Origin: an uncultured Planctomycetota bacterium
Lineage (GTDB): Bacteria > Planctomycetota > SKW154 > DAOVDS01
Assembly: GCA_964641955.1 (NCBI GenBank)
Contig: CAZXNM010000005.1
Span: 164,066-228,065 of the forward strand
DNA: 64,000 nucleotides
Reading direction: 5' to 3'
The position numbers were made by a program, and so were the translations under genes. Below the pieces are notes generated by a model, which ran no database searches, was not told the DNA's origin, and saw only the letters and a program-made list of their open reading frames with translations. Positions within the stretch are counted from its first letter, which is position 1. Each line of letters starts with the position of its first letter. Below are positions 1 to 64,000 of the stretch, one piece after another.

Positions 1-719
1 CTGCCGTAAAGCAGCTTTCCGCAGACGTCGCTCAGCAGCGTCCCGGGCCTGTCGTACCTGTGTTCGAGCCCCTGCAGCGCCCGCTCCCTGTAGCGGCGAA
101 TCTCATCCTCGTCGAACCTCGGGTTCATTAGCACGTCGGCGAGCATCTTCAGGCCCTTGTCGGTGTCCTCCTTCAGGACCGACAGGCTGGCCGAGCCGGA
201 CGAGAAGCCTATGCCGGTTGACAGCCTGCCCGCTATCTGTGCCATGTACTCGTCAATCTCCTCGCTCGTCATGCTTGTCGTGCCCTTGCGAAGCAGCGCT
301 CCACACATGGACGCCAGGCCGTTCTTCTCCTCCGGCTCGAACATGGAGCCGGTGCGCACCGTGACCTCGATGTCGAACGTGGGAAGCTCCCTGTCCTCGG
401 CAATGTAGAGAATCATGCCGCTGGCGAGCTTTAAGCGATAGTCTTCCGCCTTGGGCGGCTCGAACACGAGCGGCGGGAATTCGAGTTTGGACGGATGGTC
501 GACTATCTCCTCTACAGCCAATCTCGAAATCGGTTCGGGCTTGACAACAACGAGCTTCCCGTCCGGTCCGAAGGTCAGGCCGGTCAGGTCAAGTGCGGTT
601 TCCTTCTTTTCCTGCGCTGTCGGTTGGGCTGCCTGCTCCTTTGCGGGAGGCTGGCTGCAGCTCCAGAGCGCACAAAGCGTAAACATGAACGCAATGGCAA
701 TGGTGAAGTATCTAAGCAT
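1..719 (-). CDS. M16 family peptidase, second pair member (no HxxEH motif seen in the visible N-terminal part), putative lipoprotein; C-terminus runs off the window edge
   Basis: Reverse-strand translation from ATG at 719-717 gives MLRYFTIAIAFMFTLCALWSC... (lipoprotein-type signal) followed by M16-like sequence. It lies directly downstream of the catalytic M16 gene, and M16 peptidases commonly occur as pairs. It is not in the ORF track because the gene is truncated at position 1. Confidence 0.55.
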   Translation of the reverse strand, partial: MLRYFTIAIAFMFTLCALWSCSQPPAKEQAAQPTAQEKKETALDLTGLTFGPDGKLVVVKPEPISRLAVEEIVDHPSKLEFPPLVFEPPKAEDYRLKLASGMILYIAEDRELPTFDIEVTVRTGSMFEPEEKNGLASMCGALLRKGTTSMTSEEIDEYMAQIAGRLSTGIGFSSGSASLSVLKEDTDKGLKMLADVLMNPRFDEDEIRRYRERALQGLEHRYDRPGTLLSDVCGKLLYG

Positions 720-731
720 CACAGCCTCCTC

Positions 732-2531
732 TCAGTGCTGCCGGAATTCGGATGATTCCTTCTTTTCGTCTTTCTTCTCCGGTTCTTTTTTCTCTTTCTC
801 GATACCCACGGCCACTATCTTCGGCGGCGAGGGCAGCATCTTGGCTAACTGGTGTTCCTGGATTTCTTTAAGCCTCTTCTCGGCCCCAGTGCGGTCGTCG
901 AGGTCGAACCGGCCGATTTCCATGTAAATTGTCTTTTCATCCATGCGCACGTTGCCATCAGGGAACTGCGGCAGTATCATGTTTTTCAAGCCTTCTATAT
1001 TCACTTCAATCTCGGGCGAGCGCGGGAGTGTTCCGACAAGCACGGTGAGATACGGGCCGCCCGCCTTCTTCGGCTGGGTGACAATGCCGACTGTCCGGTT
1101 GTTCTTCGTAAAATACTTCTTGGCAACGCGCATGATGTCTTCGGTTGTTACAGCCGCAAGCTTCGCCGGCGCTTCGAGCAGGCGCTTCCAGCTGTCCATA
1201 ATCTCCGCGCCAGCCAGCATGAACGCAAGGTAGCTGTTGGATGCGAGCATTCGTATCTGCTGCGCCTTGAGCTGCTTCTTGGCGCGTTCCAGGTCTTTCT
1301 GCGCCACAGGCTCGGTCTTGAGGCTCTCGATAATCGCGTATATGGCCTTCTCGACTTCTTCCGGCGAGTGGCTGCCTTTCGTCCTGCCGCGGAAGGTGAA
1401 CGTGCCGGGGAACTTCGATGGCCTGAACCCGCACGAGCAGGAGGTCGCAAGCTCCTTCTTGCGGACTATCTCCTTGTACAGGACGCCTGTGTTGTCAGAT
1501 ATGACCTGGGAGAGCACCTGCAGCACGTAGCTGTCGTCGTGCTTGACCGAAGGCACGTGGTAGGCGATGGTAACGAACGGCTGCGTGTCAATCTCGCCGT
1601 ATAAGCGCTTCTCGAAGCGCTGCGGAGGCTCCACGGTCACGACCGGCGGCGGGTCCGCACCGCGCGGAATGCGCCCGAAGTACTTCTCGGCGAGCTTGAA
1701 CGCATCCTGCGCCTTCAGGTCGCCCACCAGCACCACGACGGCGTTGTTGGGGATGTAGTAGGTGTCGTGGTACTTCTTCGCCTTCGCCAGCGTCATGTTG
1801 TTCAGGTCAACCATCCAGCCCACCACGGACCACGTGTAGGGATGCGCGTCGTATACGACCGCGTCGAATGTCTCGTTGAAGAAGCCGGTCGGGCGGTTCT
1901 CCATGAGCCTGCGCTCTTCCCTGACCACGTCGAGCTCCGAGTAGAACTCCCTGAACACCGCGTTCGCCATGCGGTCTGATTCCATCCAGAAGAAAAGCTC
2001 CAGCTTGTTCGACGGCACCGTCACGATATAGCCGGTGAAGTCGTTGCTCGTGAACGCGTTCATGCCGGTGGCGCCGTTCTGCATGTAGACCTGCCATATC
2101 TGGTCTTTTATCATGATTTTTTTCTGCGCGGCGCGAAGCTCCTCGAGCTCCTTCTGCAGCTCAGCCAGCTTCCCGGCGTTCTTCTCTTTGTCCTTGCCGA
2201 GCGTTCGCATCTCGAGCACGACCTCGTCAATGCGCTTGTTGTACTCGGCGTCCTTCACGGGGTCCTTGGTGCCAATGACCTTCGTGCCTTTGAACATCAT
2301 GTGCTCGCAGAGGTGCGACAGGCCGGTAATGCCCGTGACCTCGTTTGCAGAGCCGACGTTGTAGAACAGCCTGCAGACGACTTCGGGCGTGCCCTTGCGC
2401 TCGACGACGAGGATTTTGAGCCCGTTCCCGAGCACTTTCTCCTTCACATCGATATTGAGCGCCTCGTCCTGCGCCACAGCCGCCGCGCAGAGCAGAAGAA
2501 CCACACTGACAGCGAGAAACAGTCTCCTCAT
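732..2531 (-). CDS. M16 family zinc metallopeptidase (insulinase/pitrilysin-like), secreted
   Basis: 599-aa ORF with an N-terminal signal peptide and the inverted zinc-binding motif HLCEHMMFKGT (HxxEH). RBS GGGGGT lies upstream of ATG at 2531. Confidence 0.8.
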   Translation of the reverse strand: MRRLFLAVSVVLLLCAAAVAQDEALNIDVKEKVLGNGLKILVVERKGTPEVVCRLFYNVGSANEVTGITGLSHLCEHMMFKGTKVIGTKDPVKDAEYNKRIDEVVLEMRTLGKDKEKNAGKLAELQKELEELRAAQKKIMIKDQIWQVYMQNGATGMNAFTSNDFTGYIVTVPSNKLELFFWMESDRMANAVFREFYSELDVVREERRLMENRPTGFFNETFDAVVYDAHPYTWSVVGWMVDLNNMTLAKAKKYHDTYYIPNNAVVVLVGDLKAQDAFKLAEKYFGRIPRGADPPPVVTVEPPQRFEKRLYGEIDTQPFVTIAYHVPSVKHDDSYVLQVLSQVISDNTGVLYKEIVRKKELATSCSCGFRPSKFPGTFTFRGRTKGSHSPEEVEKAIYAIIESLKTEPVAQKDLERAKKQLKAQQIRMLASNSYLAFMLAGAEIMDSWKRLLEAPAKLAAVTTEDIMRVAKKYFTKNNRTVGIVTQPKKAGGPYLTVLVGTLPRSPEIEVNIEGLKNMILPQFPDGNVRMDEKTIYMEIGRFDLDDRTGAEKRLKEIQEHQLAKMLPSPPKIVAVGIEKEKKEPEKKDEKKESSEFRQH

Positions 2532-2644
2532 GGCAGAATACCCCCAAAGTAGATAAAGCAGGAGTTTACAGATATTCGATGTTTATACGCTTTGCAAGTG
2601 AAAAGGTGAGGAGAGCACTTCCGGTGCGGACAATCCTGCAGCAC

Positions 2645-3640
2645 CTACTTCGACTGCCCGAATTTATCCTTGTTCTTCTCCCACCAGTCGCGCCACTTCT
2701 TCTGCGCTTCCCGGCGTTCCTTGTCACTGCAGAGGAAATCGTGAGTCAGCTTTTCCCCAGTCTGGAAATACAGACCCCTGATTGCTTCAGTGGCAACGCT
2801 TCCCGATTTGTCCGTGATAATCTCAATCAGGATGGGTATCGCACTGGCGCTCTTCATCTTGCCGAATGCCTTGGCTGCGGCTCTGCATACTTCCTTCTGC
2901 TCGTCTTTAAGTGCGGCTGTTAGGGTTTCTGCGGCGCTTGCCGCGTTCCAGTCCGCAACGATTCTCGCGGCGCGCACGCGCAGAAGCTCCGGCTCGCCCG
3001 CGTTCCCCAGGATAGCCAGAATCTCGGTCAAAGCCTCTTTGGCCTCGATTGCCCCGAGCGCGCCGAGCGCGGCGTAACGCACCTTCTTCGATTTGTCGGC
3101 AAGCGCCTCGATGCACAGCGGCGCGGCCTCTCTCGCCTTTGTCAGGTGAAACACGAGGAAGCAGTGAAACAGCGCCCAGTCTTCCGATGCACCTCGCTTC
3201 TTCTTGGCGAGCAGCTTCCTGCATTCTGCCATGGAGGGGCTGACCGATTCCCGGCTGATTCTGGTAAGCGCGTATGCAGCTTCGTTGCTGACGTACAGCT
3301 CGCTGTCTTCAAGGCATGTAACGAGTTCCGGAATGAGCTTCGCATCCTTGAGCCGCGCCGCCGCGACGCAACCGATATGACGGAAGCACCCTTCCTTGTC
3401 CGTTATCAATTCTCTTGCCACGGGAACGTCATTATCGAGCACTATCCTGTCCAGAAGCTGTATCTGGATTATTGTGTCACTTGTCAGCGCTTCTCCTTTT
3501 TCTTTCAGGCACTTGCGATATTCCTTCAGCAAATCCTCTGAGCTTCGGCCACCGCAGCCGGTCATGGCTGCAAGCGTTAATAGAAGAACTGATATGTATT
3601 TGAGAGCGTACACTATTCGAGCTCCTGTGCGATTTTCCAT
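2645..3640 (-). CDS. HEAT-repeat (PBS-lyase HEAT-like) lipoprotein
   Basis: Lipobox ...LAAMTGC. Repeated A..ALG.IG/..A...L motifs typical of HEAT-like repeats. The start overlaps the upstream gene by 28 nt, which suggests an operon. Confidence 0.6.
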   Translation of the reverse strand: MENRTGARIVYALKYISVLLLTLAAMTGCGGRSSEDLLKEYRKCLKEKGEALTSDTIIQIQLLDRIVLDNDVPVARELITDKEGCFRHIGCVAAARLKDAKLIPELVTCLEDSELYVSNEAAYALTRISRESVSPSMAECRKLLAKKKRGASEDWALFHCFLVFHLTKAREAAPLCIEALADKSKKVRYAALGALGAIEAKEALTEILAILGNAGEPELLRVRAARIVADWNAASAAETLTAALKDEQKEVCRAAAKAFGKMKSASAIPILIEIITDKSGSVATEAIRGLYFQTGEKLTHDFLCSDKERREAQKKWRDWWEKNKDKFGQSK

Positions 3641-4800
3641 AGGAGAACGGACACGTTTCCTTCCATCCCGTTCACATGAGAATCATCGCTGCAGCATCCG
3701 TAGGAAAACAATGTCGGGTGCTTGAGCACATCAAGGGCAACGGCACACCAGTGGAGCGACAGGTCGTATTCTTTCCAATTGTAGTAAGTTTCGGCAATGC
3801 CGAGTGCGCAGGAATACTTGTCAGGCCCTGTTTCCACGATTCCGGGGTCTACGCCCTGCTCAATCATCGCGTAGCACTTTTTATAGTAGCTAATGGCTTC
3901 TTCATACTCCTCGATGAAATTCAGTTTGTGCGCCATTATCTGCCATGGAAGGGCTCTGTCGGGATATTTCTCAGTAATGAGAGCGGAATACCAGGCGATT
4001 GCCTTTCGCGGACAGCAATGCGCATATGAACTGTACAGGTTGTAGTACCTGTTGAATTTCTCCAGAGGGTCCTCGACCTCGTAGAAATACGTGAACCCGA
4101 ACCACTTGTTTTCAGGGTCTCTGCCAGTAGTGTTGTCTTGTGACAGGTCTGGAAACGCCTTCGACAGCGCTCCCCAGTCAATCTTGAGCCTGAATGCGTA
4201 GAGGCCTTCTTCGAGGCTGTCCGGATTGCCCGCCGACACGAACCAGCCGCACTCGACCCGGTCGCCATCCGTCAGGGACATCCTGTCGCTCGTGAGCGGC
4301 ACATCTTCCATGCAACAGTCCGGATGCAGTACTCCGCCCACCCATTCGTGGGTGAAGGTGTGACCGGGAAGCAGGTGTACTTCGAAGTCAGAGCCTGAAC
4401 AAGATATGGTTTCGGGCTCTTCTTCCCCATCTCCTTCCTTTTCTTCATCATCATCTCGCGAGACAAGACGCGCGGCTTCGAAAGATACATATTCCCACCA
4501 TTTCTGGTACTCCGTGCATACTTCGAGCGGCTCGCTTCCATCGCACCACAGCATGACGGTGATGAACGTCGGCATTTTCTTGTCTGTGGCAAAAAGGTCG
4601 TGGCTCTGAATATCGACTGAGTTAAATGCACGCGAGAGCATTCTTCTATGGTATTCGGAGCGCTGTTCGATGTTATCGGGATAGAGGAAACCTTCGCTTG
4701 AGCTGCCGTCACCGTTGATGCTGAATTCCTTGTCGCTGCCTCCGAAAGAAAGGAGGGCGACCGAACAGGCCAGCCCCGCGACTAACAAAAGCCTTCTCAT
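3613..4800 (-). CDS. hypothetical secreted protein, C-terminal TPR-like region
   Basis: 395-aa ORF with a signal peptide MRRLLLVAGLACSVALLSF and RBS GGGAGA upstream. No recognisable catalytic motifs. Confidence 0.5.
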   Translation of the reverse strand: MRRLLLVAGLACSVALLSFGGSDKEFSINGDGSSSEGFLYPDNIEQRSEYHRRMLSRAFNSVDIQSHDLFATDKKMPTFITVMLWCDGSEPLEVCTEYQKWWEYVSFEAARLVSRDDDEEKEGDGEEEPETISCSGSDFEVHLLPGHTFTHEWVGGVLHPDCCMEDVPLTSDRMSLTDGDRVECGWFVSAGNPDSLEEGLYAFRLKIDWGALSKAFPDLSQDNTTGRDPENKWFGFTYFYEVEDPLEKFNRYYNLYSSYAHCCPRKAIAWYSALITEKYPDRALPWQIMAHKLNFIEEYEEAISYYKKCYAMIEQGVDPGIVETGPDKYSCALGIAETYYNWKEYDLSLHWCAVALDVLKHPTLFSYGCCSDDSHVNGMEGNVSVLLWKIAQELE

Positions 4801-4879
4801 GCGGAATCTCCCGCGTTTCTTGTCTGCCGGGTGTGATATTCCCCGCTGATTAGACGAGTGCCGGCGCGAAAGATAAGAA

Positions 4880-5788
4880 TCAGTCTTTCCTGTTTTCTTC
4901 TTTTTCTTCCTGCGCGAGGTAGGCCTGGAGAGCTTCGCGCCAGTGGCGCTGGGGCGGCAGGCCCTCGGCCAGCCAGCGCAGGTTCTGCAGCACAGAATTC
5001 GCGGGCCGCGGGGCAGGGCGCCCGAACGCCTTCGTCGTCGTCGGCTTGATTTTGGTCTTTGAGCCTGTAAGCCTGGCGATTTCCTGTGCGAACTCGAACC
5101 AGGAACAGGTGCCGGAGTTGGTCACGTGCCAGACGCCTTCATACGGCCTGCCCGCGACAAGCCCACGGCCCAGCTTCGCCAGCGCTTCGGCGAGGTCGAC
5201 CGCGTAGGTGGGCGAGCCGCGCTGGTCTTCGACCACGGATATCTCGTCTTTCTCCGAGCAGAGATGCTTAATGGTCCTCACGAAGTTCTTCCCGCCCACG
5301 CCGTAGAGCCACGAGGTGCGCACGACCGCGACCCTCGCGCCGCTCTGGAGCGCAAGATGCTCCGACCAGAGCTTCGACTTGCCATATACGCCCTGCGGGT
5401 TGGTCTGGTCGAACTCGCAATAGGCTTCCTTTTTTGTCCCATCAAAGACATAGTCGGTCGAGACTGTGACGAGCGGAATGCCTGCTTCGCGGCAGGCTGC
5501 CGCCACGCGGGCTGTGGCGAGCGCGTTGCCCTGGTAGGCTTCCTGCATTCTCTCCTCGGCGCCGTCCACGTCGGTGAACGCGGCGCAGTGGAAGACCAGC
5601 CCGACGTCCGAGCCGCTGATTACGGGCCCGACCTTGGTCTCATCCACGAGGTCCATGCAGGCGAACTCGTGGCCCCGGTCGTCGCAGTCATCGAGCCTGT
5701 CCAGGAGCAGCAGCTCGTACTCCGGCGCGAGCACATCAATCAGGTCGCGCGCCAGCATTCCGGCTGCTCCCGTGACTGCGACTTTCAT
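4880..5788 (-). CDS. rmlD: dTDP-4-dehydrorhamnose reductase
   Basis: MKVAVTGAAGMLARDL... Rossmann GxxGxxG, YxxxK (YGKSK) and RfbD family features. RBS AGGGAG lies before the internal ATG at 5788; the ORF-track upstream extension is rejected. Confidence 0.85.
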   Translation of the reverse strand: MKVAVTGAAGMLARDLIDVLAPEYELLLLDRLDDCDDRGHEFACMDLVDETKVGPVISGSDVGLVFHCAAFTDVDGAEERMQEAYQGNALATARVAAACREAGIPLVTVSTDYVFDGTKKEAYCEFDQTNPQGVYGKSKLWSEHLALQSGARVAVVRTSWLYGVGGKNFVRTIKHLCSEKDEISVVEDQRGSPTYAVDLAEALAKLGRGLVAGRPYEGVWHVTNSGTCSWFEFAQEIARLTGSKTKIKPTTTKAFGRPAPRPANSVLQNLRWLAEGLPPQRHWREALQAYLAQEEKEENRKD

Positions 5789-5848
5789 GCCATTGCTCCC
5801 TGTACCGGGGGTGCGTTCGAGCATCCCCGGCCTGAAGGCCGGGGTTTG

Positions 5849-6808
5849 TTATGGATTTTTTAGTTTCTCCCACCAGGGGCGGTTGTTCCTGTACCATTCG
5901 ACGGTCTGTGCAAGCTCGGTGTCGAAATCAGCCTGCGGCTCCCATCCGAGGCTGCGAATCTTGGCGCAGTTCAGCGAGTAGCGCCTGTCGTGCCCCAGCC
6001 GGTCGGGGACGTACTCTATCAGGCTCTCGTCTTTACCTGATAATTCGAGTATCTTCTTTGTGAGCTTGATGTTGGGAATCTCGAACCCGCCGCCTATGTT
6101 GTAGGCTTCGCCCGGCTCACCCTTGTGAATCGCGAGGTCTATCCCGCGGCAATTGTCAAGGACGTAGAGCCAGTCGCGCACGTTGAGCCCGTCGCCGTAA
6201 AGCGGCACCTTGATGCCGTCGAAGGCATTCGTAACGAAAAGCGGGATGACTTTCTCGGGATACTGGTACGGGCCGAAGTTGTTCGAGCTTCGGGTGATGA
6301 CGGCAGGCAGGCCGTAGGTTATGAAAAAGGAGCGCACCAGCATGTCCGCGCCGGCTTTCGAGGCGGAGTAGGGCGAGTTCGGGCGAATCGGCGACTCCTC
6401 GGTGAAAGAGCCTTCGAGAATCGAGCCGTAAACCTCGTCGGTCGAAATCTGCACGTAGAGTTTGTGTTCGTACTTCCTCGCCGCTTCGAGAAGGACCAGC
6501 GTGCCGAAGACATCGGTCTTGACGAACGGCTCCGGGCCTGTTATCGAGCGGTCAACGTGCGTCTCGGCCGCGAAGTTGACAATCACGTCCACGTCCGCTG
6601 CGATCCTGTCTACTACTTCCCGGTCGCAGATATCGCCCTTGACGAACGCGTACCTCGGGTCGTTCTCGATATCTTTCAGGTTTTCGAGATTCCCGGCGTA
6701 GGTCAGCTTGTCGAGGTTTGTGACCCTGTAGTCAGGGTATGTGGTGAGGATGTGGCGTATGAAGTTCGAGCCTATGAATCCCGCGCCCCCCGTGACAAGA
6801 AGGTGCAT
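5849..6808 (-). CDS. rmlB: dTDP-glucose 4,6-dehydratase
   Basis: MHLLVTGGAGFIGSNF..., an extended SDR with YxxxK (YSASK), typical of RfbB. The start is chosen at M9 (ATG 6808) with an upstream AAAGGA. Confidence 0.9.
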   Translation of the reverse strand: MHLLVTGGAGFIGSNFIRHILTTYPDYRVTNLDKLTYAGNLENLKDIENDPRYAFVKGDICDREVVDRIAADVDVIVNFAAETHVDRSITGPEPFVKTDVFGTLVLLEAARKYEHKLYVQISTDEVYGSILEGSFTEESPIRPNSPYSASKAGADMLVRSFFITYGLPAVITRSSNNFGPYQYPEKVIPLFVTNAFDGIKVPLYGDGLNVRDWLYVLDNCRGIDLAIHKGEPGEAYNIGGGFEIPNIKLTKKILELSGKDESLIEYVPDRLGHDRRYSLNCAKIRSLGWEPQADFDTELAQTVEWYRNNRPWWEKLKNP

Positions 6809-6810
6809 GC

Positions 6811-7266
6811 CTACCCGTCCTTTCTCGTCCATTCATAGGGGATGTCGTTCTCGTGGGGATGCACGCGGTACTCGTCGGGTTCCTTGTAGTTGTAGACCTC
6901 TGTGGGCGCGTTGACCACGATTGCCTCGTATTCGCTCACGCACTTGAAGCCGTGCATGACGCCTTTCGGTATGTGGACGAGTATCGGGTTCTGCTCGCCC
7001 GCGAAAAACTCGTTGACCTCGCCCTTCGTGGGCGAATCGTCGCGGCCGTCGTAGAGGACGATTTTCATCATGCCGCGCACGACAGCCATGTTGTCGGCCT
7101 GTATCTTGTGCAGGTGCCACGCCTTGACGACGCCGGGATAGGCGGTCGTCATGTAGACCTGCCCGAACTTCTCGAACATCTCGTCGTCCGCGCGCAGGAT
7201 TTCCATCAGCTTCCCGCGCTCGTCGGGAATGACCCGCAGCTTCTTGACCTTCACGCCGTCTATCAT
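6811..7266 (-). CDS. rmlC: dTDP-4-dehydrorhamnose 3,5-epimerase (short cupin form)
   Basis: 151-aa cupin with ...AWHLHK...HGF... RmlC-like residues. Its position between rmlA and rmlB supports the call. Confidence 0.75.
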   Translation of the reverse strand: MIDGVKVKKLRVIPDERGKLMEILRADDEMFEKFGQVYMTTAYPGVVKAWHLHKIQADNMAVVRGMMKIVLYDGRDDSPTKGEVNEFFAGEQNPILVHIPKGVMHGFKCVSEYEAIVVNAPTEVYNYKEPDEYRVHPHENDIPYEWTRKDG

Positions 7267-7288
7267 CGGAAACCTCCCTGGCGGTGCA

Positions 7289-8353
7289 TCATACTATCTC
7301 TATTCGCGAGGAATCGCCGACCATTATCCTGTGCGCGGCCGGCCGGCCCGTAGAGCGGACTATATGCACGCTCTTGCCTATCAGGCTGCCTTCTATGCGC
7401 TTTATGTCGCGTATCACGGAGTTCTCGCAGACGATGGAATGCTCGATCTCGCTGTTCTCGATTGTCACATCGAAGCATATCGAGGTGAAAGGGCCGATAT
7501 AGGAATGCGAAACGATGGTCTTTTCTCCGATTACGGCGGGTCCGCGAATGACGCTCTCCTCGACTTTCGCGCCTTTCTCGATTATCACGCTGCCCTCGAT
7601 GCGGCTCTTTGCGTCCACGTCGCCGTCGATGCGCTGCTCGATTCCTTCGAGCACTATCCTGTTCGCCTCCAGCAGGTCTTCGAGCTTGCCCGTGTCTTTC
7701 CACCATTCCTCTATGACGTGGTGGTGGACTTTGTAGTCGTTTTCCAGCAGGTACTGGATTGCGTCGGTTATCTCGAGTTCGTCGCGCCACGAGGGCTTGA
7801 TATTTTTGATAGCCTCGTAAATGTTCGGGTCGAAGAGGTAGACGCCGACGAGGGCGAGGTCGCTCGGCGGCTCCTTCGGCTTTTCTATCAGTCTCTTTAC
7901 ACTGCCGTCGGGGTTGAGTTCCGCCACGCCGAATGCGCTCGGGTTTTCCACGTGCGCAAGGAGTATGAGCGAGTTGCAGCCGCCATCCTCGAATTCCCTC
8001 ACGAGCTGGCCGAGGTCGTCCTTGACGAGGTTGTCGCCGAGGTACATCAGGAACGAATCGCCCGCCATGAATTCCTCGGCAATCTTTACCGCGTGGGCGA
8101 GCCCGAGCGGCGCATCCTGCCTGATGTAAGTAGTCTTGATGCCGAACTTGCCGCCGTCGCCGACTGCGGCCTCTATCTCGGCATGCGTGTCGCCGACTAT
8201 AATGCCGACCTCGGTAATCCCCGCAGCGGCGATTGCTTCGAGACCGTAGAAGAGAATGGGCTTGTTGGCGATTGGTATGAGCTGCTTGGCGCTCGTGTGT
8301 GTAATGGGCCGGAGCCTCGTGCCCGCCCCGCCGCTCAGGACCAGTGCCTTCAT
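7289..8353 (-). CDS. rmlA: glucose-1-phosphate thymidylyltransferase (long form with C-terminal left-handed beta-helix)
   Basis: MKALVLSGGAGTRLRPITHTSAKQL... nucleotidyltransferase signature GGxGTRLxPxT, plus hexapeptide repeats at the C-terminus. Start at ATG 8353 with RBS GGAGGT; the ORF-track N-terminal extension is rejected. Confidence 0.85.
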   Translation of the reverse strand: MKALVLSGGAGTRLRPITHTSAKQLIPIANKPILFYGLEAIAAAGITEVGIIVGDTHAEIEAAVGDGGKFGIKTTYIRQDAPLGLAHAVKIAEEFMAGDSFLMYLGDNLVKDDLGQLVREFEDGGCNSLILLAHVENPSAFGVAELNPDGSVKRLIEKPKEPPSDLALVGVYLFDPNIYEAIKNIKPSWRDELEITDAIQYLLENDYKVHHHVIEEWWKDTGKLEDLLEANRIVLEGIEQRIDGDVDAKSRIEGSVIIEKGAKVEESVIRGPAVIGEKTIVSHSYIGPFTSICFDVTIENSEIEHSIVCENSVIRDIKRIEGSLIGKSVHIVRSTGRPAAHRIMVGDSSRIEIV

Positions 8354-8497
8354 GCCGTAACCTCCGCTTCTCCCCGGGAAGTCCCCGAATATAAGCTCCG
8401 CCCGCCCCTTAGTCAAGCACAAAGAGATTGCCGGGCGGCAGCCCCTGATGCAGGTTGGGGAATGAGTTCTATATTCGGCTGAGAAGGCATAAAAAGC

Positions 8498-8526
8498 TTG
8501 ACTTTTAGCTTTTTAAGAACTATTAT
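8498..8526 (+). promoter_or_regulatory. candidate sigma70 promoter (TTGACT-N17-TATTAT)
   Basis: Near-consensus -35 TTGACT (8498-8503), a 17-nt spacer and -10 TATTAT (8521-8526), in the divergent intergenic region upstream of the 8658 gene. Confidence 0.4.
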
Positions 8527-8657
8527 TGACAGGCATGAAGAGCGGCGGGATGAGTCCTGCGCAAATTTTTACATTTTATATACATAACGATACGCGCCGC
8601 GCGGCATCAAATAGGTTGACGGGGACAGTGCATCCATAATTCAGGGGAGCCGAACAG

Positions 8658-10190
8658 ATGAAGAGAATCACAGCTTTTACAGCAATCAGCCTGCTGCTCA
8701 TGCTCGTGACGACGCATGCAGACACGGTCGTCCTTGACAGCGGAAAATCCCTGGAAGGCGAGATTATCAAGGAAACGCCCGACCAGATAGTATTAAAGGA
8801 TATCCTCAGGGGCATAACCACCACGATTGACAGGGACGACATAGTCGAGATAAAGAAGGCGGGCGAACTCGAAAAGGAATACCTCAGCAGGGTCAAGAAG
8901 ATAACGCCCGGCGACACGTACGCCATGATGGAGCTTGCGCTCTGGTGCGGCAAGCGCAGCCTCAAGAAATACCAGCGCCAGCTCCTCGTGAGAATCCTCG
9001 AGATGTATCCCGACGATGCCGAGGCGAAACGCGAACTCGACATCCTTGACGGTAAGCTCCCTGAAAGCGCCAGGGAAAAGAAGGAGTCGGAAGGCATAAC
9101 GTTCGACCCCGGCGCCGAGAAGCTCGACAAGGACAAGAAGCCGCGCAAGAGCCGCAAGATATGGAAAGATGACAACGGCGATTCGGGCGGCGGCAGCTTC
9201 AAGGTGCGCTCCAGCAAGTTCAAGCCGAAGAAGGCGACCGAGGCCGGCTTCAGGGGGCTGGACTGGCTCTTGCAGCACGGCACGCGCGTCAAGTACGCGC
9301 CGCAGGGCCAGGTGGTATCGGCCGGCCTGGCCGGAATGGCGTGCCTGGCGAGCAAGAACAACAAGTATACCGGGCTGCTCGACCGCTGCTACAACACGGT
9401 CAAGGGGGGCGTGAGGCGCTACCTGACCGGCAAGCGCCAGGCGAAGGGCAAGTTTGACCAAGCCAACTGGGCGCTCTCGGTTGGAGGAATGTTCCTTGTC
9501 GAGGCGCTGCCGTATTACAAGTCCGGCGAGCTGAAGGAACTTCTCAAGCAGATTTGCGACCAGCTTATAATCAACATGGAGAGCAACGGGGGCTTCGGGC
9601 ATGACGCCTCCGGGCCGAACCCCCTCAACTACGTCGAACTCGAAATCATGTCCAACTTCGCCGTCGCCTGCATGGGCATGTGCAGACGCGAGGGCATACC
9701 CGTGAAGAAAAGCGCCCTCGAAAAAGCGGTCGCCTACATCGAGAAGTGTGTAACCGGCAGGGGAGTCGGCTATTCGCACTCGAACAAGTGGGGCCACGTC
9801 AGCCGCACCGGCGGCGCCGTCTTCGCGCTGTCCATGGCGGGAGCCAAGCAGGGCAGTTACGGCAACCTCTGCACGCTGCTCGACCGCATGATGAACGACG
9901 TGATTACGGGCCACGCCTCGCCGGCGCTGTCTTTCTGGCAGTGCGCAATCGGCTCGCTGCAGGTCGGCCCGGGCACGTGGGACAAGTACGTCCAGACCTG
10001 GTTCCCGAAAATCATGGAGCACCAGAACTCCGACGGTTCGTTCAAGCCCGTAAAGAACCCCAAGGAGCCGAGCATTAATACGGAGACCGACCTGGGCCCG
10101 GCGTACTGCACGGCGATATACTCGTTCATCCTGCTTCTGGACCGCGGCAACCTGAAGTACGGCTCCGGGTGCTCGCGCGTCCGCAAGTAA
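8658..10190 (+). CDS. secreted protein with prenyltransferase/squalene-oxidase-like (alpha/alpha toroid) repeats
   Basis: Signal peptide MKRITAFTAISLLLMLVTTHA. Several NGGFG / DGSF motifs reminiscent of QW/terpenoid-cyclase-type repeats. The assignment is tentative. Confidence 0.45.
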   Translation: MKRITAFTAISLLLMLVTTHADTVVLDSGKSLEGEIIKETPDQIVLKDILRGITTTIDRDDIVEIKKAGELEKEYLSRVKKITPGDTYAMMELALWCGKRSLKKYQRQLLVRILEMYPDDAEAKRELDILDGKLPESAREKKESEGITFDPGAEKLDKDKKPRKSRKIWKDDNGDSGGGSFKVRSSKFKPKKATEAGFRGLDWLLQHGTRVKYAPQGQVVSAGLAGMACLASKNNKYTGLLDRCYNTVKGGVRRYLTGKRQAKGKFDQANWALSVGGMFLVEALPYYKSGELKELLKQICDQLIINMESNGGFGHDASGPNPLNYVELEIMSNFAVACMGMCRREGIPVKKSALEKAVAYIEKCVTGRGVGYSHSNKWGHVSRTGGAVFALSMAGAKQGSYGNLCTLLDRMMNDVITGHASPALSFWQCAIGSLQVGPGTWDKYVQTWFPKIMEHQNSDGSFKPVKNPKEPSINTETDLGPAYCTAIYSFILLLDRGNLKYGSGCSRVRK

Positions 10191-10316
10191 ACAGGGCGGC
10201 GAAAGCGCCCATTAGAAGCGGAAGTTCCTGAAATTTCATTCCATCCCTCTGATTCTATGTGTTATCATACATAATGTCACAGCCCGGTCTATTTCCGATT
10301 TGTCGGAGCGGACGGC

Positions 10317-13300
10317 ATGGAAGGCCTGATTTTTCTTTTCGTAATAATCCTTATCGTCATGTTTGTCGGCGCTATTAAAGGCTTTACAGCGGCAGCTGCG
10401 GCACAAAGGAACGAAAAGGAACTCAGAACTCTCCAGAAGGAATTGAGAAGCATCCGGTCTGGATTGCTGCACGTCGAGCGCGAGCTTGAGAGGCTCGCCC
10501 GGCGGATAACCCGCCTTGAGAAGCCCGGCGAGCCTGCCGAAGAGCAGCCAGAACGAACTCCCGAGGAGCTGGCGGAAGAAAAGGGCGAGCTGGTGGAAAT
10601 CCCCGAGCCCGGAAAGAAGCCGCCCGCCGAAGAGGAAGTGCCTGCCGTTATTGTCGAGCCCGAAAAAAAAGCGGAAGAGAAAGCGAAAGAAGAGCCGAAA
10701 GAGAAGCCGGAGGAAAAGGAAAAACCAGAGGAAAAAGCGCCGCTCCCATATCTTGTGCCAGTGCCGGATGAAAAACCGGAAGAACCGGAGAAACCGTCCG
10801 TTATCAGAAAGCCGGAAGAACCTGCCGCAGCATACGTAGCACAGGCACAGGCGAAGGCCACCGGCGCCAAGGAATGGTGGAAAAAGCTCGAGGAGAGCGC
10901 AGGCAGGCAGTGGATTACGTGGGTCGGCGCGGTAGTGCTTATCCTGAGCGCCGGCCTGTTCCTGAAGTATGCCTTCGATAACGAATGGCTCGGGCCGACG
11001 GGCCGCGTGATTCTCGGCGTCGTGGGCGGCATCGTCATGACGGCAGCGGGCGAGCGCTTCATAAGGCGCAAAATGCGCCCGCTCGGGCAGGGGCTCGTGG
11101 GCGCAGGGCTAGCAGTCCTATACGTCTCGCTCTACGCCGCGTTCGGCATTTACAATATCATGCCGCAGCCGGTCACGTTCGCCTTCATGGTGCTCGTCAC
11201 CGCCGGCGGCATGGCGCTCGCGGTTATCCACGACGCGGTGCCGATAAGCTTCCTCGCGGTGCTCGGCGGGCTGCTGACGCCCGCAATGCTCAGCACGGGC
11301 AAAGACCCGCGCGACGCGCTCTTCAGCTACCTTCTCATCCTCGACCTCGGCGTGCTGGGGGTGGCGTTCTACAAGCGCTGGCGGGTGCTCGACATACTCG
11401 CCTTCGTCGGCACGTGGCTCTTTTTCACCGCGTGGTACTTCAAGTTCTACACGAGCGCCGCAGTCGCCCCTGCGACTGTCTGGCTGGGCGCGTTCTTCTT
11501 CGTCTTCCTCTTCTCGCCTTACGTCTACCACCTGCGCAAGCTCACGGAAATCGTCGGCGAGCGGTTCTTCATGGCAGTCTCTAACGCGGCGGTGGTCACA
11601 ATCTATGCGTTCGTGCTGCTGCACGGCTCGCACAAGTTCGTCCTCGGCATGTTCACCGGCGCGATGAGCACCTCGTACCTCGTTCTCGGCTCGCTCACGA
11701 AGAGGCGCATTCCGACCGACAGGCGGGCCATCTTCGCTTTCCTCGCGATGTCTGTGACGTTCCTGACGATAACCGTACCCATCCTTCTCGACTTCAACGG
11801 CGTAACCGTCGTATGGGCGGCCGAGGCCGCGCTCCTGCTGCTGCTTGCGTACAGGTACTCGTACTTCCCCGTCAGAATTGGCAGCCTCATCCCGCTGCTC
11901 CTGGCCGTAGGCAGGATATTCTTCGTGCACTGGCCGCTTCACGCGCAGAAGTTTTTTCCCGTGTTCAACAAGAGCTTCGGGACCGCCTTCTTCGTGGCGC
12001 TGGCTGGCGGGGCCTACGCCTTCATACATCACGTCGAAGGGAAGGGCGCGAGGGAGACGGACCGCGGCGCGAAAATTGCCGTCGGAATAGGCTCGGCGTT
12101 CCTCGCGCTCATCGTGATGCACGCCGAGGTCTGGCACTGGCTCGACCTCTCCGGCTGGAGCCGGCACGTGCGCTGGGCATCGTCGCTGGTGTGGGTCTTC
12201 GGCGTGGTCGGCTTCCTCGTCGTGGGCATGCTGATTCGCTACGCCGTTGCGCGGTTCTGCGGTTTCCTGGCGCTGGGCGTCGTCCTCGTGCTGCAGTTCT
12301 GGGACTACTCCCTCGGCGTTGACAGGGAATATCTCCTGTTCTTCGATGGCCGGTTCCTCGCCTCGCTCGCAGGCATACTCGTCCTGTTCGCCTACGCCTA
12401 CACCTACAGGCGCTGGCGCGATATCTGCACGAAGGACGAGACGCCCATGGCGTTGCCCTTGTACTTCGCGGGCATATTCACGGTCACGCTGCTTGTAAGC
12501 ATTGAAGTCTACCAGTTCCTGATGGTCCGCGACATGGACTATCTTTCAGCCTGGCTGCAGCCTCTTATCTGGACCGGCGGCACGCTCGGCTGCTTCGTCG
12601 CCGGCCTGAAGCTCAAGAGCCCCGAGATGCGCGTATCGGGCGTGCTCACCCTATTCATAGCGGCAGTTCTTGCAATACGCAGCTACGGCCTGACGGCAAG
12701 CGAAAGTTATCTCCTCTTCCTGAACGGCCGGTTCGCAGGCTCCCTGGCTGTTGTGCTCACAGTCTTTATATATGGCTTTTTCTACCGCCGCTGGCCCGGC
12801 CGGTGCGCCGAGGGCGAGCGGGAAGGCGTGTGGGCGCTATACGGCGTCGGGATATTCCTCGCCACGCTTCTCGTCAGCGTAGAGACGTGGCTCTGGCTCG
12901 ACGAACCGCACCTGAAGTACCTTGCGCGGTGCCTGCTGCCGGTAATCTCGTCGGCCGGCGCGGTTGCGTACCTTGCGGCGGGCTTGAGGCTGCCCTCGCT
13001 GTACCTGCGCAGGGCGGGGCTCGGCGCGCTCGCCGCGGCCGCGATAATGGCCGCCGTCGGATACGGCTACAGGGACGAATCCAACTATCTCATGTGCCTG
13101 AACGGGCGCTTCTTCGCCTCGATTACCGTCCTGCTGACATCCTATGCCTACGCGCGCACGCTGCGCCGCTCCCGCGAGCTGTTCGGCGAGGAGGGGCAGG
13201 CGACCGGTCTGAGCGTGTACGGGACTGCGCTGTGGCTGTTCCTCGTGCTGCTGAGCGTCGAAATGGGCATCTGGCTCTACCGGTGGGACCACATCTACCT

Positions 13301-14009
13301 GGCAAGGTGCCTGCTGCCGCTTGTCTGGGCCGCCGGGGCAGGGGCGTATCTCGCGCTCGGGCTGAAGCTGCGTTCGCTCGCCATGCGATGCACGTGCGTC
13401 TCGGCGCTCGTCGTGGCTGCCGGCCTCGTCATCTGGGGCTACAACTACTATCTTACCGGATACATACTGTACCTGAATGGCCGTTTCCTTACGGCGCTTT
13501 TCGCAGTCGTTATGTCATTCGGCTACTTCTATGCAATCAGGCGTTTCCGCGAGCAGTTCAGGCGCGAGGAATCGATTGGGGCGTGGGTGGTCAATGCCGT
13601 GACGATTCTGCTGCTTTTCCTGCTTCTGAACGTCGAGACGTACCTGTACTGTCTCAGGAGCATCGAGAACGCGGAGCGGGCGCGCTGGGTCGGGCAGATG
13701 TCGCTTTCGATTGTCTGGGGCGTGTTCGCGGGCGGGCTGCTTTCGGTCGGGTTCTGGCGCAAGGTCCGGCCTTACAGGCTGACTGCGCTGGGCCTTTTCG
13801 GCCTGACCTCGCTCAAGCTCGTGCTTATAGACATGGCCAACTCGAAGGAAGTCTACAGAATTATCTCGTTCTTTGTGCTCGGCATTCTCATGATAGGCGT
13901 ATCGTACATGTACCACCGCGTGGAGAAATGGCTCGAAGCCTCCGCCGCCGAAAAACAGGGCGAAGACCCCGAACAGCCCGCGCCCCCCAAACCCCCGCCA
14001 CCAGATTGA
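10317..14009 (+). CDS. DUF2339-family giant polytopic membrane protein with N-terminal coiled coil and Pro/Glu/Lys-rich linker
   Basis: 1230 aa. The N-terminus has a TM helix, a coiled coil and an (EEKxKEEPKEKPEEK) low-complexity linker. Then FDNEWLGPTGRVILGVVGG (typical DUF2339), followed by more than 30 predicted TM helices with 4 clear tandem ~126-aa units (YLLFLNGRF...). Confidence 0.7.
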   Translation: MEGLIFLFVIILIVMFVGAIKGFTAAAAAQRNEKELRTLQKELRSIRSGLLHVERELERLARRITRLEKPGEPAEEQPERTPEELAEEKGELVEIPEPGKKPPAEEEVPAVIVEPEKKAEEKAKEEPKEKPEEKEKPEEKAPLPYLVPVPDEKPEEPEKPSVIRKPEEPAAAYVAQAQAKATGAKEWWKKLEESAGRQWITWVGAVVLILSAGLFLKYAFDNEWLGPTGRVILGVVGGIVMTAAGERFIRRKMRPLGQGLVGAGLAVLYVSLYAAFGIYNIMPQPVTFAFMVLVTAGGMALAVIHDAVPISFLAVLGGLLTPAMLSTGKDPRDALFSYLLILDLGVLGVAFYKRWRVLDILAFVGTWLFFTAWYFKFYTSAAVAPATVWLGAFFFVFLFSPYVYHLRKLTEIVGERFFMAVSNAAVVTIYAFVLLHGSHKFVLGMFTGAMSTSYLVLGSLTKRRIPTDRRAIFAFLAMSVTFLTITVPILLDFNGVTVVWAAEAALLLLLAYRYSYFPVRIGSLIPLLLAVGRIFFVHWPLHAQKFFPVFNKSFGTAFFVALAGGAYAFIHHVEGKGARETDRGAKIAVGIGSAFLALIVMHAEVWHWLDLSGWSRHVRWASSLVWVFGVVGFLVVGMLIRYAVARFCGFLALGVVLVLQFWDYSLGVDREYLLFFDGRFLASLAGILVLFAYAYTYRRWRDICTKDETPMALPLYFAGIFTVTLLVSIEVYQFLMVRDMDYLSAWLQPLIWTGGTLGCFVAGLKLKSPEMRVSGVLTLFIAAVLAIRSYGLTASESYLLFLNGRFAGSLAVVLTVFIYGFFYRRWPGRCAEGEREGVWALYGVGIFLATLLVSVETWLWLDEPHLKYLARCLLPVISSAGAVAYLAAGLRLPSLYLRRAGLGALAAAAIMAAVGYGYRDESNYLMCLNGRFFASITVLLTSYAYARTLRRSRELFGEEGQATGLSVYGTALWLFLVLLSVEMGIWLYRWDHIYLARCLLPLVWAAGAGAYLALGLKLRSLAMRCTCVSALVVAAGLVIWGYNYYLTGYILYLNGRFLTALFAVVMSFGYFYAIRRFREQFRREESIGAWVVNAVTILLLFLLLNVETYLYCLRSIENAERARWVGQMSLSIVWGVFAGGLLSVGFWRKVRPYRLTALGLFGLTSLKLVLIDMANSKEVYRIISFFVLGILMIGVSYMYHRVEKWLEASAAEKQGEDPEQPAPPKPPPPD

Positions 14010-14064
14010 CGCTCTCTATTAACCGCAGAGTCGCAGAGATGCGCCGAGGACCGCAGAGAGAGCG

Positions 14065-15330
14065 CTACTTGTCCTTATTCTTCTCGTACCAGGCTTTCCA
14101 TATATTGTAATCTCTGCAGAAGTCTCTTCCAGTGAGCTTTTTGAGGGCTTTTGTAATGCTTGCTCGAACAGATACTTCCGCATCTCGCAGGCCTTCTATC
14201 AAAGGGCTGATGGCACTCTTGTCACCAAATTCACCCAGTGACCACGCAGCGCGTTCGCGCACAATGCTGTTCTTGTCTTTCAAGGCCGCGATAAGAGGGT
14301 CAACTGCCTCTTTTTCGACAAGGTGACCAAGGCATGAGGCACAGACAATGCGATTGGTGAAATCCAAATCGTTCAGAAGTGCAATCAGGGATTTCAGCGC
14401 GTCCTTGTTTCTTTCCATTTTCACCAATGCATAGGCAGCCGCAAGTTGTGCCTTCTTGTCTTTGTCTTTCTTCCACTGCTGCCTGAGCGGGTCAAGTGCC
14501 TTCTTTTCTGCTATGTCGCCGAGGGCGAATGCGGCACACGCGCGAACTTCTGAGATATCGTCTTTCAGCGCTGCAAGCAGGATATCAATTGCCTTCTTGT
14601 CGCCTATCAGACCGAGCGCTGTTGCGGCAGCCATGCGGTTGTATTTGTCCTTCTTTCCCTGCATTACTTTGAGGAGAGGTTCGACAGCACGGGTATCTCT
14701 CAACTCACCTAATGCTTGCGCGGCATACGTAACGACTGATGCGTCATCATCCTCAAGCATTTCAACTAAAGGTTGAGCGGCTTTCTTGTCTCCTAACTGT
14801 CCTAGGGCATCCGCGGCATTCAGTCGCACCGTGCTGTTCTTGTCCTTCAAGACGGCAATAAGAGGTTCGACAGCTTTCGTGTCTCCTATTTTTCCCAATG
14901 CCTCTGCAGCGCTGAAGCGCGCACGGGGGTCTTTATCTTTGAGGGATTTTAGAAGAGGCTCAACCGCCTTACTGTCAGCTATCTCTCCCAGCGCTATTAT
15001 GGCAGTAAGCGCAACATCTTTATCTTTGTCATTCAGTGTTTCAATAACCGCATCTGTCGCGCTCTTGTCGGCGATATTACCCAAGGCTAATGCAGCAGCG
15101 CATCGAGGACCTTTTTCTTTATCCTTGAGTGCGGTTATAAGTGGCTTTAGAGCTCTTGCGTCGCCTATCTTTCCTAATTCTCTTGCCGCATTAGTACGAA
15201 CATCCTTTTCTTCGCCTTTGAGGTCTCCAATCAATTGTTCTACTCGTTTGTCTCTTTCGTCTTCTCCCTGTGATAAACAGAAATCAGCGAGTAGAAGAAT
15301 CAGGAGCAGAGATGATATAACGGTTTTCAT
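14065..15330 (-). CDS. HEAT-repeat (PBS-lyase type) secreted protein, ~12 repeats
   Basis: Signal peptide MKTVISSLLLILLLADFCLS. About 12 tandem 31-aa units (..AA.ALG.IGD..A...L...L.D.D..VR..). Start at ATG 15330 with AGGGGA upstream. Confidence 0.75.
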   Translation of the reverse strand: MKTVISSLLLILLLADFCLSQGEDERDKRVEQLIGDLKGEEKDVRTNAARELGKIGDARALKPLITALKDKEKGPRCAAALALGNIADKSATDAVIETLNDKDKDVALTAIIALGEIADSKAVEPLLKSLKDKDPRARFSAAEALGKIGDTKAVEPLIAVLKDKNSTVRLNAADALGQLGDKKAAQPLVEMLEDDDASVVTYAAQALGELRDTRAVEPLLKVMQGKKDKYNRMAAATALGLIGDKKAIDILLAALKDDISEVRACAAFALGDIAEKKALDPLRQQWKKDKDKKAQLAAAYALVKMERNKDALKSLIALLNDLDFTNRIVCASCLGHLVEKEAVDPLIAALKDKNSIVRERAAWSLGEFGDKSAISPLIEGLRDAEVSVRASITKALKKLTGRDFCRDYNIWKAWYEKNKDK

Positions 15331-15455
15331 ATTGCCGTCCCCTACAATGATAATCTTGTCTTTATGATACGACGATACAATCTGCATGGCCAGCATTTAA
15401 GACACTTGAGACTAGCTCAATTCCTTGAGGGACGGCATTTTTCACTGGAAAAGGG

Positions 15456-15483
15456 GTTGACAGGGCAGAGGATATACGTATAA
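15456..15483 (+). promoter_or_regulatory. consensus sigma70 promoter (TTGACA-N16-TATAAT) for the RHH-protein gene
   Basis: Perfect -35 TTGACA (15456-15461) and -10 TATAAT (15478-15483), 38 nt upstream of ATG 15522 with RBS AGGAGAAGG. It overlaps the palindrome TATACGTATA. Confidence 0.6.
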
Positions 15484-15521
15484 TATATGTAGACGTATAG
15501 TATGCGTACAGGAGAAGGAAA

Positions 15522-16007
15522 ATGGCGCGGGTGACGGTGTATCTTTCGGATGAGCTGAGCGAAAGGCTTGGCAGGTACAGGGACAAGCTCAACATATCCG
15601 GCATATGCTCCACGGCAATCGAGAAGGAGATTCGCATTCTCGAAGACCTGCCCGAAGACCGCAAAAACATGGATGAAATCGTAGCGCAGGTCAGAGAACG
15701 CATCCTCCGGCTCAGGGAAGACAAGCGCAAGGAGGAAAAGGTCTGGTTCAAGAAAGGCTACAATGCGGGCCTGAAATGGGCCAGGGAAGAGGCTGACTAC
15801 GACGGCCTTCGCAAGTACGGCGAGGGCATGCCTGTGGTCGAGCACGGTACAGCGGGCACGAAAAGGACGCGCTACATTCGCAGCAGGGAAGAAATCATGG
15901 TCAGGAAAGCAGCCGGCGACTGCCCGTCCGACATGCTCATCTACTACGAGGAAGGCTGGATGAAAGGCGTCCAGGCTGTCTGGGAACTTGTCAAAGACAA
16001 GCTGTAG
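15522..16007 (+). CDS. ribbon-helix-helix (CopG/Arc-like) domain protein with C-terminal domain of unknown function
   Basis: N-terminus MARVTVYLSDELSERLGRY resembles the beta-strand/helix start of RHH antitoxin/repressor proteins. The C-terminal ~110 aa are unrecognised. Confidence 0.5.
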   Translation: MARVTVYLSDELSERLGRYRDKLNISGICSTAIEKEIRILEDLPEDRKNMDEIVAQVRERILRLREDKRKEEKVWFKKGYNAGLKWAREEADYDGLRKYGEGMPVVEHGTAGTKRTRYIRSREEIMVRKAAGDCPSDMLIYYEEGWMKGVQAVWELVKDKL

Positions 16008-16589
16008 CTACGAGAGCCTCAACCCCTCGAACAGCCAGTGGCGGCTTTCTTCGAGCTGCCTGAGTGCTTCCACGTACTCGGGCCGAGTCTCATCGCGCCA
16101 TCGCGGGTAGCCGCCCCGCCAGACGTAGCGCACAAGCTCCAGAAAGCTCTCCCGGCTGAATACGCAATCACCGATTGCGACTTGTTTGCTTGACGGGTCC
16201 GCGCTGACCCGGATATCCAGCTTATCGGCGTACTTCTCGACCATCTCCGTGAACTCGGCGCGGGTCTGAAAGCCCTGCGGGTTCTGCTTGAAGTCTTCCG
16301 GCTGCTTAGGAAATGGGTATCTGCGATACGTCTCGCCGATAAAGCCGATATGGCGGGTTCCGTGAATCGCGCCCTGCAGGTCGCCTATGTCCTTGAGCCT
16401 GGCGATATGATAGACCGGCCAGGCCGCCTCGAAGCCGCTGTCAGTGTTGCTCCCGGCCATGTCCGAGAGAAGCTTGCAGAAATCGTTCGCGAAGAAGAAG
16501 TAACGCTCCAAAAGCAGCATGTCGGACTCGATATTGAAGAACCCGAACGCGACCTGCCCGTGGCTCACCGACTCGAACGCCAGCGGCAT
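16008..16589 (-). CDS. hypothetical protein
   Basis: The ORF-track 235-aa ORF is trimmed to ATG 16589 (MPLAFESV...), preceded by a strong RBS GAGGAGG. No recognisable domain. Confidence 0.5.
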   Translation of the reverse strand: MPLAFESVSHGQVAFGFFNIESDMLLLERYFFFANDFCKLLSDMAGSNTDSGFEAAWPVYHIARLKDIGDLQGAIHGTRHIGFIGETYRRYPFPKQPEDFKQNPQGFQTRAEFTEMVEKYADKLDIRVSADPSSKQVAIGDCVFSRESFLELVRYVWRGGYPRWRDETRPEYVEALRQLEESRHWLFEGLRLS

Positions 16590-16887
16590 GATTCCTCCTC
16601 TCTCCCGGAACTCGCCAAGAATATCATATGCGGGGTGATGTCTTGAAGTGTTTTTTCGTTGAGATGTCGGCGGATTACCTGTGTCGGAGGCTTTCGCGGC
16701 GGGAAAAAATCTCAATTTATTTTCATGCTGCAGGCCGCTTTATTGTTGACTTAGGGCCTATCGAAGTGCAAACTACCACTTGTTAGGGGTGTCCGCGATC
16801 CACAGTCACCACGATATCCTCGTGCGAAGCTCCGGTTCGAGACTTCCCCATTGGCAAGTGTTTCTGTCTTTTTGTGAGGTGTAGATA

Positions 16888-17199
16888 GTGAATATCTACG
16901 TAGGTAATATGTCGTTCGACATGACCGAAGAAGAACTTCGGCAGGCGTTCGGCGAGTACGGGGAAGTTTCCTCGGCCAGAATCATCACGGACCGCGAGAC
17001 GGGCCGTCCGCGAGGCTTCGGCTTCGTAGAGATGCCCGACGATGATGCCGCCAAGAAGGCCATCGAAGGCATCAACGGCAAGGAGATGGGTGGCAGGACC
17101 CTGACCGTCAACGAAGCCCGGCCAAAGCGTTACGGCGGCGGCGGTGGCGGCGGCGGCGGAAGAAGTGGTGGAGGTGGTGGCCGCCGCGACAGGTGGTAG
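16888..17199 (+). CDS. RRM-domain RNA-binding protein with glycine-rich C-terminal tail
   Basis: RNP-2 IYVGNM and RNP-1 RGFGFVEM motifs. C-terminal GGGGGGGGRSGGGGGRRDRW tail. GTG start with GAGGTG RBS. Confidence 0.85.
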   Translation: MNIYVGNMSFDMTEEELRQAFGEYGEVSSARIITDRETGRPRGFGFVEMPDDDAAKKAIEGINGKEMGGRTLTVNEARPKRYGGGGGGGGGRSGGGGGRRDRW

Positions 17200-17430
17200 G
17201 CCAGGCCTCAGCTACCAGCCTTCAGTAACAACTCTATAACAAGCCCTGTCCGGGTGTGCTGTCAGTCTGTGAATTCACGCCCGGATAAGCGCTGCTTCTG
17301 GCGTGAGCAAGAGCGAACGTTCTCGCTGATGTGCAGTTCTGTGCCGGATTGTTGAAAATAGCATCCCGCAGTGGTATACATGGGACTCCATCGAGTTAGA
17401 GGATAAAAGGACTTACTTGAGGAGGCTTGC

Positions 17431-17949
17431 ATGGATGCAGCGAGGCCGGGGTTAGTCGCGGCGGCACTCGTGATGATAGCGCTCGGCGCGTGTTCGGGCG
17501 AGAACTTCGGCGGTGACAGGTCAGGCGGGAAGGAGTGCTCAATCGAATTCCCCGAGGGCTGGAAGACAAGCATGGAAGGCAGCGCCATCGTTGCTCTGGC
17601 CCCGTTCGAAGATGACAGCGACCCGTTTCAGGAGGCGATAGGCGTCATTATCGAGGAGCGGGACGAGGAGACGACGCTCGATAAGTTCGCCGCGGAGATT
17701 CTCCGCGAGAGGCGGGCGGAGACGCCCTCGTTAAAGGTCATCGGGGAGAGCAGCGCGAAGATTGACGACACCGATGCGAAGGTGCTGGTCTGCGACTACT
17801 CGGAACCGGGCGGCGAAATCAGGGAAATGAACTATTTGGTGGTCAAGGGTAAGATAGTAGCGGTCATTTCATGCAGTTCGCAGCCGCACAAGTTCGACCA
17901 GTACAGGCCGATGTTCGAAAAGACTGCAAAAAGCTTCAAATTCGAGTAA
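17431..17949 (+). CDS. hypothetical lipoprotein
   Basis: Lipobox MIALGAC. RBS GAGGAGG. C-terminus ...KSFKFE. Confidence 0.5.
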   Translation: MDAARPGLVAAALVMIALGACSGENFGGDRSGGKECSIEFPEGWKTSMEGSAIVALAPFEDDSDPFQEAIGVIIEERDEETTLDKFAAEILRERRAETPSLKVIGESSAKIDDTDAKVLVCDYSEPGGEIREMNYLVVKGKIVAVISCSSQPHKFDQYRPMFEKTAKSFKFE

Positions 17950-18033
17950 TGTTCGCCCCGGCTGAAATGATTTGAACAAGGACTCCTTGAAGTATACAAT
18001 GAGCCTGACGGGAAACATAAGGAGGGCCCGGGA

Positions 18034-19029
18034 ATGAGATGGGTTGCCGGAGCGATTACGCTGGGCGCGGTTATTGCGGTCTGCGCGGCTGTAATGGGCC
18101 AGTCCGCCGGACTGCCGACTCTGGAGCAGGCGGTGGACTTCATCGAGTACGCCGCAGTCTGCGAGGTTGTCGAGGCGCAGAAGTTCGAGGGCAAGGAACC
18201 CTGGCAGACAGTCAAGTACAAGCTGGTCAAGACGCTCAAGGGCAAGTTCAAGGACAAGGAGTTCGAACTCTACTACATACAGTCGGTGAACGGGAGCCAG
18301 GGCTACGGCCTGCCGCTGCCCGACTCGTTCGTGGAAAAAGGGAAGAAGGTCATTCTGTTCTTCGAGAAGTGGACGGACAAGGACAAGAAGGAGAAGCTGC
18401 GCGCCGTAACGCCCGACCCGCACACGTTCGACCTGTCGGCGACGGACGAGCTGCTCAAGAAGGTCGAAGGGCTTCTGAAGGAGTGGGAGAAGCAGGAGAA
18501 GGAGCTCGAGAAGCAGCGCAAGAAGAAGTCGCACGTCAACAAGGTGCCCGCGTTCAAGGTTACGAAGGCCAGCGACGACTGGCTGATAGTTGACATGGAA
18601 AAGCAGAAGGAAGAGATGCTCAAGCGGGCCAGCTCGCCGCAGGAGAAGCAGAGCATCGAAAAGAAGTACTCCGAGGAGCCGTGCAGGATATTCAACAAGA
18701 AGGCGAAGGCGACGCTGCAGGTGCGCTCGAAGAAAGCCGACACCAGCGTCAGGATAGATGATGCAAAGCAGTGGGTCGAGGACGACCTGAAGGCCAACCA
18801 CCCGGGCGCGACACTGACCTCGGCAAAGCGGGTGAAGTGCTGCGGCGAACTCGGCTGGGGGTTCAAATACGAGGTCGCCTCAGCCGACGGCAAGGTCAAG
18901 ACAAGCTACGAGCGATTCATCTTCGTGCGCAAGGGATACCTCTACGACATCCGGATGTGGTGCCCCTCGGAGGAGTACGACAAGATGAAGAAGGACTTCG
19001 CGAAAATGATAAAGAGCTTCAGATTCTGA
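18034..19029 (+). CDS. hypothetical secreted Lys/Glu-rich protein
   Basis: Signal peptide. RBS AAGGAGGG. C-terminus ...KSFRF is shared with the preceding gene. Confidence 0.5.
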   Translation: MRWVAGAITLGAVIAVCAAVMGQSAGLPTLEQAVDFIEYAAVCEVVEAQKFEGKEPWQTVKYKLVKTLKGKFKDKEFELYYIQSVNGSQGYGLPLPDSFVEKGKKVILFFEKWTDKDKKEKLRAVTPDPHTFDLSATDELLKKVEGLLKEWEKQEKELEKQRKKKSHVNKVPAFKVTKASDDWLIVDMEKQKEEMLKRASSPQEKQSIEKKYSEEPCRIFNKKAKATLQVRSKKADTSVRIDDAKQWVEDDLKANHPGATLTSAKRVKCCGELGWGFKYEVASADGKVKTSYERFIFVRKGYLYDIRMWCPSEEYDKMKKDFAKMIKSFRF

Positions 19030-19056
19030 CGGGTTCCCCCTTAAATGCGAATAGAA

Positions 19057-19093
19057 GAAGCCCCGGCGTTCAAGCCGGGGCTTCCTGTTTTTT
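19057..19093 (+). terminator. rho-independent terminator
   Basis: GAAGCCCCGGC-gttcaa-GCCGGGGCTTC followed by CTGTTTTTT. It sits between convergent genes. Confidence 0.7.
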
Positions 19094-19107
19094 CTTCCCA
19101 TCGCGCC

Positions 19108-19893
19108 CTATGCCAGGGCCGCCTTGAGGTACGAGTCGGAATAAATCATCTTGTTCATCAGCAAGTCGGCGGTAATCCAGGCATCCATCAGGTCCTTGTC
19201 GAGGACATCGACGATGGCGCTGTCGCAGCCGTGCGCGGCGAGCATGACGAGCATGATGCGGTTGATGAGGTGGCGCTCATGGGTGCTCTGCGAGATGTTC
19301 GAGAGGCCAACCGTGATATGAGGCGCCGGCTCGGCCATCATGCGAATCTGGCTCACGGCCTCGAAAATCATCTGCGGCTGGCGCTGGTCCACGTTGATGG
19401 GGAGTATAATGGGGTCGATGTAGAGGCGGTCGGTCGGCACGCCGTACTCCATGGCCTTCTCGATAATGGTCATCGCGTTTTCGAGCCGCTTCTCGGTGGA
19501 CTGCGAGACGCCGTCCTTGTCCATGCAGAGCGCGACGAGCGCGGCGTCGTGCTCCTTGCACAGCGGCAGGTAGATATCGAGCTTCTCCGGGTCGGCCTGG
19601 CAGGAGTTAATCATGCAGTGGCCTTTGACCACTTCGAGCCCGGCCTTGATGACGTCGAGCTTCTGGCTATCGAGCGCAAGCGGCGTGTCGCACTTCTCCT
19701 GGATGGTCGTGACGAGCCATTGCATGGCGTCGATCTGGTCCGCTGCGGCCGTACCGACGTTGACGTCGAGGTACGAGGCGCCCGCCTTAGTCTGGTTCTC
19801 GGCGAGCTGGTGAATCGCCGCCGGGTCCTTCGATGCGATTGCCTTCTTGACGTCGGTGAACATGCCGTTTAGTCTTTCGCCGATTGGTATCAT
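19108..19893 (-). CDS. acsE: methyltetrahydrofolate:corrinoid/iron-sulfur protein methyltransferase (pterin-binding, AcsE-like)
   Basis: 261-aa pterin-binding (DHPS-like TIM barrel) protein. It sits in the acs cluster with a strong RBS GAGAAGGAGG. Confidence 0.8.
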   Translation of the reverse strand: MIPIGERLNGMFTDVKKAIASKDPAAIHQLAENQTKAGASYLDVNVGTAAADQIDAMQWLVTTIQEKCDTPLALDSQKLDVIKAGLEVVKGHCMINSCQADPEKLDIYLPLCKEHDAALVALCMDKDGVSQSTEKRLENAMTIIEKAMEYGVPTDRLYIDPIILPINVDQRQPQMIFEAVSQIRMMAEPAPHITVGLSNISQSTHERHLINRIMLVMLAAHGCDSAIVDVLDKDLMDAWITADLLMNKMIYSDSYLKAALA

Positions 19894-19935
19894 GCTGACC
19901 TCCTTCTCTCCGTTTCCCCAACGGGTACTGTCGCC

Positions 19936-20898
19936 CTAATCGTAGAGTTTGTCAATCATCTTCGAGACGGTCTTGATGGCCTGCGGGTGGCGCATCAGCA
20001 TTATATCGCCGCCGGAAATGAGCATGCCCATCGCGGTGGCTATTTCCCACATGGGGCCGCGTTTGGACTCGGGTCCCCATTCGGGGAAGTCCGCTTCGGG
20101 AGCTTTGGCCTCCTTGGCGCGCCAGGCCTCGTGCCCGACTGTCGCAAGCATGGGCATGGCCATCATCTTGTCGCCGCCGAGGGCGGCGAGGCGCTCGCGC
20201 TCCTGTATGGAATAGACGTATTCGAGGCCGTAGCCGAGCGCGCCCGTCGTCTGGAACATGACGACGCGCTCCAGCGGGAAGTCCATGTCCGTGAGCAGGA
20301 TGTTGACCTGCTTGCCGATGTTTATGTCGATGGGGGCTTCGGCGATGACGTTGTGGCCGTCGGCGAGGGCCACGGCGGCTATCGTCTTGTAGTTGTCCTG
20401 GGTGGCGCTTCCGAGCAGGGCTTTCTCGCCCTTGAGCACCTGGCTGACCTTGGGCAGCACCGCGTTGTCCTTCTCCGGGGAGCCGCAGCCCCAGATTATG
20501 AGCGGCACGCCGACCGACTCCTTGAGCTTCGTGACGACTTCCACCGCGTGCGCATCGTCGAGGTTGCCCTTGTCGGGGTGAATGCCGTCGAGCGAGAGCG
20601 CAATCAAGGCCACACCGAGTTCGTCCACGCACTTCTTGGCCCACGCGCCCACGTCGCCGTATACGTCCGCGTATTCCTTCCTGAGCATTTCGGGCCATTC
20701 CTCGGGCGGCGTGTCAACGATATGCGCGGCGATGACGGGCTTGTTGCCCACTTCGCCCTCGAACTGGTGGAAGGGCAGGGCCTTCGCCCCGCCTACCTTC
20801 ACGACCGAGGAGCGTGTCCCGCCTTCTTCCGCGGTGGCGCCTATCGTCACCTCGTTCACAACTCCCGACCAACTTTCCGTAACCGCCGGCAAAGCCAT
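19936..20898 (-). CDS. acsD: corrinoid iron-sulfur protein small (delta) subunit
   Basis: ~320-aa TIM-barrel-type CFeSP small-subunit-like sequence. ATG at 20898 with GGGAGGTG RBS (the ORF-track TTG start 15 nt upstream is rejected). Confidence 0.8.
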   Translation of the reverse strand: MALPAVTESWSGVVNEVTIGATAEEGGTRSSVVKVGGAKALPFHQFEGEVGNKPVIAAHIVDTPPEEWPEMLRKEYADVYGDVGAWAKKCVDELGVALIALSLDGIHPDKGNLDDAHAVEVVTKLKESVGVPLIIWGCGSPEKDNAVLPKVSQVLKGEKALLGSATQDNYKTIAAVALADGHNVIAEAPIDINIGKQVNILLTDMDFPLERVVMFQTTGALGYGLEYVYSIQERERLAALGGDKMMAMPMLATVGHEAWRAKEAKAPEADFPEWGPESKRGPMWEIATAMGMLISGGDIMLMRHPQAIKTVSKMIDKLYD

Positions 20899-20932
20899 TC
20901 CTGCACCTCCCAATCTCTCAGATTGCCGTTAC

Positions 20933-21493
20933 TTAACCTTGCTCTTCACTTTTCGGAAAACAGTCCTTGCACAAAATAGTCAGCTTCCTGTTAGCCGTAT
21001 CGAAGCGTATCATAGTGTCCGCGTCGTCGAGCACCTTGTTGCACCCGTCGCAGCGTCGCAGCTTCACGTCCGGGTGCTGCCTGCGCAGCGCGTCTAATAC
21101 CGCCCTGTTCGCCGCGATGACCGAGGTCACGTCGTCTTCGAGGAATACGCGCATATCGTCGATGACCGTCACGTCCTGCGGGCGCATCATGATTACGGTG
21201 AGCTGGTTGTCGCCCTCGTAAAGAGGGACGACGCTGTAAATCGCGGCCAGGTCGCCGAACGCCAGTTCGGAGACCTTCTTGGGAACCGATATGCCGTATA
21301 TCGCCTCGGGGTCGTGCGCGACCTGGCTCTGCCACGCCTGCCAGAGGTCGCGCGGCTGGACGAGCCCCTTTTCGATGAGTATCTCGCCGAGCAGCCTGCC
21401 CGTGGCTTCCTGCTCTTCGAGCGCGGCCTGTACGTCGCTCTCGTCAACGAGACCGAATTCCTTCAGTATCTCGCCAATCCTGCGTTTGGCCAT
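20933..21493 (-). CDS. MshEN/T2SSE_N-like domain protein with C-terminal CxxC...CxxC zinc ribbon (possible c-di-GMP binding)
   Basis: N-terminus RIGEILKEFGLVDESDVQAALEEQ fits the 24-aa MshEN motif RLGxxLLxxGLLxxxxLxxxLxxQ, and a degenerate second copy follows (LLGEILIEKGLVQPRDLWQAWQSQ). C-terminal CDGC...CKDC. The ATG immediately abuts the cooC TGA (TGAATG). Confidence 0.5.
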   Translation of the reverse strand: MAKRRIGEILKEFGLVDESDVQAALEEQEATGRLLGEILIEKGLVQPRDLWQAWQSQVAHDPEAIYGISVPKKVSELAFGDLAAIYSVVPLYEGDNQLTVIMMRPQDVTVIDDMRVFLEDDVTSVIAANRAVLDALRRQHPDVKLRRCDGCNKVLDDADTMIRFDTANRKLTILCKDCFPKSEEQG

Positions 21494-22255
21494 TCATTTT
21501 CCCCCGGAACGGATTTCCTCTATGACAGCGCTGAGCCCGTCCTTTACGAATTCGGCGCTCCTGCCGAGCAGCGGCTCGCCCCTGAGCATCGTTTCCTCCA
21601 GGGCCGGGCTGTAACCCATCCTGGCGGAGACCTGGGCGTCGAGACCGGCCAGCCTCTCTTCGATGATTTTCGGAAGCTCCTGCCTCACCTGGTTGAGGAC
21701 AATTTCGCGTTTCTTGATGATTACGGGCAGGCTTTTGGTCATTTTGACTATGCGCTCCGCGGCGGCGATGCTTGCCGGCAGGGCCTGCGTGACGACGAGC
21801 AGCAGGTCAACCCTCGTGGTCGTGCGCCTCGACAGGTGTTCCATGCCCGCCTCGTTGTCGATGACGACGTACGAATAGTCCTCGCTCAGCACGTCGAGAT
21901 ACTTGCGGAGTATGTTGTTTATATAGCAGTAGCAGCCCGGGCCCTCCGGCCGGCCCATTGTCAGGAGGTCGAAGCCTTCGCACTCCTGTACGGCCTTCTG
22001 GATGCCGTACTCGACCATGCGCTCCTTGGACATGCCGCTGGGCGGGTCGAGCTTCTTCTCCATGAAACTTTCTCGCACGTCGGCGACCGTCTCCGTGACC
22101 TCCTGTCCCAGCAGCAGACCGAGGTTGAAGTTGGGGTCCGCATCCACCGCCAGGACGGAGCCGGAGCCTGATGCGACGAGTTCGCTCACGACAAGCGCGG
22201 CGACGGTCGATTTGCCCGTTCCGCCTTTCCCGCTGATTGCCGTGACGTATCCCAT
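21494..22255 (-). CDS. cooC: CODH/ACS nickel-insertion accessory ATPase (CooC/AcsF family)
   Basis: Deviant Walker A GKGGTGKST; MinD/CooC-like. Confidence 0.85.
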   Translation of the reverse strand: MGYVTAISGKGGTGKSTVAALVVSELVASGSGSVLAVDADPNFNLGLLLGQEVTETVADVRESFMEKKLDPPSGMSKERMVEYGIQKAVQECEGFDLLTMGRPEGPGCYCYINNILRKYLDVLSEDYSYVVIDNEAGMEHLSRRTTTRVDLLLVVTQALPASIAAAERIVKMTKSLPVIIKKREIVLNQVRQELPKIIEERLAGLDAQVSARMGYSPALEETMLRGEPLLGRSAEFVKDGLSAVIEEIRSGGK

Positions 22256-22256
22256 G

Positions 22257-24197
22257 CTAACGCTTCTGCTCCACCAGTTTCGAAACGGAGGGAAAGAGGT
22301 CGATATCCGTGTGCGGCAGGAAGGTCGCCTTCACGAACTCGTCCATGAACTTAACGTCGCCCATGAGGTCGAAATAGGTCATCTTGCCCGCAATCTCGTG
22401 GGCTCTCTCGTAAGCCTCGCGGGAGAGCAGGGCGATTTTCGCGCCCTCGACCGAAGTGTTGCCGGCGAAGGTGACCTTCGACGGTTTCACGTCCGGCAGC
22501 ATGCCTATGGTGATTGCGCTCTCGATGTTCAGGTAGTTGCCGAAACCTCCGGCGAGGTATATCCTCGAGATGTCGTCAACCGAAAGCTGCAGCGATTCGA
22601 GCAGTATCGTGACTGCGGCGTAGACGGCGGCCTTGGAGCGCATCAGGTTCTCTATGTCTATCTCGCTTATGGTTATGTCTCTTCCGATGGCCGATTCCGC
22701 CTTGGGAACTATGACGAACTCCCCGATGCCGTCCCTTTCGCGCAGCCTGTTGCTCTTGACTTCGCGGTTGAACTTGCCCGACCTGTCCAGGATTCCGGCT
22801 GTGAACAGCCGGGCCATGATGTCGAGAAGACCCGAGCCGCATATGCTCCTTGCCGGGCGGTTTCCGACGGTGAAGTACTTGAAGGAGAAACCTTCCTTCG
22901 TGCCCGGCGCTGGCTTCGCCTCGAAGCTCTCGATTGCGCCCCACATGGCGCGGCTGCCGTGCTCGACGCCCGAGCCCTCGAACGCGGGTCCCGCCGAACA
23001 GGAACAGCACAGCAGAGACTCGCTGTCGCCGAGTACGACTTCCCCGTTGGTGCCTATGTCAACGAAGAGGCAGGTGTCTTCCTTGGTGTCGAGCTGCAGG
23101 CTCATCACTCCCGCGGTTATGTCCGCCCCCACGTAAGCGGCCACGCCGGGCAGAACGTAGAGGCGCGCCTTCGGGCTGACCCTGATACCGACCTCGTCGG
23201 CGGACAGCGGCGGTATTATGTTCGAGCTGGGGACGTACGGGTCCCTTCGCAGCCTCGTGGGGTCGAGGCCGAGAAGGAAATGGACCATGGCCGTGTTCCC
23301 CGCCACCACCACGCTCGCTATCTCGTGCAGGTCAACTCCGCTTCGCGAAACGAGCTTGGCCGCGAGGCTGTTGATATCGCTGAGAATCAGATTTCTCATG
23401 TCGTCGAAGGCGTCGTGCTCCTCGCCGTATATTATCCTGTGTATGTAATCCTCGCCGTAGCGCATCTGCGAGTTGTAGGTCGCTTCGACATCGACGGTGA
23501 CGAACTTGCTCAGGTCCACGAGATGTACGACTACCGTCGTCGTGCCCACGTCGATGGCGAGCCCGAAATTCCTGCGCGCAGTGTCGCCGCGCTCGAGCTG
23601 CATAATCTCGTCGCTGCACCGGTTGAATGCTATCGTGGCCGTGACCTGCCAGTCGGAGCGCCTGAGCACGCGCGGGACGCTTCGCAGCAGGTCGAGGTCG
23701 CTGTGCAACTGCAGCGAAGGCCTGTCGAGCAGCGCACGTATCTCGAACCCGAGCCTCTCCGTGTCGGCGATATTCGATGCCGTGTCAGGGGGCTGCATGG
23801 TCATGTAGAGCTTGGTCACCAGCGGCGAGAGTTCGTACCCCGGCACATCGCTCGCATCCTGCGACTTTATCTTGCTCTTTCCGACCAGAATCCTGTCCGA
23901 TTCGGTCACCCTTGTGGGGACAAAGACCTCGACATCGCTGGCAATTTCCGCCCGGCAGGCGAGGACTGCACCTTTTTCCTCGCCTCCGGCGAGCGTGGGC
24001 CCATCCTTGAGGCTTACCTCGCCGCTTCTAACGTAGACCTTGCATTTCCCGCAGACGCCCTCGCCGCCGCACACGCTGTTGATGTAGACATCCGCCGTGT
24101 GCGCCGCTTCGAGCACTGTGGTGCCTTCGGGCACGGTGACAGTGACGTCATCGGGCAGAAAATGGACGCTGAAAGTCTTCTTGCGCTTCTTGACCAA
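22257..24197 (-). CDS. reductive activator of corrinoid protein (RACo): 2Fe-2S ferredoxin + ASKHA ATPase (DUF4445)
   Basis: N-terminal plant-type ferredoxin Cys cluster (C..GxC..C...C), then a ~500-aa ASKHA-like domain. Typical position in acs operons. Confidence 0.75.
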   Translation of the reverse strand: MVKKRKKTFSVHFLPDDVTVTVPEGTTVLEAAHTADVYINSVCGGEGVCGKCKVYVRSGEVSLKDGPTLAGGEEKGAVLACRAEIASDVEVFVPTRVTESDRILVGKSKIKSQDASDVPGYELSPLVTKLYMTMQPPDTASNIADTERLGFEIRALLDRPSLQLHSDLDLLRSVPRVLRRSDWQVTATIAFNRCSDEIMQLERGDTARRNFGLAIDVGTTTVVVHLVDLSKFVTVDVEATYNSQMRYGEDYIHRIIYGEEHDAFDDMRNLILSDINSLAAKLVSRSGVDLHEIASVVVAGNTAMVHFLLGLDPTRLRRDPYVPSSNIIPPLSADEVGIRVSPKARLYVLPGVAAYVGADITAGVMSLQLDTKEDTCLFVDIGTNGEVVLGDSESLLCCSCSAGPAFEGSGVEHGSRAMWGAIESFEAKPAPGTKEGFSFKYFTVGNRPARSICGSGLLDIMARLFTAGILDRSGKFNREVKSNRLRERDGIGEFVIVPKAESAIGRDITISEIDIENLMRSKAAVYAAVTILLESLQLSVDDISRIYLAGGFGNYLNIESAITIGMLPDVKPSKVTFAGNTSVEGAKIALLSREAYERAHEIAGKMTYFDLMGDVKFMDEFVKATFLPHTDIDLFPSVSKLVEQKR

Positions 24198-24218
24198 CGT
24201 GTCTCTCTCGGGATTGTA

Positions 24219-25562
24219 CTACTTCCACATTTCCTTCAGAAATTTGGGAATATAGGATGCCTCCTTGGGGCCGACGAGTATCTCCCAGCCGGTCTCCTCC
24301 TCGAGCTTCCCGCTCATCACCGCGACGAGTCCCGGTATGATGAGCTTTTTGTGTTTGACGACGTTCTCGAGGCCCGTAGCGGCTATGGCCTTTGCCACGG
24401 TCTTTTCGTTGAGCTTGTCCCCGGAGTACGCCGTCAGCACGGAAAGCCCCTCGGTATCGACCGCGAGGATGTAGGCGGGCACGCGGCTTGCCTCCACTTC
24501 GCCCTCGACCGAGAAATACGTGAGCGAGAAGTTCGTGGTGAACAGCACGGGCGAGTTTTCGTCCGGTTCGCCCACCTTGTAGAGCTTCTCGTCAACCTGT
24601 ATGGGTTTCTGCGGATTGGTGTATATATTCTGCTGCATGGTGAGCAGAGGCAGCGCTTCCTCCGGCGCCGCGACATCGAGCACGATAATGCCCGCGTACT
24701 TGCCGACGTAGATGCTCGCTTGGGCCACCTGCTCGAGGTCGTCATCCGCGCCCGCCCCGGCATCGACGATGGTCGGGAAGCCGAGCGACCTGAACGTCTT
24801 CTTTATCGCCAGGCGGCGCAGCTTGGTCAGGGAATGGATGTTTTCCTTCACGCCTGCGCCGGGGGGAACAATCATAATCTCCTCGACGCCGAGTTCCTTG
24901 AGCTTGGGCGTGAGTTCGGCAATTTCCTCCAGCGAGGCGCCCTTGACCGCCAGCGGCAGCTTCTCCTTGCCGCAGAAAGCACCGAGCTTCTCGAAGCTGT
25001 CCTTGTCGGCAGCGTAGAGCAGCGGGCGGCTGTCCTTTATCGCCCCGGCGGCGGCGATAAGGTTGTCCGCGTTGTCGCTCATCAGGATGACGTTCTTGAT
25101 CGGCCCTGCCGCGGCCTTCTGGGCCGCCGCGGTGAACTTGCCGGCGTCCCCGCTGACGTTTGTGACCGCGACGCCGTTGACGAATATCTCCATGCCGACC
25201 CGCGTCCAGCGAAGCTTGCCAATGCCTTCGAGGCGCGCGCCCAGAGCGCCGTCGTCGAGGTCGTCGCCGGCTTTAATCGCGACGCCGCAGGGGTTCATGA
25301 ACCTGTCCTCGTGGCGGAACATGACCGTCTCTTCGCCGACCTTGATAGCGCCGTCGCCGGTGCCGACGGTCACCAGCTTTATGGGAGGAGCCGCAGCGCC
25401 TTCGAGCGCCTGCTTGGCTTCCTCGCTCACATCGGGACACTTGGAGAGTTCGACCTTCTTTTGCGCAAGCTGCATTGCGAACGCAAGGCATGTGGGAAAG
25501 CCGCACTTCTTGCAGTTCGTCTTAGGGAGCAGCTTGTATATCTCGATACCTGTCAGTGCCAT
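24219..25562 (-). CDS. acsC: corrinoid iron-sulfur protein large (gamma) subunit
   Basis: N-terminal 4Fe-4S motif CKKCGFPTCLAFAMQLA...KC, then a TIM-barrel plus Rossmann B12-binding region. Confidence 0.85.
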   Translation of the reverse strand: MALTGIEIYKLLPKTNCKKCGFPTCLAFAMQLAQKKVELSKCPDVSEEAKQALEGAAAPPIKLVTVGTGDGAIKVGEETVMFRHEDRFMNPCGVAIKAGDDLDDGALGARLEGIGKLRWTRVGMEIFVNGVAVTNVSGDAGKFTAAAQKAAAGPIKNVILMSDNADNLIAAAGAIKDSRPLLYAADKDSFEKLGAFCGKEKLPLAVKGASLEEIAELTPKLKELGVEEIMIVPPGAGVKENIHSLTKLRRLAIKKTFRSLGFPTIVDAGAGADDDLEQVAQASIYVGKYAGIIVLDVAAPEEALPLLTMQQNIYTNPQKPIQVDEKLYKVGEPDENSPVLFTTNFSLTYFSVEGEVEASRVPAYILAVDTEGLSVLTAYSGDKLNEKTVAKAIAATGLENVVKHKKLIIPGLVAVMSGKLEEETGWEILVGPKEASYIPKFLKEMWK

Positions 25563-25590
25563 CTTCTTCTCCCTATAGCAACAGGAATTT

Positions 25591-27795
25591 TTACAGCATG
25601 GGGTCCATGGACAATGCGGGATGGTCCACCTTCTGCATGAATTCCATCACCGCCTCTTCTGTAGTACCGACTTCCTCGTCGGCTATCTTGTCTACGAAAT
25701 CCGGAATTCCGGCCTCGTCGCATCGTTTCTGCAGCAGGTCCCTTATCTCTTCCTTCATCTTCTTGGGCATCCAGACGATTCGCTTGAAGCCGCCATCGGC
25801 GCTCATGTACTTGGGGCTGGCGACATAGCGTTTCGAGTGGCCCATGAAGCCCGGTGTCTGCAGGCCGCCGCCGACGGTTCCGGCCATGGTCGAGAACTTC
25901 ATGCCCGAGGGCGTCTCGCCCGGATAGTCCCGGTCAACAATCATGATGCCGTTGGTCATGGGCAGAATCGCACATATCGACTCGAAGCAGCCGCAGGAGG
26001 TCATGGGGTCTATCATCATGGAGTATGCGCTCATGCGCTCAATGGACTTGTTGGACTTCTCGTAGACGAACAGGTTGACGCCATCCCACTGGCCGAGCGT
26101 CCCGTCGAGCGTCTTGCCCTTCTTGATGGGCTGGTTGGGGCCGGAAGGCGTAATCTCGTAGGCGGCACGGCCATCCAGCCAGTTGTAAGCCCCGCAGAGC
26201 CCGGGATGCTGCGGCGTAATGACGCAGACATGATTGGGCGCGAACGACTGACACAGGCTGCAGGAGTAGTAAACGTCCACCGATTCGTCGGTCATGCCTT
26301 CGACGCGCTCGTCGCGAGTCTTGAACACGTCGCGTGCCTGGGACACGAACTCCTGAACTTTCTCCTGGTCGGTGTAAATCCGCACCTGGACCTTGTCCAC
26401 GATGCTGGTGAAGTCTGAGTGTATCTTGGCGTGCAGGATGTCGCCGAGATGGTGCAGCCTGATGCCTGCGTTGAACGCCTCCTTCGAGATGCGCATCCAG
26501 ACTATGTCGCGCTGTCCCATGTGGAAGAGGCCCTGTGCCTGGTTTATGAAATCGTGTATGCGCCTTTCGAGGATAGGCTCGAAGTCCTCCTGCATCTTGC
26601 GGCCGGCGACTTCGACGATGGTCCCTATCTGGTACGTCGCGCCGACGTCCATGGCATCGAGGTCGGGGCCGAATATCTCGACCTTGCCGTCCTCGACCTC
26701 GTTCATATCCTTGACCCGCAGCAGCTCGAACCCGGTGGACTTGGGGCCGCCGAGTTCGACGTGCATGTCTTCGCGCTTGATTCGCTCGCCCTCGAACGCG
26801 GGACTGTAAGACACGGGCACGGGCACTTCCGTAATCTGGACCTTCAGGCCCCGGACCTCGATGGCCTTGTCCACGATTTCGTCGGCGGGCACGGGCGATA
26901 CGACGTGTTCGTATGTGGTCAGACCCGTGACCAGAATCTGCTCGATGTCCTCCTCCGCGAGGGCGGGGAACCCGTAGTTGATGGCGCCCGCGGCCTGCGC
27001 GTGCATCTCGTCGGTCACCGGGCCGAACGCCAGCGCGAACGCGAAAATGCGCAGGCGGTTGTACCTGAGCATCTTCTTGTAGTCGCCCGCCTCGACGCCG
27101 CCGAAGGAGAAGGCCGCGCGGCTGGCAAATCCCAGCGCGTGAATGGTTGCTGTCACGTCGTCGCCGAACGGCACGAGGCGCGTGTTCCAGCCGAGCTGCA
27201 CGCCTTCCTCGCGGAGCTGCTGGGCGAACGACTTGCCGTCGGTCGCGCAGGACATGAACGTGTAAAGGTTCTTCTCCTGGAGCTGTCGGGCTATCTTGAC
27301 CGCCGTTTTGTTGTCCTTGCAGTAGCCGAGAATGGCGGCGAAGCCCGGCGCAGAACCGTCAACGAACTCGATGCCGCGCTCGCGCATTATCTTGTCGTCC
27401 GCAGCACCCAGCCAGAGATGGTCCTCGTCCGGATCCTCGGCGACGAAGTACGGGACAGGATCCTGCGTGTATTTGACAGCCTCGATAATCTCGTCGGCGA
27501 ACAGCGTCGCCACGCCCGCGTCGAGCGTATGGCCGAGATACGGCAGCCACACCTTCTCGTCCGGCACCGGGTGCAGCAGAGACTTGGCTTTCTCGAGCAG
27601 GGACTGCATCTCGCCCAGCGTCGTAATCTTCGTTCCCAGAAAGCCGTAGCTTATTGGAAGAAAATATCCCGTGTTGGGGAATTCAACCTTGGTGTCGGGG
27701 CCTTTTTCCTCGAGGGCGGCTTTGAGTTCGCTTTCAGCGCGCTCGACGAGCTTGTGCGCGCCCCGGATAGCCCGCGTTGCAATCAACTTCGACAT
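25591..27795 (-). CDS. acsB: acetyl-CoA synthase (A-cluster subunit)
   Basis: 734 aa. The A-cluster motif ...TSCGCFE... (Cys-Gly-Cys bridging Ni) is present. RBS AGGAGGT. Confidence 0.9.
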   Translation of the reverse strand: MSKLIATRAIRGAHKLVERAESELKAALEEKGPDTKVEFPNTGYFLPISYGFLGTKITTLGEMQSLLEKAKSLLHPVPDEKVWLPYLGHTLDAGVATLFADEIIEAVKYTQDPVPYFVAEDPDEDHLWLGAADDKIMRERGIEFVDGSAPGFAAILGYCKDNKTAVKIARQLQEKNLYTFMSCATDGKSFAQQLREEGVQLGWNTRLVPFGDDVTATIHALGFASRAAFSFGGVEAGDYKKMLRYNRLRIFAFALAFGPVTDEMHAQAAGAINYGFPALAEEDIEQILVTGLTTYEHVVSPVPADEIVDKAIEVRGLKVQITEVPVPVSYSPAFEGERIKREDMHVELGGPKSTGFELLRVKDMNEVEDGKVEIFGPDLDAMDVGATYQIGTIVEVAGRKMQEDFEPILERRIHDFINQAQGLFHMGQRDIVWMRISKEAFNAGIRLHHLGDILHAKIHSDFTSIVDKVQVRIYTDQEKVQEFVSQARDVFKTRDERVEGMTDESVDVYYSCSLCQSFAPNHVCVITPQHPGLCGAYNWLDGRAAYEITPSGPNQPIKKGKTLDGTLGQWDGVNLFVYEKSNKSIERMSAYSMMIDPMTSCGCFESICAILPMTNGIMIVDRDYPGETPSGMKFSTMAGTVGGGLQTPGFMGHSKRYVASPKYMSADGGFKRIVWMPKKMKEEIRDLLQKRCDEAGIPDFVDKIADEEVGTTEEAVMEFMQKVDHPALSMDPML

Positions 27796-27832
27796 ATTCT
27801 AACCTCCTGCGTGGAGTTCCGTTTCGCTTCGG

Positions 27833-29767
27833 TCATACCTCGAGTTCGCGCCTCATCTCCATGTCGTAGAGCACGCGTTCGCGCGCCTTGTCGATTCCGA
27901 GGGCGGCTCGCTTCTTGTCGATGTGCGCAATCATTTTCTGCGCCATTTCCTTGGCGTTCTCTGCGACGTCCCACATTCCGCCAAGCTCGCCCTCCAGACC
28001 CTTGAACAGGTAGTCCTGGAACTCGGGCGCGCCGCTTACCGGCAGGCCGATGCCGAAGACGGTGTAAACGCCGCTTGCGACGAAGTAGTGCCCGATGGAG
28101 ATGGCCTTCTCGCTCATCCACTCGGGAGCGGCGCCGGCGAGCGGCAGGTCGGAGATGTCTTCGCCGAGGCCGCCCTGTTCGACGACGCCCGCGGCCGCAA
28201 TCAGCAGGCGCGAGTTATCCACGCACGAGCCGCAGTGCAGGACCGGCGGGATGCCGACCGCGCGGCAGACTTCGGCGAGGCCGGGACCGGCGTATTCCTC
28301 GGCGGCTTCGGGGGTCATGAGGCCCGCCATAGCCGCCGCGATGGCCGAACAGCCGGTCTGCAGGACGAGAACGTCGTTCTTTATCAGCTCCTTGCAGACC
28401 TCGACGTGGAACTCGTTGTGCAGGGTCTTGGGGTTGCAGCAGCCGACGACGCCGGCTACCCCGCGAATCCTGCCGTTTATGATGTTTTCGTTCAGCGGCC
28501 TGTATCCGGTTCGGAAGCTGCCACCGAGCATATATATAACCGACTCGTGGGTGAAGCCGGCTACCATGTCCATCTTTTCCTTGGGGATTCTGACGCTGTC
28601 TTTCTTGCGATTCGGGAAGTTCTCGACAGCGGCCTTGACAATTGCCTTGGCCGACTCTATCGGGTTCTCTTCATTGAATTCGATATGGGTTGCGCCCGGG
28701 ATGTGTCCCTTGGGGCTGGTGGTTATGAGCTTGGTGTGGAAGCACTGCACCGTCTTCTGCAGCCCCTGCATGATGCACTGAACATCGACAATCATGGCCT
28801 CGACCGCGCCCGTGCCGATTGCAAGTTCCTGCTGCAGGAAGTTGCCGGCGATGGGAATGCCGTGGCGCATGAGTATTTCATTTGCGGTGCAGCAAATACC
28901 GCCGAGCGTGATGCCTTTGGCACCCTTTGACTCGGCGAGCTTGAGCATCTCGGGGTCCTGCGCGGCGACGACAATCATTTCCGAGAGGGCGGGCTCGTGG
29001 CCGTGAACGATGATGTTCACGGTGTCTTCCTTCAGGATGCCCAGGTTCACCATGCTGCGAAGCGGCTCGGGTGTGTTGAACAGTACGTCCTGGAGCTCGG
29101 TCGCAATCATGGAGCCGCCCCAGCCGTCGCCGATGGCGCAGCGGGTTCCCTGAACCATGAGGCTGTGGTAGTCCTGGTCAACTCCCATGTGGGTGCGGTG
29201 CATGATTTCTACTATTTCACGGTCAACCGCCCGCGGCTCAACGCCCAGTTCCTTCCATAGCTTTTGCCTCTTCTCGGGCGCGCGCTGGAGGAATTTCTGC
29301 GTCCCGTGCGGCTTGCCGAACTCGGCCAGGCAAATCTCGCCTATTTCAATTGCAATGTCCTTGATTGACTTGCCTTCGACCTCCACTCCCAGATAGCCGG
29401 CAATATCCATGAGTTTCTGCTTGTCTTTGAGTTCATAGCCGGGAATATTGCCTTTTGCCGTCTCTAGGAACACGTGCGCGACGTCCCGGCCGTGGTCCGA
29501 GTGCGCAGCGGCGCCGCCGGCAATCATGCGTACGAAATTCCTTGCCGCTATGGTGTTCGCATCAGCGCCGCATACGCCCCGGTCGGCCTTCTTCGTGATG
29601 CGGCACGGTCCCATGTAGCAAATGCGGCAGCAGATGCCCTGTTCACCGAACTTGCAGTGGGGCTTCTGCTTCGCATCCCTGTCCCAGCAGGTTTCAATGC
29701 CGCATTCGCTCATCGAGCAAATCATCTCGTGACTTGCGGCATCATAAGACTTCCGCTCCTCCGCCAT
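27833..29767 (-). CDS. acsA: Ni-dependent anaerobic carbon monoxide dehydrogenase catalytic subunit
   Basis: 644 aa with N-terminal B/D-cluster cysteines (C..C....C...C / CCRICYMGPC) and C-cluster ligands. It sits between acsB and cooC. Confidence 0.9.
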   Translation of the reverse strand: MAEERKSYDAASHEMICSMSECGIETCWDRDAKQKPHCKFGEQGICCRICYMGPCRITKKADRGVCGADANTIAARNFVRMIAGGAAAHSDHGRDVAHVFLETAKGNIPGYELKDKQKLMDIAGYLGVEVEGKSIKDIAIEIGEICLAEFGKPHGTQKFLQRAPEKRQKLWKELGVEPRAVDREIVEIMHRTHMGVDQDYHSLMVQGTRCAIGDGWGGSMIATELQDVLFNTPEPLRSMVNLGILKEDTVNIIVHGHEPALSEMIVVAAQDPEMLKLAESKGAKGITLGGICCTANEILMRHGIPIAGNFLQQELAIGTGAVEAMIVDVQCIMQGLQKTVQCFHTKLITTSPKGHIPGATHIEFNEENPIESAKAIVKAAVENFPNRKKDSVRIPKEKMDMVAGFTHESVIYMLGGSFRTGYRPLNENIINGRIRGVAGVVGCCNPKTLHNEFHVEVCKELIKNDVLVLQTGCSAIAAAMAGLMTPEAAEEYAGPGLAEVCRAVGIPPVLHCGSCVDNSRLLIAAAGVVEQGGLGEDISDLPLAGAAPEWMSEKAISIGHYFVASGVYTVFGIGLPVSGAPEFQDYLFKGLEGELGGMWDVAENAKEMAQKMIAHIDKKRAALGIDKARERVLYDMEMRRELEV

Positions 29768-29771
29768 GCTG

Positions 29772-30557
29772 CTACTCCTTTCCTGCTTCGTGCAAAGAGG
29801 TTACCAGTTTTTCGTAAATTGCCTCGACATCCCTGACCACGCCTTCAGACGCGTCGTAAGGTGAAATCCCGTCGAGGTCCGATTTAAAGGCAGCTTCGTC
29901 ATAGTGCATGGCCCCGAGCACGTTCATGTCTTCGAGGTGCCCGGTAACCTGCTTTTCCTCTTCGGAGCTGCGCACCTTGTTGATTACGACCATTACCCGC
30001 TTGATGCCTATCTGTCCGGCGAGGGCTTCTATCCTGCGGGCCGTGTCAATGCTGTGGCGTCCCGGTTCTATCACCACTATCAGGGCGTCGATGCCCATCA
30101 CGGTGGCGCGGCCGAGGTGCTCTATGCCGGCCTCCATGTCCACGATAACGACTTCGTCGCGCTGGAGCACGAGATGGTTCAGGAGCGCCTTCAGGAAAAC
30201 GTTCTCCGGGCAGGCGCAGCCGCCTCCCCCTATCTGAACGGCGCCGAGCACCAGCACCTTCACACCGCCGTGCTCCACGTAGAACTTGTCCGGTATGTCG
30301 GACACGGTGGGGTTGAGCTTGAAAAACACGCCGTAGCCGCTTTTCCCCGCTTCCGTGCGCTCCCTTATCATGTCGCGCATGTAGGCGAGCGGGACGATCT
30401 CCGTGTCCGCCGAGACCCCGACCGCCGAAGCGAGGTTGGCGTCCGGGTCCGCGTCTATGGCGAACACCTTCATTCCCCTCGACGACAGCAGGCGTGCAAG
30501 CACTGCGGAAAAGGTGGTCTTGCCGACGCCGCCCTTTCCGGACACCGCGATTTTCAA
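29772..30557 (-). CDS. cooC: CODH nickel-insertion accessory ATPase CooC (second paralog, with CxC motif)
   Basis: GKGGVGKTT Walker A and the conserved GCACPE (CxC) metal-binding motif of CooC. Apparent TTG start. Confidence 0.8.
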   Translation of the reverse strand: MKIAVSGKGGVGKTTFSAVLARLLSSRGMKVFAIDADPDANLASAVGVSADTEIVPLAYMRDMIRERTEAGKSGYGVFFKLNPTVSDIPDKFYVEHGGVKVLVLGAVQIGGGGCACPENVFLKALLNHLVLQRDEVVIVDMEAGIEHLGRATVMGIDALIVVIEPGRHSIDTARRIEALAGQIGIKRVMVVINKVRSSEEEKQVTGHLEDMNVLGAMHYDEAAFKSDLDGISPYDASEGVVRDVEAIYEKLVTSLHEAGKE

Positions 30558-30579
30558 CTCAAGCCTCGTGCAAAGATTA

Positions 30580-31053
30580 TTATCGTCTGCGCTTCTGTTT
30601 TGGTCCGCGCTTCTTCCCGGCGGGTCCTACGGGTCCCCTGCATTTCGAGCACAGGCCCCGGAACTCCACATGGTAGTCTTCTATGTCAAAATGCTTCCTG
30701 ATTTCCGCGGGCACCTGCAGATTTGCAAGGTAGTCTCTGGGCACATCCACGATCATGCCGCACTTCCTGCAGATGAGGTGCTGGTGAACCCCGGTGTTGG
30801 GGTCGTATCTCGTGCAGCGCGGGTCTATGGTGAGCTTGCGTATCTCGCCCAGCCTGTGCAGGGCATCCAGGGTGGAGTAGACGGTGGAGTAAGAAGTCGA
30901 GGGGAACCTTTTTCGCACTTCGTGCAGTATTTCATCCGCGCTCGGGTGGCGCTTGTTGTGTTGGAGAATCTCGATAATCTCCAGGCGCTGGGGGGTCACC
31001 TTCAAGCCAGTGTCCCTGAATCGCTCCAGTACATCCTCGATTTCGTTCATCAC
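30580..31053 (-). CDS. Fur-family metal-responsive transcriptional regulator
   Basis: VTPQRLEIIEIL winged helix, HHHLIC..C and C..C metal sites; basic C-terminal tail. It heads the CODH/ACS cluster. Confidence 0.8.
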   Translation of the reverse strand: MMNEIEDVLERFRDTGLKVTPQRLEIIEILQHNKRHPSADEILHEVRKRFPSTSYSTVYSTLDALHRLGEIRKLTIDPRCTRYDPNTGVHQHLICRKCGMIVDVPRDYLANLQVPAEIRKHFDIEDYHVEFRGLCSKCRGPVGPAGKKRGPKQKRRR

Positions 31054-31263
31054 GGCTGTTCCTGACAGGGCACTATTTCAAGAACGAAAATTTTACATCC
31101 GCGGGCGGGTTTCATCAATATTAATCAGCGCCATCGCTCATATTTTGCGGTTCGGGCGGCGAAAATGGCATCTTGTTCCCGGATGAGCCTGGATACGGTC
31201 GGGCCGGCGCTGAAATCCTCAGACTTCCCTCGTAAGTTTCCGCAGAGCAGGGTTCTCGAAGAT

Positions 31264-32592
31264 TTAAAGTCCTGCTGGTTCGACGGCCATACCCTCTTCG
31301 AGGTCGGCGGGCGGCGCGATAATCACGACGGCGTTTTCGGAGAGGCCGGAAACCGCTTCATAGAAATCTTCGCCCTCGATGCCGATTTCTATTTCCGCGA
31401 GTGCGGCCTTCCCGTCTTTGACGACGAATACGTGGCGCCTGCCGCCGGACTTGAACACGGCTCTTTCGGGCACGCGCAGCACGCCCTTCTTTTCGTCCGT
31501 GATGATCCTGACATCGACCCCGTAAACCGGACCGAGCCCGAGGCTCGAATTGTCGAAGCTGCAGATTACGCCGACTCTTTCCTGTTCCACGCCGAGAGTG
31601 GACCTTTTCAGGAAACCCGTCGGAAGTATGCGGTCAACCTTGCCCTCTACCGTTCCGCCGCCGAGGACTTCACCGGAGAGAACGACTTTCAGCCCCGGTT
31701 TCACCCTTGAGACTTCGTCCGTGAGGAGTTCCACGTTCAGCTCGATGCTCTTGGGGTCACCGATGAGGAAGAGCGGAGTTCCCGCTGACATCGCGGCGCC
31801 GCCGTGGGAGTGGCGCTCGAGAATGACGCCTTCTACGGGGGAAACAATGGAGGCCTTTTTCTTGTCATCCCTGAGCTTCGCGAGCCTGTTCTCCATCGCC
31901 TTTATCTGGGCCTCGTAGGCTTCTCTCTGGTATTCGTTCTCATCGATGTATTCGGTCAGGAGGGCCAGCGAGGCTTTCGCCGTCTCGACCCGGAGCTTCG
32001 CAATCTCGACCATCTGGCGCTGCTGCTCGAGAGCCGCCCGGGCGCCGAGGTACGCGTCTTTTTTCGCCCTGAGCTGCATTTCGCTTACAATCTTGTTGTC
32101 GAAAAGGCCCTTATCGTTTTCATAGACCCATTTGGCGGTTTCCGCGGCGCTCTCCAGCGAGGGCAGCAGCCCGTTTGCCGATTCGAGCTGCAGTTCGGCG
32201 ATTTTCACCGCCTTGCGGGCGCTTTCCTTCGCTTCCTTTTTCGGTTTGGCGGCATCGACGCTCTTTATCGTGGCCTTGATGCGGTTTATCTCCTCCTGCG
32301 CCTCCGCGATTGCGGTGCTGTAAGGAATGTTTTCGACCTCGGCCAGCACCTGACCCTTCTTCACGGAGTTTCCTTCTTCGACACTTATCGGGAGAACATA
32401 GCCCGGGACGAGCACTGAGACAGTGTACTCGTTTCTGTATCTCGTCCTGCCCCTTTCCTCGATGTATTCGACGATATCGCCTTTCTTGACCGCGACGGCA
32501 TCGACAATTCTTGGGGCATTCGCCTTGAGCGAAGCATACGCCGCTATAAGCACGATTAAGACGGCTGCTATGATAATATACCTGAGCTTCAT
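31264..32592 (-). CDS. HlyD-family periplasmic adaptor (membrane fusion protein) of the ABC efflux system
   Basis: N-terminal TM helix, a long coiled-coil region and a C-terminal beta-barrel/lipoyl-like fold pattern. Confidence 0.75.
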   Translation of the reverse strand: MKLRYIIIAAVLIVLIAAYASLKANAPRIVDAVAVKKGDIVEYIEERGRTRYRNEYTVSVLVPGYVLPISVEEGNSVKKGQVLAEVENIPYSTAIAEAQEEINRIKATIKSVDAAKPKKEAKESARKAVKIAELQLESANGLLPSLESAAETAKWVYENDKGLFDNKIVSEMQLRAKKDAYLGARAALEQQRQMVEIAKLRVETAKASLALLTEYIDENEYQREAYEAQIKAMENRLAKLRDDKKKASIVSPVEGVILERHSHGGAAMSAGTPLFLIGDPKSIELNVELLTDEVSRVKPGLKVVLSGEVLGGGTVEGKVDRILPTGFLKRSTLGVEQERVGVICSFDNSSLGLGPVYGVDVRIITDEKKGVLRVPERAVFKSGGRRHVFVVKDGKAALAEIEIGIEGEDFYEAVSGLSENAVVIIAPPADLEEGMAVEPAGL

Positions 32593-32616
32593 CTCTGTAC
32601 CTCCTCCGCGTCGAGT

Positions 32617-35010
32617 TTATTCCCTCGTTTTAAGTACCTGGACCATGTCGAGCTTCTCGATTTTCCTGTATGAGAACCAGTTCGCAATAAGCACGAAGAC
32701 GAATGCGACGACAGCCGCGATAAAGATGCTCAAAGGATAGATAATAGCCGGGAAGCGGTACAGGTCGGTGTTGTAAAGGCTGAATATCATGCTGCCGGTA
32801 AGCACGCCGACCGGTATTCCGAGGCCGATTCCGACGAAGGCGATAAGGAGATTCTCGTTGAAGACGATTCCAGCTACCTCTGAAGCCGAAAGTCCGATGA
32901 CTCTCAGGGAAGCGAGTTCGCGCTGGCGCTCCGAAATCGAGACCGTCGTCATTGTAAAGATAATGGAAAAGGATATCAGGCCGGCGAAAATCAACATCGT
33001 TATCGTCGATATGTACATGCTCGATTGTATGGTCTCCTCGAACGCGTTTATCTGCCGGGACTTGGGCTGGATGGAAGCCACTGCCGGATAGTCCTTGACC
33101 GTTTTTTCGAGATTCGGGACCGAGCCGCGTTCGACGGTCAGAAGCGCCCCGTTGGCGACTTCCTGCTCTCCGAGAAGCCGCGACAGGGAGCCTATCTCCA
33201 TGAACGCCAGCAGCCCGAAGTAGCCTTCGACTATACTTGTTACCGCGACTTGTTTTTCCTTCTTTTTTCCTATGAGCGGCTTTATTTCGAGAACGTCGCC
33301 CAGTTTCACGGAGAGCGTTTCCGAGACCCTCTTGCCTATCATGATACCATCTTCGGGCACTTCGACCCGGCCCCTTTCGACATCTATCACATCTCTCATT
33401 TTCGAGCCGCGCCGCAGGCCCGTTATGGCGAGTGATTTTTTTCGCCAGCCTTTCCGCAGCTCGACAGGCACCTCGAGAATCGGCTCCGCATCGTGTACTT
33501 GCGGGAGATGCTCGAGTTCCCGGCAGCTCGACGCCGTCTTTTCGTTGGAAAAGTTGATTCTCACATCTTCCTTCTGGACGCGCTCGAACTGGTGCCTGAT
33601 GAGATAGTCGAGGGCATCGAACGTCATGAAGCCGATAAGCAGAATCATCGTGGAGAGTACTATTCCGAGCACGGCGAAGGATGCCCTGATTTTGTGCCGC
33701 CCGAGGTTTCTGGAAATCATCTTCCACCTGAACGGGACCATGCGCCAGATGAAACCTATTCTCTCGAGAATTATGCGCTTGCCCGTCGCGGGAGGCTTCT
33801 GGCGCAGGGCCGCCGCGGGCGTCAGCCGCAGGAGGCTCCTTATCGCCACCAGCCCGCCTCCGAGCGAGAATGACAGCCCGAAGGCGAAGCCAATAATGAT
33901 GACATCCGGGTCTGCCTTTACGACGAGTTCGGGAAATGAATAGAACTGCCTGTAGAGCGAGGCGATAAGGCCGGCGAAATAGTACCCGAGCATCAGGCCG
34001 CCCGCCGTTCCTGCGATTCCCACTACAAGGCTGAACGACAGGTAGTGGAGGACGAGCCTGACCCGCGTGTACCCGAGCGCCATGAGCGTGCCGACCTCGG
34101 TGCGCTGGTTCTTCACGAGCCGGGACAGCATTATCATTATCACCACTGCGGCGACCGCGAGGAATATCGAGGGCGTGATGTTGGCCGAAGCCTCGTTTCC
34201 CGTTATCTCGTCGGTGACCATGCGGTGCGAAATGTTGTCGTCGCGTTCGAGCCCCCACATGTAACCGTAGGCGGAGAATATTTTCTCGGCCTTGTTGATA
34301 AGGCCCGTCGCATCGGCGTCCTTGTCGAGGGCCGCTATTATGTTGTTGGACGCGCCCTGGAAGTCCAGCGCCTGCTCCGCGAAGTCCCTCGGCACCCAGA
34401 GAATGCCGAAGTTCTTCGGGTTGGGAAAGAAATCCTGCGCGCTCTGTATCGTGTAGATGTATTCCGGGCTTCGGGCGATTCCGACGACCTTCAGGCGCTC
34501 CTTGCTGTCGTTCAGTGTCGCATGGAACTCCGACCCGACCGAGAGCGAGCGCGCTTCCGCGAACTTCGCGTTGATAATGACCTGGGCCTCGTTCGAGCTG
34601 GTGAAGTAGCTCCCCTTTTCGATGTGGAGGTCCAGCAGCCCCGTCCGGGGCGCCTTGCCGGAGGAATCGCGCGGGTTCGGCATCGAGACAATCCTGCCGG
34701 TTATCGTCTCTTCGCCTTCGGCTATGTCTACCGGGACATCGAAGACTATCCTGCCCCTCGTCCGGCTCACGCCGTCAAGCCTGCCGAATTTCCTGACCGC
34801 GTTGTCCGGCGCCTTTTCGACGTAAATCCACAGGTCCGCCATGCCGTAACGGCTGTAGTACGAATCGCGGGATGCCTTCAGGCTGTGGACGGAGCCGCGG
34901 GTGGTGCCGAGAGCCGTTATGCCGGAGAGAATGACGAGCGTGACGGCAAGGAACTGCGGCCAGTGCTCGACGAGGTCCCGGTACATTTTTTTCGTGAGTA
35001 TGCTCACCAC
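32617..35010 (-). CDS. ABC transporter permease, duplicated FtsX/MacB-type (~800 aa)
   Basis: Two FtsX-like 4-TM modules separated by large periplasmic domains. The start overlaps the ATPase stop. Confidence 0.8.
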   Translation of the reverse strand: MVSILTKKMYRDLVEHWPQFLAVTLVILSGITALGTTRGSVHSLKASRDSYYSRYGMADLWIYVEKAPDNAVRKFGRLDGVSRTRGRIVFDVPVDIAEGEETITGRIVSMPNPRDSSGKAPRTGLLDLHIEKGSYFTSSNEAQVIINAKFAEARSLSVGSEFHATLNDSKERLKVVGIARSPEYIYTIQSAQDFFPNPKNFGILWVPRDFAEQALDFQGASNNIIAALDKDADATGLINKAEKIFSAYGYMWGLERDDNISHRMVTDEITGNEASANITPSIFLAVAAVVIMIMLSRLVKNQRTEVGTLMALGYTRVRLVLHYLSFSLVVGIAGTAGGLMLGYYFAGLIASLYRQFYSFPELVVKADPDVIIIGFAFGLSFSLGGGLVAIRSLLRLTPAAALRQKPPATGKRIILERIGFIWRMVPFRWKMISRNLGRHKIRASFAVLGIVLSTMILLIGFMTFDALDYLIRHQFERVQKEDVRINFSNEKTASSCRELEHLPQVHDAEPILEVPVELRKGWRKKSLAITGLRRGSKMRDVIDVERGRVEVPEDGIMIGKRVSETLSVKLGDVLEIKPLIGKKKEKQVAVTSIVEGYFGLLAFMEIGSLSRLLGEQEVANGALLTVERGSVPNLEKTVKDYPAVASIQPKSRQINAFEETIQSSMYISTITMLIFAGLISFSIIFTMTTVSISERQRELASLRVIGLSASEVAGIVFNENLLIAFVGIGLGIPVGVLTGSMIFSLYNTDLYRFPAIIYPLSIFIAAVVAFVFVLIANWFSYRKIEKLDMVQVLKTRE

Positions 35011-35738
35011 TCGATATCCGAAGAGGATTTTCTCGTCTCGTTCTCTATTACGTCTGATATCCTGCCCGAACGCAGCCGGAAGACCCTGTCGGCCATGCTT
35101 CCTATGGGCGCGTTATGGGTTATCACCATCAGGGTCTTCTTCATTTCCCTGTTCACCTTTTCCAGAAGCTCGAGAATGAGCTTGCCCGTCTCGTAGTCCA
35201 GGGCGCCGGTCGGCTCGTCGCACAGGACGAGACTGGGATTCTTGGCGAGCGCGCGCGCGATTGCGACCCGCTGCTGCTCGCCTCCCGACATTTGTGATGG
35301 GAAGTGGTCCGCCCGCTCGCCGAGGTTCACGGCATCCAGCAGCATGTCCACGTCCATCGGGTCGGGCGAAATCTCCGCCGAAAGCTCGACGTTCTCCCGG
35401 GCCGTCAGGTTGGGGACAAGGTTGTAGAACTGGAAGACGAAGCCTATCTCCTTCCTGCGGTACTCGGTCAGCCTGCCGGGCGAATACGAGGAAATTTCCC
35501 TGTCCTCGAACCAGAACCTGCCCGAGGTCGGGGTCTCCATGCCGCCCAGCATGTTCAGCAGCGTGCTCTTCCCGCTGCCCGAAGGGCCGAGCACGACGAT
35601 GAACTCGCCTTGCCTGACGTCGAACGTGACCCCGCGAAGCGCCCGCACCGTCACCTCGCCTACCCGGTAGTTCTTGGTCAGGTCCTGCGCCCTTATCAGA
35701 AGGCCGCTCTCGACCGAAGCTGATGTTTCGTTTGCCAT
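35004..35738 (-). CDS. ABC transporter ATP-binding protein (MacB/LolD-type)
   Basis: Walker [10 protein letters not shown], signature LSGGEQQR and Walker [18 protein letters not shown]. Confidence 0.9.
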
Positions 35739-35967
35739 CTTGGCTCCTCGACGCTTTCAGGAATCGTTTCCGACAGGATAGCTTAGCGAACCGCATCGGG
35801 CTATGCAAACTGTTTGGCGCATTTCGCCGGGCATTTGCATTTCCGGGACCGGATTGCGCGCAAAAATTTGTACAGGATGCAGGCTTGAGGCACAGCAGAA
35901 GCGCAGCCGGAAAAGCAGTGAATGGCAAGTTGAAAGTAGAACAGGGGAGCATCGGGCTGGAACTTGG

Positions 35968-35993
35968 ATGATGATATGGCGCCATATCATCAT
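35968..35993. repeat. 26-bp perfect palindrome ATGATGATATGGCGCCATATCATCAT
   Basis: Its reverse complement is identical. It lies in the intergenic region between the ABC ATPase start and the beta-helix gene. Confidence 0.9.
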
Positions 35994-36006
35994 ATAGCTG
36001 CAGTGG

Positions 36007-36177
36007 CTCCGCGCGGTATACTGCGCCCATCCCGCCTTTGCCCAGCCTTCCAATGATGCGGTAGCCCTTGATGGAAACGTCGCCCACCAGAGCCGCTTCG
36101 TCGCCGGGTTTGTCGAGCGGGACGAAGGTTGCCTGCACATCCTCGAGAATCATGGTGCAGGCCCGGCAGAGTGACAT
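36007..36177 (-). pseudogene. remnant of a Ser/Thr protein kinase N-terminus (Hanks subdomain I only)
   Basis: Minus-strand frame MSLCRACTMILEDVQ...IKGYRIIGRLGKGGMGAVYRAE carries a typical kinase glycine loop, but there is no VAIK/catalytic region. The frame runs into the 26-bp palindrome, and less than 270 nt remain before the next gene. Confidence 0.35.
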
Positions 36178-36305
36178 ATCAGCTTGCGCGCAGGACTTCA
36201 TTTTTGGGAGAAAACCACCTCTGCAGGTTGACTCGTGCAACATTGCCTCGTATACTTGAGCAGTGCACATGCCATGACCTTCTCAGGTGTTCGGGAGGAA
36301 ACAGC

Positions 36306-39300
36306 ATGTCTTCAAGCGATAAACTCTTCTTCGTTCTTCTTCTCACACTTGTAATTTCTGTCTGCCACGGCTGCGGCAATATCGATGGGCCGCAGTTTCC
36401 CTGGGTTGCGTCACCGCTTGTGACAGTATCTACGCCATCCAGTCCTGCAAGCGGCGATATACCGATTATCTACAAGCTTATCGACCGGGAGCTTGAACAG
36501 GGCACAATTACCCTCGAATACTCCACGGACGGCGGACAGACATACAACACAGCGACCCTCACCGTCCCCGGCGAAGCGACCAACCTCGCTTCCGGATGGC
36601 ATCCCGGAAAAACTCATGCCGTCCAGTGGGACTCGGTAACGGACATGGTGGGCCGCTCCGGCGCCGTGGAGGTGAAGGTGCGAATCACGCCTTCCGACGC
36701 ATCGAACCCTTCAGGTACAGCCGGTGTATCGGATACGTTTACGGTAGATAACACTGCATACAACGAAGCTCCGACCGCAACGACGGCAGCACCGGCCGGC
36801 GTGCAGTCGGGAAACGTGCAGATAAACTACTTTCTCTCCGACGTTGAAAGCGACACATGCTCCATAGAAGTGCTCTATTCCGTAAATAACGGGACAACCT
36901 GGCAGTCAGCGACAATGGGTACTGCGGGCGACGGGCTGACAGGACTCTCTTCCTCACCTGCCGGAACTGCGCATGTCTATTTCTGGGACTCTCGTGCAGA
37001 CAACGTGGCTCTCTCCGGGCAGGTTGACACGGTGAAAATCAGGGTAATTCCAACCGATTTCAATACAGGCACTGCCGGAGACACCAACTCCTTCAGCGTG
37101 GACAACTCGGTTGCGAATAACCCGCCTACTGTGACAATCGAGACAGGTCCCGCCGATAGCTCGACAGTTACGACTACGCAGGTGACGTTCACCTGGAGCG
37201 GTTCTGATACCGATGGAAGCGTTATCGGTTATTATTACTCGTTCGACCACGACCCGCCGGATATGTGGACGACGAACACGACAGCCACCTCGTTGCCTCT
37301 GACAGAAGGCCTCCACATCTTCCGGGTAGTCGCCATGGATAACGACAGCGATTTGTCAACAGTCGCCTCGCGGACGTTTACGGTTTCAATACCGGGTACG
37401 ATAACAGCGGATTTCATCGGCACGCCGCTTACGGGCGAAGCGCCGCTCACGGTGGATTTTACCGACCTCTCGACAGCGACGAACGGGATTGACACGTGGT
37501 CGTGGGACTTCGGGAACGGCGACACGAGCACCGAGCAGCACCCGTCCTGCATTTACGACGATGCCGGAAGCTACACGGTGTCGCTCACCGTCACCGGCCC
37601 CGACGGGGAGGACACGGAGACAAAGACAACTTACATAACGGTGGTAGGCGAGCACACTGAGGGAACGATTTACGTGGATGACTCCGGAGGTCTTGACAGC
37701 AACAACGGCCTGAGCTGGGTCACGGCTGTGAAGACGATACAGACCGGCCTCGACAAGGCTTCCGACAACTGGACAGTCTTTGTCGCAAACGGGACATACA
37801 CCGGCACAACCAACAAGAACCTGGATTTTGCAGGTAAGGCGATACATCTTAAATCTGTCGGCGGCGCGTCCAACTGTGTCATAGACTGCGAGAACGACGG
37901 TCGGGGTTTCTACTTCCACAGTGGTGAAACAAACGCCGCTATCGTCGAAGGTCTGACTGTCAAGAATGGGGGACTTGTTGATGGTTACGGAGCCGGTATT
38001 CTGTGCAAAGACTCGAGTTCGCCAATAATACGTGACTGCGCAATAGAAAATTGTCACGCAGTTTCCATGTCCTGGGTAATTGAGGGAGGCGGCATTTCCT
38101 GCATGTATGATTCGAGCCCATCCCTAATCAGGTGTACCATTGCGGGCAACTCCGCTGGTCATTGGGGTGGCGGTCTTTGTTGTTTAGACAATTGCAGTCC
38201 AGCCGTAACTGATTGCACCATAGCCGGTAACTCAGCGCAGTGGGGCGGCGGTATTAGCTGTGATAACCAGTCTAATCCGGTGATAAGTGACTGCACGGTA
38301 GAAGACAATTCGGCAGATGACTGGGGTGGTGGGATTCTGTGCCGACGAACCAGCGAGCTTTCAATAGCCAACTGCACGATAAGAAACAACTGGGCCGGCA
38401 ATTATGGAGGTGGAATTTTTGCTGACTACTTCAATGCTACAATCCTTTGCTGCATCATAACTGGAAACAGGGCTGATTCCATGGGCGGAGGCATATACTG
38501 CGACGCATCGGATTTCGCATTGGTAAATTGTGTAATAGCGGGTAATTCCTCGGTGGATGGAGGTTGCATTCACTTCGAAAACAGCGACAACCCAACGATC
38601 ACCAATTGCACGTTAGCAGGCAACACGGCGGACTGGTATGGTGGCGGTATCAGCGCCTATAACTCTTATCCGATCCTGGGCAACTGCATCCTGTGGGCTA
38701 ATACGGCCACTAATGATGGTAATGAAATCTTCACGCTTGCAAGTGGCATGACCATCACATTGAACTATTGTGACTACGCTGACAACACTTTGAATTCACA
38801 CAATATTTCTGGTTTCGGTGATGTTCTTGAACAGGGCATTTGCATTCACTTAGACCCGCAGTTTTTGAACGCAGCCGCGCAGGATTATCACCTTCAAGCG
38901 GGTTCACCATGCATCGATGCCGGCGACAACTCCCTGGTACCGTCGGGCGTTACGACCGACTTCGACGGCTGCGCGCGGATATTCAACGACATTGTTGACA
39001 TAGGCCCGCTTGAGTACGGCTCGTCCCATCCCTATGACCTGATTGAGCTTATCAACATAGACCGCGCCGTGGCTGGCGCGCCGCCGCTTGCGTGGAACGA
39101 AGCCTGGTCCACCGCATGTACAGGCCATTCGGAGCAGGTTTACATCGGCGAGCGCAATGGTACAATCGTACAGGTGGACCCCGCCCTCGTTACCTGGTAC
39201 AACAGCGACGACTCGCAGAAGCGCCAGCTCATGGACTTCGATGGCAGCCCCGCGACCGGGTATTTCATCAGTGCCACGGCGATGGCCTTCGGCACGCATG

Positions 39301-39434
39301 TTGACTCCCTCGCCGATTTCCATGACGCGCTGATGGCAAACTTCAGCGAATACCTTCTCGACCCGGCGGTAACGGACTTTGGCTGCGGAAGCTGCGGAGA
39401 TGTCTGGGAAGCAATGTGGACCTACAACCCGTAA
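36306..39434 (+). CDS. secreted multidomain protein: Asp-box/Ig-like repeats + PKD domain + right-handed parallel beta-helix (PbH1) repeats + C-terminal domain
   Basis: Start at ATG 36306 with GGGAGGAA RBS (the ORF-track TTG extension is rejected). Signal peptide. SxDxGxTW-like motifs. PKD motif ...WDFGNGDTSTEQHP..Y...G.YTVSLTV. Many C.I.GNSA..GGGI beta-helix repeats. Confidence 0.7.
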   Translation: MSSSDKLFFVLLLTLVISVCHGCGNIDGPQFPWVASPLVTVSTPSSPASGDIPIIYKLIDRELEQGTITLEYSTDGGQTYNTATLTVPGEATNLASGWHPGKTHAVQWDSVTDMVGRSGAVEVKVRITPSDASNPSGTAGVSDTFTVDNTAYNEAPTATTAAPAGVQSGNVQINYFLSDVESDTCSIEVLYSVNNGTTWQSATMGTAGDGLTGLSSSPAGTAHVYFWDSRADNVALSGQVDTVKIRVIPTDFNTGTAGDTNSFSVDNSVANNPPTVTIETGPADSSTVTTTQVTFTWSGSDTDGSVIGYYYSFDHDPPDMWTTNTTATSLPLTEGLHIFRVVAMDNDSDLSTVASRTFTVSIPGTITADFIGTPLTGEAPLTVDFTDLSTATNGIDTWSWDFGNGDTSTEQHPSCIYDDAGSYTVSLTVTGPDGEDTETKTTYITVVGEHTEGTIYVDDSGGLDSNNGLSWVTAVKTIQTGLDKASDNWTVFVANGTYTGTTNKNLDFAGKAIHLKSVGGASNCVIDCENDGRGFYFHSGETNAAIVEGLTVKNGGLVDGYGAGILCKDSSSPIIRDCAIENCHAVSMSWVIEGGGISCMYDSSPSLIRCTIAGNSAGHWGGGLCCLDNCSPAVTDCTIAGNSAQWGGGISCDNQSNPVISDCTVEDNSADDWGGGILCRRTSELSIANCTIRNNWAGNYGGGIFADYFNATILCCIITGNRADSMGGGIYCDASDFALVNCVIAGNSSVDGGCIHFENSDNPTITNCTLAGNTADWYGGGISAYNSYPILGNCILWANTATNDGNEIFTLASGMTITLNYCDYADNTLNSHNISGFGDVLEQGICIHLDPQFLNAAAQDYHLQAGSPCIDAGDNSLVPSGVTTDFDGCARIFNDIVDIGPLEYGSSHPYDLIELINIDRAVAGAPPLAWNEAWSTACTGHSEQVYIGERNGTIVQVDPALVTWYNSDDSQKRQLMDFDGSPATGYFISATAMAFGTHVDSLADFHDALMANFSEYLLDPAVTDFGCGSCGDVWEAMWTYNP

Positions 39435-39687
39435 GCATCCCCCGCAATGCCCCGCGGGATGCGCTGTGTTCTCCTTTTCCTGCGGCGGGATGGCGGCAGG
39501 GCAATGTTGGCTCAAAATCCGGGCTTGAGACTTGCATTCTTCCCGGTGCAGGGTATACTACCTCAGTGTTCTGCCGGCGTATGTATTGACGAAAGACGGC
39601 AAGGGATGCGGGCGCCCGGGCGTCTTATTTGACAGAGGGTTGGTCGGGGACGCCGGGATGTCCAGCGGTTGTTTGACATGCGGGAAC

Positions 39688-39763
39688 GGGCGGTTAACTC
39701 AGCGGCTAGAGTGCCATCCTCACACGGTGGAAGTCAGTGGTTCGAATCCACTACCGCCCACCA
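39688..39763 (+). tRNA. tRNA-Val (anticodon CAC), CCA encoded
   Basis: Cloverleaf by hand: acceptor GGGCGGT/ACCGCCC, D stem ACTC/GAGT, anticodon stem CCATC/GGTGG with loop CTCACAC, T arm AGTGG-TTCGAAT-CCACT, discriminator A plus CCA. 76 nt. Confidence 0.85.
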
Positions 39764-39833
39764 TTTTGCTTCGGGCAAAATGGTAGAGCAGGGGGGGCTG
39801 TTGTTTTGTCTCCTGCTCTACTGTTCTGAATAT

Positions 39834-39906
39834 GGGGCCGTAGCTCAGTTGGGAGAGCGCCGCGTTCGCACTGCGGAGGTAGTGGGTTCGAACCCCATCG
39901 GCTCCA
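39834..39906 (+). tRNA. tRNA-Ala (anticodon CGC), G3:U70 identity pair present
   Basis: Acceptor GGGGCCG/CGGCTCC with a G3-U70 wobble, D arm GCTC-AGTTGGGA-GAGC, anticodon loop TTCGCAC, T arm GTGGG-TTCGAAC-CCCAT. 73 nt, no encoded CCA. Confidence 0.85.
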
Positions 39907-39932
39907 TTTTTTCTCGCCACGGCGAGAAAAAA
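39907..39932. terminator. bidirectional intrinsic terminator
   Basis: TTTTTT-CTCGCC-ac-GGCGAG-AAAAAA, a perfect hairpin flanked by T and A runs directly after tRNA-Ala. Confidence 0.8.
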
Positions 39933-40091
39933 TAGAAAGGAGAAAGGAGTAAGTAGAAAGTAGTAAGTAGAAAGTAGAGCAAACCGCGGCTAACGCCGCG
40001 TCCGAGGAAAGAACCTCCACATACCTGAATAGCTTTTCTCCTTGGTCTACTTACTACTCACTACTTTCTGATAAACAAAGCGGAACATGCT

Positions 40092-40454
40092 ATGGCCTTT
40101 GCCTTCGAGAAGCTTCTCGTCTATCAGAAGGCCGTCGATTTTGCCGACACCATATCAAAGCTCACCGAGCAATTTCCGAGAGGATATTCTTATCTCGCTA
40201 ACCAGTTAAACAGAGCCTCCTTGTCTATCGCCGCCAACATTGCCGAAGGCAACGGCCGCTTCACGAAGGCAGACCGGAGGAACTTCTTCTTCATCGCGCG
40301 AGGGTCTGTTCAGGAGTGCATCCCGCTGCTGGAGCTTGCTAAAAGACGCCACCTTGTTAGCGGTAGCGTGCAGCAGCAACTCAAGTCTCGACTCGAAGAA
40401 ATAGCCAAAATGCTGTCCGGATTGATAAAAGGCATCGACAAGCGTAAGATATGA
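40092..40454 (+). CDS. four-helix-bundle protein (23S rRNA intervening-sequence protein / bAvd-like family)
   Basis: LVYQKAVDFADTISKLTEQFP..Y.LANQLNRASLSIAANIAEGNGRFTKADRRNFFFIARGSVQE matches the conserved core of the IVS-protein/Avd family. 120 aa. Confidence 0.75.
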   Translation: MAFAFEKLLVYQKAVDFADTISKLTEQFPRGYSYLANQLNRASLSIAANIAEGNGRFTKADRRNFFFIARGSVQECIPLLELAKRRHLVSGSVQQQLKSRLEEIAKMLSGLIKGIDKRKI

Positions 40455-41104
40455 AGCAGACGGCCCGCTTGCCTATGGAAGATGATTCGCAGAATGAGCT
40501 TAAGCCCAAATGGAAGGAACTCCTGTATCCTGTGGTAATAGGATTGGGTGTTGGTGCCGGCGGGTTCTGTGTCATGCTGGCTGGATACGGTGTTCTGTTC
40601 TATTACCTGTGGGTCTTCATATTGCCGTTTATCGCAGTCATCAGCCTCCTGTCCCGCCCTCGTTCTTTTCGAGCCTTTCTCATCAGATTTAGCCTTATCG
40701 CGGTCCTGGGGGCCGTCCTGACGGGCCTGGGGCTCGGGTTGCTGATTATAAAGAAGTGGTCAGTCTGCAGTGACCTCAACTCGATAATCTCCGAATTGGA
40801 GGACTATCGCACGGCAAACGGAGCATATCCGCCCGGCCTGTCTGCCGTGCACAAGCCCAACCGCCTGAAAATCGGCGAAGGACGGACAACAAGGGAGGGG
40901 ATTAACCTCGAAGGATGCAGCGACTATGATGCCGTTTTCTATCTCTCGCCGGACGAATTCCTGTGCATCGTGCCGATTACGAAGATGCTCCCTATGGTCT
41001 TCACGCGGGTCTACATTTACCGGTGGTCAACCAGTGAGCCGCGTTGGAGGTCGGAGAAGCTTGTCTGGTCTCTGGGCGTAAGCGAAGAAACTCCAGACAA
41101 GTGA
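40451..41104 (+). CDS. hypothetical membrane protein (3-4 TM) translationally coupled to the four-helix-bundle gene
   Basis: ATGA overlap with the upstream stop. Hydrophobic segments VVIGLGVGAGGFCVMLAGYGVLFYYLWVFILPFIAVISLL and LIAVLGAVLTGLGLGLLII. Confidence 0.5.
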   Translation: MKQTARLPMEDDSQNELKPKWKELLYPVVIGLGVGAGGFCVMLAGYGVLFYYLWVFILPFIAVISLLSRPRSFRAFLIRFSLIAVLGAVLTGLGLGLLIIKKWSVCSDLNSIISELEDYRTANGAYPPGLSAVHKPNRLKIGEGRTTREGINLEGCSDYDAVFYLSPDEFLCIVPITKMLPMVFTRVYIYRWSTSEPRWRSEKLVWSLGVSEETPDK

Positions 41105-41117
41105 TAAGCCCTGCCTG

Positions 41118-43112
41118 CTAAAACCTGTGCGCCAGTATCTTCTCCACAACCGCTTCGGGCGTGAAGCCGAGCTCGGATGCAATCTGCTTGTAGGGCGCCG
41201 AGAGACCGAACCGGTCGATGCCTATAACCAGCCCGCGCTCCCCGACGTAGCGCTCCCATCCCTGCGTCGCGCCCGCCTCGATTGCCACACGTTTCGGGCA
41301 CTCCGGCGGGATGACGCTGTTCCTGTAGTCCTCGCTCTGCTGCTCGAACATCTCCCACGACGGCATGCTCACGACCCGGACCTTGCGGCCTTTCTCTTTG
41401 AGCTTCGCCTTCGCGGTTAGCGCCAGCGCGACCTCCGACCCGCTCGCGACAAGCACGGTGTCCGGTTTCCCGTCGCAGTCGGCCAGCACGTAGGCCCCCT
41501 TGAGCAGTCCTTCAGCGGAAGCGAGAGAAGCGTGGTCTATCGCGGGCAGCTTCTGCCTCGTGAGGATGAGCGCGGTCGGCCCGTCCTTGCGATGCAGCGC
41601 GTACGACCACGCATAAGCCGTCTCGGGTCCGTCCGCCGGACGGATTACCGTCAGGTTCGGCATGGCGCGAAGGCTCGCGACGTGCTCGACTGGCTGGTGC
41701 GTCGGGCCATCCTCGCCGAGGAAGACCGAGTCGTGGGTGAAGACGTAGACCGCCTGGACGCCGCTCAGCGCGGCCATGCGGATTGCCGGCCTCATGTAGT
41801 CGGAGAACACGAGGAAAGTTCCGCCGTAGGGGATAATTCCCCCGAAATGGGCCATGCCGTTCATGAGCGAGCCCATGCCGTGCTCGCGAACGCCGAAGTG
41901 GAAGTTGCGCCCCTCCGGCGAATCCTTCTGGAAGACCGGGTAGTCGTTCAGGAAAGTATTGTTCGAGGGCGTCAGGTCCGCCGAGCCGCCCATGAGCCCC
42001 GGCACGAGACGCGCTGCCGCCTGCAAGACCTTGCCGGACGCCTTGCGCGTTGCTACCTCGTCCGCCGGCGCGGCGGCGAGAAGCTGCTCTTCGAGGTCAT
42101 CCGGGAGCTCCCCGTTCCAGATTTTGCGCCACATTGCCGCATCTTCCGCCGGCATCTCCTGAAGCTGCCGCGACCACTCTTCGCGGACGGCGCCAAGCTC
42201 TTCGGCGCGCTTCGCGAACATCTCCCTGACATCTTCGGGCACGAGGAACGCCGGCTCCACCAGCCAATCGAGGTTCTCCTTAGTCGCCTTCACCTCGTCC
42301 TCGCCCAGCGGCGAGCCGTGCGAGGAGGACTTGTCCTGCTTGTTCGGGCTGCCGAACGCGATATGCGTCCTGCCCATGATTATCGAGGGGCGCCCGGTTT
42401 CGGCAATTGCCGCCTCGAACGCCTTCTCCAGTGCTGTACGGTCGTGCCCGTCCACCGTCTGCACGTGCCAGCCGTAAGCCTCGAACCGCCTGACCCTGTC
42501 CTCCGTAAACGTCAAATCTGTCGGGCCATCTATGGAGATTTTGTTGTCATCATAGAAATAGATGATGTTGCCCAGCCCCAAATGCCCCGCCAGCGACGCC
42601 GCCTCGGAGGCGACGCCCTCCATGAGGTCGCCGTCCGAGCATATTGCGAAGATTCGCGGGTTCACAAGCTCGCGCCCGGCCTTGTTGAAGACCGAGCCGA
42701 GGTGCTTCGCCGCTATGGCCATGCCCACGCCGTTCGCGAACCCCTGGCCCAGCGGCCCCGTCGTCACCTCCACGCCCGGCATGCAGCCGTACTCGGGGTG
42801 CCCGGCCGCCTTGCAGTGAAGCTGCCGGAAGTCCTTCAGCTCATCGAGAGAAATGCCATATCCACATAAATGCAGCATGGCGTACAGCAGCGCCGAACCG
42901 TGCCCCGCCGATAACACGAACCTGTCCCTGTTGGGCCAGTCCGGCTCCTTCGGGTCGAAGCGCATGAACTTCATCCACATGACGTAAGCCGCATCGGCGC
43001 ACCCCATCGGCATGCCGGGATGCCCCGAATTCGCCTTCTGCACCATGTCAACGGAAAGGAAGCGGATTGTGTTTACTGCCTTCTGCTCGAGTTCCGGGTC
43101 AACTTCCAACAA
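41118..43112 (-). CDS. tkt: transketolase
   Basis: 664 aa with a TPP-binding N-terminus (...[17 protein letters not shown]..., GDG...EG motif), plus pyrimidine-binding and C-terminal domains. Confidence 0.9.
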
Positions 43113-43133
43113 CTGCGCACCTCACATTCCATG

Positions 43134-44360
43134 CTACAGAAACGAGCGAATCCTGTCATCCAGCGCGCGCTGGTCCGTCGCGAACGAGTGCAGCGCCGAC
43201 TCCGTCATCAAGTCGTCGAGCGCGATATCCTCCGGCCAGTCGCCGAGCCTGGGCATCTTGCCCTTCTCGGTTATCCGGGCGACCTCCTCGTCGCTGAAGC
43301 GGCGCAGGAAGTTAAGTCCCGCTTCCCGGGCATTCTCGACCAGCATCGCGGGCGTAAGCTCCGCAGGGCCGACCGCACCGAGCGCGCCGGCGTATTCCTT
43401 GAACTCGTCGCTTACTTCCCAGAGCAGGCTGACCCTGTCCAGGCCTTCCGAGACGCCCGGCTCAAGCTGCGCATTGACGCCGCTTGCCATGCAGTCCGGC
43501 GGCGGGTTGGCGTCGTAGAACTCCTTGACGGCCTTGGGCGGGATTGTCATGACATCCACCCCGGCGAGGTCGTAGACCTGCTGGCCGGAGCGCATGCTCG
43601 CGGCAATCAGCTTCGTCCCGCAGGCCGCCTCCCGCCCGCGCGCCTCGCGCATGGCGTGCTGCGCCGCGAGCGTCGCCTTCTCGCCGACGTATTCGCCGCT
43701 CCCCAGCCCGTTCTCCTTGACGACCTGGTTAAGCCGCCCGAGAAAAACGTTCGAGTAGGCGGGGCGCGACAGCAGCGCCGCGAGGTAGTTCTGACGCGCC
43801 GAGAACGCTATCGTGAAGTTCACCGGCACGCCCGCCTCGCCCAGCCGCCGCGCCGCCACGTAACCCGCGGGCGTAAGAGGAACCTTGAGATAGAAAAACT
43901 CGGGCGCAACCTCGTAGTAGCGCTTCCCGTACTCGACCGAGGCGTCCGCGTCGTGCGCGAAGTCCGGGTGCAGCTCGACGCTCACCATGCAGCCAAGCTC
44001 CTTAACCAGGCTCAGCGCAATCCGGCAGTTCACCGCGAATCCCACCTCGTAGAGCATCTCGCGCTCGCCGAGTCCGGGGAGCGCGGACCTGAGCCCGTCC
44101 ACGATGCGCTTGATGTCGGCATCCATGCGGCCCGTCTGGATTACTTGGTTTGCCAGAGTGTTGTTGGTGGTGCAGGCGGTGAACTCGGCCCGCCACAGCG
44201 GGCGCGCGGCCTCGATGTCGCCCGTGTCTATCCAGAGCTCCGTGCCCAGCTCGCGCAGCTTCGCAAGCCCCGCGTGCGAAGGCGCATCCGGCGTGCCCGG
44301 TCCCTCGAACCCCTCGAGCGCAATATCCCTCGCTGCCGCGGCTCCCGTGGCGTCGGCCAT
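43134..44360 (-). CDS. tal: transaldolase-family protein (long form)
   Basis: ELWIDTGDIEAA... and other transaldolase TIM-barrel motifs. Adjacent to tkt. Confidence 0.7.
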   Translation of the reverse strand: MADATGAAAARDIALEGFEGPGTPDAPSHAGLAKLRELGTELWIDTGDIEAARPLWRAEFTACTTNNTLANQVIQTGRMDADIKRIVDGLRSALPGLGEREMLYEVGFAVNCRIALSLVKELGCMVSVELHPDFAHDADASVEYGKRYYEVAPEFFYLKVPLTPAGYVAARRLGEAGVPVNFTIAFSARQNYLAALLSRPAYSNVFLGRLNQVVKENGLGSGEYVGEKATLAAQHAMREARGREAACGTKLIAASMRSGQQVYDLAGVDVMTIPPKAVKEFYDANPPPDCMASGVNAQLEPGVSEGLDRVSLLWEVSDEFKEYAGALGAVGPAELTPAMLVENAREAGLNFLRRFSDEEVARITEKGKMPRLGDWPEDIALDDLMTESALHSFATDQRALDDRIRSFL

Positions 44361-44442
44361 TGGTCTCTCCCCTCTGTCGAAATGATTCAGGCGAATGGTC
44401 AGAAGCAGGCATTATAGCAGCAGCAGTGCCGCCATCAAGATG

Positions 44443-44495
44443 TCATCGAAAAAACAGAACAAACGGCCCCCGGTCACAGCGGCAGCCGGGGGCGT
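44443..44495 (-). terminator. rho-independent terminator downstream of mop
   Basis: Minus-strand hairpin GCCCCCGGctgccgctgtgaCCGGGGGC followed by GTTCTGTTTTTT. Confidence 0.65.
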
Positions 44496-44521
44496 TTCGT
44501 TTCATTCAGTGGGAGAGAGGC

Positions 44522-44731
44522 TCAGTCCACGGCGATTATAACGTTGGAAGCCTTGATAATCGCGTTGGCTTCCGTTCCGACCTTCAGTCCGAGCCTTTCG
44601 ACCGAGTTCTTGGTGATAATAGAGACTATCTCGATGCCGTTGGGCAGCTCTATCACGACCTCGGCGTTCACGGCGCCGATATCGATTTTCTTGACCTTGC
44701 CCTTAATCATGTTCCTGGCGCTTACCTTCAC
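44522..44731 (-). CDS. molybdopterin/tungstate-binding Mop (TOBE, molbindin) single-domain protein
   Basis: 69 aa; N-terminal MKVSARNMIKGKVKKI... is typical of Mop/TOBE proteins. Confidence 0.7.
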   Translation of the reverse strand: MKVSARNMIKGKVKKIDIGAVNAEVVIELPNGIEIVSIITKNSVERLGLKVGTEANAIIKASNVIIAVD

Positions 44732-44780
44732 TGCAAACCTCCATAAATTGTCGAAACCGGGCGCAAAGCCCGGGTCTTCG

Positions 44781-45650
44781 CTACTTGCCCGGCACGGCGT
44801 CGGGGTAGAAGAGCACCTCGCCGTCCTTCTTGAAGTCGCCGATGAGCTTCTGGCCCGCTTTCGAGGTGAGCCACTCGATGAACTTCATCGCCTCGTCGTA
44901 CTTGACGTGCGCGTGCTTCTTCGGGTTGACCGCGATGACGCCGTACGGGTTGAAGAGCCGCTCGTCGCCCTCGACCAGTACGGGCAGGTCTATCTTGCCC
45001 CTGAAGGCTATGTAGGTGCCCCTGTCGGTAATGGTGTAGGCCCGCTTCTCGTTGGCGATGTTCAGGACCGCGCCCATGCCCTGGCCGGCGCTCATGTACC
45101 ATTCGCCCGAGGGCTCGACGCCCGCGGCCTGCCACAGCGTCTGCTCCTTCTTGTGCGTGCCGGAGTCATCGCCGCGGGATACGAATGAGCCGCCGCTCTC
45201 GGAGAGTTTCTTGAGCGCTTCCGCGGCGTCCGACATGCCCTTGATGCCGGCCGGGTCCTCTTCGGGCCCGATGATTACGAAGTCGTTGTGCATGACATCG
45301 CGCCTGTTCACGCCGAACCCGTCGGCGACGAACTTGTCCTCGGCCGCGCGCGCGTGTACGAGGATTACATCGACATCGCCGTTCTCGCCGAGCTTTATCG
45401 CCGCGCCCGTTCCGACCGCGATGACCTTGACCTCTATGTCCTCTTCCTCCTTGAACGCGGGCAGCAGCGCGGCAAGCAGCCCCGAGTTGTCCGTGCTCGT
45501 CGTTGTGGCCAGCTTGATACTTTCGGCCTGTTTCTCGGGCTCGCCTCCGGCCGGCTTTGCAACCGGCTTCGACGAGTCGGAACATGCCCCGGCAAGGACT
45601 ACGAGAACGAAAACCGTGACGAGACCGATTAACATTTTCTTCTTCTGCAT
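44781..45650 (-). CDS. tupA: tungstate/molybdate ABC transporter substrate-binding lipoprotein (TupA/WtpA-like)
   Basis: Lipobox LAGAC. Motifs LATTTSTDNSGLL, ...ILVHARAAEDKFV..., FVSRGDDSGTHKKE are characteristic of TupA-type oxyanion binding proteins. Confidence 0.75.
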   Translation of the reverse strand: MQKKKMLIGLVTVFVLVVLAGACSDSSKPVAKPAGGEPEKQAESIKLATTTSTDNSGLLAALLPAFKEEEDIEVKVIAVGTGAAIKLGENGDVDVILVHARAAEDKFVADGFGVNRRDVMHNDFVIIGPEEDPAGIKGMSDAAEALKKLSESGGSFVSRGDDSGTHKKEQTLWQAAGVEPSGEWYMSAGQGMGAVLNIANEKRAYTITDRGTYIAFRGKIDLPVLVEGDERLFNPYGVIAVNPKKHAHVKYDEAMKFIEWLTSKAGQKLIGDFKKDGEVLFYPDAVPGK

Positions 45651-45803
45651 GATTCGCTCCCTCCCGAATTAACGACCGGCTGTATTGTTTATATCGTTTC
45701 CGATATAAAATCAACCGAAAAGATGAAATTCACGCCGATACAGAATACGACTGCTGCACAGGCGTGAGAATTGTGAGTAGACAGTAGAATGTGGAGCACA
45801 CAG

Positions 45804-45855
45804 CCGGAACGTGTATATGCGAATATGTTAACATATTCGCATATACACGTTCCGG
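45804..45855. repeat. 52-bp perfect palindrome centred on GTTAAC, nested inside longer imperfect inverted repeats (45775-45952)
   Basis: CCGGAACGTGTATATGCGAATATGTTAACATATTCGCATATACACGTTCCGG is identical to its reverse complement. It is flanked by GTGGAGC/GCTCCAC, and further out by GTAGACAGTAG (45777-45787) / TACTGTCTAC (45933-45942). Confidence 0.9.
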
Positions 45856-46329
45856 CTCCACTTCGTCATTACGAGCAGGGCGAAGCCCGGCCATGCCCAT
45901 TGGCTATTGGCTTCTTGGCCTCTGGCCCTGTGTACTGTCTACCGTCTACTGTATAGGAGTTTTGGGTACACGATCCGGAGTTCAGTGGAGTTCCGGTCAT
46001 GTCCCCAAAACTCGGGAGGCGTCGGGACATGATCAACTTGTCGCCTGTCGTATGTTTCGCCAAACTGCCTGGCGTTTGGCTTCGCCAAGCCGCCAGTGGG
46101 CGAGAACATACTTTCGGCGATCTGGCGCTTAGGTTTTTATCGCCTTACGTAATTCTGCTGCGCAGAATGACTCCCGGCGATGTGGCGCTGAACTTGTACT
46201 GCGCAACGGAACTGCGCCAGAGTCGTGTCCCAGAGACGCCGGCTGCGCCAGGGAAATCAGACCGCCACGCGGCGATGCCCGCCGCTTGCGGCGCCGGTAA
46301 TCAAGCCTCGTCAAGTAGTTGAGAATAAA

Positions 46330-46358
46330 GTTGACCCCGGCGGTAGGTATTCGTATAC
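46330..46358 (+). promoter_or_regulatory. candidate sigma70 promoter (TTGACC-N17-TATACT)
   Basis: Located 45 nt upstream of ATG 46404, which carries RBS AAGGGAGGAG. Confidence 0.5.
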
Positions 46359-46403
46359 TGCAGCTTCTTTGCGGGCTTCGGATATTTAAAGGGAGGAGAA
46401 CTT

Positions 46404-49367
46404 ATGTATCGTATCGGGACCTTATTTGTGGCATTTGTCCTTGCCGCCCTCGTCATGTCGAGCGCGGGCTGCAAGAAGGAAGGCGACACTATAATAGCGG
46501 GCGGGAACAAGCCACCGGAAGTGGAGACCATTCCCGACCAGACAGCGACTGTCAACGTGCCTTTTGCGCTCGACCTGTCGCTCTACGTCAGCGACAGGCG
46601 CGACGACATCACGAGCCTGAACTTCTACATCCTCTCGGGTGAAGGGTCATTCACAGGCTCGATGTACAACAACACGTTCAGCTCTACCGGCCTCAAGACG
46701 GTCACGTTCGTCGTACTGGACAGCGAGAGCGCCGGGACGCGCGCATCCTTCAGCGTGAATGTCATCGCGCCGCCGCTTGCCGACTTCGTGGCTGATGTGA
46801 CGTACGGGGTCGCACCGCTCGACGTTGCCTTCACAGACCTCTCGACCGGTGATTTCAACGCGTGGTCGTGGGACTTCGGCGACGGCGGCACGAACACGGA
46901 GCAAAACCCGGCTTACCAGTACACCGTTGCGGGCCTCTACGACGTGACCCTGACGATAACGGGCCCTGGCGGGACGGACGCGCTTACGAAGCATTCGTAC
47001 ATTCAGGTGCTCGACCCGGCGGCAGGGATATGGTACGTCGATTCGGCCAACACGGCCGCGACGGTCCATGACGGCCTCGCCTGGGACACGGCTTTCCTCG
47101 AAATCCAGAGTGGAATCGATGCCGCCACGGACGGAGACATGGTCCTCGTGGCGGATGGCGATTACGCCGGCACGAGCAACGTTGACCTCGACTTTGGCGG
47201 CAGGCTGATAGTCCTCAAGGCGTGGGACTATTACGGAAGCGGCGTCTGCACGATAGACTGCGAGGACGCCGCGCGCGCCTTCTACTTCCACTCGGGTGAG
47301 ACGAACGAGGCGGTCGTAGACGGTTTCACTATTGCAAGCGGCTATACGATCGCCACCGGCGGGGCTTTCTGCCTGGATGCGTCGAGCCCCACTATCAGCC
47401 GATGCACCATCACATCCTGCCTCGCGGACGGGGGCGGCGGCGCCATAGCCTTTGTCTCAGCCGCGCCCGTAATTACAGGCTGCACGGTATCGGACAACGA
47501 ATCGCCGGCTGGCGCAGGCATTTTTGCGATAACGACTTCTGCGACGACGATTATCTCCGACGGCACATTCTCAGGGAACTACGCGAGCAGCGTCGGCGGA
47601 GCTATCTTCGGAGTAACGGTCGTTCTGGATATCGACCACTGCACGTTTACAGAGAACTTGACGACAGGCGACGGGGGGTGTCTCTTCGCCGCGACGTCGA
47701 GCGATGTGAGCGTGGTGAACTGCACCATGAGCCGCAACCAGGCGAACACCTACGGGGCCGGTTTCTACGTCAATGACGACTCCGTTATAACCGTAACCGG
47801 CAGCACCTTCACAGGCAATAAGTGTGGCATGGGTGCAGGCATCGCCGGTGTCCTGTCCAGCGTGAGCGCGTCAAATTGCACCATGTCGGGAAACAACTGC
47901 ATGGTATTCGGCCCGGGAATCTGCGCGATGGGAGACACCAGCACGCCCCATGGATACAGCCTGAATGTGGCAAATTGCACGTTTTCAGACAACTCGGCCA
48001 TGTACGGCGCCATTACTTCCATGGGGACGGACACCACGATAAACAACTGCCTTTTCCTCGACAACGAGGGCATGGTTAGCGCATCGCTCATGTTCCAGGG
48101 CAGCGATACGGACCCGGCGTATTTTACGACCCTCGTCACGAACTGCACCATGACGGGCAACAGTGCCATGATGGGTGGCGCCGTCTGCGGAATGTATACG
48201 ACCGCGACAATACAGGACTGCACCATATCCAATAACTATGCCGGACAGGCAGCAGGCGGCATGATACTGGGCGGAGATTCGGGGTATTCCATGGTGACGA
48301 TAAAGGACTGCACCTTCATGAACAATCGCAGCGGCATGATAGCCGGCGCCCTGGAGCTTCAGGATGGCTGCGACCCCGCGACCATTACCGGATGCACGTT
48401 CTCCGGCAACTCGACGACCAACAGTGGCGGAGCCGTTGATGTGGGGGGCACGGGCAGCGGCGCTATGACCCAGACGATATCTTTCACTAACTGCGAGATA
48501 ACGGACAACAGCGCGACCATAGTAGCCGGAGGCATATACTTAACGGATTACTTCGACGCCACTATTACCGCATGTACGATAACAGGCAACAGCGCAACTC
48601 AGGTAGGTGGAGGTGTATATGCTTACAACGACAGTTCCAGTTACACCTCCACGCTGGGAATAACCGATGCTGTCATCGAGGGCAATACCGGAGGCATAAT
48701 GGGCGGCGGGCTGTACGCTCAAGGCGGCTACATGGCCCTGGGCCCCGTTTCGAACTGCGTGATTTCAGGCAACGAAGCTTTCAGCATTGGTGCCGGCGCC
48801 TACATCGACACCGGTGCCGCCGTCAACCCCACCACGCCCCTGTTTACAAACTGCCTGATTACGGACAACTTCGGCGTCATGAACGGTGGTGGAATAAACC
48901 TCAACGGTCACATGAGCCCCATATTTACCAACTGCACAATTGCGAACAACAAGGCATCCATGGCGGGCGGCGGCTTTGTCTGCAGCTCTTCGAACGTGAC
49001 CGCCACGCTGGAAAACTGCATTATCTGGGGCAACACGGCTACAACCGAAGGCGCCCAGATATACTACGGCGATTCCACACTTTTGCTTGTAAGCTCGGAC
49101 TACTCCAACGCCTCGGGCGATATCGGCGGCACGGGAGGCGCGTTTACGCCGGACGGCGGCTGCAAGACGGTCAACCCGCTGTTCGTGACGGGCCCGAAGG
49201 GCGGCTACTACCTCAGCCAGATTGCGGCTGGCGAGCTGGTTACGAGCGAGTGCGTCAACGCTGGCGCGGGCACGCTGGCGGCAATCGGCATCGACGGCAA
49301 GACGACCAGGAGCGACGGGGTAATCGACACCGACCCGCCCGACATGGGCTATCATTACGACCAGTAG
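46404..49367 (+). CDS. lipoprotein paralog: PKD domain + ~600-aa right-handed parallel beta-helix repeat region
   Basis: Lipobox SSAGC. PKD motif WSWDFGDGGTNTEQNP.Y.Y...G.YDVTLTITG. The CTIDCEDAARAFYFHSGETNEAVVDGFT segment is near-identical in architecture to the 36306 gene. Dozens of C/T-rich NxxGG beta-helix rungs. Confidence 0.7.
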   Translation: MYRIGTLFVAFVLAALVMSSAGCKKEGDTIIAGGNKPPEVETIPDQTATVNVPFALDLSLYVSDRRDDITSLNFYILSGEGSFTGSMYNNTFSSTGLKTVTFVVLDSESAGTRASFSVNVIAPPLADFVADVTYGVAPLDVAFTDLSTGDFNAWSWDFGDGGTNTEQNPAYQYTVAGLYDVTLTITGPGGTDALTKHSYIQVLDPAAGIWYVDSANTAATVHDGLAWDTAFLEIQSGIDAATDGDMVLVADGDYAGTSNVDLDFGGRLIVLKAWDYYGSGVCTIDCEDAARAFYFHSGETNEAVVDGFTIASGYTIATGGAFCLDASSPTISRCTITSCLADGGGGAIAFVSAAPVITGCTVSDNESPAGAGIFAITTSATTIISDGTFSGNYASSVGGAIFGVTVVLDIDHCTFTENLTTGDGGCLFAATSSDVSVVNCTMSRNQANTYGAGFYVNDDSVITVTGSTFTGNKCGMGAGIAGVLSSVSASNCTMSGNNCMVFGPGICAMGDTSTPHGYSLNVANCTFSDNSAMYGAITSMGTDTTINNCLFLDNEGMVSASLMFQGSDTDPAYFTTLVTNCTMTGNSAMMGGAVCGMYTTATIQDCTISNNYAGQAAGGMILGGDSGYSMVTIKDCTFMNNRSGMIAGALELQDGCDPATITGCTFSGNSTTNSGGAVDVGGTGSGAMTQTISFTNCEITDNSATIVAGGIYLTDYFDATITACTITGNSATQVGGGVYAYNDSSSYTSTLGITDAVIEGNTGGIMGGGLYAQGGYMALGPVSNCVISGNEAFSIGAGAYIDTGAAVNPTTPLFTNCLITDNFGVMNGGGINLNGHMSPIFTNCTIANNKASMAGGGFVCSSSNVTATLENCIIWGNTATTEGAQIYYGDSTLLLVSSDYSNASGDIGGTGGAFTPDGGCKTVNPLFVTGPKGGYYLSQIAAGELVTSECVNAGAGTLAAIGIDGKTTRSDGVIDTDPPDMGYHYDQ

Positions 49368-49435
49368 GGAGTTAAGGGTAGAAAGAAAAACAGCCGGGGG
49401 CAGGGGGCTTCCGGCTGTTTTTATCTTTGACGGGA

Positions 49436-50302
49436 TTACTTTGCCACTGCGTCCTGTTCTCTTTTCAGGACGAATATCATGTACCGAACCTTCTGGAGAT
49501 AATTGTCCCTGTCGAGCAGCCTGGGTATGGTCTCGTAGAAGTCGCGGCCTATCTTCTCGATGCGGGCCCTGAAGAGTCTTCGTACAAAGTTCCAGAGCAC
49601 CTGGTAGAATTTTCTCCTCTCGACGCTGTCATGCAAGGAGGTAAGAAGCGTCCGCGCAATCGGCACCGCGTATTCCTTGTACATTCTCAGCGTCAGTTCC
49701 AGCGTCGGGGCTGTCTGAAGCGTGATGTCCCTGGAGTACTCTATTCTGAATCCGTGCCTGCCTGCCGTCTGGTGGAAAGCGTCCAGCGTGTGCCAGTCCT
49801 TGTAGTCTTTTGTCGCGCTTTGTCTGAAAGTGTCGGAAATCAGTATTGCCCCGCCGGGTTCTAACACATCTAGGAATTTCCGGAACCCTCTTTCAAGCCT
49901 AACGTACTGGCACGATTCCATCTGCAGGAGAAGGTCGTATTTCTTCTGTGCGGTGAAGTCCTCGAACTTGCAGGAGTGAAGCGTTAGCTCCGGGTGCTCT
50001 TCTGCTATCTTGCGGTTGAGCAGAACATCTGGCGAGACGCACTCGACCTCGTATCCCTGCTTGTGCAGGCGCGCCGCGACCGTTCCCGTCCCGCACCCGA
50101 TATCGAGAATCGTCCGCGTGCCTTCTGGTATCCGGCCTATAACCTCCTGAACGTACTGCTCTTGGGCGGCGCGGATAGTCCCGTAGTCCGCCGCCAGGCC
50201 GTTATCCCAGTAGCCGAAATGGAGAAGGTCCGACTTGGTAATATTCAGTGCGAACTGCAGCCCGAAATCTTTGCGTACCGTCATTGCCCCGAATAATACC
50301 AT
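49436..50302 (-). CDS. class I SAM-dependent methyltransferase
   Basis: Motif I ILDIGCGTGTVA, post I acidic residue E..., and motif II/III pattern. The exact start is uncertain (M18 or M24 of the ORF-track ORF). Confidence 0.65.
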   Translation of the reverse strand: MVLFGAMTVRKDFGLQFALNITKSDLLHFGYWDNGLAADYGTIRAAQEQYVQEVIGRIPEGTRTILDIGCGTGTVAARLHKQGYEVECVSPDVLLNRKIAEEHPELTLHSCKFEDFTAQKKYDLLLQMESCQYVRLERGFRKFLDVLEPGGAILISDTFRQSATKDYKDWHTLDAFHQTAGRHGFRIEYSRDITLQTAPTLELTLRMYKEYAVPIARTLLTSLHDSVERRKFYQVLWNFVRRLFRARIEKIGRDFYETIPRLLDRDNYLQKVRYMIFVLKREQDAVAK

Positions 50303-50483
50303 ATTACCCGCCGCCGCGTCAAATGTAATTAGCCCGCAGGCCTGCACCGGCAAGCCCGACGTAGTGGGTAAAAAATGCAGAAAAGGTGTGGACAGGGGAT
50401 TGACTAACTGTTATTTTATGGATTCGATTCAGGGGAGAGCTAAACGTTTCGGGCGCGGTGCTGCCCGGTGAACGGGAGGTGTA

Positions 50484-51170
50484 ATGGTGTCGAGAATACT
50501 GCTGTTTGCCCTCGGAGCAGTGATACTCACGTCGGCAGGGTCGGGCTGCGCGCTCGGGATGTGGGCGGCGGACAGGAGCAACGACTTCATTGATATGTTT
50601 GGGCTTCGCGTGTGTGGCAACATGGGCCTGGGCCTCGAAGCCAACGTGCGAGCGACGGAGCTTTTCCAGACGGGGCTCGGCTGGTCGGAGAAGTACTGCA
50701 TAGGGTTCAAGGGCAGGGACGTGGGCGCATACCTGGAGCAGTCCTACTCGCTTCCTTTCATCGCTTCGGACTGGCTGCCCTGGGCTTATCCCTCGCCGTT
50801 CGGCTCCGAGCGATGCGTCAAACGCGAGGCGCAGGGCGGGACGTTCCCGGATGTCTCGGTTTCGAGGCAGGTATTCTGCGGCGCGCCCTCGGACGTCGCG
50901 TTTGGAAGGAAAGGCGAGAAGACCAAATACGACCGGCGATACGACGAGGTGGGATTCAGCGCCTACGCCATAATGGTGGGCGTGGAGGCCGAGGTACGGC
51001 TGCTTGAAGTGCTCGACTTCGCGCTGGGCATGGCGACGTTCGGGCTGGTTGATATAATGGGCGACGACTGGCTGCAGCAGCCACCGGAAGTCCGCGCCAC
51101 GTGGTGGAAGAAGAAACCCAAGAAAGTGACGCCGAAGAAAAAACCGGAAAAGACGCAGCCATCCAAATAG
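50484..51170 (+). CDS. hypothetical lipoprotein with Lys/Pro-rich C-terminal tail
   Basis: Signal plus Cys (LTSAGSGC). C-terminus KKKPKKVTPKKKPEKTQPSK. No recognisable domain. Confidence 0.45.
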   Translation: MVSRILLFALGAVILTSAGSGCALGMWAADRSNDFIDMFGLRVCGNMGLGLEANVRATELFQTGLGWSEKYCIGFKGRDVGAYLEQSYSLPFIASDWLPWAYPSPFGSERCVKREAQGGTFPDVSVSRQVFCGAPSDVAFGRKGEKTKYDRRYDEVGFSAYAIMVGVEAEVRLLEVLDFALGMATFGLVDIMGDDWLQQPPEVRATWWKKKPKKVTPKKKPEKTQPSK

Positions 51171-51190
51171 ATTAGGTATCCCGGACGAAG

Positions 51191-51235
51191 CGAAAAAGAA
51201 CAAGCCCCGCTGCAAGGCGGGGCTTGTTGAGTTTG
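51191..51235. terminator. intrinsic terminator between convergent genes (strong for the minus-strand flotillin gene)
   Basis: AACAAGCCCCGC-tgcaag-GCGGGGCTTGTT stem with a T-run on the minus strand (CTTTTTCG). Confidence 0.7.
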
Positions 51236-51242
51236 TCCGGGA

Positions 51243-52814
51243 TTACTTCTTGCCGGTCTGCTGCTTGAGGTATGTGCCCATCAGCGCATCGAGCAGGTTT
51301 CCCTGGCCGCCGGATACTGACACGTCGGGCACGACCTTGATGTTGCCGGAGGCGATTTCCTTGAGGAATTCGAGCAAGGCGATATTCTCCTGGCCGAGTT
51401 CCTTGACGAGCTTGGCGTAAGCCTGCGCCTTCGCCTCGCCGACCTTGAGTTCCTTCGACGCCTCGGCGACGGCAATAAGCTCGATTTTCTTTGCCTCGGC
51501 CTGGGCGGTTCGCTCGATTGCGCGTGCCTCGCCATCGGCCTTCTTCTCGGCGGCATCGGCTTCCTTCTCGGCTATTTTAATCTTCTGCTCGGCGATGACG
51601 ACCTTCTTCTCCTCTTCCGCTTCCTGGTCCTTGCGGTTGAGGACCTTCTCCTCTTCTGCGGCTTTCTGCTGGCTGATATAGGTGTCCATCTGCTCCTTTG
51701 CTATCTGACGGTCGGTCTGGGTCTTTAGGAGCGCGGCGAGCTGCGGGTCCTTGCTGAAGTCAATGTCGCGAATGTAGACCTCGTGAATCTTGACCTTGTG
51801 CTGCTCAAGCCTCTTTGAGAGATTGGCGAGGACGAGCTGCTCCTGCTGCTCGCGCTGGAGAATGAAGTTGAGCATGGGAACGTTGCCGGCCGCGTTCCTG
51901 AACTCGGCGCGGATGGCTGGAACAACGAGCCGCCCTTCGAGGCCCTTGTTGTCCACGAAGCGGGCGACTATCTCGGCCGCGAATTCCTCCTCTATCTGGT
52001 AGGTGACATCCACATCTATGGGGGCCTCGAAGCCATCCTGGCTGCGGACCGTTATCTGTCCGCCGTCGAGGTTCGACTGGGTCTGCGGGTTGAACTTGAG
52101 CGTTTCCTTCTTGACGCTTATCTTGTTTATCTCGAATGCTTCGGTGTTCAAGTAGTACATTCCCCGCGAGAGCGGAGTAGCGACTATACCGCGGTAGGTG
52201 CGGTCGGGTACGGTGAGTGTTCCGGTCTGGGATTCCCTGCCGACGTTGGATTTGATGACGCCTACTTCGCCGACTTTTATGTTCGTTGCGGGCACTATCT
52301 TGATTCTGAAGTGGTCGGTGTTGAGCCGGTATTCACCCGGCGGCAGGACGGAGGTCTGCGGACCCTTGTAGCCGTGATCCTTGGTGAGGAAATACTGCGA
52401 GTCGAGCATTTTGTCGAATTCCTCTTCGGACCATTCGGGCGCGAAGGTCTGTCCCCTGGGGAGGGCCTTGCCATCGATGGCGTTTATCAGGCCGACGCTG
52501 TTTTCCGGTATCTTGACAACGGGAACTTTCTTGATGTCGTACTTCCACGGCCAGTAGAAGAAGTGGTATCCGGGTCCGAGCACCCAGGCCTGAATTCCCT
52601 TCTCGCCGTTGGCGGCGATTATCTTGCCTGCGGGCATGTCGTCGCCGAGAGTGATTGTGACAATGCCAGCCTCCTTCTCGCCGACGGTCGTAAAGGTCAT
52701 TAGCAGAATGATAATGAGAACCACAATGCCCGCGCCGGCAGTGATTACAATGCGCTTCATGCGCCTGTCGAACTTGGACCCTTCGAACGGGTCGATTACG
52801 TCGCGATTGGCCAT
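51243..52814 (-). CDS. flotillin-like SPFH/band-7 domain protein
   Basis: N-terminal TM helix, an SPFH domain, then a long Ala/Glu/Lys-rich coiled-coil (EA-repeat-like) region typical of flotillins. Confidence 0.8.
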   Translation of the reverse strand: MANRDVIDPFEGSKFDRRMKRIVITAGAGIVVLIIILLMTFTTVGEKEAGIVTITLGDDMPAGKIIAANGEKGIQAWVLGPGYHFFYWPWKYDIKKVPVVKIPENSVGLINAIDGKALPRGQTFAPEWSEEEFDKMLDSQYFLTKDHGYKGPQTSVLPPGEYRLNTDHFRIKIVPATNIKVGEVGVIKSNVGRESQTGTLTVPDRTYRGIVATPLSRGMYYLNTEAFEINKISVKKETLKFNPQTQSNLDGGQITVRSQDGFEAPIDVDVTYQIEEEFAAEIVARFVDNKGLEGRLVVPAIRAEFRNAAGNVPMLNFILQREQQEQLVLANLSKRLEQHKVKIHEVYIRDIDFSKDPQLAALLKTQTDRQIAKEQMDTYISQQKAAEEEKVLNRKDQEAEEEKKVVIAEQKIKIAEKEADAAEKKADGEARAIERTAQAEAKKIELIAVAEASKELKVGEAKAQAYAKLVKELGQENIALLEFLKEIASGNIKVVPDVSVSGGQGNLLDALMGTYLKQQTGKK

Positions 52815-52849
52815 GTCTTTCCTCCATGCAGTTGAGTTATGCTGCTTGC

Positions 52850-53320
52850 CTAATTCCTCAATACTGCGATAAGCCTCTGAGGCTCCGTCAGGAGCTTAAG
52901 GCCGTCTTCCACGCTTCTCACCATTATTCGGGCGGAGGCGACCGCCATCTTGTTGGCGCCTTCCTCGCCGAGGATGCACACGCCCAGCGCGGCCCGCGCC
53001 AGCATCAGCGCGTCGTTGCGGCCGTTTCCGAACGCGGCCGTGTGTTCCGGCCCGAGCTGTTTTAGAAGCTGCAGCTTGGCATCGTCCTCGGACATGCCTG
53101 TGGGCAGGGCAAGCAGCTCGACGGGCAGCCCGGCGCACTCGGAGGCCGCGTTGCCGCGGGTGTCGGCGGTCGCCACGTAGAGCTTCGCCGACTGCGCGAG
53201 TTCTTCGAGCAGTTGCCTTGCCGGTTCGCTGATTTTGCCGCCCTGCGCCAGCGTGCCGTTGAAATCAAGCAGCACGCTGTGAATGTCGAGCGGCTCTGCG
53301 CCGGAGATGTCGAACTTCAC
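52850..53320 (-). CDS. HAD-superfamily hydrolase (small, subfamily III-like)
   Basis: Motif I-like LLDFNGTL, motif IV GNGRNDALML. 156 aa. Confidence 0.55.
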   Translation of the reverse strand: MKFDISGAEPLDIHSVLLDFNGTLAQGGKISEPARQLLEELAQSAKLYVATADTRGNAASECAGLPVELLALPTGMSEDDAKLQLLKQLGPEHTAAFGNGRNDALMLARAALGVCILGEEGANKMAVASARIMVRSVEDGLKLLTEPQRLIAVLRN

Positions 53321-53494
53321 TTCGCGCCTCCTGATTTGCCTTGCTCGAACAATCTTATCGAACGGCGAGCATAATGCAACCCTTTAACGGACTGTTTAGG
53401 CGGACGGTCGCGGGAAGAACACCCGAATTGGCTTGACTGGGCGGAACGAGCTTCATAAGATGTGCTTTTCCCCGCATGTCCGGAGGTGACATTC

Positions 53495-55075
53495 GTGGCA
53501 AAGGCTGTCGGCTGTCTTGCATTCCTCGTCGTCCTGCTCGTGTGTGCCGAAGCGTTTGCCTCGGGCGAGCGTGCGCCCGAGTTGGGGGTCCGGCTTGCGG
53601 CGCTGTTCCAGGCAGAGGAGCCAACGGGGGAGACGGAACCGGCAAAGGACGAGGCCCGGGACGAGACGCATACATTCGGCCTGCCGGGATGGTGGGGCTA
53701 CGAGAGAACCAGGAGTTCGCGCAGCACGGCGTTTCTGCCTTTCTATTACAGCTACAAAGACGATAAAATCTCTATGCAGCACTTCTGGCCGCTCTACGGC
53801 TGGAAGAAAACCAGCGATACAACCCGGCACCCGTTGAACCCGGGCGTTACGTATCCTCCCTATGACACGCGCTACTTGCTCTGGCCTTTCTTCCGGTACA
53901 CGAGCTACGCGGACGGCGCGAAGCAGGTTGACTTCCCGTGGCCGTTCAGCCAGGTCTATGCCGGGCCGAAAAAGTTCAGCATGCACGTGTTCCCGCTGCT
54001 CTGGGTCAGCCACGGCGGGCGTTCCGACAGCTCGGTGGTGTTCTTCCCGCTGTACTGGCATTTCCTGAAGGAAAAGAGCCGTGCGAGAGTGGTCTTCCCG
54101 ATATACTGGGATGTCAAGGTGCCGGAGGGGCGGCTGTGGCACCTGTGGCCGCTGTACGGTTATTCGAAGGGAGCGGGGTATAGCTGCAAGTTGTTCGGCT
54201 TTCCCCTGCTGAGGTACGTGCGCCGCTGGGAGCCCGGTAAGCCTGTAGAAGACCAGCCCGCAGACAGGCAGGTGGACCTGGCGTGGCCGTTTATCAAACT
54301 CAGGGTCGGCCCGCTCAACAAGCAGTTTCACCTGTTTCCATTCTATTACGGCAAAACGTACTACCACGACCTGGAGGAGAAGAGGACGAAGCTTTACAAG
54401 CGCTACTGCTACATCCTGCCGCTGTTCTGGTATTACACGGACCGCGAGGAAAAGCACTTCCACCTGTGGCCCTTCGGCATAAGCAGAACGCACGACGGAA
54501 ACCTGAAGAAAATACACATCGCCTTCCCGCTGCTTTCGATTTTCACGAGGAAATCGGACGAGCTGGTCGAGGTGTCTTTCCCGACGTTCATCTCCCTGTT
54601 CAAGTACGAATCGAGAGCGGAGATTGTGGATTACAAGCAGGAAATGTACATGAGGAAGGGGCGCAGCGTGGCTGTGCGCCTGTTCCCGCTCTTCAGCTAC
54701 CGCTCGAACTCCGTCGCTTACCATCTATCGGTCAACCCGCTGTTCACGTACAACAGCGACCGCGTGTCGGGTTACAGCCGCTTCACGCTGGTGGGCGGAC
54801 TGCTCTTCATGCATCAGAAGATGCACACGAGGCTTGCCTGGCACCTGCTGCTCGGGCTCGCCGGCTACAACCGGCTGGACAACGGAGACAAGAGCTTCCG
54901 GATGCTCTGGTGGCAGTGCAAATGGGAGAAGGGCAAGACGGCATACCAGTTCGAGCCGTTGTTCCACTACCGGTCCGACGGGAAGGATTATGAAATTAGG
55001 TTCTTGACGGGTCTGTTCGGATTCGGCCGGAAAGACGGAGACAAATACCTGAGACTGTTCTGGGCCAAGTTTTAA
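53495..55075 (+). CDS. secreted repeat protein with ~20 tandem ~18-20-aa aromatic-proline repeats (consensus [FW]P[LF][LFY][WY])
   Basis: Start reassigned to GTG 53495 with RBS GGAGGTG, giving signal peptide MAKAVGCLAFLVVLLVCAEAFA. Repeats include FWPLYGW, LWPFFRY, FFPLYWH, VFPIYWD, LWPLYGY, LFPFYYG, ILPLFWY, LWPFGIS, AFPLLSI, LFPLFSY, EPLFHY and others. Confidence 0.6.
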   Translation: MAKAVGCLAFLVVLLVCAEAFASGERAPELGVRLAALFQAEEPTGETEPAKDEARDETHTFGLPGWWGYERTRSSRSTAFLPFYYSYKDDKISMQHFWPLYGWKKTSDTTRHPLNPGVTYPPYDTRYLLWPFFRYTSYADGAKQVDFPWPFSQVYAGPKKFSMHVFPLLWVSHGGRSDSSVVFFPLYWHFLKEKSRARVVFPIYWDVKVPEGRLWHLWPLYGYSKGAGYSCKLFGFPLLRYVRRWEPGKPVEDQPADRQVDLAWPFIKLRVGPLNKQFHLFPFYYGKTYYHDLEEKRTKLYKRYCYILPLFWYYTDREEKHFHLWPFGISRTHDGNLKKIHIAFPLLSIFTRKSDELVEVSFPTFISLFKYESRAEIVDYKQEMYMRKGRSVAVRLFPLFSYRSNSVAYHLSVNPLFTYNSDRVSGYSRFTLVGGLLFMHQKMHTRLAWHLLLGLAGYNRLDNGDKSFRMLWWQCKWEKGKTAYQFEPLFHYRSDGKDYEIRFLTGLFGFGRKDGDKYLRLFWAKF

Positions 55076-55089
55076 CGGGAGATGAAACG

Positions 55090-56130
55090 GTGAAATTGCT
55101 CAAGGAGCTGTGCGAGGCGCCGGGTATTCCGGGAAACGAGGATGCCATACGCAAAGTAGTTGTCAGGGAACTCAAGGCATCCTGCAACTCCGTGAAGACA
55201 GACATGCTCGGCAACGTGATAGGATTCAAACGGGGCAGTGGCCCGGCTAAAAACCGTCGGCGGGTCATGATATCGGCCCACATGGATGAGATAGGCTTTA
55301 TAGTGAGCCATATCGACGAAAACGGCTTCCTGCGGGTTGACACGGTCGGCGGGATAAACCCCAAGACGATAATAGCGCAGCGTGTGTGGGTATTCGGCAA
55401 GAAAAAGCTCCACGGCGTGATAGGCTCCAAACCGATTCACATCCTTAAAGATGAAGAGAGAAAGAAACCGGCTTCCATAGACGAGATATTCATTGACCTG
55501 GGAATGTCCGGCAAGCAGGTGAAGAAGCTCGTCGATATCGGCGACCCGGTGGTTCTCGAACAGTCGTACGCCGAGATTGGCGATACGGTGTGCTGCAAGG
55601 CGCTCGACGACCGCGTCGGCGTGTACGTGATGCTCGAGGCCGTGAAGAAGGCGAAGAACGCGAAAGCGGATATCTACGCCGTCGGCAGCGTCCAGGAGGA
55701 AGTGGGGCTGCGCGGCGCGATTACGAGCGCCTTTGACGTTGACCCGCACGTGGGCATTGCGCTGGACGTGACGCTCGCGTGCGACGTGCCGGGGGCGGGC
55801 AAGCACCAGCAGATAACGGCGCTCGGAGAAGGAACGGCCATCAAGCTCAAGGACTCGTCCTCCCTGTCGAATCCGAAGCTCGTAAAGAAGCTGCGGGATA
55901 TCGCGAAGAAGAATAAAATAAAGCACCAGCTCGAGATTCTGCCGAGAGGAGGCACCGACGCGGGCGCAATACAGCGCACTCGCGCGGGCGTTGCGGTCTG
56001 CACCATAAGCATTCCCACGAGATACGTTCACTCGGTGGTGGAGATGGTGCACAAGGACGATATCAAGGCGTCAATCGACCTCCTGGCGGCGTTTTTGAAT
56101 TCAGCGCACGAAGGAGATTTCCGGCTCTGA
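55090..56130 (+). CDS. M42 family aminopeptidase (FrvX/cellulase-M-like)
   Basis: GTG start with GGGAGATG RBS. Motifs ...MISAHMDEIGF..., ...DDRVG..., ...SVQEEVGLRGA... are typical of M42 dinuclear-metal peptidases. Confidence 0.8.
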   Translation: MKLLKELCEAPGIPGNEDAIRKVVVRELKASCNSVKTDMLGNVIGFKRGSGPAKNRRRVMISAHMDEIGFIVSHIDENGFLRVDTVGGINPKTIIAQRVWVFGKKKLHGVIGSKPIHILKDEERKKPASIDEIFIDLGMSGKQVKKLVDIGDPVVLEQSYAEIGDTVCCKALDDRVGVYVMLEAVKKAKNAKADIYAVGSVQEEVGLRGAITSAFDVDPHVGIALDVTLACDVPGAGKHQQITALGEGTAIKLKDSSSLSNPKLVKKLRDIAKKNKIKHQLEILPRGGTDAGAIQRTRAGVAVCTISIPTRYVHSVVEMVHKDDIKASIDLLAAFLNSAHEGDFRL

Positions 56131-56167
56131 ACGATAAATCTGCGTACTGGTTGTTGGGGGGCTTGAG

Positions 56168-57745
56168 ATGACCCGTTGTAATGGTTTGTCGGCCGTATCT
56201 GGTCTGAGGATGGCTTTGCTGGTTTGTTGCGCATGTGTGGCTTTGTTCGTTACAGGCTGCAAGGACGACGATGACAACCTGCCTTCATACCTCGGACCGA
56301 AGCTCTACGTAAAGCCGTTTGATAATGCCACCGACTCTGCCGGTTTCACCGGCGTCGGTGGGACGTTCGTGTCGTGGGGCGACTACGATGCCGACGGATT
56401 TGAGGATCTTATTATCGACGGGCGCAGGCTGTTCCACAACAACGGAGACCTGACTTTCACCGAAACAACGGCTGCCGCCGGGATAGACCCGCTTGGCGGC
56501 GGTGCGGGCGCGGCCTGGGCCGACATCAATAACGACGGATACCTCGACCTCTTCTGCTCTGGTTATATCGATGCCACGCCGAGCAGCCTTGACCGCCTCT
56601 ATCTGAACGACGGGCCGCCTGACTATACTTTCACGGATATTACCGCTTCGGCTTTTACTGTGCCCGACAACCGGGACTCGAGGGCGTGCGCGTGGGGAGA
56701 TTTTGACCGGGACGGCTATATCGACCTCTACCTCGTCAATTACGAAGACCCGCCCGGGGCAGGCGCCGGTGACAGGCTGTATATCAACGACAAGGACAAT
56801 ACATTCACCGACGCTACCGTCTCCAGCGGCGTGAACGCCGCTACTCCCTCGGCGGGACGGGCCGTCGCGTGCTGCGATTTCGATGAGGATGGAGACCTGG
56901 ACATCTATGTCGCCAACGATAATTTCGCCCCCAACTTCCTCTGGGAGAACGACGGGTCCGGCTCGTTTACGAACAGGGCTGCTGACGCGCTGGTCGAGGG
57001 ATGGAACGAGGGCGGGCTCGGCCTGTTCGGCTCTTCGACGGGCGTATCGTGGGGAGACTACGACAACGACAACGACTTCGACATGTTCGTCACGAACCAG
57101 AGGTCGTCCTGGCCCGCCTCGTACGAGGATGAAAGCCATCTCTTTATGAGCATCGATGGCGTGATTACTTTCTCGGACCTGTACCCGGATTCGTGGGTGA
57201 AAGCGGACAAGCTGGCTCTCTGTCCCGCCTGGTTCGATTACAACAACGACACGCAGCTCGATTTCTACCTGTGCACGGAGAACGGATGGGGCAAGCTCTA
57301 CAACGGGCACACGACGGGGGCATTTTACAACGTGGCGGGCCGCGCCGCGCTGGGCGTAAAGAACCCCGTGGGCTGCGCCATGGCCGACTACAACAACGAT
57401 GGCAGGCTTGACATCTTCATCTGCGCAACTGACAAGGTGTATCTGTTCAGAAACACGCACGACCAGTACAACTGGCTGAAGGTAAAGCTGGTGGGCGCAG
57501 CCGCCAACAGGGCGGCGATAGGTTCGATAGTCAGGGTAACATGCCCCTGCGTGACGCCCGACACCATAACGCGCCAGGTTGCAGGCTCCAACGGCACCGG
57601 CTGCCAGGACAGCCTGATAACGCACTTCGGAATGGGCAACCACGGCGGACCTTACACGATAGACATAATCTGGGCCGACGGCTCGGCCAGCACGCAGCAG
57701 GTTCTGAGCGCGCCCATTAACCAGCTTCACGTGATATCGCAGTAG
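56168..57745 (+). CDS. FG-GAP/VCBS-repeat lipoprotein with C-terminal ASPIC/UnbV domain (CRTAC1 family)
   Basis: Lipobox VTGC. Repeated DxDxDGxxD calcium-binding-like motifs (GDYDADGFEDL, DINNDGYLDL, GDFDRDGYIDL, CDFDEDGDLDI, ADYNNDGRLDI). C-terminal WLKVKLVG..NR.AIGS.VRV...G..TRQV..G.G..SQDS..HFG block. Confidence 0.7.
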   Translation: MTRCNGLSAVSGLRMALLVCCACVALFVTGCKDDDDNLPSYLGPKLYVKPFDNATDSAGFTGVGGTFVSWGDYDADGFEDLIIDGRRLFHNNGDLTFTETTAAAGIDPLGGGAGAAWADINNDGYLDLFCSGYIDATPSSLDRLYLNDGPPDYTFTDITASAFTVPDNRDSRACAWGDFDRDGYIDLYLVNYEDPPGAGAGDRLYINDKDNTFTDATVSSGVNAATPSAGRAVACCDFDEDGDLDIYVANDNFAPNFLWENDGSGSFTNRAADALVEGWNEGGLGLFGSSTGVSWGDYDNDNDFDMFVTNQRSSWPASYEDESHLFMSIDGVITFSDLYPDSWVKADKLALCPAWFDYNNDTQLDFYLCTENGWGKLYNGHTTGAFYNVAGRAALGVKNPVGCAMADYNNDGRLDIFICATDKVYLFRNTHDQYNWLKVKLVGAAANRAAIGSIVRVTCPCVTPDTITRQVAGSNGTGCQDSLITHFGMGNHGGPYTIDIIWADGSASTQQVLSAPINQLHVISQ

Positions 57746-57920
57746 GGGCCGGGAAGGCTGGAAACGGGAAACCCGCCGGGCATGCGGTGGGCAGGTTTGC
57801 CGTCTCCGCCCCAATCCTCTTGACACGCCTCCGGCGTCTGTGATAAGGTTCTGCCTTTCGACCTGATACGCAACCTCTGAGGGAGGCCCGGCGGAACCGG
57901 GGAGTTTTTGGAGGCATCCG

Positions 57921-60632
57921 ATGGCGGCTAAGAGCGTGTACTTCTTCGGCGATGGCAGGGCCGACGGTCGGGCGGACATGAAGGACCTTCTGGGGGGCAA
58001 GGGCGCGAACCTGGCCGAGATGACGAGCCTGGGCATACCAGTGCCGCCCGGCTTCACGATTACGACGGAAGTCTGCACGTATTTCATGCACAACAGGGGT
58101 CGTTACCCCAAGGGTCTCAAGGCTGCCGTGGAGAATGCCGTGAAAAGGGTCGAGCGAATCATGGGCAAGAAGTTCGGCGACCCGAAAGACCCGCTTCTCG
58201 TTTCGGTGCGCTCGGGGGCGCGCCAGTCAATGCCCGGCATGATGGAGACCGTGCTCAACATCGGACTCACCACGAAGACGGTCGGCGTACTGGCCACAAA
58301 GACGGGCAACGAGCGCTTCGCGTACGACGCCTACCGCAGGCTCATGCAGATGTATTCGGACGTCGTAATGGAAAAGGCCGCGGGCATAGAGCCGAAGGAG
58401 GGGCAGGGCATCAGGATGCAGCTCGAGCACGAGCTTGAGAAGCTGAAAAAGAAAAGGGGCTGCGAGTTCGACACGGAGCTGACGGTCGATGACCTGAAAG
58501 CGCTCGTAAAAACCTACAAGGCCAAAATCAGGAAGGTGCTGGGAAAAAGCTTCCCCGACGACCCCATGGAACAGCTCTGGGGCGGCATTGGCGCGGTGTT
58601 TCGCTCGTGGAACGGCAGGCGCGCGATAGCCTACCGCAGAATCGAGGGCATTCCCGACGACTGGGGCACGGCGGTCAACGTCCAGACAATGGTCTTCGGG
58701 AACATGGGCGAGAACTCGGCCACCGGCGTGGCGTTTACGCGCAACCCGGCCACGGGCGAGAACGCGTTCTATGGCGAGTGGCTCGTGAACGCCCAGGGCG
58801 AGGATGTCGTGGCGGGCATCCGCACTCCGAATCCACTCAACAGAAAGGGCAAGACGGCGGACACGAAGCACATTCTCAGCCTCGAAGAGATGATGCCGGT
58901 TGTGTACAAGAAGCTTGTCGGCATCAGGAACAGGCTTGAAAAGCACTACAGGGACATGCAGGACATAGAATTCACAATCGAGGACGGGCGCCTGTGGATG
59001 CTTCAGACTAGGACCGGCAAGAGAAACGGGATGGCGGCGGTGCGGATGGCGGCGGAGATGGCGGCCGAGAAGCTGATTAACGCCAGGACCGCCGTGAGCC
59101 GGGTCAAACCGTCGCAACTCGATGAGCTGCTCCACCCCATGGTTGACCCGAGGGCCGAGAAAGGCGCACGCGAGATTGCGCGCGGCCTTCCCGCCGGTCC
59201 CGGCGGAGCTGCGGGGCGCATTGCACTCACCGCAGATGAAGCTGAGAAGAGGGGCAAGGCCGGCGAGCAGGTCATACTCGTCAGGGACGAGACTTCGCCG
59301 GAGGACGTAGCCGGCATGCACGCGGCGCAGGCTATCTTGACCGCCAAGGGCGGCATGACGAGCCACGCCGCCCTGGTCGCGCGGGGCTGGGGCAAGTGCT
59401 GCGTCGTGGGATGCGGGGCGCTCGACGTCGATGTCAGGAAGCGCTCGGTCAGCGTGAAAGGCAGGACCTACAGGGAAGGCGACTGGATAACGCTGAACGG
59501 CACCCTGGGACGCGTGTACGAGGGGAAGCTGTCGCTGCTTCCCGCAGACCCCGAGAAGAACAGGTGGTACAAGCAGATAATGAAATTCGCTGACGGGATA
59601 AGGCGGCTCGGCGTGCGAACGAACGCCGACCGGCCGGAAGATGCCGCCATGGCGCGCAGGTTCGGCGCGGGAGGCATAGGGCTGTGCCGGACAGAGCACA
59701 TGTTCTTCGGCGACGACAGGATATCAGCCATGCGCGAGATGATTCTGGCCGAGACCCTGGAAGGCCGCAAAAAGGCGCTGGCAAAGCTCTTCCCGCTTCA
59801 GAAGAAGGATTTCATCGGCATATTCAAGGCGATGGACGGCCTGCCCGTGACCATCAGGCTGCTGGACCCGCCCCTGCACGAATTTCTGCCGAAGGAGAAG
59901 AAGGAGCAGCAGGCAATCGCAAAGTCAACGGGCAAGACGCTTTCGCATCTGAGAGAGGTCATAGCGCGCCTGCACGAACTCAATCCCATGCTGGGGCACA
60001 GGGGCTGCAGGCTGGGAATAACCTATCCCGAGATATACGAGATGCAGGTGCGGGCCATAATGGAGGCCGCCTGCGCTGCGAAGAAGCGTGGAATCAAGGT
60101 GCTGCCGGAGATAATGATACCTCTCGCGGGCAAGCGCGAGGAACTGGCGATTCTCGTGGATATGTCACGCCGCGTGTGCGAAGAAGTGCTGAAGAAGGCG
60201 CGCCTCAGGTTCAAGTACCTCGTGGGTACGATGATTGAGGTGCCGCGGGCAGCGCTCACGGCCGATGAGATTGCCGAAGTGGCGGAATTCTTCTCGTTCG
60301 GAACGAACGACCTGACGCAGATGACGCTCGGATTCTCGCGCGATGACGCGGGGAGCTTCCTGCCGGAATATATCGAAGAAGGCATATACAAGGCGGACCC
60401 GTTCCAGGTGATAGACCGGGACGGTGTGGGGCAGCTTGTGGAAACGGGCATAAGCAAGGGCCGCGCCGCCCGCAAGGGGCTCAAGGTCGGCATCTGCGGC
60501 GAGCACGGGGGCGACCCGGAGACGGTCATCTTCTGCCACGAAGCCGGCATGAACTACGTCTCATGCAGCCCGTTCAGGGTGCCTGTCGCGCGCCTTGCCG
60601 CAGCGCACGCCGTGCTGCGGGACAAGAAATAG
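57921..60632 (+). CDS. ppdK: pyruvate, phosphate dikinase
   Basis: 903 aa. Nucleotide-binding N-terminus (MKDLLGGKGANLAEM), phosphohistidine domain (...GGMTSHAALVARGWGK...) and PEP-utilizing TIM barrel (...NDLTQ...). Confidence 0.95.
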   Translation: MAAKSVYFFGDGRADGRADMKDLLGGKGANLAEMTSLGIPVPPGFTITTEVCTYFMHNRGRYPKGLKAAVENAVKRVERIMGKKFGDPKDPLLVSVRSGARQSMPGMMETVLNIGLTTKTVGVLATKTGNERFAYDAYRRLMQMYSDVVMEKAAGIEPKEGQGIRMQLEHELEKLKKKRGCEFDTELTVDDLKALVKTYKAKIRKVLGKSFPDDPMEQLWGGIGAVFRSWNGRRAIAYRRIEGIPDDWGTAVNVQTMVFGNMGENSATGVAFTRNPATGENAFYGEWLVNAQGEDVVAGIRTPNPLNRKGKTADTKHILSLEEMMPVVYKKLVGIRNRLEKHYRDMQDIEFTIEDGRLWMLQTRTGKRNGMAAVRMAAEMAAEKLINARTAVSRVKPSQLDELLHPMVDPRAEKGAREIARGLPAGPGGAAGRIALTADEAEKRGKAGEQVILVRDETSPEDVAGMHAAQAILTAKGGMTSHAALVARGWGKCCVVGCGALDVDVRKRSVSVKGRTYREGDWITLNGTLGRVYEGKLSLLPADPEKNRWYKQIMKFADGIRRLGVRTNADRPEDAAMARRFGAGGIGLCRTEHMFFGDDRISAMREMILAETLEGRKKALAKLFPLQKKDFIGIFKAMDGLPVTIRLLDPPLHEFLPKEKKEQQAIAKSTGKTLSHLREVIARLHELNPMLGHRGCRLGITYPEIYEMQVRAIMEAACAAKKRGIKVLPEIMIPLAGKREELAILVDMSRRVCEEVLKKARLRFKYLVGTMIEVPRAALTADEIAEVAEFFSFGTNDLTQMTLGFSRDDAGSFLPEYIEEGIYKADPFQVIDRDGVGQLVETGISKGRAARKGLKVGICGEHGGDPETVIFCHEAGMNYVSCSPFRVPVARLAAAHAVLRDKK

Positions 60633-60680
60633 TCGCGGGCGGCCATCCGGCGTGCCCGGGACGCCGCTTTCCGGAGTTGT

Positions 60681-61724
60681 ATGGAACACCTGACTCTGTG
60701 GCTGCAGTTCGTTGGGGCCTCCGCGATTATCATTTTCGCGGGGTCGAGGCTGTCGCGCTACGCGGATGTCCTCAGCGAGAAGCTCAAGCTCGGACACGTC
60801 TTCGTGGGGATGGTCTTTCTCGGCTGGATTACCTCGCTTCCCGAACTCGTGCTTTCGCTGGGCTCGGTCAGGTATGTATGGCCCCCGGAGCCGAACCTGG
60901 CGCTCGGGAACGTCCTCGGGTCGTGCCTGTTCAACCTCGCGATACTCGTAGCCGCCGACATTATCATACTCGGCGGCCTGCTCTACAGCCGGACGAAGAC
61001 GAGTTCCGCGGTCATCGGGCTCGCCAGCCTCGCGATGCTTGTGATTGCGACGGGGGGCCTGAAGCTGGGCAGCGCCGGCAGTCTGCCCTCGTGGCTGGCA
61101 GTGCCGGGCGGTCTGCACATAGACCTGTTTTCATGGATTATCATCCTGTTCTACATCGGCCTGACGGTCTTCCTGTACAGGCACGAGAACAAGACGAAAT
61201 CTCCCGCCGTGGAGGCACCGCCGCCTCCCAAATACGAATCGACCGGCATCGTCCCGATAGCAGTCATGAGCGTTGTCGCCGCGGCCGCAATCGTCGGGGC
61301 CGGCCTCTACCTGTCGGTCCTCGGCGATAAAATCGCGGATAAGTACCCCATAGGCCATACGTTCGTCGGCACGCTGTTTTTCGCGGTGGTGTCCTCGCTG
61401 CCGGAGCTTTCGACCACGTTCGCTGCTGTGAAGCTCGGCCTCTACGACATGGCTCTCGGGAATATCTTCGGGTCCAATATATTCAACATCATGATTATAG
61501 GCATCTCCGACGTGTTCTATACGGAGGGCTCGATATTCACCGGCGGCGCGTCCGGCGTCTCCGCCTGCCACTTCTGGACCGGCAGCTTCGCGATAATAGC
61601 CACGGTCGCGGTGGTTTTCGGGGTCCGCAGGCGCAGCCGGCGTCTCGTCTGGCGGCTCTCGTGGGTCTCGCTCGTGGTCGCCGCCTGCTACTGCATCGGC
61701 CTCGCCATTTCCTACTTCTTCTGA
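60681..61724 (+). CDS. Ca2+:cation antiporter (CaCA/YrbG-like) family membrane protein
   Basis: Two alpha-repeat motifs (GNVLGSCLFNL and GNIFGSNIFNI), ~10 TM helices, and a Pro-rich cytoplasmic loop. Confidence 0.8.
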   Translation: MEHLTLWLQFVGASAIIIFAGSRLSRYADVLSEKLKLGHVFVGMVFLGWITSLPELVLSLGSVRYVWPPEPNLALGNVLGSCLFNLAILVAADIIILGGLLYSRTKTSSAVIGLASLAMLVIATGGLKLGSAGSLPSWLAVPGGLHIDLFSWIIILFYIGLTVFLYRHENKTKSPAVEAPPPPKYESTGIVPIAVMSVVAAAAIVGAGLYLSVLGDKIADKYPIGHTFVGTLFFAVVSSLPELSTTFAAVKLGLYDMALGNIFGSNIFNIMIIGISDVFYTEGSIFTGGASGVSACHFWTGSFAIIATVAVVFGVRRRSRRLVWRLSWVSLVVAACYCIGLAISYFF

Positions 61725-62046
61725 GCCGGTACTTCCAGCCGCAGGCTTGAGTATTTTACCTCACGTCTCAGGTCTCACGTTCACCCTTCCATTCTCCGTA
61801 GTACTACGAAGGACGAATCGCAGTAGCTTTGCTACGGAGAACGGGCCTCAAGCCTCAAGCCCCAAGCCTGAATACAGCCCATCTCTCAAAAACCCCACCA
61901 GTGAAAAAAACTTATACTTTTGCCACCGTAATTATTATTACATTAAAGAGTGGGAGTTGCTTGACACTCAAGGGGCTTTTCTACATAGTCTTGCTAGAAG
62001 GACCGTTACACGAAAGGTATGTACAATGAAATTCTGCTATTTTGAC

Positions 62047-62844
62047 GAGAGTGGCCCAGGAGGAACTAGCATACTCGTTATGGCTGGTGTCATTGTTGAT
62101 GCATCACGGATGCACATCACCAAAAGCGACTGGCAAAATTTCCTCGATCTCCTTTCTGAAGTAGTAGAACGACAAGTAGAGGAATTTCATACCACTGACT
62201 TCTATAGAGGAAATACACCTTGGCGAAATATGGACGGGCCTCAACGAGCAGCGGTTATAAGTACCTTCATTGAGTGGTTGAAGGACAGAAGGCACAAACT
62301 CACTTTTAGTGCAGTTGAAATGGTTAAATATGATGCGCACGTATCAACACACTCTTTCCTGAACAAGCTTCAAAACCCCTGGTGCACCACTGCAATGCAC
62401 TGCGTTCTTCAAGTACAGAAACTGCATCAGCGCCTTCGCAGTAACAAGGGGCATACAGTGCTAATATTTGACCGTGAACAGCGACATGAAACTGAGCTTA
62501 CAGAGTTGGTGTCCACCCCGCCAGATTGCACCCATGATTATTATAATTGCACGGGAAACAACCCGCTTAGTCAGGTCGTTGATGTGCCATACTTCGCTGA
62601 CTCTAAAAAAGCAGTTCTCATACAGGTAGCTGATATGGTGGCCTACATCATTAGACTATATGCGGAACTTGCGCAACGTATAGTAAATGAGAGCTATGAT
62701 GGGGAGTTCAGCCGGTTGCAGGAATGGGTTGGTGAACTTACTCCACTTCTAGTCAACCGCACGATTCGGTATATCAGAACTAATCGCTCGCCAGTAGACC
62801 AGCTATTCTGGGACTTGGCTCCAGATTCCCTGAGGGAATTGTGA
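62047..62844 (+). CDS. DUF3800-family protein (candidate defense-island component)
   Basis: Start ATG 62047 with GAAAGG RBS (the ORF-track N-terminal extension is rejected). MKFCYFDESG... start and ...YFADSKKAVLIQVADMVAYII near the C-terminus fit DUF3800 hallmarks. Markedly lower GC than its surroundings. Confidence 0.6.
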   Translation, partial: ESGPGGTSILVMAGVIVDASRMHITKSDWQNFLDLLSEVVERQVEEFHTTDFYRGNTPWRNMDGPQRAAVISTFIEWLKDRRHKLTFSAVEMVKYDAHVSTHSFLNKLQNPWCTTAMHCVLQVQKLHQRLRSNKGHTVLIFDREQRHETELTELVSTPPDCTHDYYNCTGNNPLSQVVDVPYFADSKKAVLIQVADMVAYIIRLYAELAQRIVNESYDGEFSRLQEWVGELTPLLVNRTIRYIRTNRSPVDQLFWDLAPDSLREL

Positions 62845-62855
62845 TACCCACGTAA

Positions 62856-63059
62856 TTAGGAGAAACCTCGCAATTTTTTGACTACCTCATCGACAATATC
62901 TGCTTTCAGCGCCACCGGGTCAATCTGCACTCCAAGCACTGTGGAGCAGAAAGGGCAACAGTACAAGACTCCGCGCCATGTCCTAGCACCTGCTTTAGCA
63001 TCTGCGGACATAGTATTTACCCACGTTACCAGTTTTCCACATTTTGGACACTTCCCCAT
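62856..63059 (-). CDS. small zinc-ribbon protein
   Basis: MGKCPKCGK...YCCPFCSTV gives CxxC...CxxC. ATG 63059 is preceded by AAGGAGGAG. Low-GC region. Confidence 0.45.
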   Translation of the reverse strand: MGKCPKCGKLVTWVNTMSADAKAGARTWRGVLYCCPFCSTVLGVQIDPVALKADIVDEVVKKLRGFS

Positions 63060-63144
63060 CTTCTCCTCCTTCAATATATACGCAGAATGTTATCTACCAC
63101 ACTTCGGCACACAAGTCAACCAAAAGAGTACGGGCAAAAATGGC

Positions 63145-63173
63145 TTGACTCGCTTCTGATTGCTGCGTACATT
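63145..63173 (+). promoter_or_regulatory. candidate sigma70 promoter (TTGACT-N17-TACATT) for the SIR2 gene
   Basis: -35 at 63145-63150 and -10 at 63168-63173, 33 nt upstream of GTG 63206. Confidence 0.45.
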
Positions 63174-63205
63174 AAGCTCTCATTCTATGTTAACGGAGAT
63201 CAAGC

Positions 63206-63961
63206 GTGAGAGGACGAGTCGTCTTTTTCTTGGGCGCAGGTTTCTCTGCTGGAGCAGGATGTCCGATGATGGACGATTTCGGCACTCAGGCCCTGACACT
63301 TGAAGCGGAAATTGCTGAACATTGGCCTTCTTCGAAACCTTCAAAGTCATTGACAAAATATCTTGAGTATACAGGCGAATGTAGGCCTGCATGGATGATG
63401 AGTTCTCAAGATATTGACTTCGACAATTTCGAGTTTGTCATGAGTATGGCAAGCATGGATTATGTGATTGGCAAGCTAACACAGGAGGAATTGAACGAAT
63501 ACGTAAGTTCCATCGGACTCGTGTACACACACACTCCTTGCCTTGAGTATCTCTCCACTGAAGATTTAGCCTCAGCTAACATGGAATATATGCTCAAAGA
63601 CAATGACAATCATTATAGAAATTGGGCCAGAGAATATCCTGCCTTTGTAGCTCTTTGTGCAGGATTACATCCTGATGCCGAAGGTTATATATTTGATATA
63701 ATCACACTAAACTACGACTGCGTGATTGAGAAGACTGCTCAAGCAATGGGAATAGGTGTGAACTACGGAAAATTGCTGGAATCTCGCGGCGCATTCTACG
63801 ATTTGAAAATACCAGGGTCTAATTCAAGAGAAGTTAAACTGCTTAAAATTCACGGTTCTATTAACTGGTACGCTGCTGAGAATGACAGTATCAGAGAAGA
63901 CTTTTTAGACCCGGGCACTTTATCGCCTAAAGACTTATGTGAAGATGACCTGCCCCCCTAA
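63206..63961 (+). CDS. SIR2-like (SIR2_2/DHS-like NAD-binding) domain protein, putative NADase defense effector
   Basis: VVFFLGAGFSAGAGCP (Rossmann start of SIR2_2), IITLNYDCVIE (the TTNYD motif with the catalytic Asn) and KIHGSINWY (the HGS motif with the catalytic His). GTG start. ~42% GC. Confidence 0.65.
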   Translation: MRGRVVFFLGAGFSAGAGCPMMDDFGTQALTLEAEIAEHWPSSKPSKSLTKYLEYTGECRPAWMMSSQDIDFDNFEFVMSMASMDYVIGKLTQEELNEYVSSIGLVYTHTPCLEYLSTEDLASANMEYMLKDNDNHYRNWAREYPAFVALCAGLHPDAEGYIFDIITLNYDCVIEKTAQAMGIGVNYGKLLESRGAFYDLKIPGSNSREVKLLKIHGSINWYAAENDSIREDFLDPGTLSPKDLCEDDLPP

Positions 63962-64000
63962 AACTGTACCAGTTTGAATGAGAGGATTCTCCGGGTAGAA

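What the first reader, a model, noticed from the sequence alone, without database searches (positions are those of the whole stretch)
39934..41104. bAvd/IVS-type four-helix-bundle gene coupled to a membrane-protein gene, downstream of tRNA-Val/tRNA-Ala and preceded by tandem 14-mers forming a long imperfect hairpin
The 120-aa ORF has the conserved core of the 23S-rRNA intervening-sequence protein / DGR Avd family. It overlaps (ATGA) a 217-aa 3-4 TM protein, a pairing I do not recognise. Upstream, right after the tRNA-Ala terminator, there are two tandem copies of AGTAAGTAGAAAGT (39948-39975). A partly complementary arm CTACTTACTACTCACTACTTTCT lies at 40047-40069. A GC-rich mini-hairpin (CCGCGGCTAACGCCGCG) sits in the loop between them. 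No reverse transcriptase is nearby, so this is not a canonical DGR. The structured RNA and tRNA adjacency are reminiscent of the IVS/processing elements where this protein family was first found, or of an integration remnant.
Basis: partly seen in the sequence, partly recalled or inferred. Interest (0 to 1): 0.55.

Follow-up and report, generated by a model that had tools for sequence, protein, structure and literature searches.

The report
IVS-like gene cassette behind a tRNA
The hairpin and small four-helix-bundle gene after tRNA-Ala are one copy of a cassette found after tRNA and tmRNA genes throughout the Planctomycetota, and it looks like a tRNA-linked cousin of the "intervening sequences" that interrupt 23S rRNA genes in other bacteria.

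Summary
The "tandem 14-mers" are in fact a 7-nt-period array of 7.1 copies. The hairpin after tRNA-Ala is not a terminator. The ATGA overlap with the membrane-protein gene is probably not the true start.

The 120-aa ORF is a clear PF05635/TIGR02436 protein. The same layout recurs in 80 Planctomycetota loci whose proteins are 68-78% identical. It runs tRNA/tmRNA 3' end, short perfect hairpin, TAGAG, covarying stem with an invariant GG bulge, purine heptads inside and pyrimidine heptads after it, then the ORF. In 60 of the 80 loci a tRNA or tmRNA lies directly upstream.

Heptad-repeat arms also bracket 13 of 15 unrelated family members, including a true 23S rRNA IVS. They are published for the Coxiella IVS, where RNase III cuts the stem.

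So this is an IVS-type cassette in a tRNA trailer, with both arms upstream of the ORF. The most likely mechanism is inferred, not shown: co-transcription with the tRNAs, then dsRNA processing of the heptad hairpin. A DNA-level mobility role remains open.

The membrane-protein partner is lineage-specific and absent from all 80 related loci. I rate this a new variant of a known kind.

The parts
39688..39763 (+). tRNA-Val(CAC), the first gene of the tRNA pair
   Evidence: ARAGORN; Rfam tRNA, 63 bits
39761..39821 (+). Val-Ala spacer. It holds a short hairpin (CCATTTTGC..GCAAAATGG) followed by a miniature TAGAGCAGG...CCTGCTCTAC hairpin. It has the same base motif as the main module but no heptad arrays, no GG bulge and no ORF.
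   Evidence: Direct reading. The fold has an MFE of -28.8 kcal/mol and z=-4.5. The spacer is homologous but diverged in L001/L002.
39833..39907 (+). tRNA-Ala(CGC). CCA is not encoded. The cassette starts at the base after the discriminator.
   Evidence: ARAGORN; Rfam, 61.7 bits
39907..39932 (+). Hairpin H1 (TTTTTTCTCGCC-ACGG-CGAGAAAAAA). It fills the whole interval between the tRNA and TAGA. It has no U-tail, so it is not an intrinsic terminator.
   Evidence: The same perfectly palindromic filler, 12-34 nt long with a variable sequence, is present in 48 of 48 directly adjoining loci; 45 of 48 lack a T-run after the stem. Compensatory differences against L001 are seen.
39929..39982 (+). Purine-rich heptad array of the 5' arm. 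It includes the conserved base TAGA (39933-39936), the 5' strand of stem X (39937-39947), and the Y heptads AGTAAGT/AGAAAGT (39948-39982).
   Evidence: TRF gives period 7 with 7.1 copies. Lag-7 autocorrelation across 65 modules is 0.53. Stem X is in register i+j=4.
39983..40032 (+). Variable loop containing the GC mini-hairpin CCGCGGCTAACGCCGCG (39985-40001)
   Evidence: The loop is variable in length and sequence between loci but conserved against L001.
40033..40069 (+). Pyrimidine-rich 3' arm. It holds the 3' strand of stem X (40033-40043), the GG bulge (40044-40045) that is invariant in the family, the base TCTA (40046-40049), and the Y' heptads CTACTTA/CTACTCA/CTACTTT up to 40069.
   Evidence: columns 49-50 GG are invariant; the TAGA/TCTA base is conserved. 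TRF gives period 7 at 40047-40065. The window's own Y:Y' duplex ranks 4th of 65 possible partners.
40092..40454 (+). Gene for a 120-aa four-helix-bundle protein of the 23S-rRNA-IVS-protein / S23p family
   Evidence: PF05635 E=2.7e-29 and TIGR02436 E=6e-29. PDB 2GSC E=1e-10. dN/dS is 0.13 against L001. 311 relatives were found in genome contigs; the best 80 are 68-78% identical.
40451..41104 (+). Membrane-protein gene with predicted N-terminal transmembrane helices followed by a helix and beta-sheet domain. The likely true start is 40475. It is a lineage-specific downstream neighbour, not part of the conserved cassette.
   Evidence: No Pfam or NCBIfam family matches. Only 4 close homologues exist, all next to tkt. 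The wider family is small, with 93 cluster representatives. dN/dS is 0.27. It is absent from all 80 cassette loci. The structural model is low-confidence, pLDDT 59.5.

Best explanation
The region is one copy of a conserved cassette found throughout the Planctomycetota. The cassette occupies the 3' trailer of tRNA genes (mostly tRNA-Pro, also Ala, Met and Glu) and of tmRNA genes.

Its order is as follows:
1. The discriminator base of the tRNA.
2. A short perfect hairpin (H1).
3. TAGAG.
4. A Watson-Crick stem whose sequence covaries, with an invariant GG bulge near its base (TAGAG...C-GG-TCTA).
5. A purine-rich heptad array inside that stem's loop, and a complementary pyrimidine-rich heptad array just 3' of it.
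6. The gene for an S23p/IVS-family four-helix-bundle protein.

It is the tRNA-trailer counterpart of the 23S rRNA intervening sequence (IVS). Both are a four-helix-bundle gene with heptad-repeat hairpin arms embedded in a stable-RNA transcription unit. Here the arrangement is permuted, because both arms lie upstream of the ORF instead of bracketing it.

Proposed mechanism (inferred, not shown):
- The cassette has no promoter of its own and is transcribed by read-through from tRNA-Val and tRNA-Ala.
- The tRNAs are released by the normal 5'/3' processing enzymes.
- The long heptad duplex is a double-strand-RNase (RNase III-type) substrate. Cleavage separates the tRNA precursor from the mRNA for the four-helix-bundle and membrane proteins and sets that mRNA's 5' end.
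- The stem X:X' and the heptad pairing Y:Y' cross each other topologically, so they cannot both form at full length. Y' runs up to the start codon in some loci. The choice of pairing, and the number of heptads (which changes by slippage), probably tunes translation.

The membrane-protein gene is simply the gene that happened to lie downstream in this lineage.
For: Shown here:
- In 60 of 80 loci chosen only by protein similarity, a tRNA or tmRNA lies directly upstream on the same strand: 48 Pro, 4 tmRNA, 4 Ala, 2 Met, 2 Glu. Most of the remaining loci have tRNA 3' fragments upstream or truncated contigs.
- H1 exactly fills the gap between the tRNA and TAGAG in 48 of 48 loci, and is terminator-like in only 3.
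- Stem X forms in a fixed register from two independent anchors in 60 of 75 modules.
- On 64 sequences, 84% of cells are paired against 68% in shuffles. There are 192 double-sided changes against 67 in shuffles. Sliding the pairing gives 37-58%.
- Both arms show 7-nt periodicity, with lag-7 identity of 0.53/0.54. Of 151 period-7 arrays, 91 fall in the 4.2% of sequence just upstream of these genes.
- Unusual heptad types covary between the two arms.
- The window shows no sigma-70-like promoter and no + strand terminator between tRNA-Ala and the ATG.
- The leader differs by about 10% from L001, against dS of 0.40 in the gene. The gene itself has dN/dS of 0.13.

Family-wide link:
- 13 of 15 unrelated family genes (Cyanobacteriota, Alphaproteobacteria, Bacteroidota) are bracketed by inverted short-repeat arrays, purine-rich upstream. 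Their scores are 14-27 against a shuffled maximum of 8-11.
- One of these lies inside a 23S rRNA gene.

Literature:
- The Coxiella IVS has a bulged 28-bp stem and 2-3 tandem heptamers before the S23p ATG, with copy-number variation between strains. RNase III cuts in the stem at the first heptamer (PMC4990558).
- In H. influenzae, a heptamer-repeat 5'-UTR hairpin is processed by RNase III and sets expression (PMC12721329).
Against: - There is no transcript data, so co-transcription and cleavage are inferences.
- The promoter scan covers only sigma-70 consensus sites, and planctomycete promoters are poorly known.
- The + and - strands fold equally well: -52.4 against -50.9 kcal/mol (p=0.12), with 206 against 205 G-U pairs.
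- Stem X is almost free of G-U pairs. This fits a DNA-level inverted repeat at least as well as an RNA helix.
- Stem X alone is often only 7-12 bp, which is short for RNase III.
- Three H1 hairpins are terminator-like.
- About 13 of 60 loci carry direct repeats of the tRNA 3' end. Tandem and decayed copies also exist. Both point to DNA-level recombination.
- Unlike a true IVS, the arms do not enclose the ORF.
Confidence: 0.5

Rival explanations
1. The hairpin acts mainly at the DNA level. On this view the inverted heptad arrays and the bulged stem are the ends or recombination site of a small non-autonomous mobile cassette, a foldback-like or attC-like structure read as a cruciform or single-stranded DNA hairpin. 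The cassette inserts at tRNA/tmRNA 3' ends and elsewhere inside operons, and is moved in trans by an enzyme encoded elsewhere. The four-helix-bundle protein would be its cargo or accessory factor.
For: - Complementarity is strictly Watson-Crick with almost no G-U pairs, and there is no strand bias in folding.
- There is an invariant extrahelical GG next to a conserved stem base, as in attC sites.
- Direct repeats of the tRNA 3' end (9-24 nt, or longer) flank units as small as about 650 bp in L010, L026, L027 and L060. Arrays of such units occur in L047, L043, L015 and L020.
- Tandem copies exist, with decayed pseudogene copies.
- Two paralogous leaders in one genome are 97% identical while their genes are 81.5% identical and their flanks are unrelated.
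- Relatives in cyanobacteria sit wedged between co-oriented genes, such as cas10|cmr3 and cas6|cas4.
- Protein identity of 68-78% across three classes is high for a small accessory gene.
Against: - No recombinase recurs among 131 neighbouring ORFs. There is no recurrent integrase family, and only 2 Y1 transposases. None lies within about 9 kb in the window.
- The window has no direct repeat of the tRNA-Ala 3' end.
- The block order X-Y...X'-Y' is not that of terminal inverted repeats.
- The purine arm is always on the coding strand upstream. That is a strand-specific constraint expected for RNA.
- Neither the protein nor the motif is found in 2.9 million viral contigs.
- No integron-type R'/R'' core sequences are present.
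Confidence: 0.25
2. The heptad arrays are binding sites for the encoded protein itself. On this view the homopentameric four-helix-bundle ring binds the repeated purine or pyrimidine heptads, as RNA or single-stranded DNA, and autoregulates its own translation. Alternatively it packages or protects the adjacent RNA, much as DGR Avd binds the RNA encoded next to it.
For: - Structural homologues crystallise with five chains: 2GSC and 2RLD. The pentameric toroid is described in PMC4990558.
- Arrays typically have 3-5 heptads per arm.
- Heptad type and protein subclade go together. All seven GGTGAAC-type leaders carry an FMFE N-terminus.
- Heptad arms accompany the gene in distant phyla.
- In some loci the pyrimidine heptads abut the start codon, 23-26 nt from CGGTC to ATG.
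Against: - Copy number is variable: 2.7 to about 40 copies, with 7.1 in the window. It is not fixed at five.
- The link between heptad type and protein clade is equally explained by inheritance of the two together.
- No binding data exist for any non-DGR family member.
- The Coxiella study argues that its S23p is not even translated.
Confidence: 0.15
3. The feature is an ordinary local one. It could be a tRNA operon terminator or attenuator, or the scar of a prophage or island that once integrated at tRNA-Ala, next to an unrelated two-gene operon.
For: - It lies next to tRNA genes, which are classic integration sites.
- GC content is lower across 39900-40650 (0.46-0.53) than in the tkt/tal region (0.60-0.69).
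Against: - The same architecture, with invariant motifs, occurs in 80 loci across the phylum.
- No U-tract terminator is present.
- There is no integrase, no direct repeat in the window, and no viral match.
- Both the leader and the gene are under purifying selection.
Confidence: 0.03

Closest known systems
23S rRNA intervening sequences carrying an S23p ORF (Coxiella burnetii, Leptospira and others; PMC4990558)
   Same: - The protein family is the same (PF05635).
- The element is embedded in a stable-RNA transcription unit.
- The stem is long, imperfect and bulged.
- Tandem heptamers with copy-number variation lie in the arm before the ORF.
- A canonical example read here (L092, inside an LSU rRNA gene) has 36-nt period-7 arms.
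   Different: - The host is a tRNA/tmRNA 3' trailer, not a 23S helix.
- Both arms lie upstream of the ORF instead of enclosing it.
- There is an extra short hairpin H1 and a conserved TAGAG...CGGTCTA base with a GG bulge.
- The gene is under clear purifying selection here, whereas the Coxiella ORF is reported to be decaying.
- RNase III cleavage has not been tested here.
Haemophilus influenzae hmw1A 5'-UTR heptamer-repeat hairpin (PMC12721329)
   Same: - A heptameric simple-sequence repeat forms one arm of a long 5'-leader hairpin.
- The repeat number varies.
- In that system RNase III processing of the hairpin sets expression.
   Different: - The gene and sequence are unrelated, and there is no tRNA linkage.
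- There the right arm is a G-rich stretch, whereas here it is a complementary heptad array.
- The role of RNase III is demonstrated there and only inferred here.
DGR accessory protein bAvd
   Same: - The fold is a related four-helix bundle. There are weak matches to PF22296 (E=1.9e-4) and NF033474 (E=7.8e-5).
- It is a pentameric nucleic-acid-binding accessory protein whose gene lies next to the structured RNA it works with.
   Different: - Both HMM scores are far below their cutoffs: 22.4 against 40, and 22.9 against 80.
- There is no reverse transcriptase within about 9 kb, or among 131 neighbouring ORFs of the related loci.
Integron attC sites and gene cassettes
   Same: - An imperfect hairpin of about 60-115 nt.
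- A conserved stem base, extrahelical bases and a variable loop.
- It sits next to a promoter-less ORF, and tandem units occur.
   Different: - There are no R''/R' (GTTRRRY) core sites and no IntI.
- The hairpin precedes the ORF.
- All cassettes carry the same gene family, and the location is tRNA trailers.
Four-helix-bundle ('S23 ribosomal protein') genes wedged into cyanobacterial operons, including cas loci (PMC3936711)
   Same: - The protein family is the same.
- The gene is promoter-less and sits between co-oriented genes.
- As read here, they are bracketed by inverted heptad arrays.
   Different: - Their arms bracket the ORF.
- Their hosts are protein-coding operons rather than tRNA trailers.
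- Their proteins are only 29-44% identical to the window protein.

Membership tests
PF05635 / TIGR02436 four-helix-bundle (23S rRNA IVS protein, S23p) family | HMM score above the curated cutoff over the full domain | tested here: met
   PF05635 scores 101.9 bits against 33.8, covering residues 6-110 of the 106-position model. TIGR02436 scores 100.4 bits against 24.
PF05635 / TIGR02436 four-helix-bundle (23S rRNA IVS protein, S23p) family | Conserved motif GxxRxxxSxxxNxxE (PMC3936711) | tested here: met
   Direct reading of the translation gives ..NQLNRASLSIAANIAEG... RxxxSxxxNxxE is present. The leading G is replaced by Q.
PF05635 / TIGR02436 four-helix-bundle (23S rRNA IVS protein, S23p) family | Homopentameric toroid of four-helix bundles | not tested
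   This rests only on homology to 2GSC (E=1e-10, 5 chains in the entry). No model of the 120-aa protein was built.
23S rRNA intervening sequence (IVS) element | Inserted in a 23S rRNA helix (9, 25 or 45) | tested here: not met
   Rfam finds no rRNA in 39000-41500. The element follows tRNA-Ala.
23S rRNA intervening sequence (IVS) element | Terminal inverted repeats that pair to enclose the ORF | tested here: not met
   Both arms lie upstream of the ATG. Across 65 modules, the purine arm has no complement downstream of the ORF beyond shuffled controls, except where a tandem copy follows.
23S rRNA intervening sequence (IVS) element | S23p-family ORF preceded by tandem heptameric repeats within the stem arm | tested here: met
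   TRF gives period 7 with 7.1 copies at 39929-39978. This compares with the Coxiella heptamers and with L092.
23S rRNA intervening sequence (IVS) element | Excision from the host RNA by RNase III | not testable with these tools
   This needs end-mapping or an in vitro cleavage assay.
Planctomycetota tRNA-trailer cassette (defined here) | Order tRNA/tmRNA end - H1 - TAGAG - stem X - purine heptads - loop - X' - C-GG-TCTA - pyrimidine heptads - ORF | tested here: met
   The window aligns without gaps to 63 other modules. It has an 11-bp stem X. Next to the bulge it carries an A-T pair where the family has G-C, a compensatory change shared with L001. Its H1 is 25 nt.
Diversity-generating retroelement (Avd accessory gene) | Adjacent reverse transcriptase, and an Avd equivalog score | tested here: not met
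   NF033474 scores 22.9 bits against a cutoff of 80. None of the 10 flanking proteins has an RT domain. TR/VR repeats were not specifically searched for.
tRNA-targeting integrative island or prophage | Integrase gene, and a direct repeat of the tRNA 3' end at the far boundary | tested here: not met
   In the window the best repeat is a 13/14 match inside tkt, judged to be chance, and there is no integrase. In related loci, direct repeats occur in about 13 of 60, but no integrase family recurs.
Integron gene cassette (attC) | R''/R' core sites (RYYYAAC / GTTRRRY) and a nearby IntI | tested here: not met
   By direct reading the stem base is TAGAG / CGGTCTA. No integrase is present.
Intrinsic (rho-independent) terminator | GC-rich stem followed by a U-tract on the transcribed strand | tested here: not met
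   The scan finds no + strand terminator between 39907 and 40092. H1 has its T-run 5' and its A-run 3'.
Any described RNA family (Rfam 15) | Covariance-model match | tested here: not met
   Only tRNA matches at E<=1 in 39000-41500. Only tRNA and tmRNA match in 15 related loci.

The most novel reading that the evidence does not exclude
S23p/IVS-family genes with their inverted heptad arrays may be a single, widespread class of self-propagating cassette that colonises transcription units such as 23S rRNA, tRNA/tmRNA trailers and cas and par operons. On this reading the pentameric four-helix-bundle protein recognises its own heptad arrays, as RNA or single-stranded DNA. It would either direct copy-and-paste of the cassette, for example through an RNA intermediate with a host polymerase, or shield the host transcript from damage. 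The Planctomycetota tRNA-trailer form would be the most conserved and most tractable example. It would explain how and why rRNA intervening sequences exist.
Probability: 0.15. Interest if true: 0.85.

Novelty: new variant of a known kind. Interest (0 to 1): 0.62.

Why it matters
Intervening sequences in 23S rRNA and their S23p ORFs have been known since the early 1990s. Their function and their mode of spread are still unexplained.

Three results here bear on that question:
- The same gene family, with the same heptad-repeat hairpin hallmark, has colonised tRNA and tmRNA trailers across a whole phylum.
- In that setting the gene is under strong purifying selection.
- The cassette carries a sharply defined bulged-stem motif.

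Together these give a conserved, alignable system with many copies. It allows concrete tests of RNase III processing, of protein-heptad binding, and of filled against empty sites.

It also suggests that family members seen inside cas operons are insertions of the same cassette rather than CRISPR accessory genes.

For annotation, it gives a simple rule. A four-helix-bundle gene next to period-7 arrays should be read as one unit, and its downstream neighbour should not be assumed to be a partner.

Tried and rejected
- **Rfam.** Permissive and gathering thresholds on the window region and 15 loci gave nothing but tRNA and tmRNA.
- **Strand asymmetry.** I compared folding energies and G-U counts on the two strands to separate an RNA role from a DNA role. 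There was no difference, so the test is uninformative.
- **Third complementary element.** I searched between the heptads and the ATG for a further complement to the 5' arm. The signal was weak (mean z of -1) and comes from the last heptad, so I dropped it.
- **Direct repeat of the tRNA-Ala 3' end in the window.** The only candidate is a 13/14 match inside tkt, judged to be chance.
- **Integrase or recombinase near the cassettes.** No family recurs among 131 ORFs, and only 2 are Y1 transposases.
- **Conserved downstream partner.** There is none. Neighbours are heterogeneous and no membrane-protein homologue is found.
- **Phage origin.** Neither the protein nor the motif occurs in viral contigs.
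- **A possible 'empty site'.** Contig P0004 has the membrane-protein gene with only 268 nt upstream and no four-helix-bundle gene called.
- **Structure of the membrane protein.** The model reached only pLDDT 59.5, so I ran no fold search.
- **'Five heptads for a pentamer'.** Copy numbers are too variable to support this.
- **Resemblance to the 16S rRNA 3' end.** The 3' arm (CCTGCGGT..CTCCTTTCT) resembles helix 45 plus the anti-Shine-Dalgarno sequence. This is recalled from memory only. No 16S sequence was available to test it, so I did not use it.
- **H-type pseudoknot combining X:X' and Y:Y'.** I rejected this on geometry. The connecting segments are 0-5 nt, far too short to span stems of 10-20 bp. 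This is inference.
Full report
**1. What is in the window**

tRNA-Val(CAC) lies at 39688-39763 and tRNA-Ala(CGC) at 39833-39907, both on the + strand (Rfam).

From the base after the tRNA-Ala discriminator, a perfect hairpin (H1, 39907-39932) runs up to the sequence TAGA at 39933. H1 has its T-run on the 5' side and its A-run on the 3' side. It has no U-tail, and the terminator scan finds no + strand terminator before the ORF.

A purine-rich array follows. Tandem Repeats Finder calls it period 7 with 7.1 copies at 39929-39978.

A 50-nt loop holds the GC mini-hairpin. A pyrimidine-rich arm lies at 40033-40069, and TRF calls a period-7 array within it at 40047-40065.

The whole leader folds at -66.9 kcal/mol, with z=-6.5.

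The 120-aa ORF at 40092-40454 is a clear member of PF05635/TIGR02436 (E about 1e-29). Its nearest solved structure is X. campestris XCC0516 (2GSC, E=1e-10).

The next ORF, 40451-41104, matches no family.

The ten flanking genes encode efflux components, PKD/beta-helix proteins, transketolase, transaldolase, a phosphate-binding-type protein and a methyltransferase. None is a reverse transcriptase or a recombinase.

**2. The membrane-protein 'partner' is local**

Only four close homologues exist, and all lie next to transketolase. An exhaustive profile search finds a small family of 93 cluster representatives with no Pfam domain.

Two of the three homologues begin at the residue aligned with M9. 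The real start is therefore probably 40475, and the ATGA overlap is not conserved.

Both genes are under purifying selection against the relative L001. dN/dS is 0.13 for the four-helix-bundle gene and 0.27 for the membrane protein.

None of the 80 related cassette loci encodes this protein, by single-sequence or profile search. The genes that follow the cassette elsewhere are heterogeneous.

One contig has the membrane-protein gene with only 268 nt upstream and no four-helix-bundle gene called. Its DNA could not be obtained.

**3. The cassette is phylum-wide and tied to tRNA and tmRNA genes**

A scan of one genome per species found 311 relatives. The best 80 are 68-78% identical, and almost all come from Planctomycetota of three classes. 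These loci were chosen by protein similarity alone.

In 60 of them ARAGORN finds a tRNA or tmRNA directly upstream on the same strand. The breakdown is 48 tRNA-Pro of all three anticodons, 4 tmRNA, 4 Ala, 2 Met and 2 Glu. Most of the rest have a tRNA 3' half or fragment upstream, or a contig that ends too early.

Where the tRNA directly adjoins the module (48 loci), the interval to TAGAG is always a perfect palindromic hairpin. It is 12-34 nt long and variable in sequence. It begins TT in 39 cases and is terminator-like in only 3.

**4. Anatomy shared by the modules**

Two conserved anchors, TAGAG and CGGTC, define a stem (X:X') in a fixed register. In 60 of 75 modules at least 7 consecutive pairs form there.

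I built an ungapped alignment of the arms of 64 modules, with the loops replaced by a linker. On it:
- 84% of cells pair, against 68% after shuffling.
- There are 192 double-sided changes, against 67 after shuffling.
- Sliding the partner by 1-3 columns gives 37-58%.

The pairs TAGA/TCTA at the base and a two-base GG bulge are invariant or nearly so. G-U pairs are almost absent.

One caveat applies. The 5' anchor was chosen to maximise this pairing when several candidates existed.

Both arms have a 7-nt period, with lag-7 identity of 0.53 and 0.54 against 0.2-0.4 at other lags. In the related loci, 91 of 151 period-7/14/21 arrays fall in the 4.2% of sequence within 260 nt upstream of these genes.

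The purine heptads (Y) lie inside the loop of stem X. The complementary pyrimidine heptads (Y') lie just 3' of it. Rare heptad types (GGTGAAC, GAGTCGA, and the window's GTAAGTA) change together on both arms.

The order is X-Y-loop-X'-Y', with connectors of 0-5 nt. I infer from this that the two full-length helices exclude each other. They are alternative structures, or, because all the heptads are alike, they form one long register-shifted hairpin like the MFE.

The distance from CGGTC to the ATG is 23-26 nt in some loci and 41-51 nt in most. The pyrimidine array therefore reaches, or nearly reaches, the start codon.

In the window, stem X is 11 bp (39937-39947 paired with 40033-40043). The pair next to the bulge is A-T where the family has G-C, a compensatory change shared with L001.

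The leader differs from L001 by about 10% plus one 14-nt (two-heptad) indel, while dS in the adjacent gene is 0.40. The leader is therefore constrained, and its heptad number varies.

**5. The link to intervening sequences**

The Coxiella burnetii IVS has the following published features (PMC4990558):
- It is a 428-nt element in helix 45 of 23S rRNA.
- It has a 28-bp stem with one mismatch and one bulge.
- An AG-rich stretch and two or three tandem heptamers (GACAGAT) lie before the S23p start.
- The heptamer number differs between strains.
- RNase III cuts in the stem, at the first heptamer.

I then read 15 unrelated family genes on plasmids of Cyanobacteriota, an Azospirillum, a Riemerella and a Gemmatirosa.

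Thirteen are bracketed by inverted arrays of short tandem repeats, mostly of period 7. The arm upstream on the coding strand is purine-rich. Scores are 14-27 against a shuffled maximum of 8-11.

The Azospirillum copy lies inside a 23S rRNA gene, so it is a canonical IVS. Others are wedged between co-oriented genes such as cas10 and cmr3, or cas6 and cas4. That placement has been reported before, but without the repeats (PMC3936711).

Heptad-armed hairpins are therefore a hallmark of this gene family, and the window's hairpin is an instance.

The planctomycete form differs in having both arms upstream of the ORF. The purine arm has no complement downstream of the ORF beyond chance.

**6. How it most likely works**

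The following are shown here: the architecture, its conservation, the covariation, the tRNA linkage, and the absence of consensus promoter and terminator sites in the window.

The following is known from the literature. RNase III excises IVSs at such stems. In H. influenzae, a heptamer-repeat 5'-UTR hairpin is processed by RNase III, and repeat number sets expression (PMC12721329).

The following is inferred. The cassette is transcribed from the tRNA promoter. The tRNAs are released by their usual processing. The heptad duplex is cut by a double-strand RNase, which frees an mRNA with a short pyrimidine leader. The choice of alternative pairing and the heptad number tune translation.

The Val-Ala spacer supports a processing role. 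It contains a miniature hairpin with the same TAGAG...TCTAC base (39784-39821), that is, the motif sits between two tRNAs.

**7. What argues for a DNA-level role**

- The two strands fold equally well, and G-U pairs are as frequent on one as on the other.
- Stem X is strictly Watson-Crick.
- About 13 of 60 loci carry a direct repeat of the tRNA 3' end downstream of the gene, sometimes only 46-75 nt after the stop. The flanked unit is then about 650 bp.
- L047, L043, L015 and L020 hold arrays of such units. Each is separated by a recurrent 25-nt tRNA-end-like sequence.
- Tandem copies start at or within the preceding stop codon, and the extra copies are often frameshifted.
- In one genome, two leaders behind different tRNA-Pro genes are 97% identical, while the genes are 81.5% identical and the flanks are unrelated.

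Against this, no recombinase family recurs among 131 neighbouring ORFs. The cassette is absent from 2.9 million viral contigs. The window itself has no flanking repeat.

Some of the tRNA halves that precede modules are simply what an unrelated island leaves behind after integrating into the tRNA.

The two views are not exclusive. The element may be processed as RNA and also spread as DNA.

**8. Comparison and verdict**

No Rfam family matches. Full-text searches found no description of tRNA-linked copies, or of the heptad brackets outside Coxiella.

It is not a DGR, because there is no RT and the Avd score is far below its cutoff. It is not an integron cassette, an island or a terminator.

It fails two defining features of a 23S IVS, namely the host and the arms enclosing the ORF. 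It shares the gene, the heptad arm, the bulged stem and the stable-RNA host.

I therefore file it as a new variant of a known kind, not as a member of the IVS family. Interest is moderate to high because it offers a conserved, multi-copy system for an old open question.

Noticed in passing
window 45776-45955: There is a second heptad-armed hairpin with no four-helix-bundle ORF and no tRNA. Its arms are GAGTAGACAGTAGAATGTGGA and TACTGTCTACCGTCTACTGTATA (TRF period 7, 3.6 copies). They enclose a perfect 28+28-nt palindrome at 45802-45857. The fold has an MFE of -97.9 kcal/mol and z=-7.8. It lies in the intergenic region before a PKD/beta-helix protein gene. It may be an ORF-less relative of the cassette hairpin.
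   Followed up: partly
window 39761-39821: The spacer between tRNA-Val and tRNA-Ala holds a short hairpin plus a miniature TAGAGCAGG...CCTGCTCTAC hairpin. It has the same base motif as the cassette but lacks heptads and the GG bulge. The spacer is homologous but diverged in the relatives L001 and L002.
   Followed up: partly
L087-L101 (plasmids of Nostoc, Picosynechococcus, Anabaena, Geminocystis, Azospirillum, Riemerella and others): 13 of 15 four-helix-bundle genes are bracketed by inverted period-7 (sometimes 6-8) repeat arrays. They sit between co-oriented genes with short spacers, including cas10|cmr3, cas6|cas4 and par genes. L092 lies inside a 23S rRNA gene. Reported CRISPR 'associations' of this family may therefore be insertions of a cassette.
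   Followed up: yes
L016 and L020 (same Brocadiaceae MAG): The leaders behind tRNA-Pro(TGG) and tRNA-Pro(GGG) are 97% identical over 177 nt, including the otherwise variable loop. The coding sequences are 81.5% identical and the flanks are unrelated. This suggests gene conversion or very recent copying of the leader. A second pair from one genome (L035/L052) shows no such homogenisation.
   Followed up: partly
L047 3800-6900; L043, L015, L020, L026, L027, L052, L057, L060, L063: Recurrent 25-nt pseudo-ends resemble a tRNA T-loop plus acceptor 3' strand with about 5 extra bases (for example GTTCAACTGGTGTCCAGTCGCCCCGA). They delimit small units after tRNA-Pro, and their non-tRNA part is similar between distant genomes. 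L047 has three in a row, separating the cassette, a PIN-domain ORF and a second module that precedes a membrane-protein ORF.
   Followed up: partly
window 40033-40069 and family consensus CTCTCCTGCGGTCTCCTTTCT: The 3' arm resembles the 3' end of 16S rRNA (the helix 45 3' strand CCUGCGGU plus the anti-Shine-Dalgarno CUCCUUUCU). The 5' arm (AGAAAGGAG, twice) is a long Shine-Dalgarno-like complement. This is recalled from memory, and no 16S sequence was available to test it.
   Followed up: no
window 40451-41104: The membrane protein's C-terminal part has a helix-plus-beta-sheet layout and a motif (ISELEDYRTANGAYPPGLSAV) that recalls type II secretion pseudopilins, which are abundant in planctomycetes. 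The model is low-confidence (pLDDT 59.5) and no Pfam domain matches.
   Followed up: partly
L022 4486-4970; L038 about 1210-1720: In L022, a second cassette-type hairpin is followed by a nucleotidyltransferase-like ORF (FGSVARGQERPDSDLDV motif) rather than a four-helix-bundle gene. In L038, a hairpin of a different heptad type (CACCTG) follows the first gene. The hairpin can therefore precede other genes.
   Followed up: no

Follow-up and report, generated by a model that had tools for sequence, protein, structure and literature searches.

The closest known kinds of element to the sequence described here are REP/BIME elements and MITEs. REPs are palindromes of 20–50 nt, some of them perfect, with a GTAG in front of them, and RAYT transposases act on them as single-stranded hairpins (PMC8266576). 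Families tagged with GTAG or CGTC, with stems of 5–13 bp, are found in numerous phyla, Planctomycetes among them (PMC3733652). REPs and GTAG-tagged palindromic repeats have been documented in the Planctomycetes/PVC superphylum as well as in other phyla, and REPs are without terminal inverted repeats or target-site duplications (PMC3733652, PMC8266576). In a 64-kb stretch of planctomycete DNA, hereafter called the window, we analyzed a unit of ~95 nt which occurs in two copies whose cores are the palindromes Pa (copy 1) and P1 (copy 2). This unit resembles REP/BIME elements (REPINs, mobilised by the HUH protein RAYT/TnpA-REP) in being a short non-coding intergenic hairpin with GTAG on the 5′ side of its palindrome, and in being without terminal repeats common to its copies or target duplications. 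On the other hand, REP stems measure 5–13 bp in units of 20–50 nt and the REP GTAG lies 0–2 nt from the stem, whereas the arms here are 28 bp (P1) and 13 bp (Pa) and the nearest GTAG lies 14 nt from P1; REP copies number tens to thousands, whereas the window holds two diverged copies and no RAYT. The unit thus falls outside the definition of a REP as a 20–50-nt palindrome with a 5–13-bp stem.

The likeness to MITEs (Correia/NEMIS, ERIC, RUP) consists in a non-coding, intergenic element of 100–200 nt with a long hairpin, and in the placement of the P1 element among modules bounded by inverted repeats, of which the neighbouring module C is dispersed. The unit differs from MITEs in that it has no target-site duplication, carries an outer inverted repeat in copy 2 only, has no matching IS in the window, and possesses a core palindrome which differs between the copies yet stays perfect in each. 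A third comparison is with protelomerase target sites, which are perfect or near-perfect palindromes of ~50–56 bp, among them the 56-bp telRL of phage N15. However, P1 is internal, with unrelated flanks and housekeeping neighbours, and has no protelomerase, phage or plasmid context. It was rejected as a tel site, its neighbours being tupA and genes for a TOBE protein, a transaldolase, a transketolase and a beta-helix protein, with no phage or plasmid matches.

A 56-bp perfect palindrome within nested stems

P1 lies in a 753-nt spacer between divergently transcribed genes (Table 1), with tupA and the genes for the TOBE protein (69 aa), transaldolase and transketolase on the minus strand to its left. 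Three elements, A, B and C, are stacked between the two divergent promoters, P1 lying within neither promoter, and the folding z-scores of the spacer as a whole are −11 and −14. The initial annotation had found no convincing coding potential here, and we agree: no ORF matches Pfam, the two ORFs crossing P1 in its two open frames have no relatives among called proteins, and the sole ORF annotated in the spacer, P0121 (97 aa in the public annotation), has a single relative, which is a repeat copy. P0121 is the same ORF as the 107-aa one across module C, with which an exhaustive HMMER search returned two proteins only. One was P0121 itself, on a 228-kb NCBI contig where the exact TupA protein is encoded too; the other, P0122 (64 aa), comes from another NCBI contig, 131,941 bp long. 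P0122 and the module C ORF have in common the residues MINLSP followed by 30 residues of 93% identity; P0122 lacks the next 35 residues, differs beyond them, and represents a second copy of module C, internally deleted and 105 nt shorter. The Logan contig of the beta-helix gene (L002) begins at 46213, which is 30 nt (k−1) inside the repeat ending at 46242. From this start and the P0122 copy it follows that module C belongs to a dispersed repeat and that DNA of this kind has enlarged the spacer. Annotation identified no genes of mobile elements, phages or regulators in the parts of the window it covered, and no transposase (RAYT/IS200, Y1 HUH) was found among the genes of all 64 kb. The window also contains carbon-monoxide dehydrogenase/acetyl-CoA synthase genes. 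The 80 loci closest for one window gene belonged to Planctomycetota or unclassified bacterial MAGs, except one labelled Verrucomicrobiota; the host is a planctomycete, poorly sampled and apparently anaerobic.

The arms of P1 are 28 nt each, with no spacer and GTTAAC at the centre. It had been described as a 52-bp palindrome at 45804–45855, the letters of which are correct as quoted, but the symmetry continues for 2 more bp on each side, giving 56 bp. Its G+C content is 43% (25% in the centre) versus 58% for the window. A chance origin, which the earlier description had called very unlikely, is so by our estimate as well (~1e-12 such palindromes expected per 64 kb in a simple calculation). A 26-nt arm of P1 has no other occurrence in the window (0 of 100 dinucleotide shuffles matched), and when 434 kb of related planctomycete DNA were added to the window, the next-longest perfect palindromes with zero spacer measured 28 and 26 bp. 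In the public read data, the k = 31 Logan contig of run SRR14802574 which carries tupA is unbroken through 45768–45801, so no identical 31-mer of the left part of the unit exists elsewhere in that sample. The contig terminates with the k-mer 45801–45831, the very node at which a de Bruijn graph must branch given a 56-bp palindrome with unlike flanks in the reads; since the 28-nt arms are shorter than k, any branching or shared k-mer has to span the centre. P1 is genuine sequence present in the reads and no assembler artefact, and it is both real and statistically extraordinary.

Two outer layers of symmetry, both reported earlier, were borne out around P1. GTGGAGC (45791–45797) pairs with GCTCCAC (45855–45861), the left arm having a bulge of 4–6 nt (ACAC/ACACAG), and further out GTAGACAGTA(G) at 45777–45787 pairs with TACTGTCTAC at 45933–45942. 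The outer stem is composed of heptads, which read GTAGACA GTAGAAT GTGGAGC on the left and, in reverse complement, GTAGACG GTAGACA GTACACA on the right; the window contains 6 matches to the heptad pattern versus 0.17 expected, all of them within the P1 element or an element at 39.9 kb. The P1 element (191 nt) folds with z = −8.7 on the plus strand and −11.8 on the minus strand. The imperfect outer layers, GTGGAGC and the heptads, are older and show that the hairpin is long-standing and not a fresh event. No terminator-like site and no 3′ T run were found at P1, as would mark an intrinsic terminator. Rfam searches around P1 gave only sub-threshold microRNA hairpin models (23–32 bits versus thresholds of 47–135), and over the whole window, with the Moco riboswitch included, tRNAs alone reached the gathering threshold.

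The 39.9-kb element is a heptad stem-loop (39933–40072), a true member of its family located 6 kb from P1 in the same window. Across Planctomycetota, a heptad stem-loop together with a four-helix-bundle gene of the 23S-IVS type is conserved downstream of tRNA/tmRNA genes, and this association may outweigh P1 as a lead. The P1 element is similar to the family in its purine-rich GTAGARA-type left heptads, its pyrimidine-rich right heptads and its variable loop with hairpins, and is different in that its helices are nested, those of the family being arranged a-b-a′-b′, and in that no tRNA or four-helix-bundle gene lies at P1. A covariance model (R1) built on 39 heptad stem-loop loci gave 58.2 bits (E = 1e-12) at 39933–40072 versus 9.0 bits (E = 5) at 45764–45840. 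With this score, and with TAGAGCAGG and CCTGCGGTCT absent, element A was rejected as a member of the family.

In public collections, a 22-mer of P1 had no exact match among 185,579 species genomes, 241 million metagenome records and IMG/VR, which do not include the genome of the window itself and hence give no measure of copy number within it. A blastn search of 45760–45960 against plasmids and phages gave no relevant match. Resemblances to other known sites were judged by eye and rejected, the one to dif/Xer sites being weak (8/11 and 6/11 arm matches), the one to parS having half-sites in the wrong order, and the one to a Fur box being weak. A motif GTCATTRCGAG is present at 45865–45875 and also as an inverted pair in a related locus (L008); it is not enriched, and no literature match to it was found.

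Table 1. Features in and around the two copies of the repeat unit (window coordinates)
Feature	Position	Strand	Description
Repeat unit, copy 1	35920..36012	+	same architecture as copy 2; ~65% identical to it
Pa, core of copy 1	35968..35993	.	ATGATGATATGGCGCCATATCATCAT; perfect 26-bp palindrome, 13-bp arms, zero spacer
Ser/Thr kinase gene, 5′ fragment	35994..36153	-	glycine loop GRLGKGGMGAVYRAE; pairwise E = 2e-7 to kinase in L005
tupA-type binding-protein gene	44781-45650	-	
tupA promoter-like hexamers	45688..45714	-	TTGATT (45714-45709), 15-nt spacer, TATAAA (45693-45688), read in sequence
Candidate Mo/W operator of tupA	45690..45707	.	TATATCG-N4-CGATATA (N4 = GAAA), 18-bp inverted repeat
Repeat unit, copy 2 (holds P1)	45768..45864	+	GAAT, heptads, GGAGCA, 15-nt spacer, perfect palindrome, GGCTCC
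Element A	45776-45955		contains P1
Outer stem, GTAGNNN heptads	45777..45949	.	perfect 10-bp core 45777-45786 / 45933-45942
Extended stem GTGGAGC/GCTCCAC	45791..45861	.	DNA fold −33.4 kcal/mol, z = −12
P1	45802..45857	.	perfect 56-bp palindrome; central 32 bp 25% G+C, CCGG-rich ends
Module B	45957..46013	.	imperfect 57-bp palindrome, 75% complementary
Module C	46016..46242	.	~225 nt, bounded by inverted repeat GGCGTC(TCT)GGGACAYGAYC
Promoter-like site of beta-helix/PKD gene	46331..46359	+	TTGACC-17-TATACT
PKD/beta-helix protein, 987 aa	46404-49367		right of spacer

A diverged second copy of the unit

The two copies of the unit, 10 kb apart, are colinear over ~95 nt with identity at 60 of 92 aligned positions, and share in the same order a GAAT start, AGTAGAA heptads, GGAGCA, GGAAC, the palindrome and GGCTCC. 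Under three more permissive scoring schemes their similarity was strong, the alignment reaching, for example, 61 versus 23.7 ± 4.3 for shuffles, none of which (0/500) attained this value; under strict scoring the result was marginal (26 versus 15.9 ± 2.3, with 3/500 shuffles reaching it). When 1572 real windows of 260 nt were ranked, the similarity of copy 1 to copy 2 came first, the runner-up scoring 47. The two copies adopt one and the same fold of clamp, internal loop and perfect hairpin. P1 and Pa differ in sequence and length, yet every one of their 41 base pairs is Watson-Crick, without a single mismatch or G-T pair. The centre ATATG-N4-CATAT is common to P1 and Pa, which are its only 2 exact matches in the window. 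Outside the palindromes, AGTAGAA is kept in both copies at 14–30 nt from the palindrome, and in copy 2 the extended stem has GTGG at its base. Copy 2 also carries an outer inverted repeat of 10–11 bp, whose matching right arm is absent in copy 1. No terminal inverted repeat common to the two copies was found, nor did inspection find a direct repeat flanking P1, the 95-nt unit or the 180-nt element as a target-site duplication would. The 64-kb window contains these two diverged copies, and no identical ones were found in it.

Both copies lie in the same orientation upstream of a PKD/beta-helix gene, copy 1 upstream of the one at 36306–39434 and copy 2 upstream of its paralogue to the right of the spacer (36% identical, E = 7e-67), and both paralogues have the promoter GTTGACYC-N14-TCGTATAC. 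At copy 1 lies a fragment from the 5′ part of a Ser/Thr kinase gene, which resembles kinases no further than the edge of Pa; Pfam did not detect this fragment, and six-frame translation revealed no kinase remnant beside copy 2. Since the remnant is truncated at Pa, and its 5′ end lies between copy 1 and the promoter of the downstream beta-helix gene, copy 1 is placed at a rearrangement break-point, and therefore not originally in the beta-helix promoter region. Such a truncation at the edge of the second palindrome would be compatible with the recombination hotspot which had been suggested for P1. The suggestion of a MITE-like element held up in part, with a diverged second copy beside a truncated gene and the neighbouring module C on another contig in its favour, and with no target-site duplication, no identical copies and no transposase in the window against it.

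We tentatively favour, with a confidence somewhat short of even, the reading that P1 forms the hairpin at the core of a small extragenic palindromic unit of the REP/MITE type, non-coding and ~95 nt in length. The order of its parts from 5′ to 3′ would be GTAG-type heptads, GGAGC clamp, perfect palindrome and GCTCC clamp. Against this reading, just two copies are seen, they are diverged, and their shared orientation upstream of beta-helix/PKD paralogues would suit a regulatory module as well.

Operators and other readings of the palindrome

P1 had also been put forward as the operator of a Mo/W-responsive regulator of the ModE/TunR type controlling tupA, which its place in the tupA upstream region, its dyad symmetry and its TATAT/ATATA strings favour; like the ModE 'Mo-box' and TunR operators, it is an AT-rich dyad upstream of a tungstate/molybdate binding-protein gene. 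A much smaller dyad of 18 bp, however, fills the gap between the −35- and −10-like hexamers of tupA. Its pattern TATRTC-N6-GAYATA occurs upstream of tupA or a porin-tupA operon in 6 of the 8 upstream regions of relatives examined (L003/L007, L004 with two copies, L005/L006, L008 and L125), whose TupA proteins are 69–81% identical to that of the window, the nearest being 81%. The L003 orthologue has the same layout, with the dyad between TTGACA and TATAAT at 15-nt spacing. At 45690–45707 the pattern has its sole exact match in 64 kb (0.11 expected with one mismatch allowed). P1 is three times longer than this dyad and further upstream, starting ~90 bp upstream of the −35-like hexamer (45709–45714) and spanning 90–150 bp upstream of the promoter. 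It does not contain TATRTC-N6-GAYATA and was absent upstream of tupA at L003/L007, L004, L005/L006, L008, L125, L126 and L127. Because the small dyad lies in the promoter and is conserved, and P1 is neither, the operator idea belongs to the dyad, which its position and conservation make the candidate operator. With no ModE-like regulator gene found in the window either, an operator role of P1 at tupA is scarcely credible. No orthologous empty site for P1 was found, as TupA relatives of ≤81% identity have different upstream neighbours, and the metagenome relatives of the beta-helix protein were too distant for this purpose (25–55% over parts of the protein).

A regulatory role at the beta-helix paralogues is a serious rival, if an unlikely one. 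In this case P1 and Pa would be upstream sites for a dimeric (at P1 possibly tetrameric) transcription factor co-regulating both secreted PKD/beta-helix paralogues, with the ATATG/CATAT half-sites at identical spacing as the recognition core. The placement of both palindromes upstream of paralogues that are 36% identical, in the same orientation, is in keeping with this, as is the restriction of the exact ATATG-N4-CATAT sites of the window to P1 and Pa; moreover, the shared promoter indicates that cis-regulatory DNA is conserved, and at 36% protein identity neutral upstream DNA should have fallen below 65%. However, a perfect symmetry of 56 bp far exceeds the needs of a footprint, the palindromes precede the −35 hexamers by ~250 and ~500 bp, two unrelated distances, the kinase 5′ end between copy 1 and the promoter argues that this was not original promoter DNA, and the motif is absent upstream of distant beta-helix homologues, which are too distant to decide. 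It is rather improbable that P1 is a one-off inverted duplication, functionless and immobile, formed by fold-back priming at GTTAAC during break repair or replication. The palindrome is indeed perfect, spacerless, centred on a 6-bp palindrome and without a relative in public data, and a palindrome at a rearrangement junction, as at copy 1 by the truncated kinase gene, fits break repair; but independent accidents are unlikely to give two homologous units whose perfect palindromes coincide in position and in centre motif, and the older imperfect layers speak for a long-standing hairpin. We consider it improbable that the nested element works as RNA, in which case a long double-stranded stem would be a substrate of RNase III, a small RNA, or an element of processing or stability, and would compare with the heptad stem-loops found upstream of four-helix-bundle genes of the 23S-IVS type in Planctomycetota. 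Strong folding of both strands, outer arms of GTAGNNN heptads as in the 39933–40072 stem-loop and 54–63 of 80 related loci, and the rank of element A as fourth-best match of the covariance model agree with this. Nevertheless, element A scores 9 bits (E = 5) where the true member reaches 58 bits, it lacks both the invariant TAGAGCAGG and CCTGCGGTCT and an adjacent tRNA or four-helix-bundle gene, and Rfam yields just sub-threshold microRNA hairpin matches. P1 lies upstream of both predicted promoters, and the 41/41 Watson-Crick pairs of P1 and Pa without G-U, a symmetry identical on the two strands, point to a constraint on DNA. Finally, an assembly or library artefact is very improbable. P1 exceeds the SPAdes default k of 55 by exactly one base (56 = 55 + 1), and the public Logan assembly is fragmented across 45832–46212. 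On the other hand, the k = 31 Logan contig ends at the very k-mer where a real palindrome between these flanks is expected to break it, a k-mer shared between 28-nt arms must cross the centre while the flanks are unique and non-palindromic, and the shorter perfect palindrome in the homologous unit is not explicable by the same artefact.

Arm matching and its meaning

The flanks of the two palindromes are 30–35% diverged, yet both palindromes are flawless, and therefore the arms must co-evolve and be identical at the DNA level. A calculation at ~15% substitutions per lineage gave a probability of ~1e-4 that 56 positions stay untouched and of ~0.015 for 26 positions. We infer from this comparison of sequences that the arms of P1 and Pa are kept identical as DNA, so that the repeat would have the unusual property of drifting in sequence without losing its symmetry. 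Three routes could lead to such matching. Selection may favour a perfect hairpin or cruciform; a hairpin or cruciform may form, upon which intrastrand template switching would copy one arm onto the other (quasipalindrome correction); or the palindrome may have been re-created recently as the element propagates via a single-stranded hairpin intermediate. Template switching at quasipalindromes is an established mutational mechanism. The lack of G-U pairs and the position upstream of both promoters speak for an element of DNA rather than of RNA. Any effects of P1 are likely to be structural. Speculatively, its AT-rich centre (25% G+C) and its CCGG/GGAGC clamps could allow extrusion of a cruciform between the divergent promoters, and the extruded cruciform could absorb negative supercoiling between the divergently transcribed tupA and beta-helix genes. 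P1 would also act as a hotspot for deletion and rearrangement.

A further reading, which we regard as quite unlikely, is that P1 is a DNA element defined by its structure, a cruciform or hairpin with actively matched arms and a sequence that is free to change. In this case it would be a site of control or recombination, sensing supercoiling or recognised as a hairpin, that has no described counterpart in bacteria, and it would possibly be related to the widespread heptad stem-loops which in Planctomycetota accompany four-helix-bundle genes of the 23S-IVS type downstream of tRNA genes.

The case of P1 is a warning against naming large palindromes operators, and it leaves TATRTC-N6-GAYATA as the now defined and testable candidate for the Mo/W operator of this lineage. 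If the reading as a hairpin repeat is true, P1 would be a member of the REP/MITE world with unusual length and perfect symmetry, in a planctomycete from a poorly sampled lineage. Homologous units with differing perfect cores provide a natural test of arm matching, in which template-switch conversion can be set against selection, and the same pair of units is also a test case for whether cruciforms form between divergent promoters.

Tungstate/molybdate operator candidate and tupA surroundings

In 6 of the 8 upstream regions of relatives examined, the tupA promoter, or that of a porin-tupA operon, has an 18-bp dyad, TATRTC-N6-GAYATA, inside it. This dyad is a candidate for the tungstate/molybdate-responsive operator of this lineage, with a layout unlike that of the E. 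coli Mo-box. At the tupA locus itself (window 44522-45650), no permease or ATPase genes were present, and a single gene, for a 69-aa TOBE (molbindin-like) protein, separates tupA from the transaldolase and transketolase genes on its 3' side; transaldolase is also directly 3' of tupA in the 81%-identical relative L003. The more distant relatives L005, L008, L126 and L127 carry tupA-tupB-tupC with the TOBE domain on the ATPase.

Coordinates of the features (L-numbers denote loci from relatives)
Feature	Locus	Position	Strand
Dyad TATRTC-N6-GAYATA	window	45690-45707	
Dyad TATRTC-N6-GAYATA	L003	331-348	
Dyad TATRTC-N6-GAYATA	L004	about 1991-2026	
Dyad TATRTC-N6-GAYATA	L005	about 4880-4897	
Dyad TATRTC-N6-GAYATA	L008	about 3882-3899	
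Dyad TATRTC-N6-GAYATA	L125	about 1451-1468	
Promoter-like site AGTTGACYC-N14-TCGTATAC(T)	window	36229-36257	
Promoter-like site AGTTGACYC-N14-TCGTATAC(T)	window	46331-46359	
Ser/Thr kinase gene, truncated 5' fragment (MILEDV...GRLGKGGMGAVYRAE)	window	35994-36153	minus
Module C, repeat of about 225 nt bounded by inverted repeats	window	46016-46242	
Perfect 24-bp palindrome GACGCGTTCCACGTGGAACGCGTC	L060	1195-1218	

Palindromes, repeats and promoter-like sequences

The kinase fragment stops at a 26-bp perfect palindrome (35968-35993), and this edge is a rearrangement break-point at the palindrome. The extended promoter-like sequence is common to both paralogous PKD/beta-helix genes, which suggests that they share a sigma factor or regulation. 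Module C, in the tupA/beta-helix spacer, has a second copy on another NCBI contig (protein P0122), which lacks 105 nt internally, between two direct repeats that encode LSP; the 97-aa 'protein' P0121, called across module C by public annotation, is probably a spurious gene call.

Among the smaller repeats, the inverted pair GTCATTGCGAGG...CTCGCAATGAC lies 3' of the tupABC operon in L008 (6648-6742) and belongs to a small palindromic repeat type widespread in bacterial intergenic regions. Element A, the palindrome-bearing element of the spacer, has the related GTCATTACGAG (window 45865-45875) followed by a GGGC-GAA-GCCC mini-hairpin, and the motif was not enriched within the window. The L060 palindrome contains a canonical parS-like core (GTTCCACGTGGAAC).

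A tRNA-linked heptad stem-loop cassette

Separately, a cassette conserved Planctomycetota-wide was observed at window 39833-40454 and among the 80 related loci L011-L090 (present in 54-63). It runs 5' to 3' from a tRNA or tmRNA gene through a short perfect terminator-like hairpin, TAGAGCAGG with an array of purine-rich heptads (GGAGARA/GTAGARA, or GGTGAAC variants), a variable loop and CCTGCGGTCT with an array of pyrimidine-rich heptads to a 23S-rRNA-IVS-type four-helix-bundle gene (PF05635). Of the 60 loci scanned, 47 have a tRNA or tmRNA directly 5', mostly tRNA-Pro (three different anticodons) but also Ala, Glu, Gln and Met; this position, 3' of tRNA genes of many kinds, suggests a module that is mobile or linked to tRNA processing. 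Compensatory changes are seen in the helix GCAGGNG/CNCCTGC, and there is covariation of the arm blocks from locus to locus. The helices are ordered a-b-a'-b', which suggests a pseudoknot or two alternative helices. An Rfam search gave no matching family for the stem-loop.

Host metabolism

Window 19936-29767 holds a carbon-monoxide dehydrogenase/acetyl-CoA synthase gene cluster, comprising CdhD-type subunits, a RACo activator, a prismane/CODH family protein and CooC-like ATPases, which points to an anaerobic, Wood-Ljungdahl-capable planctomycete as the host.
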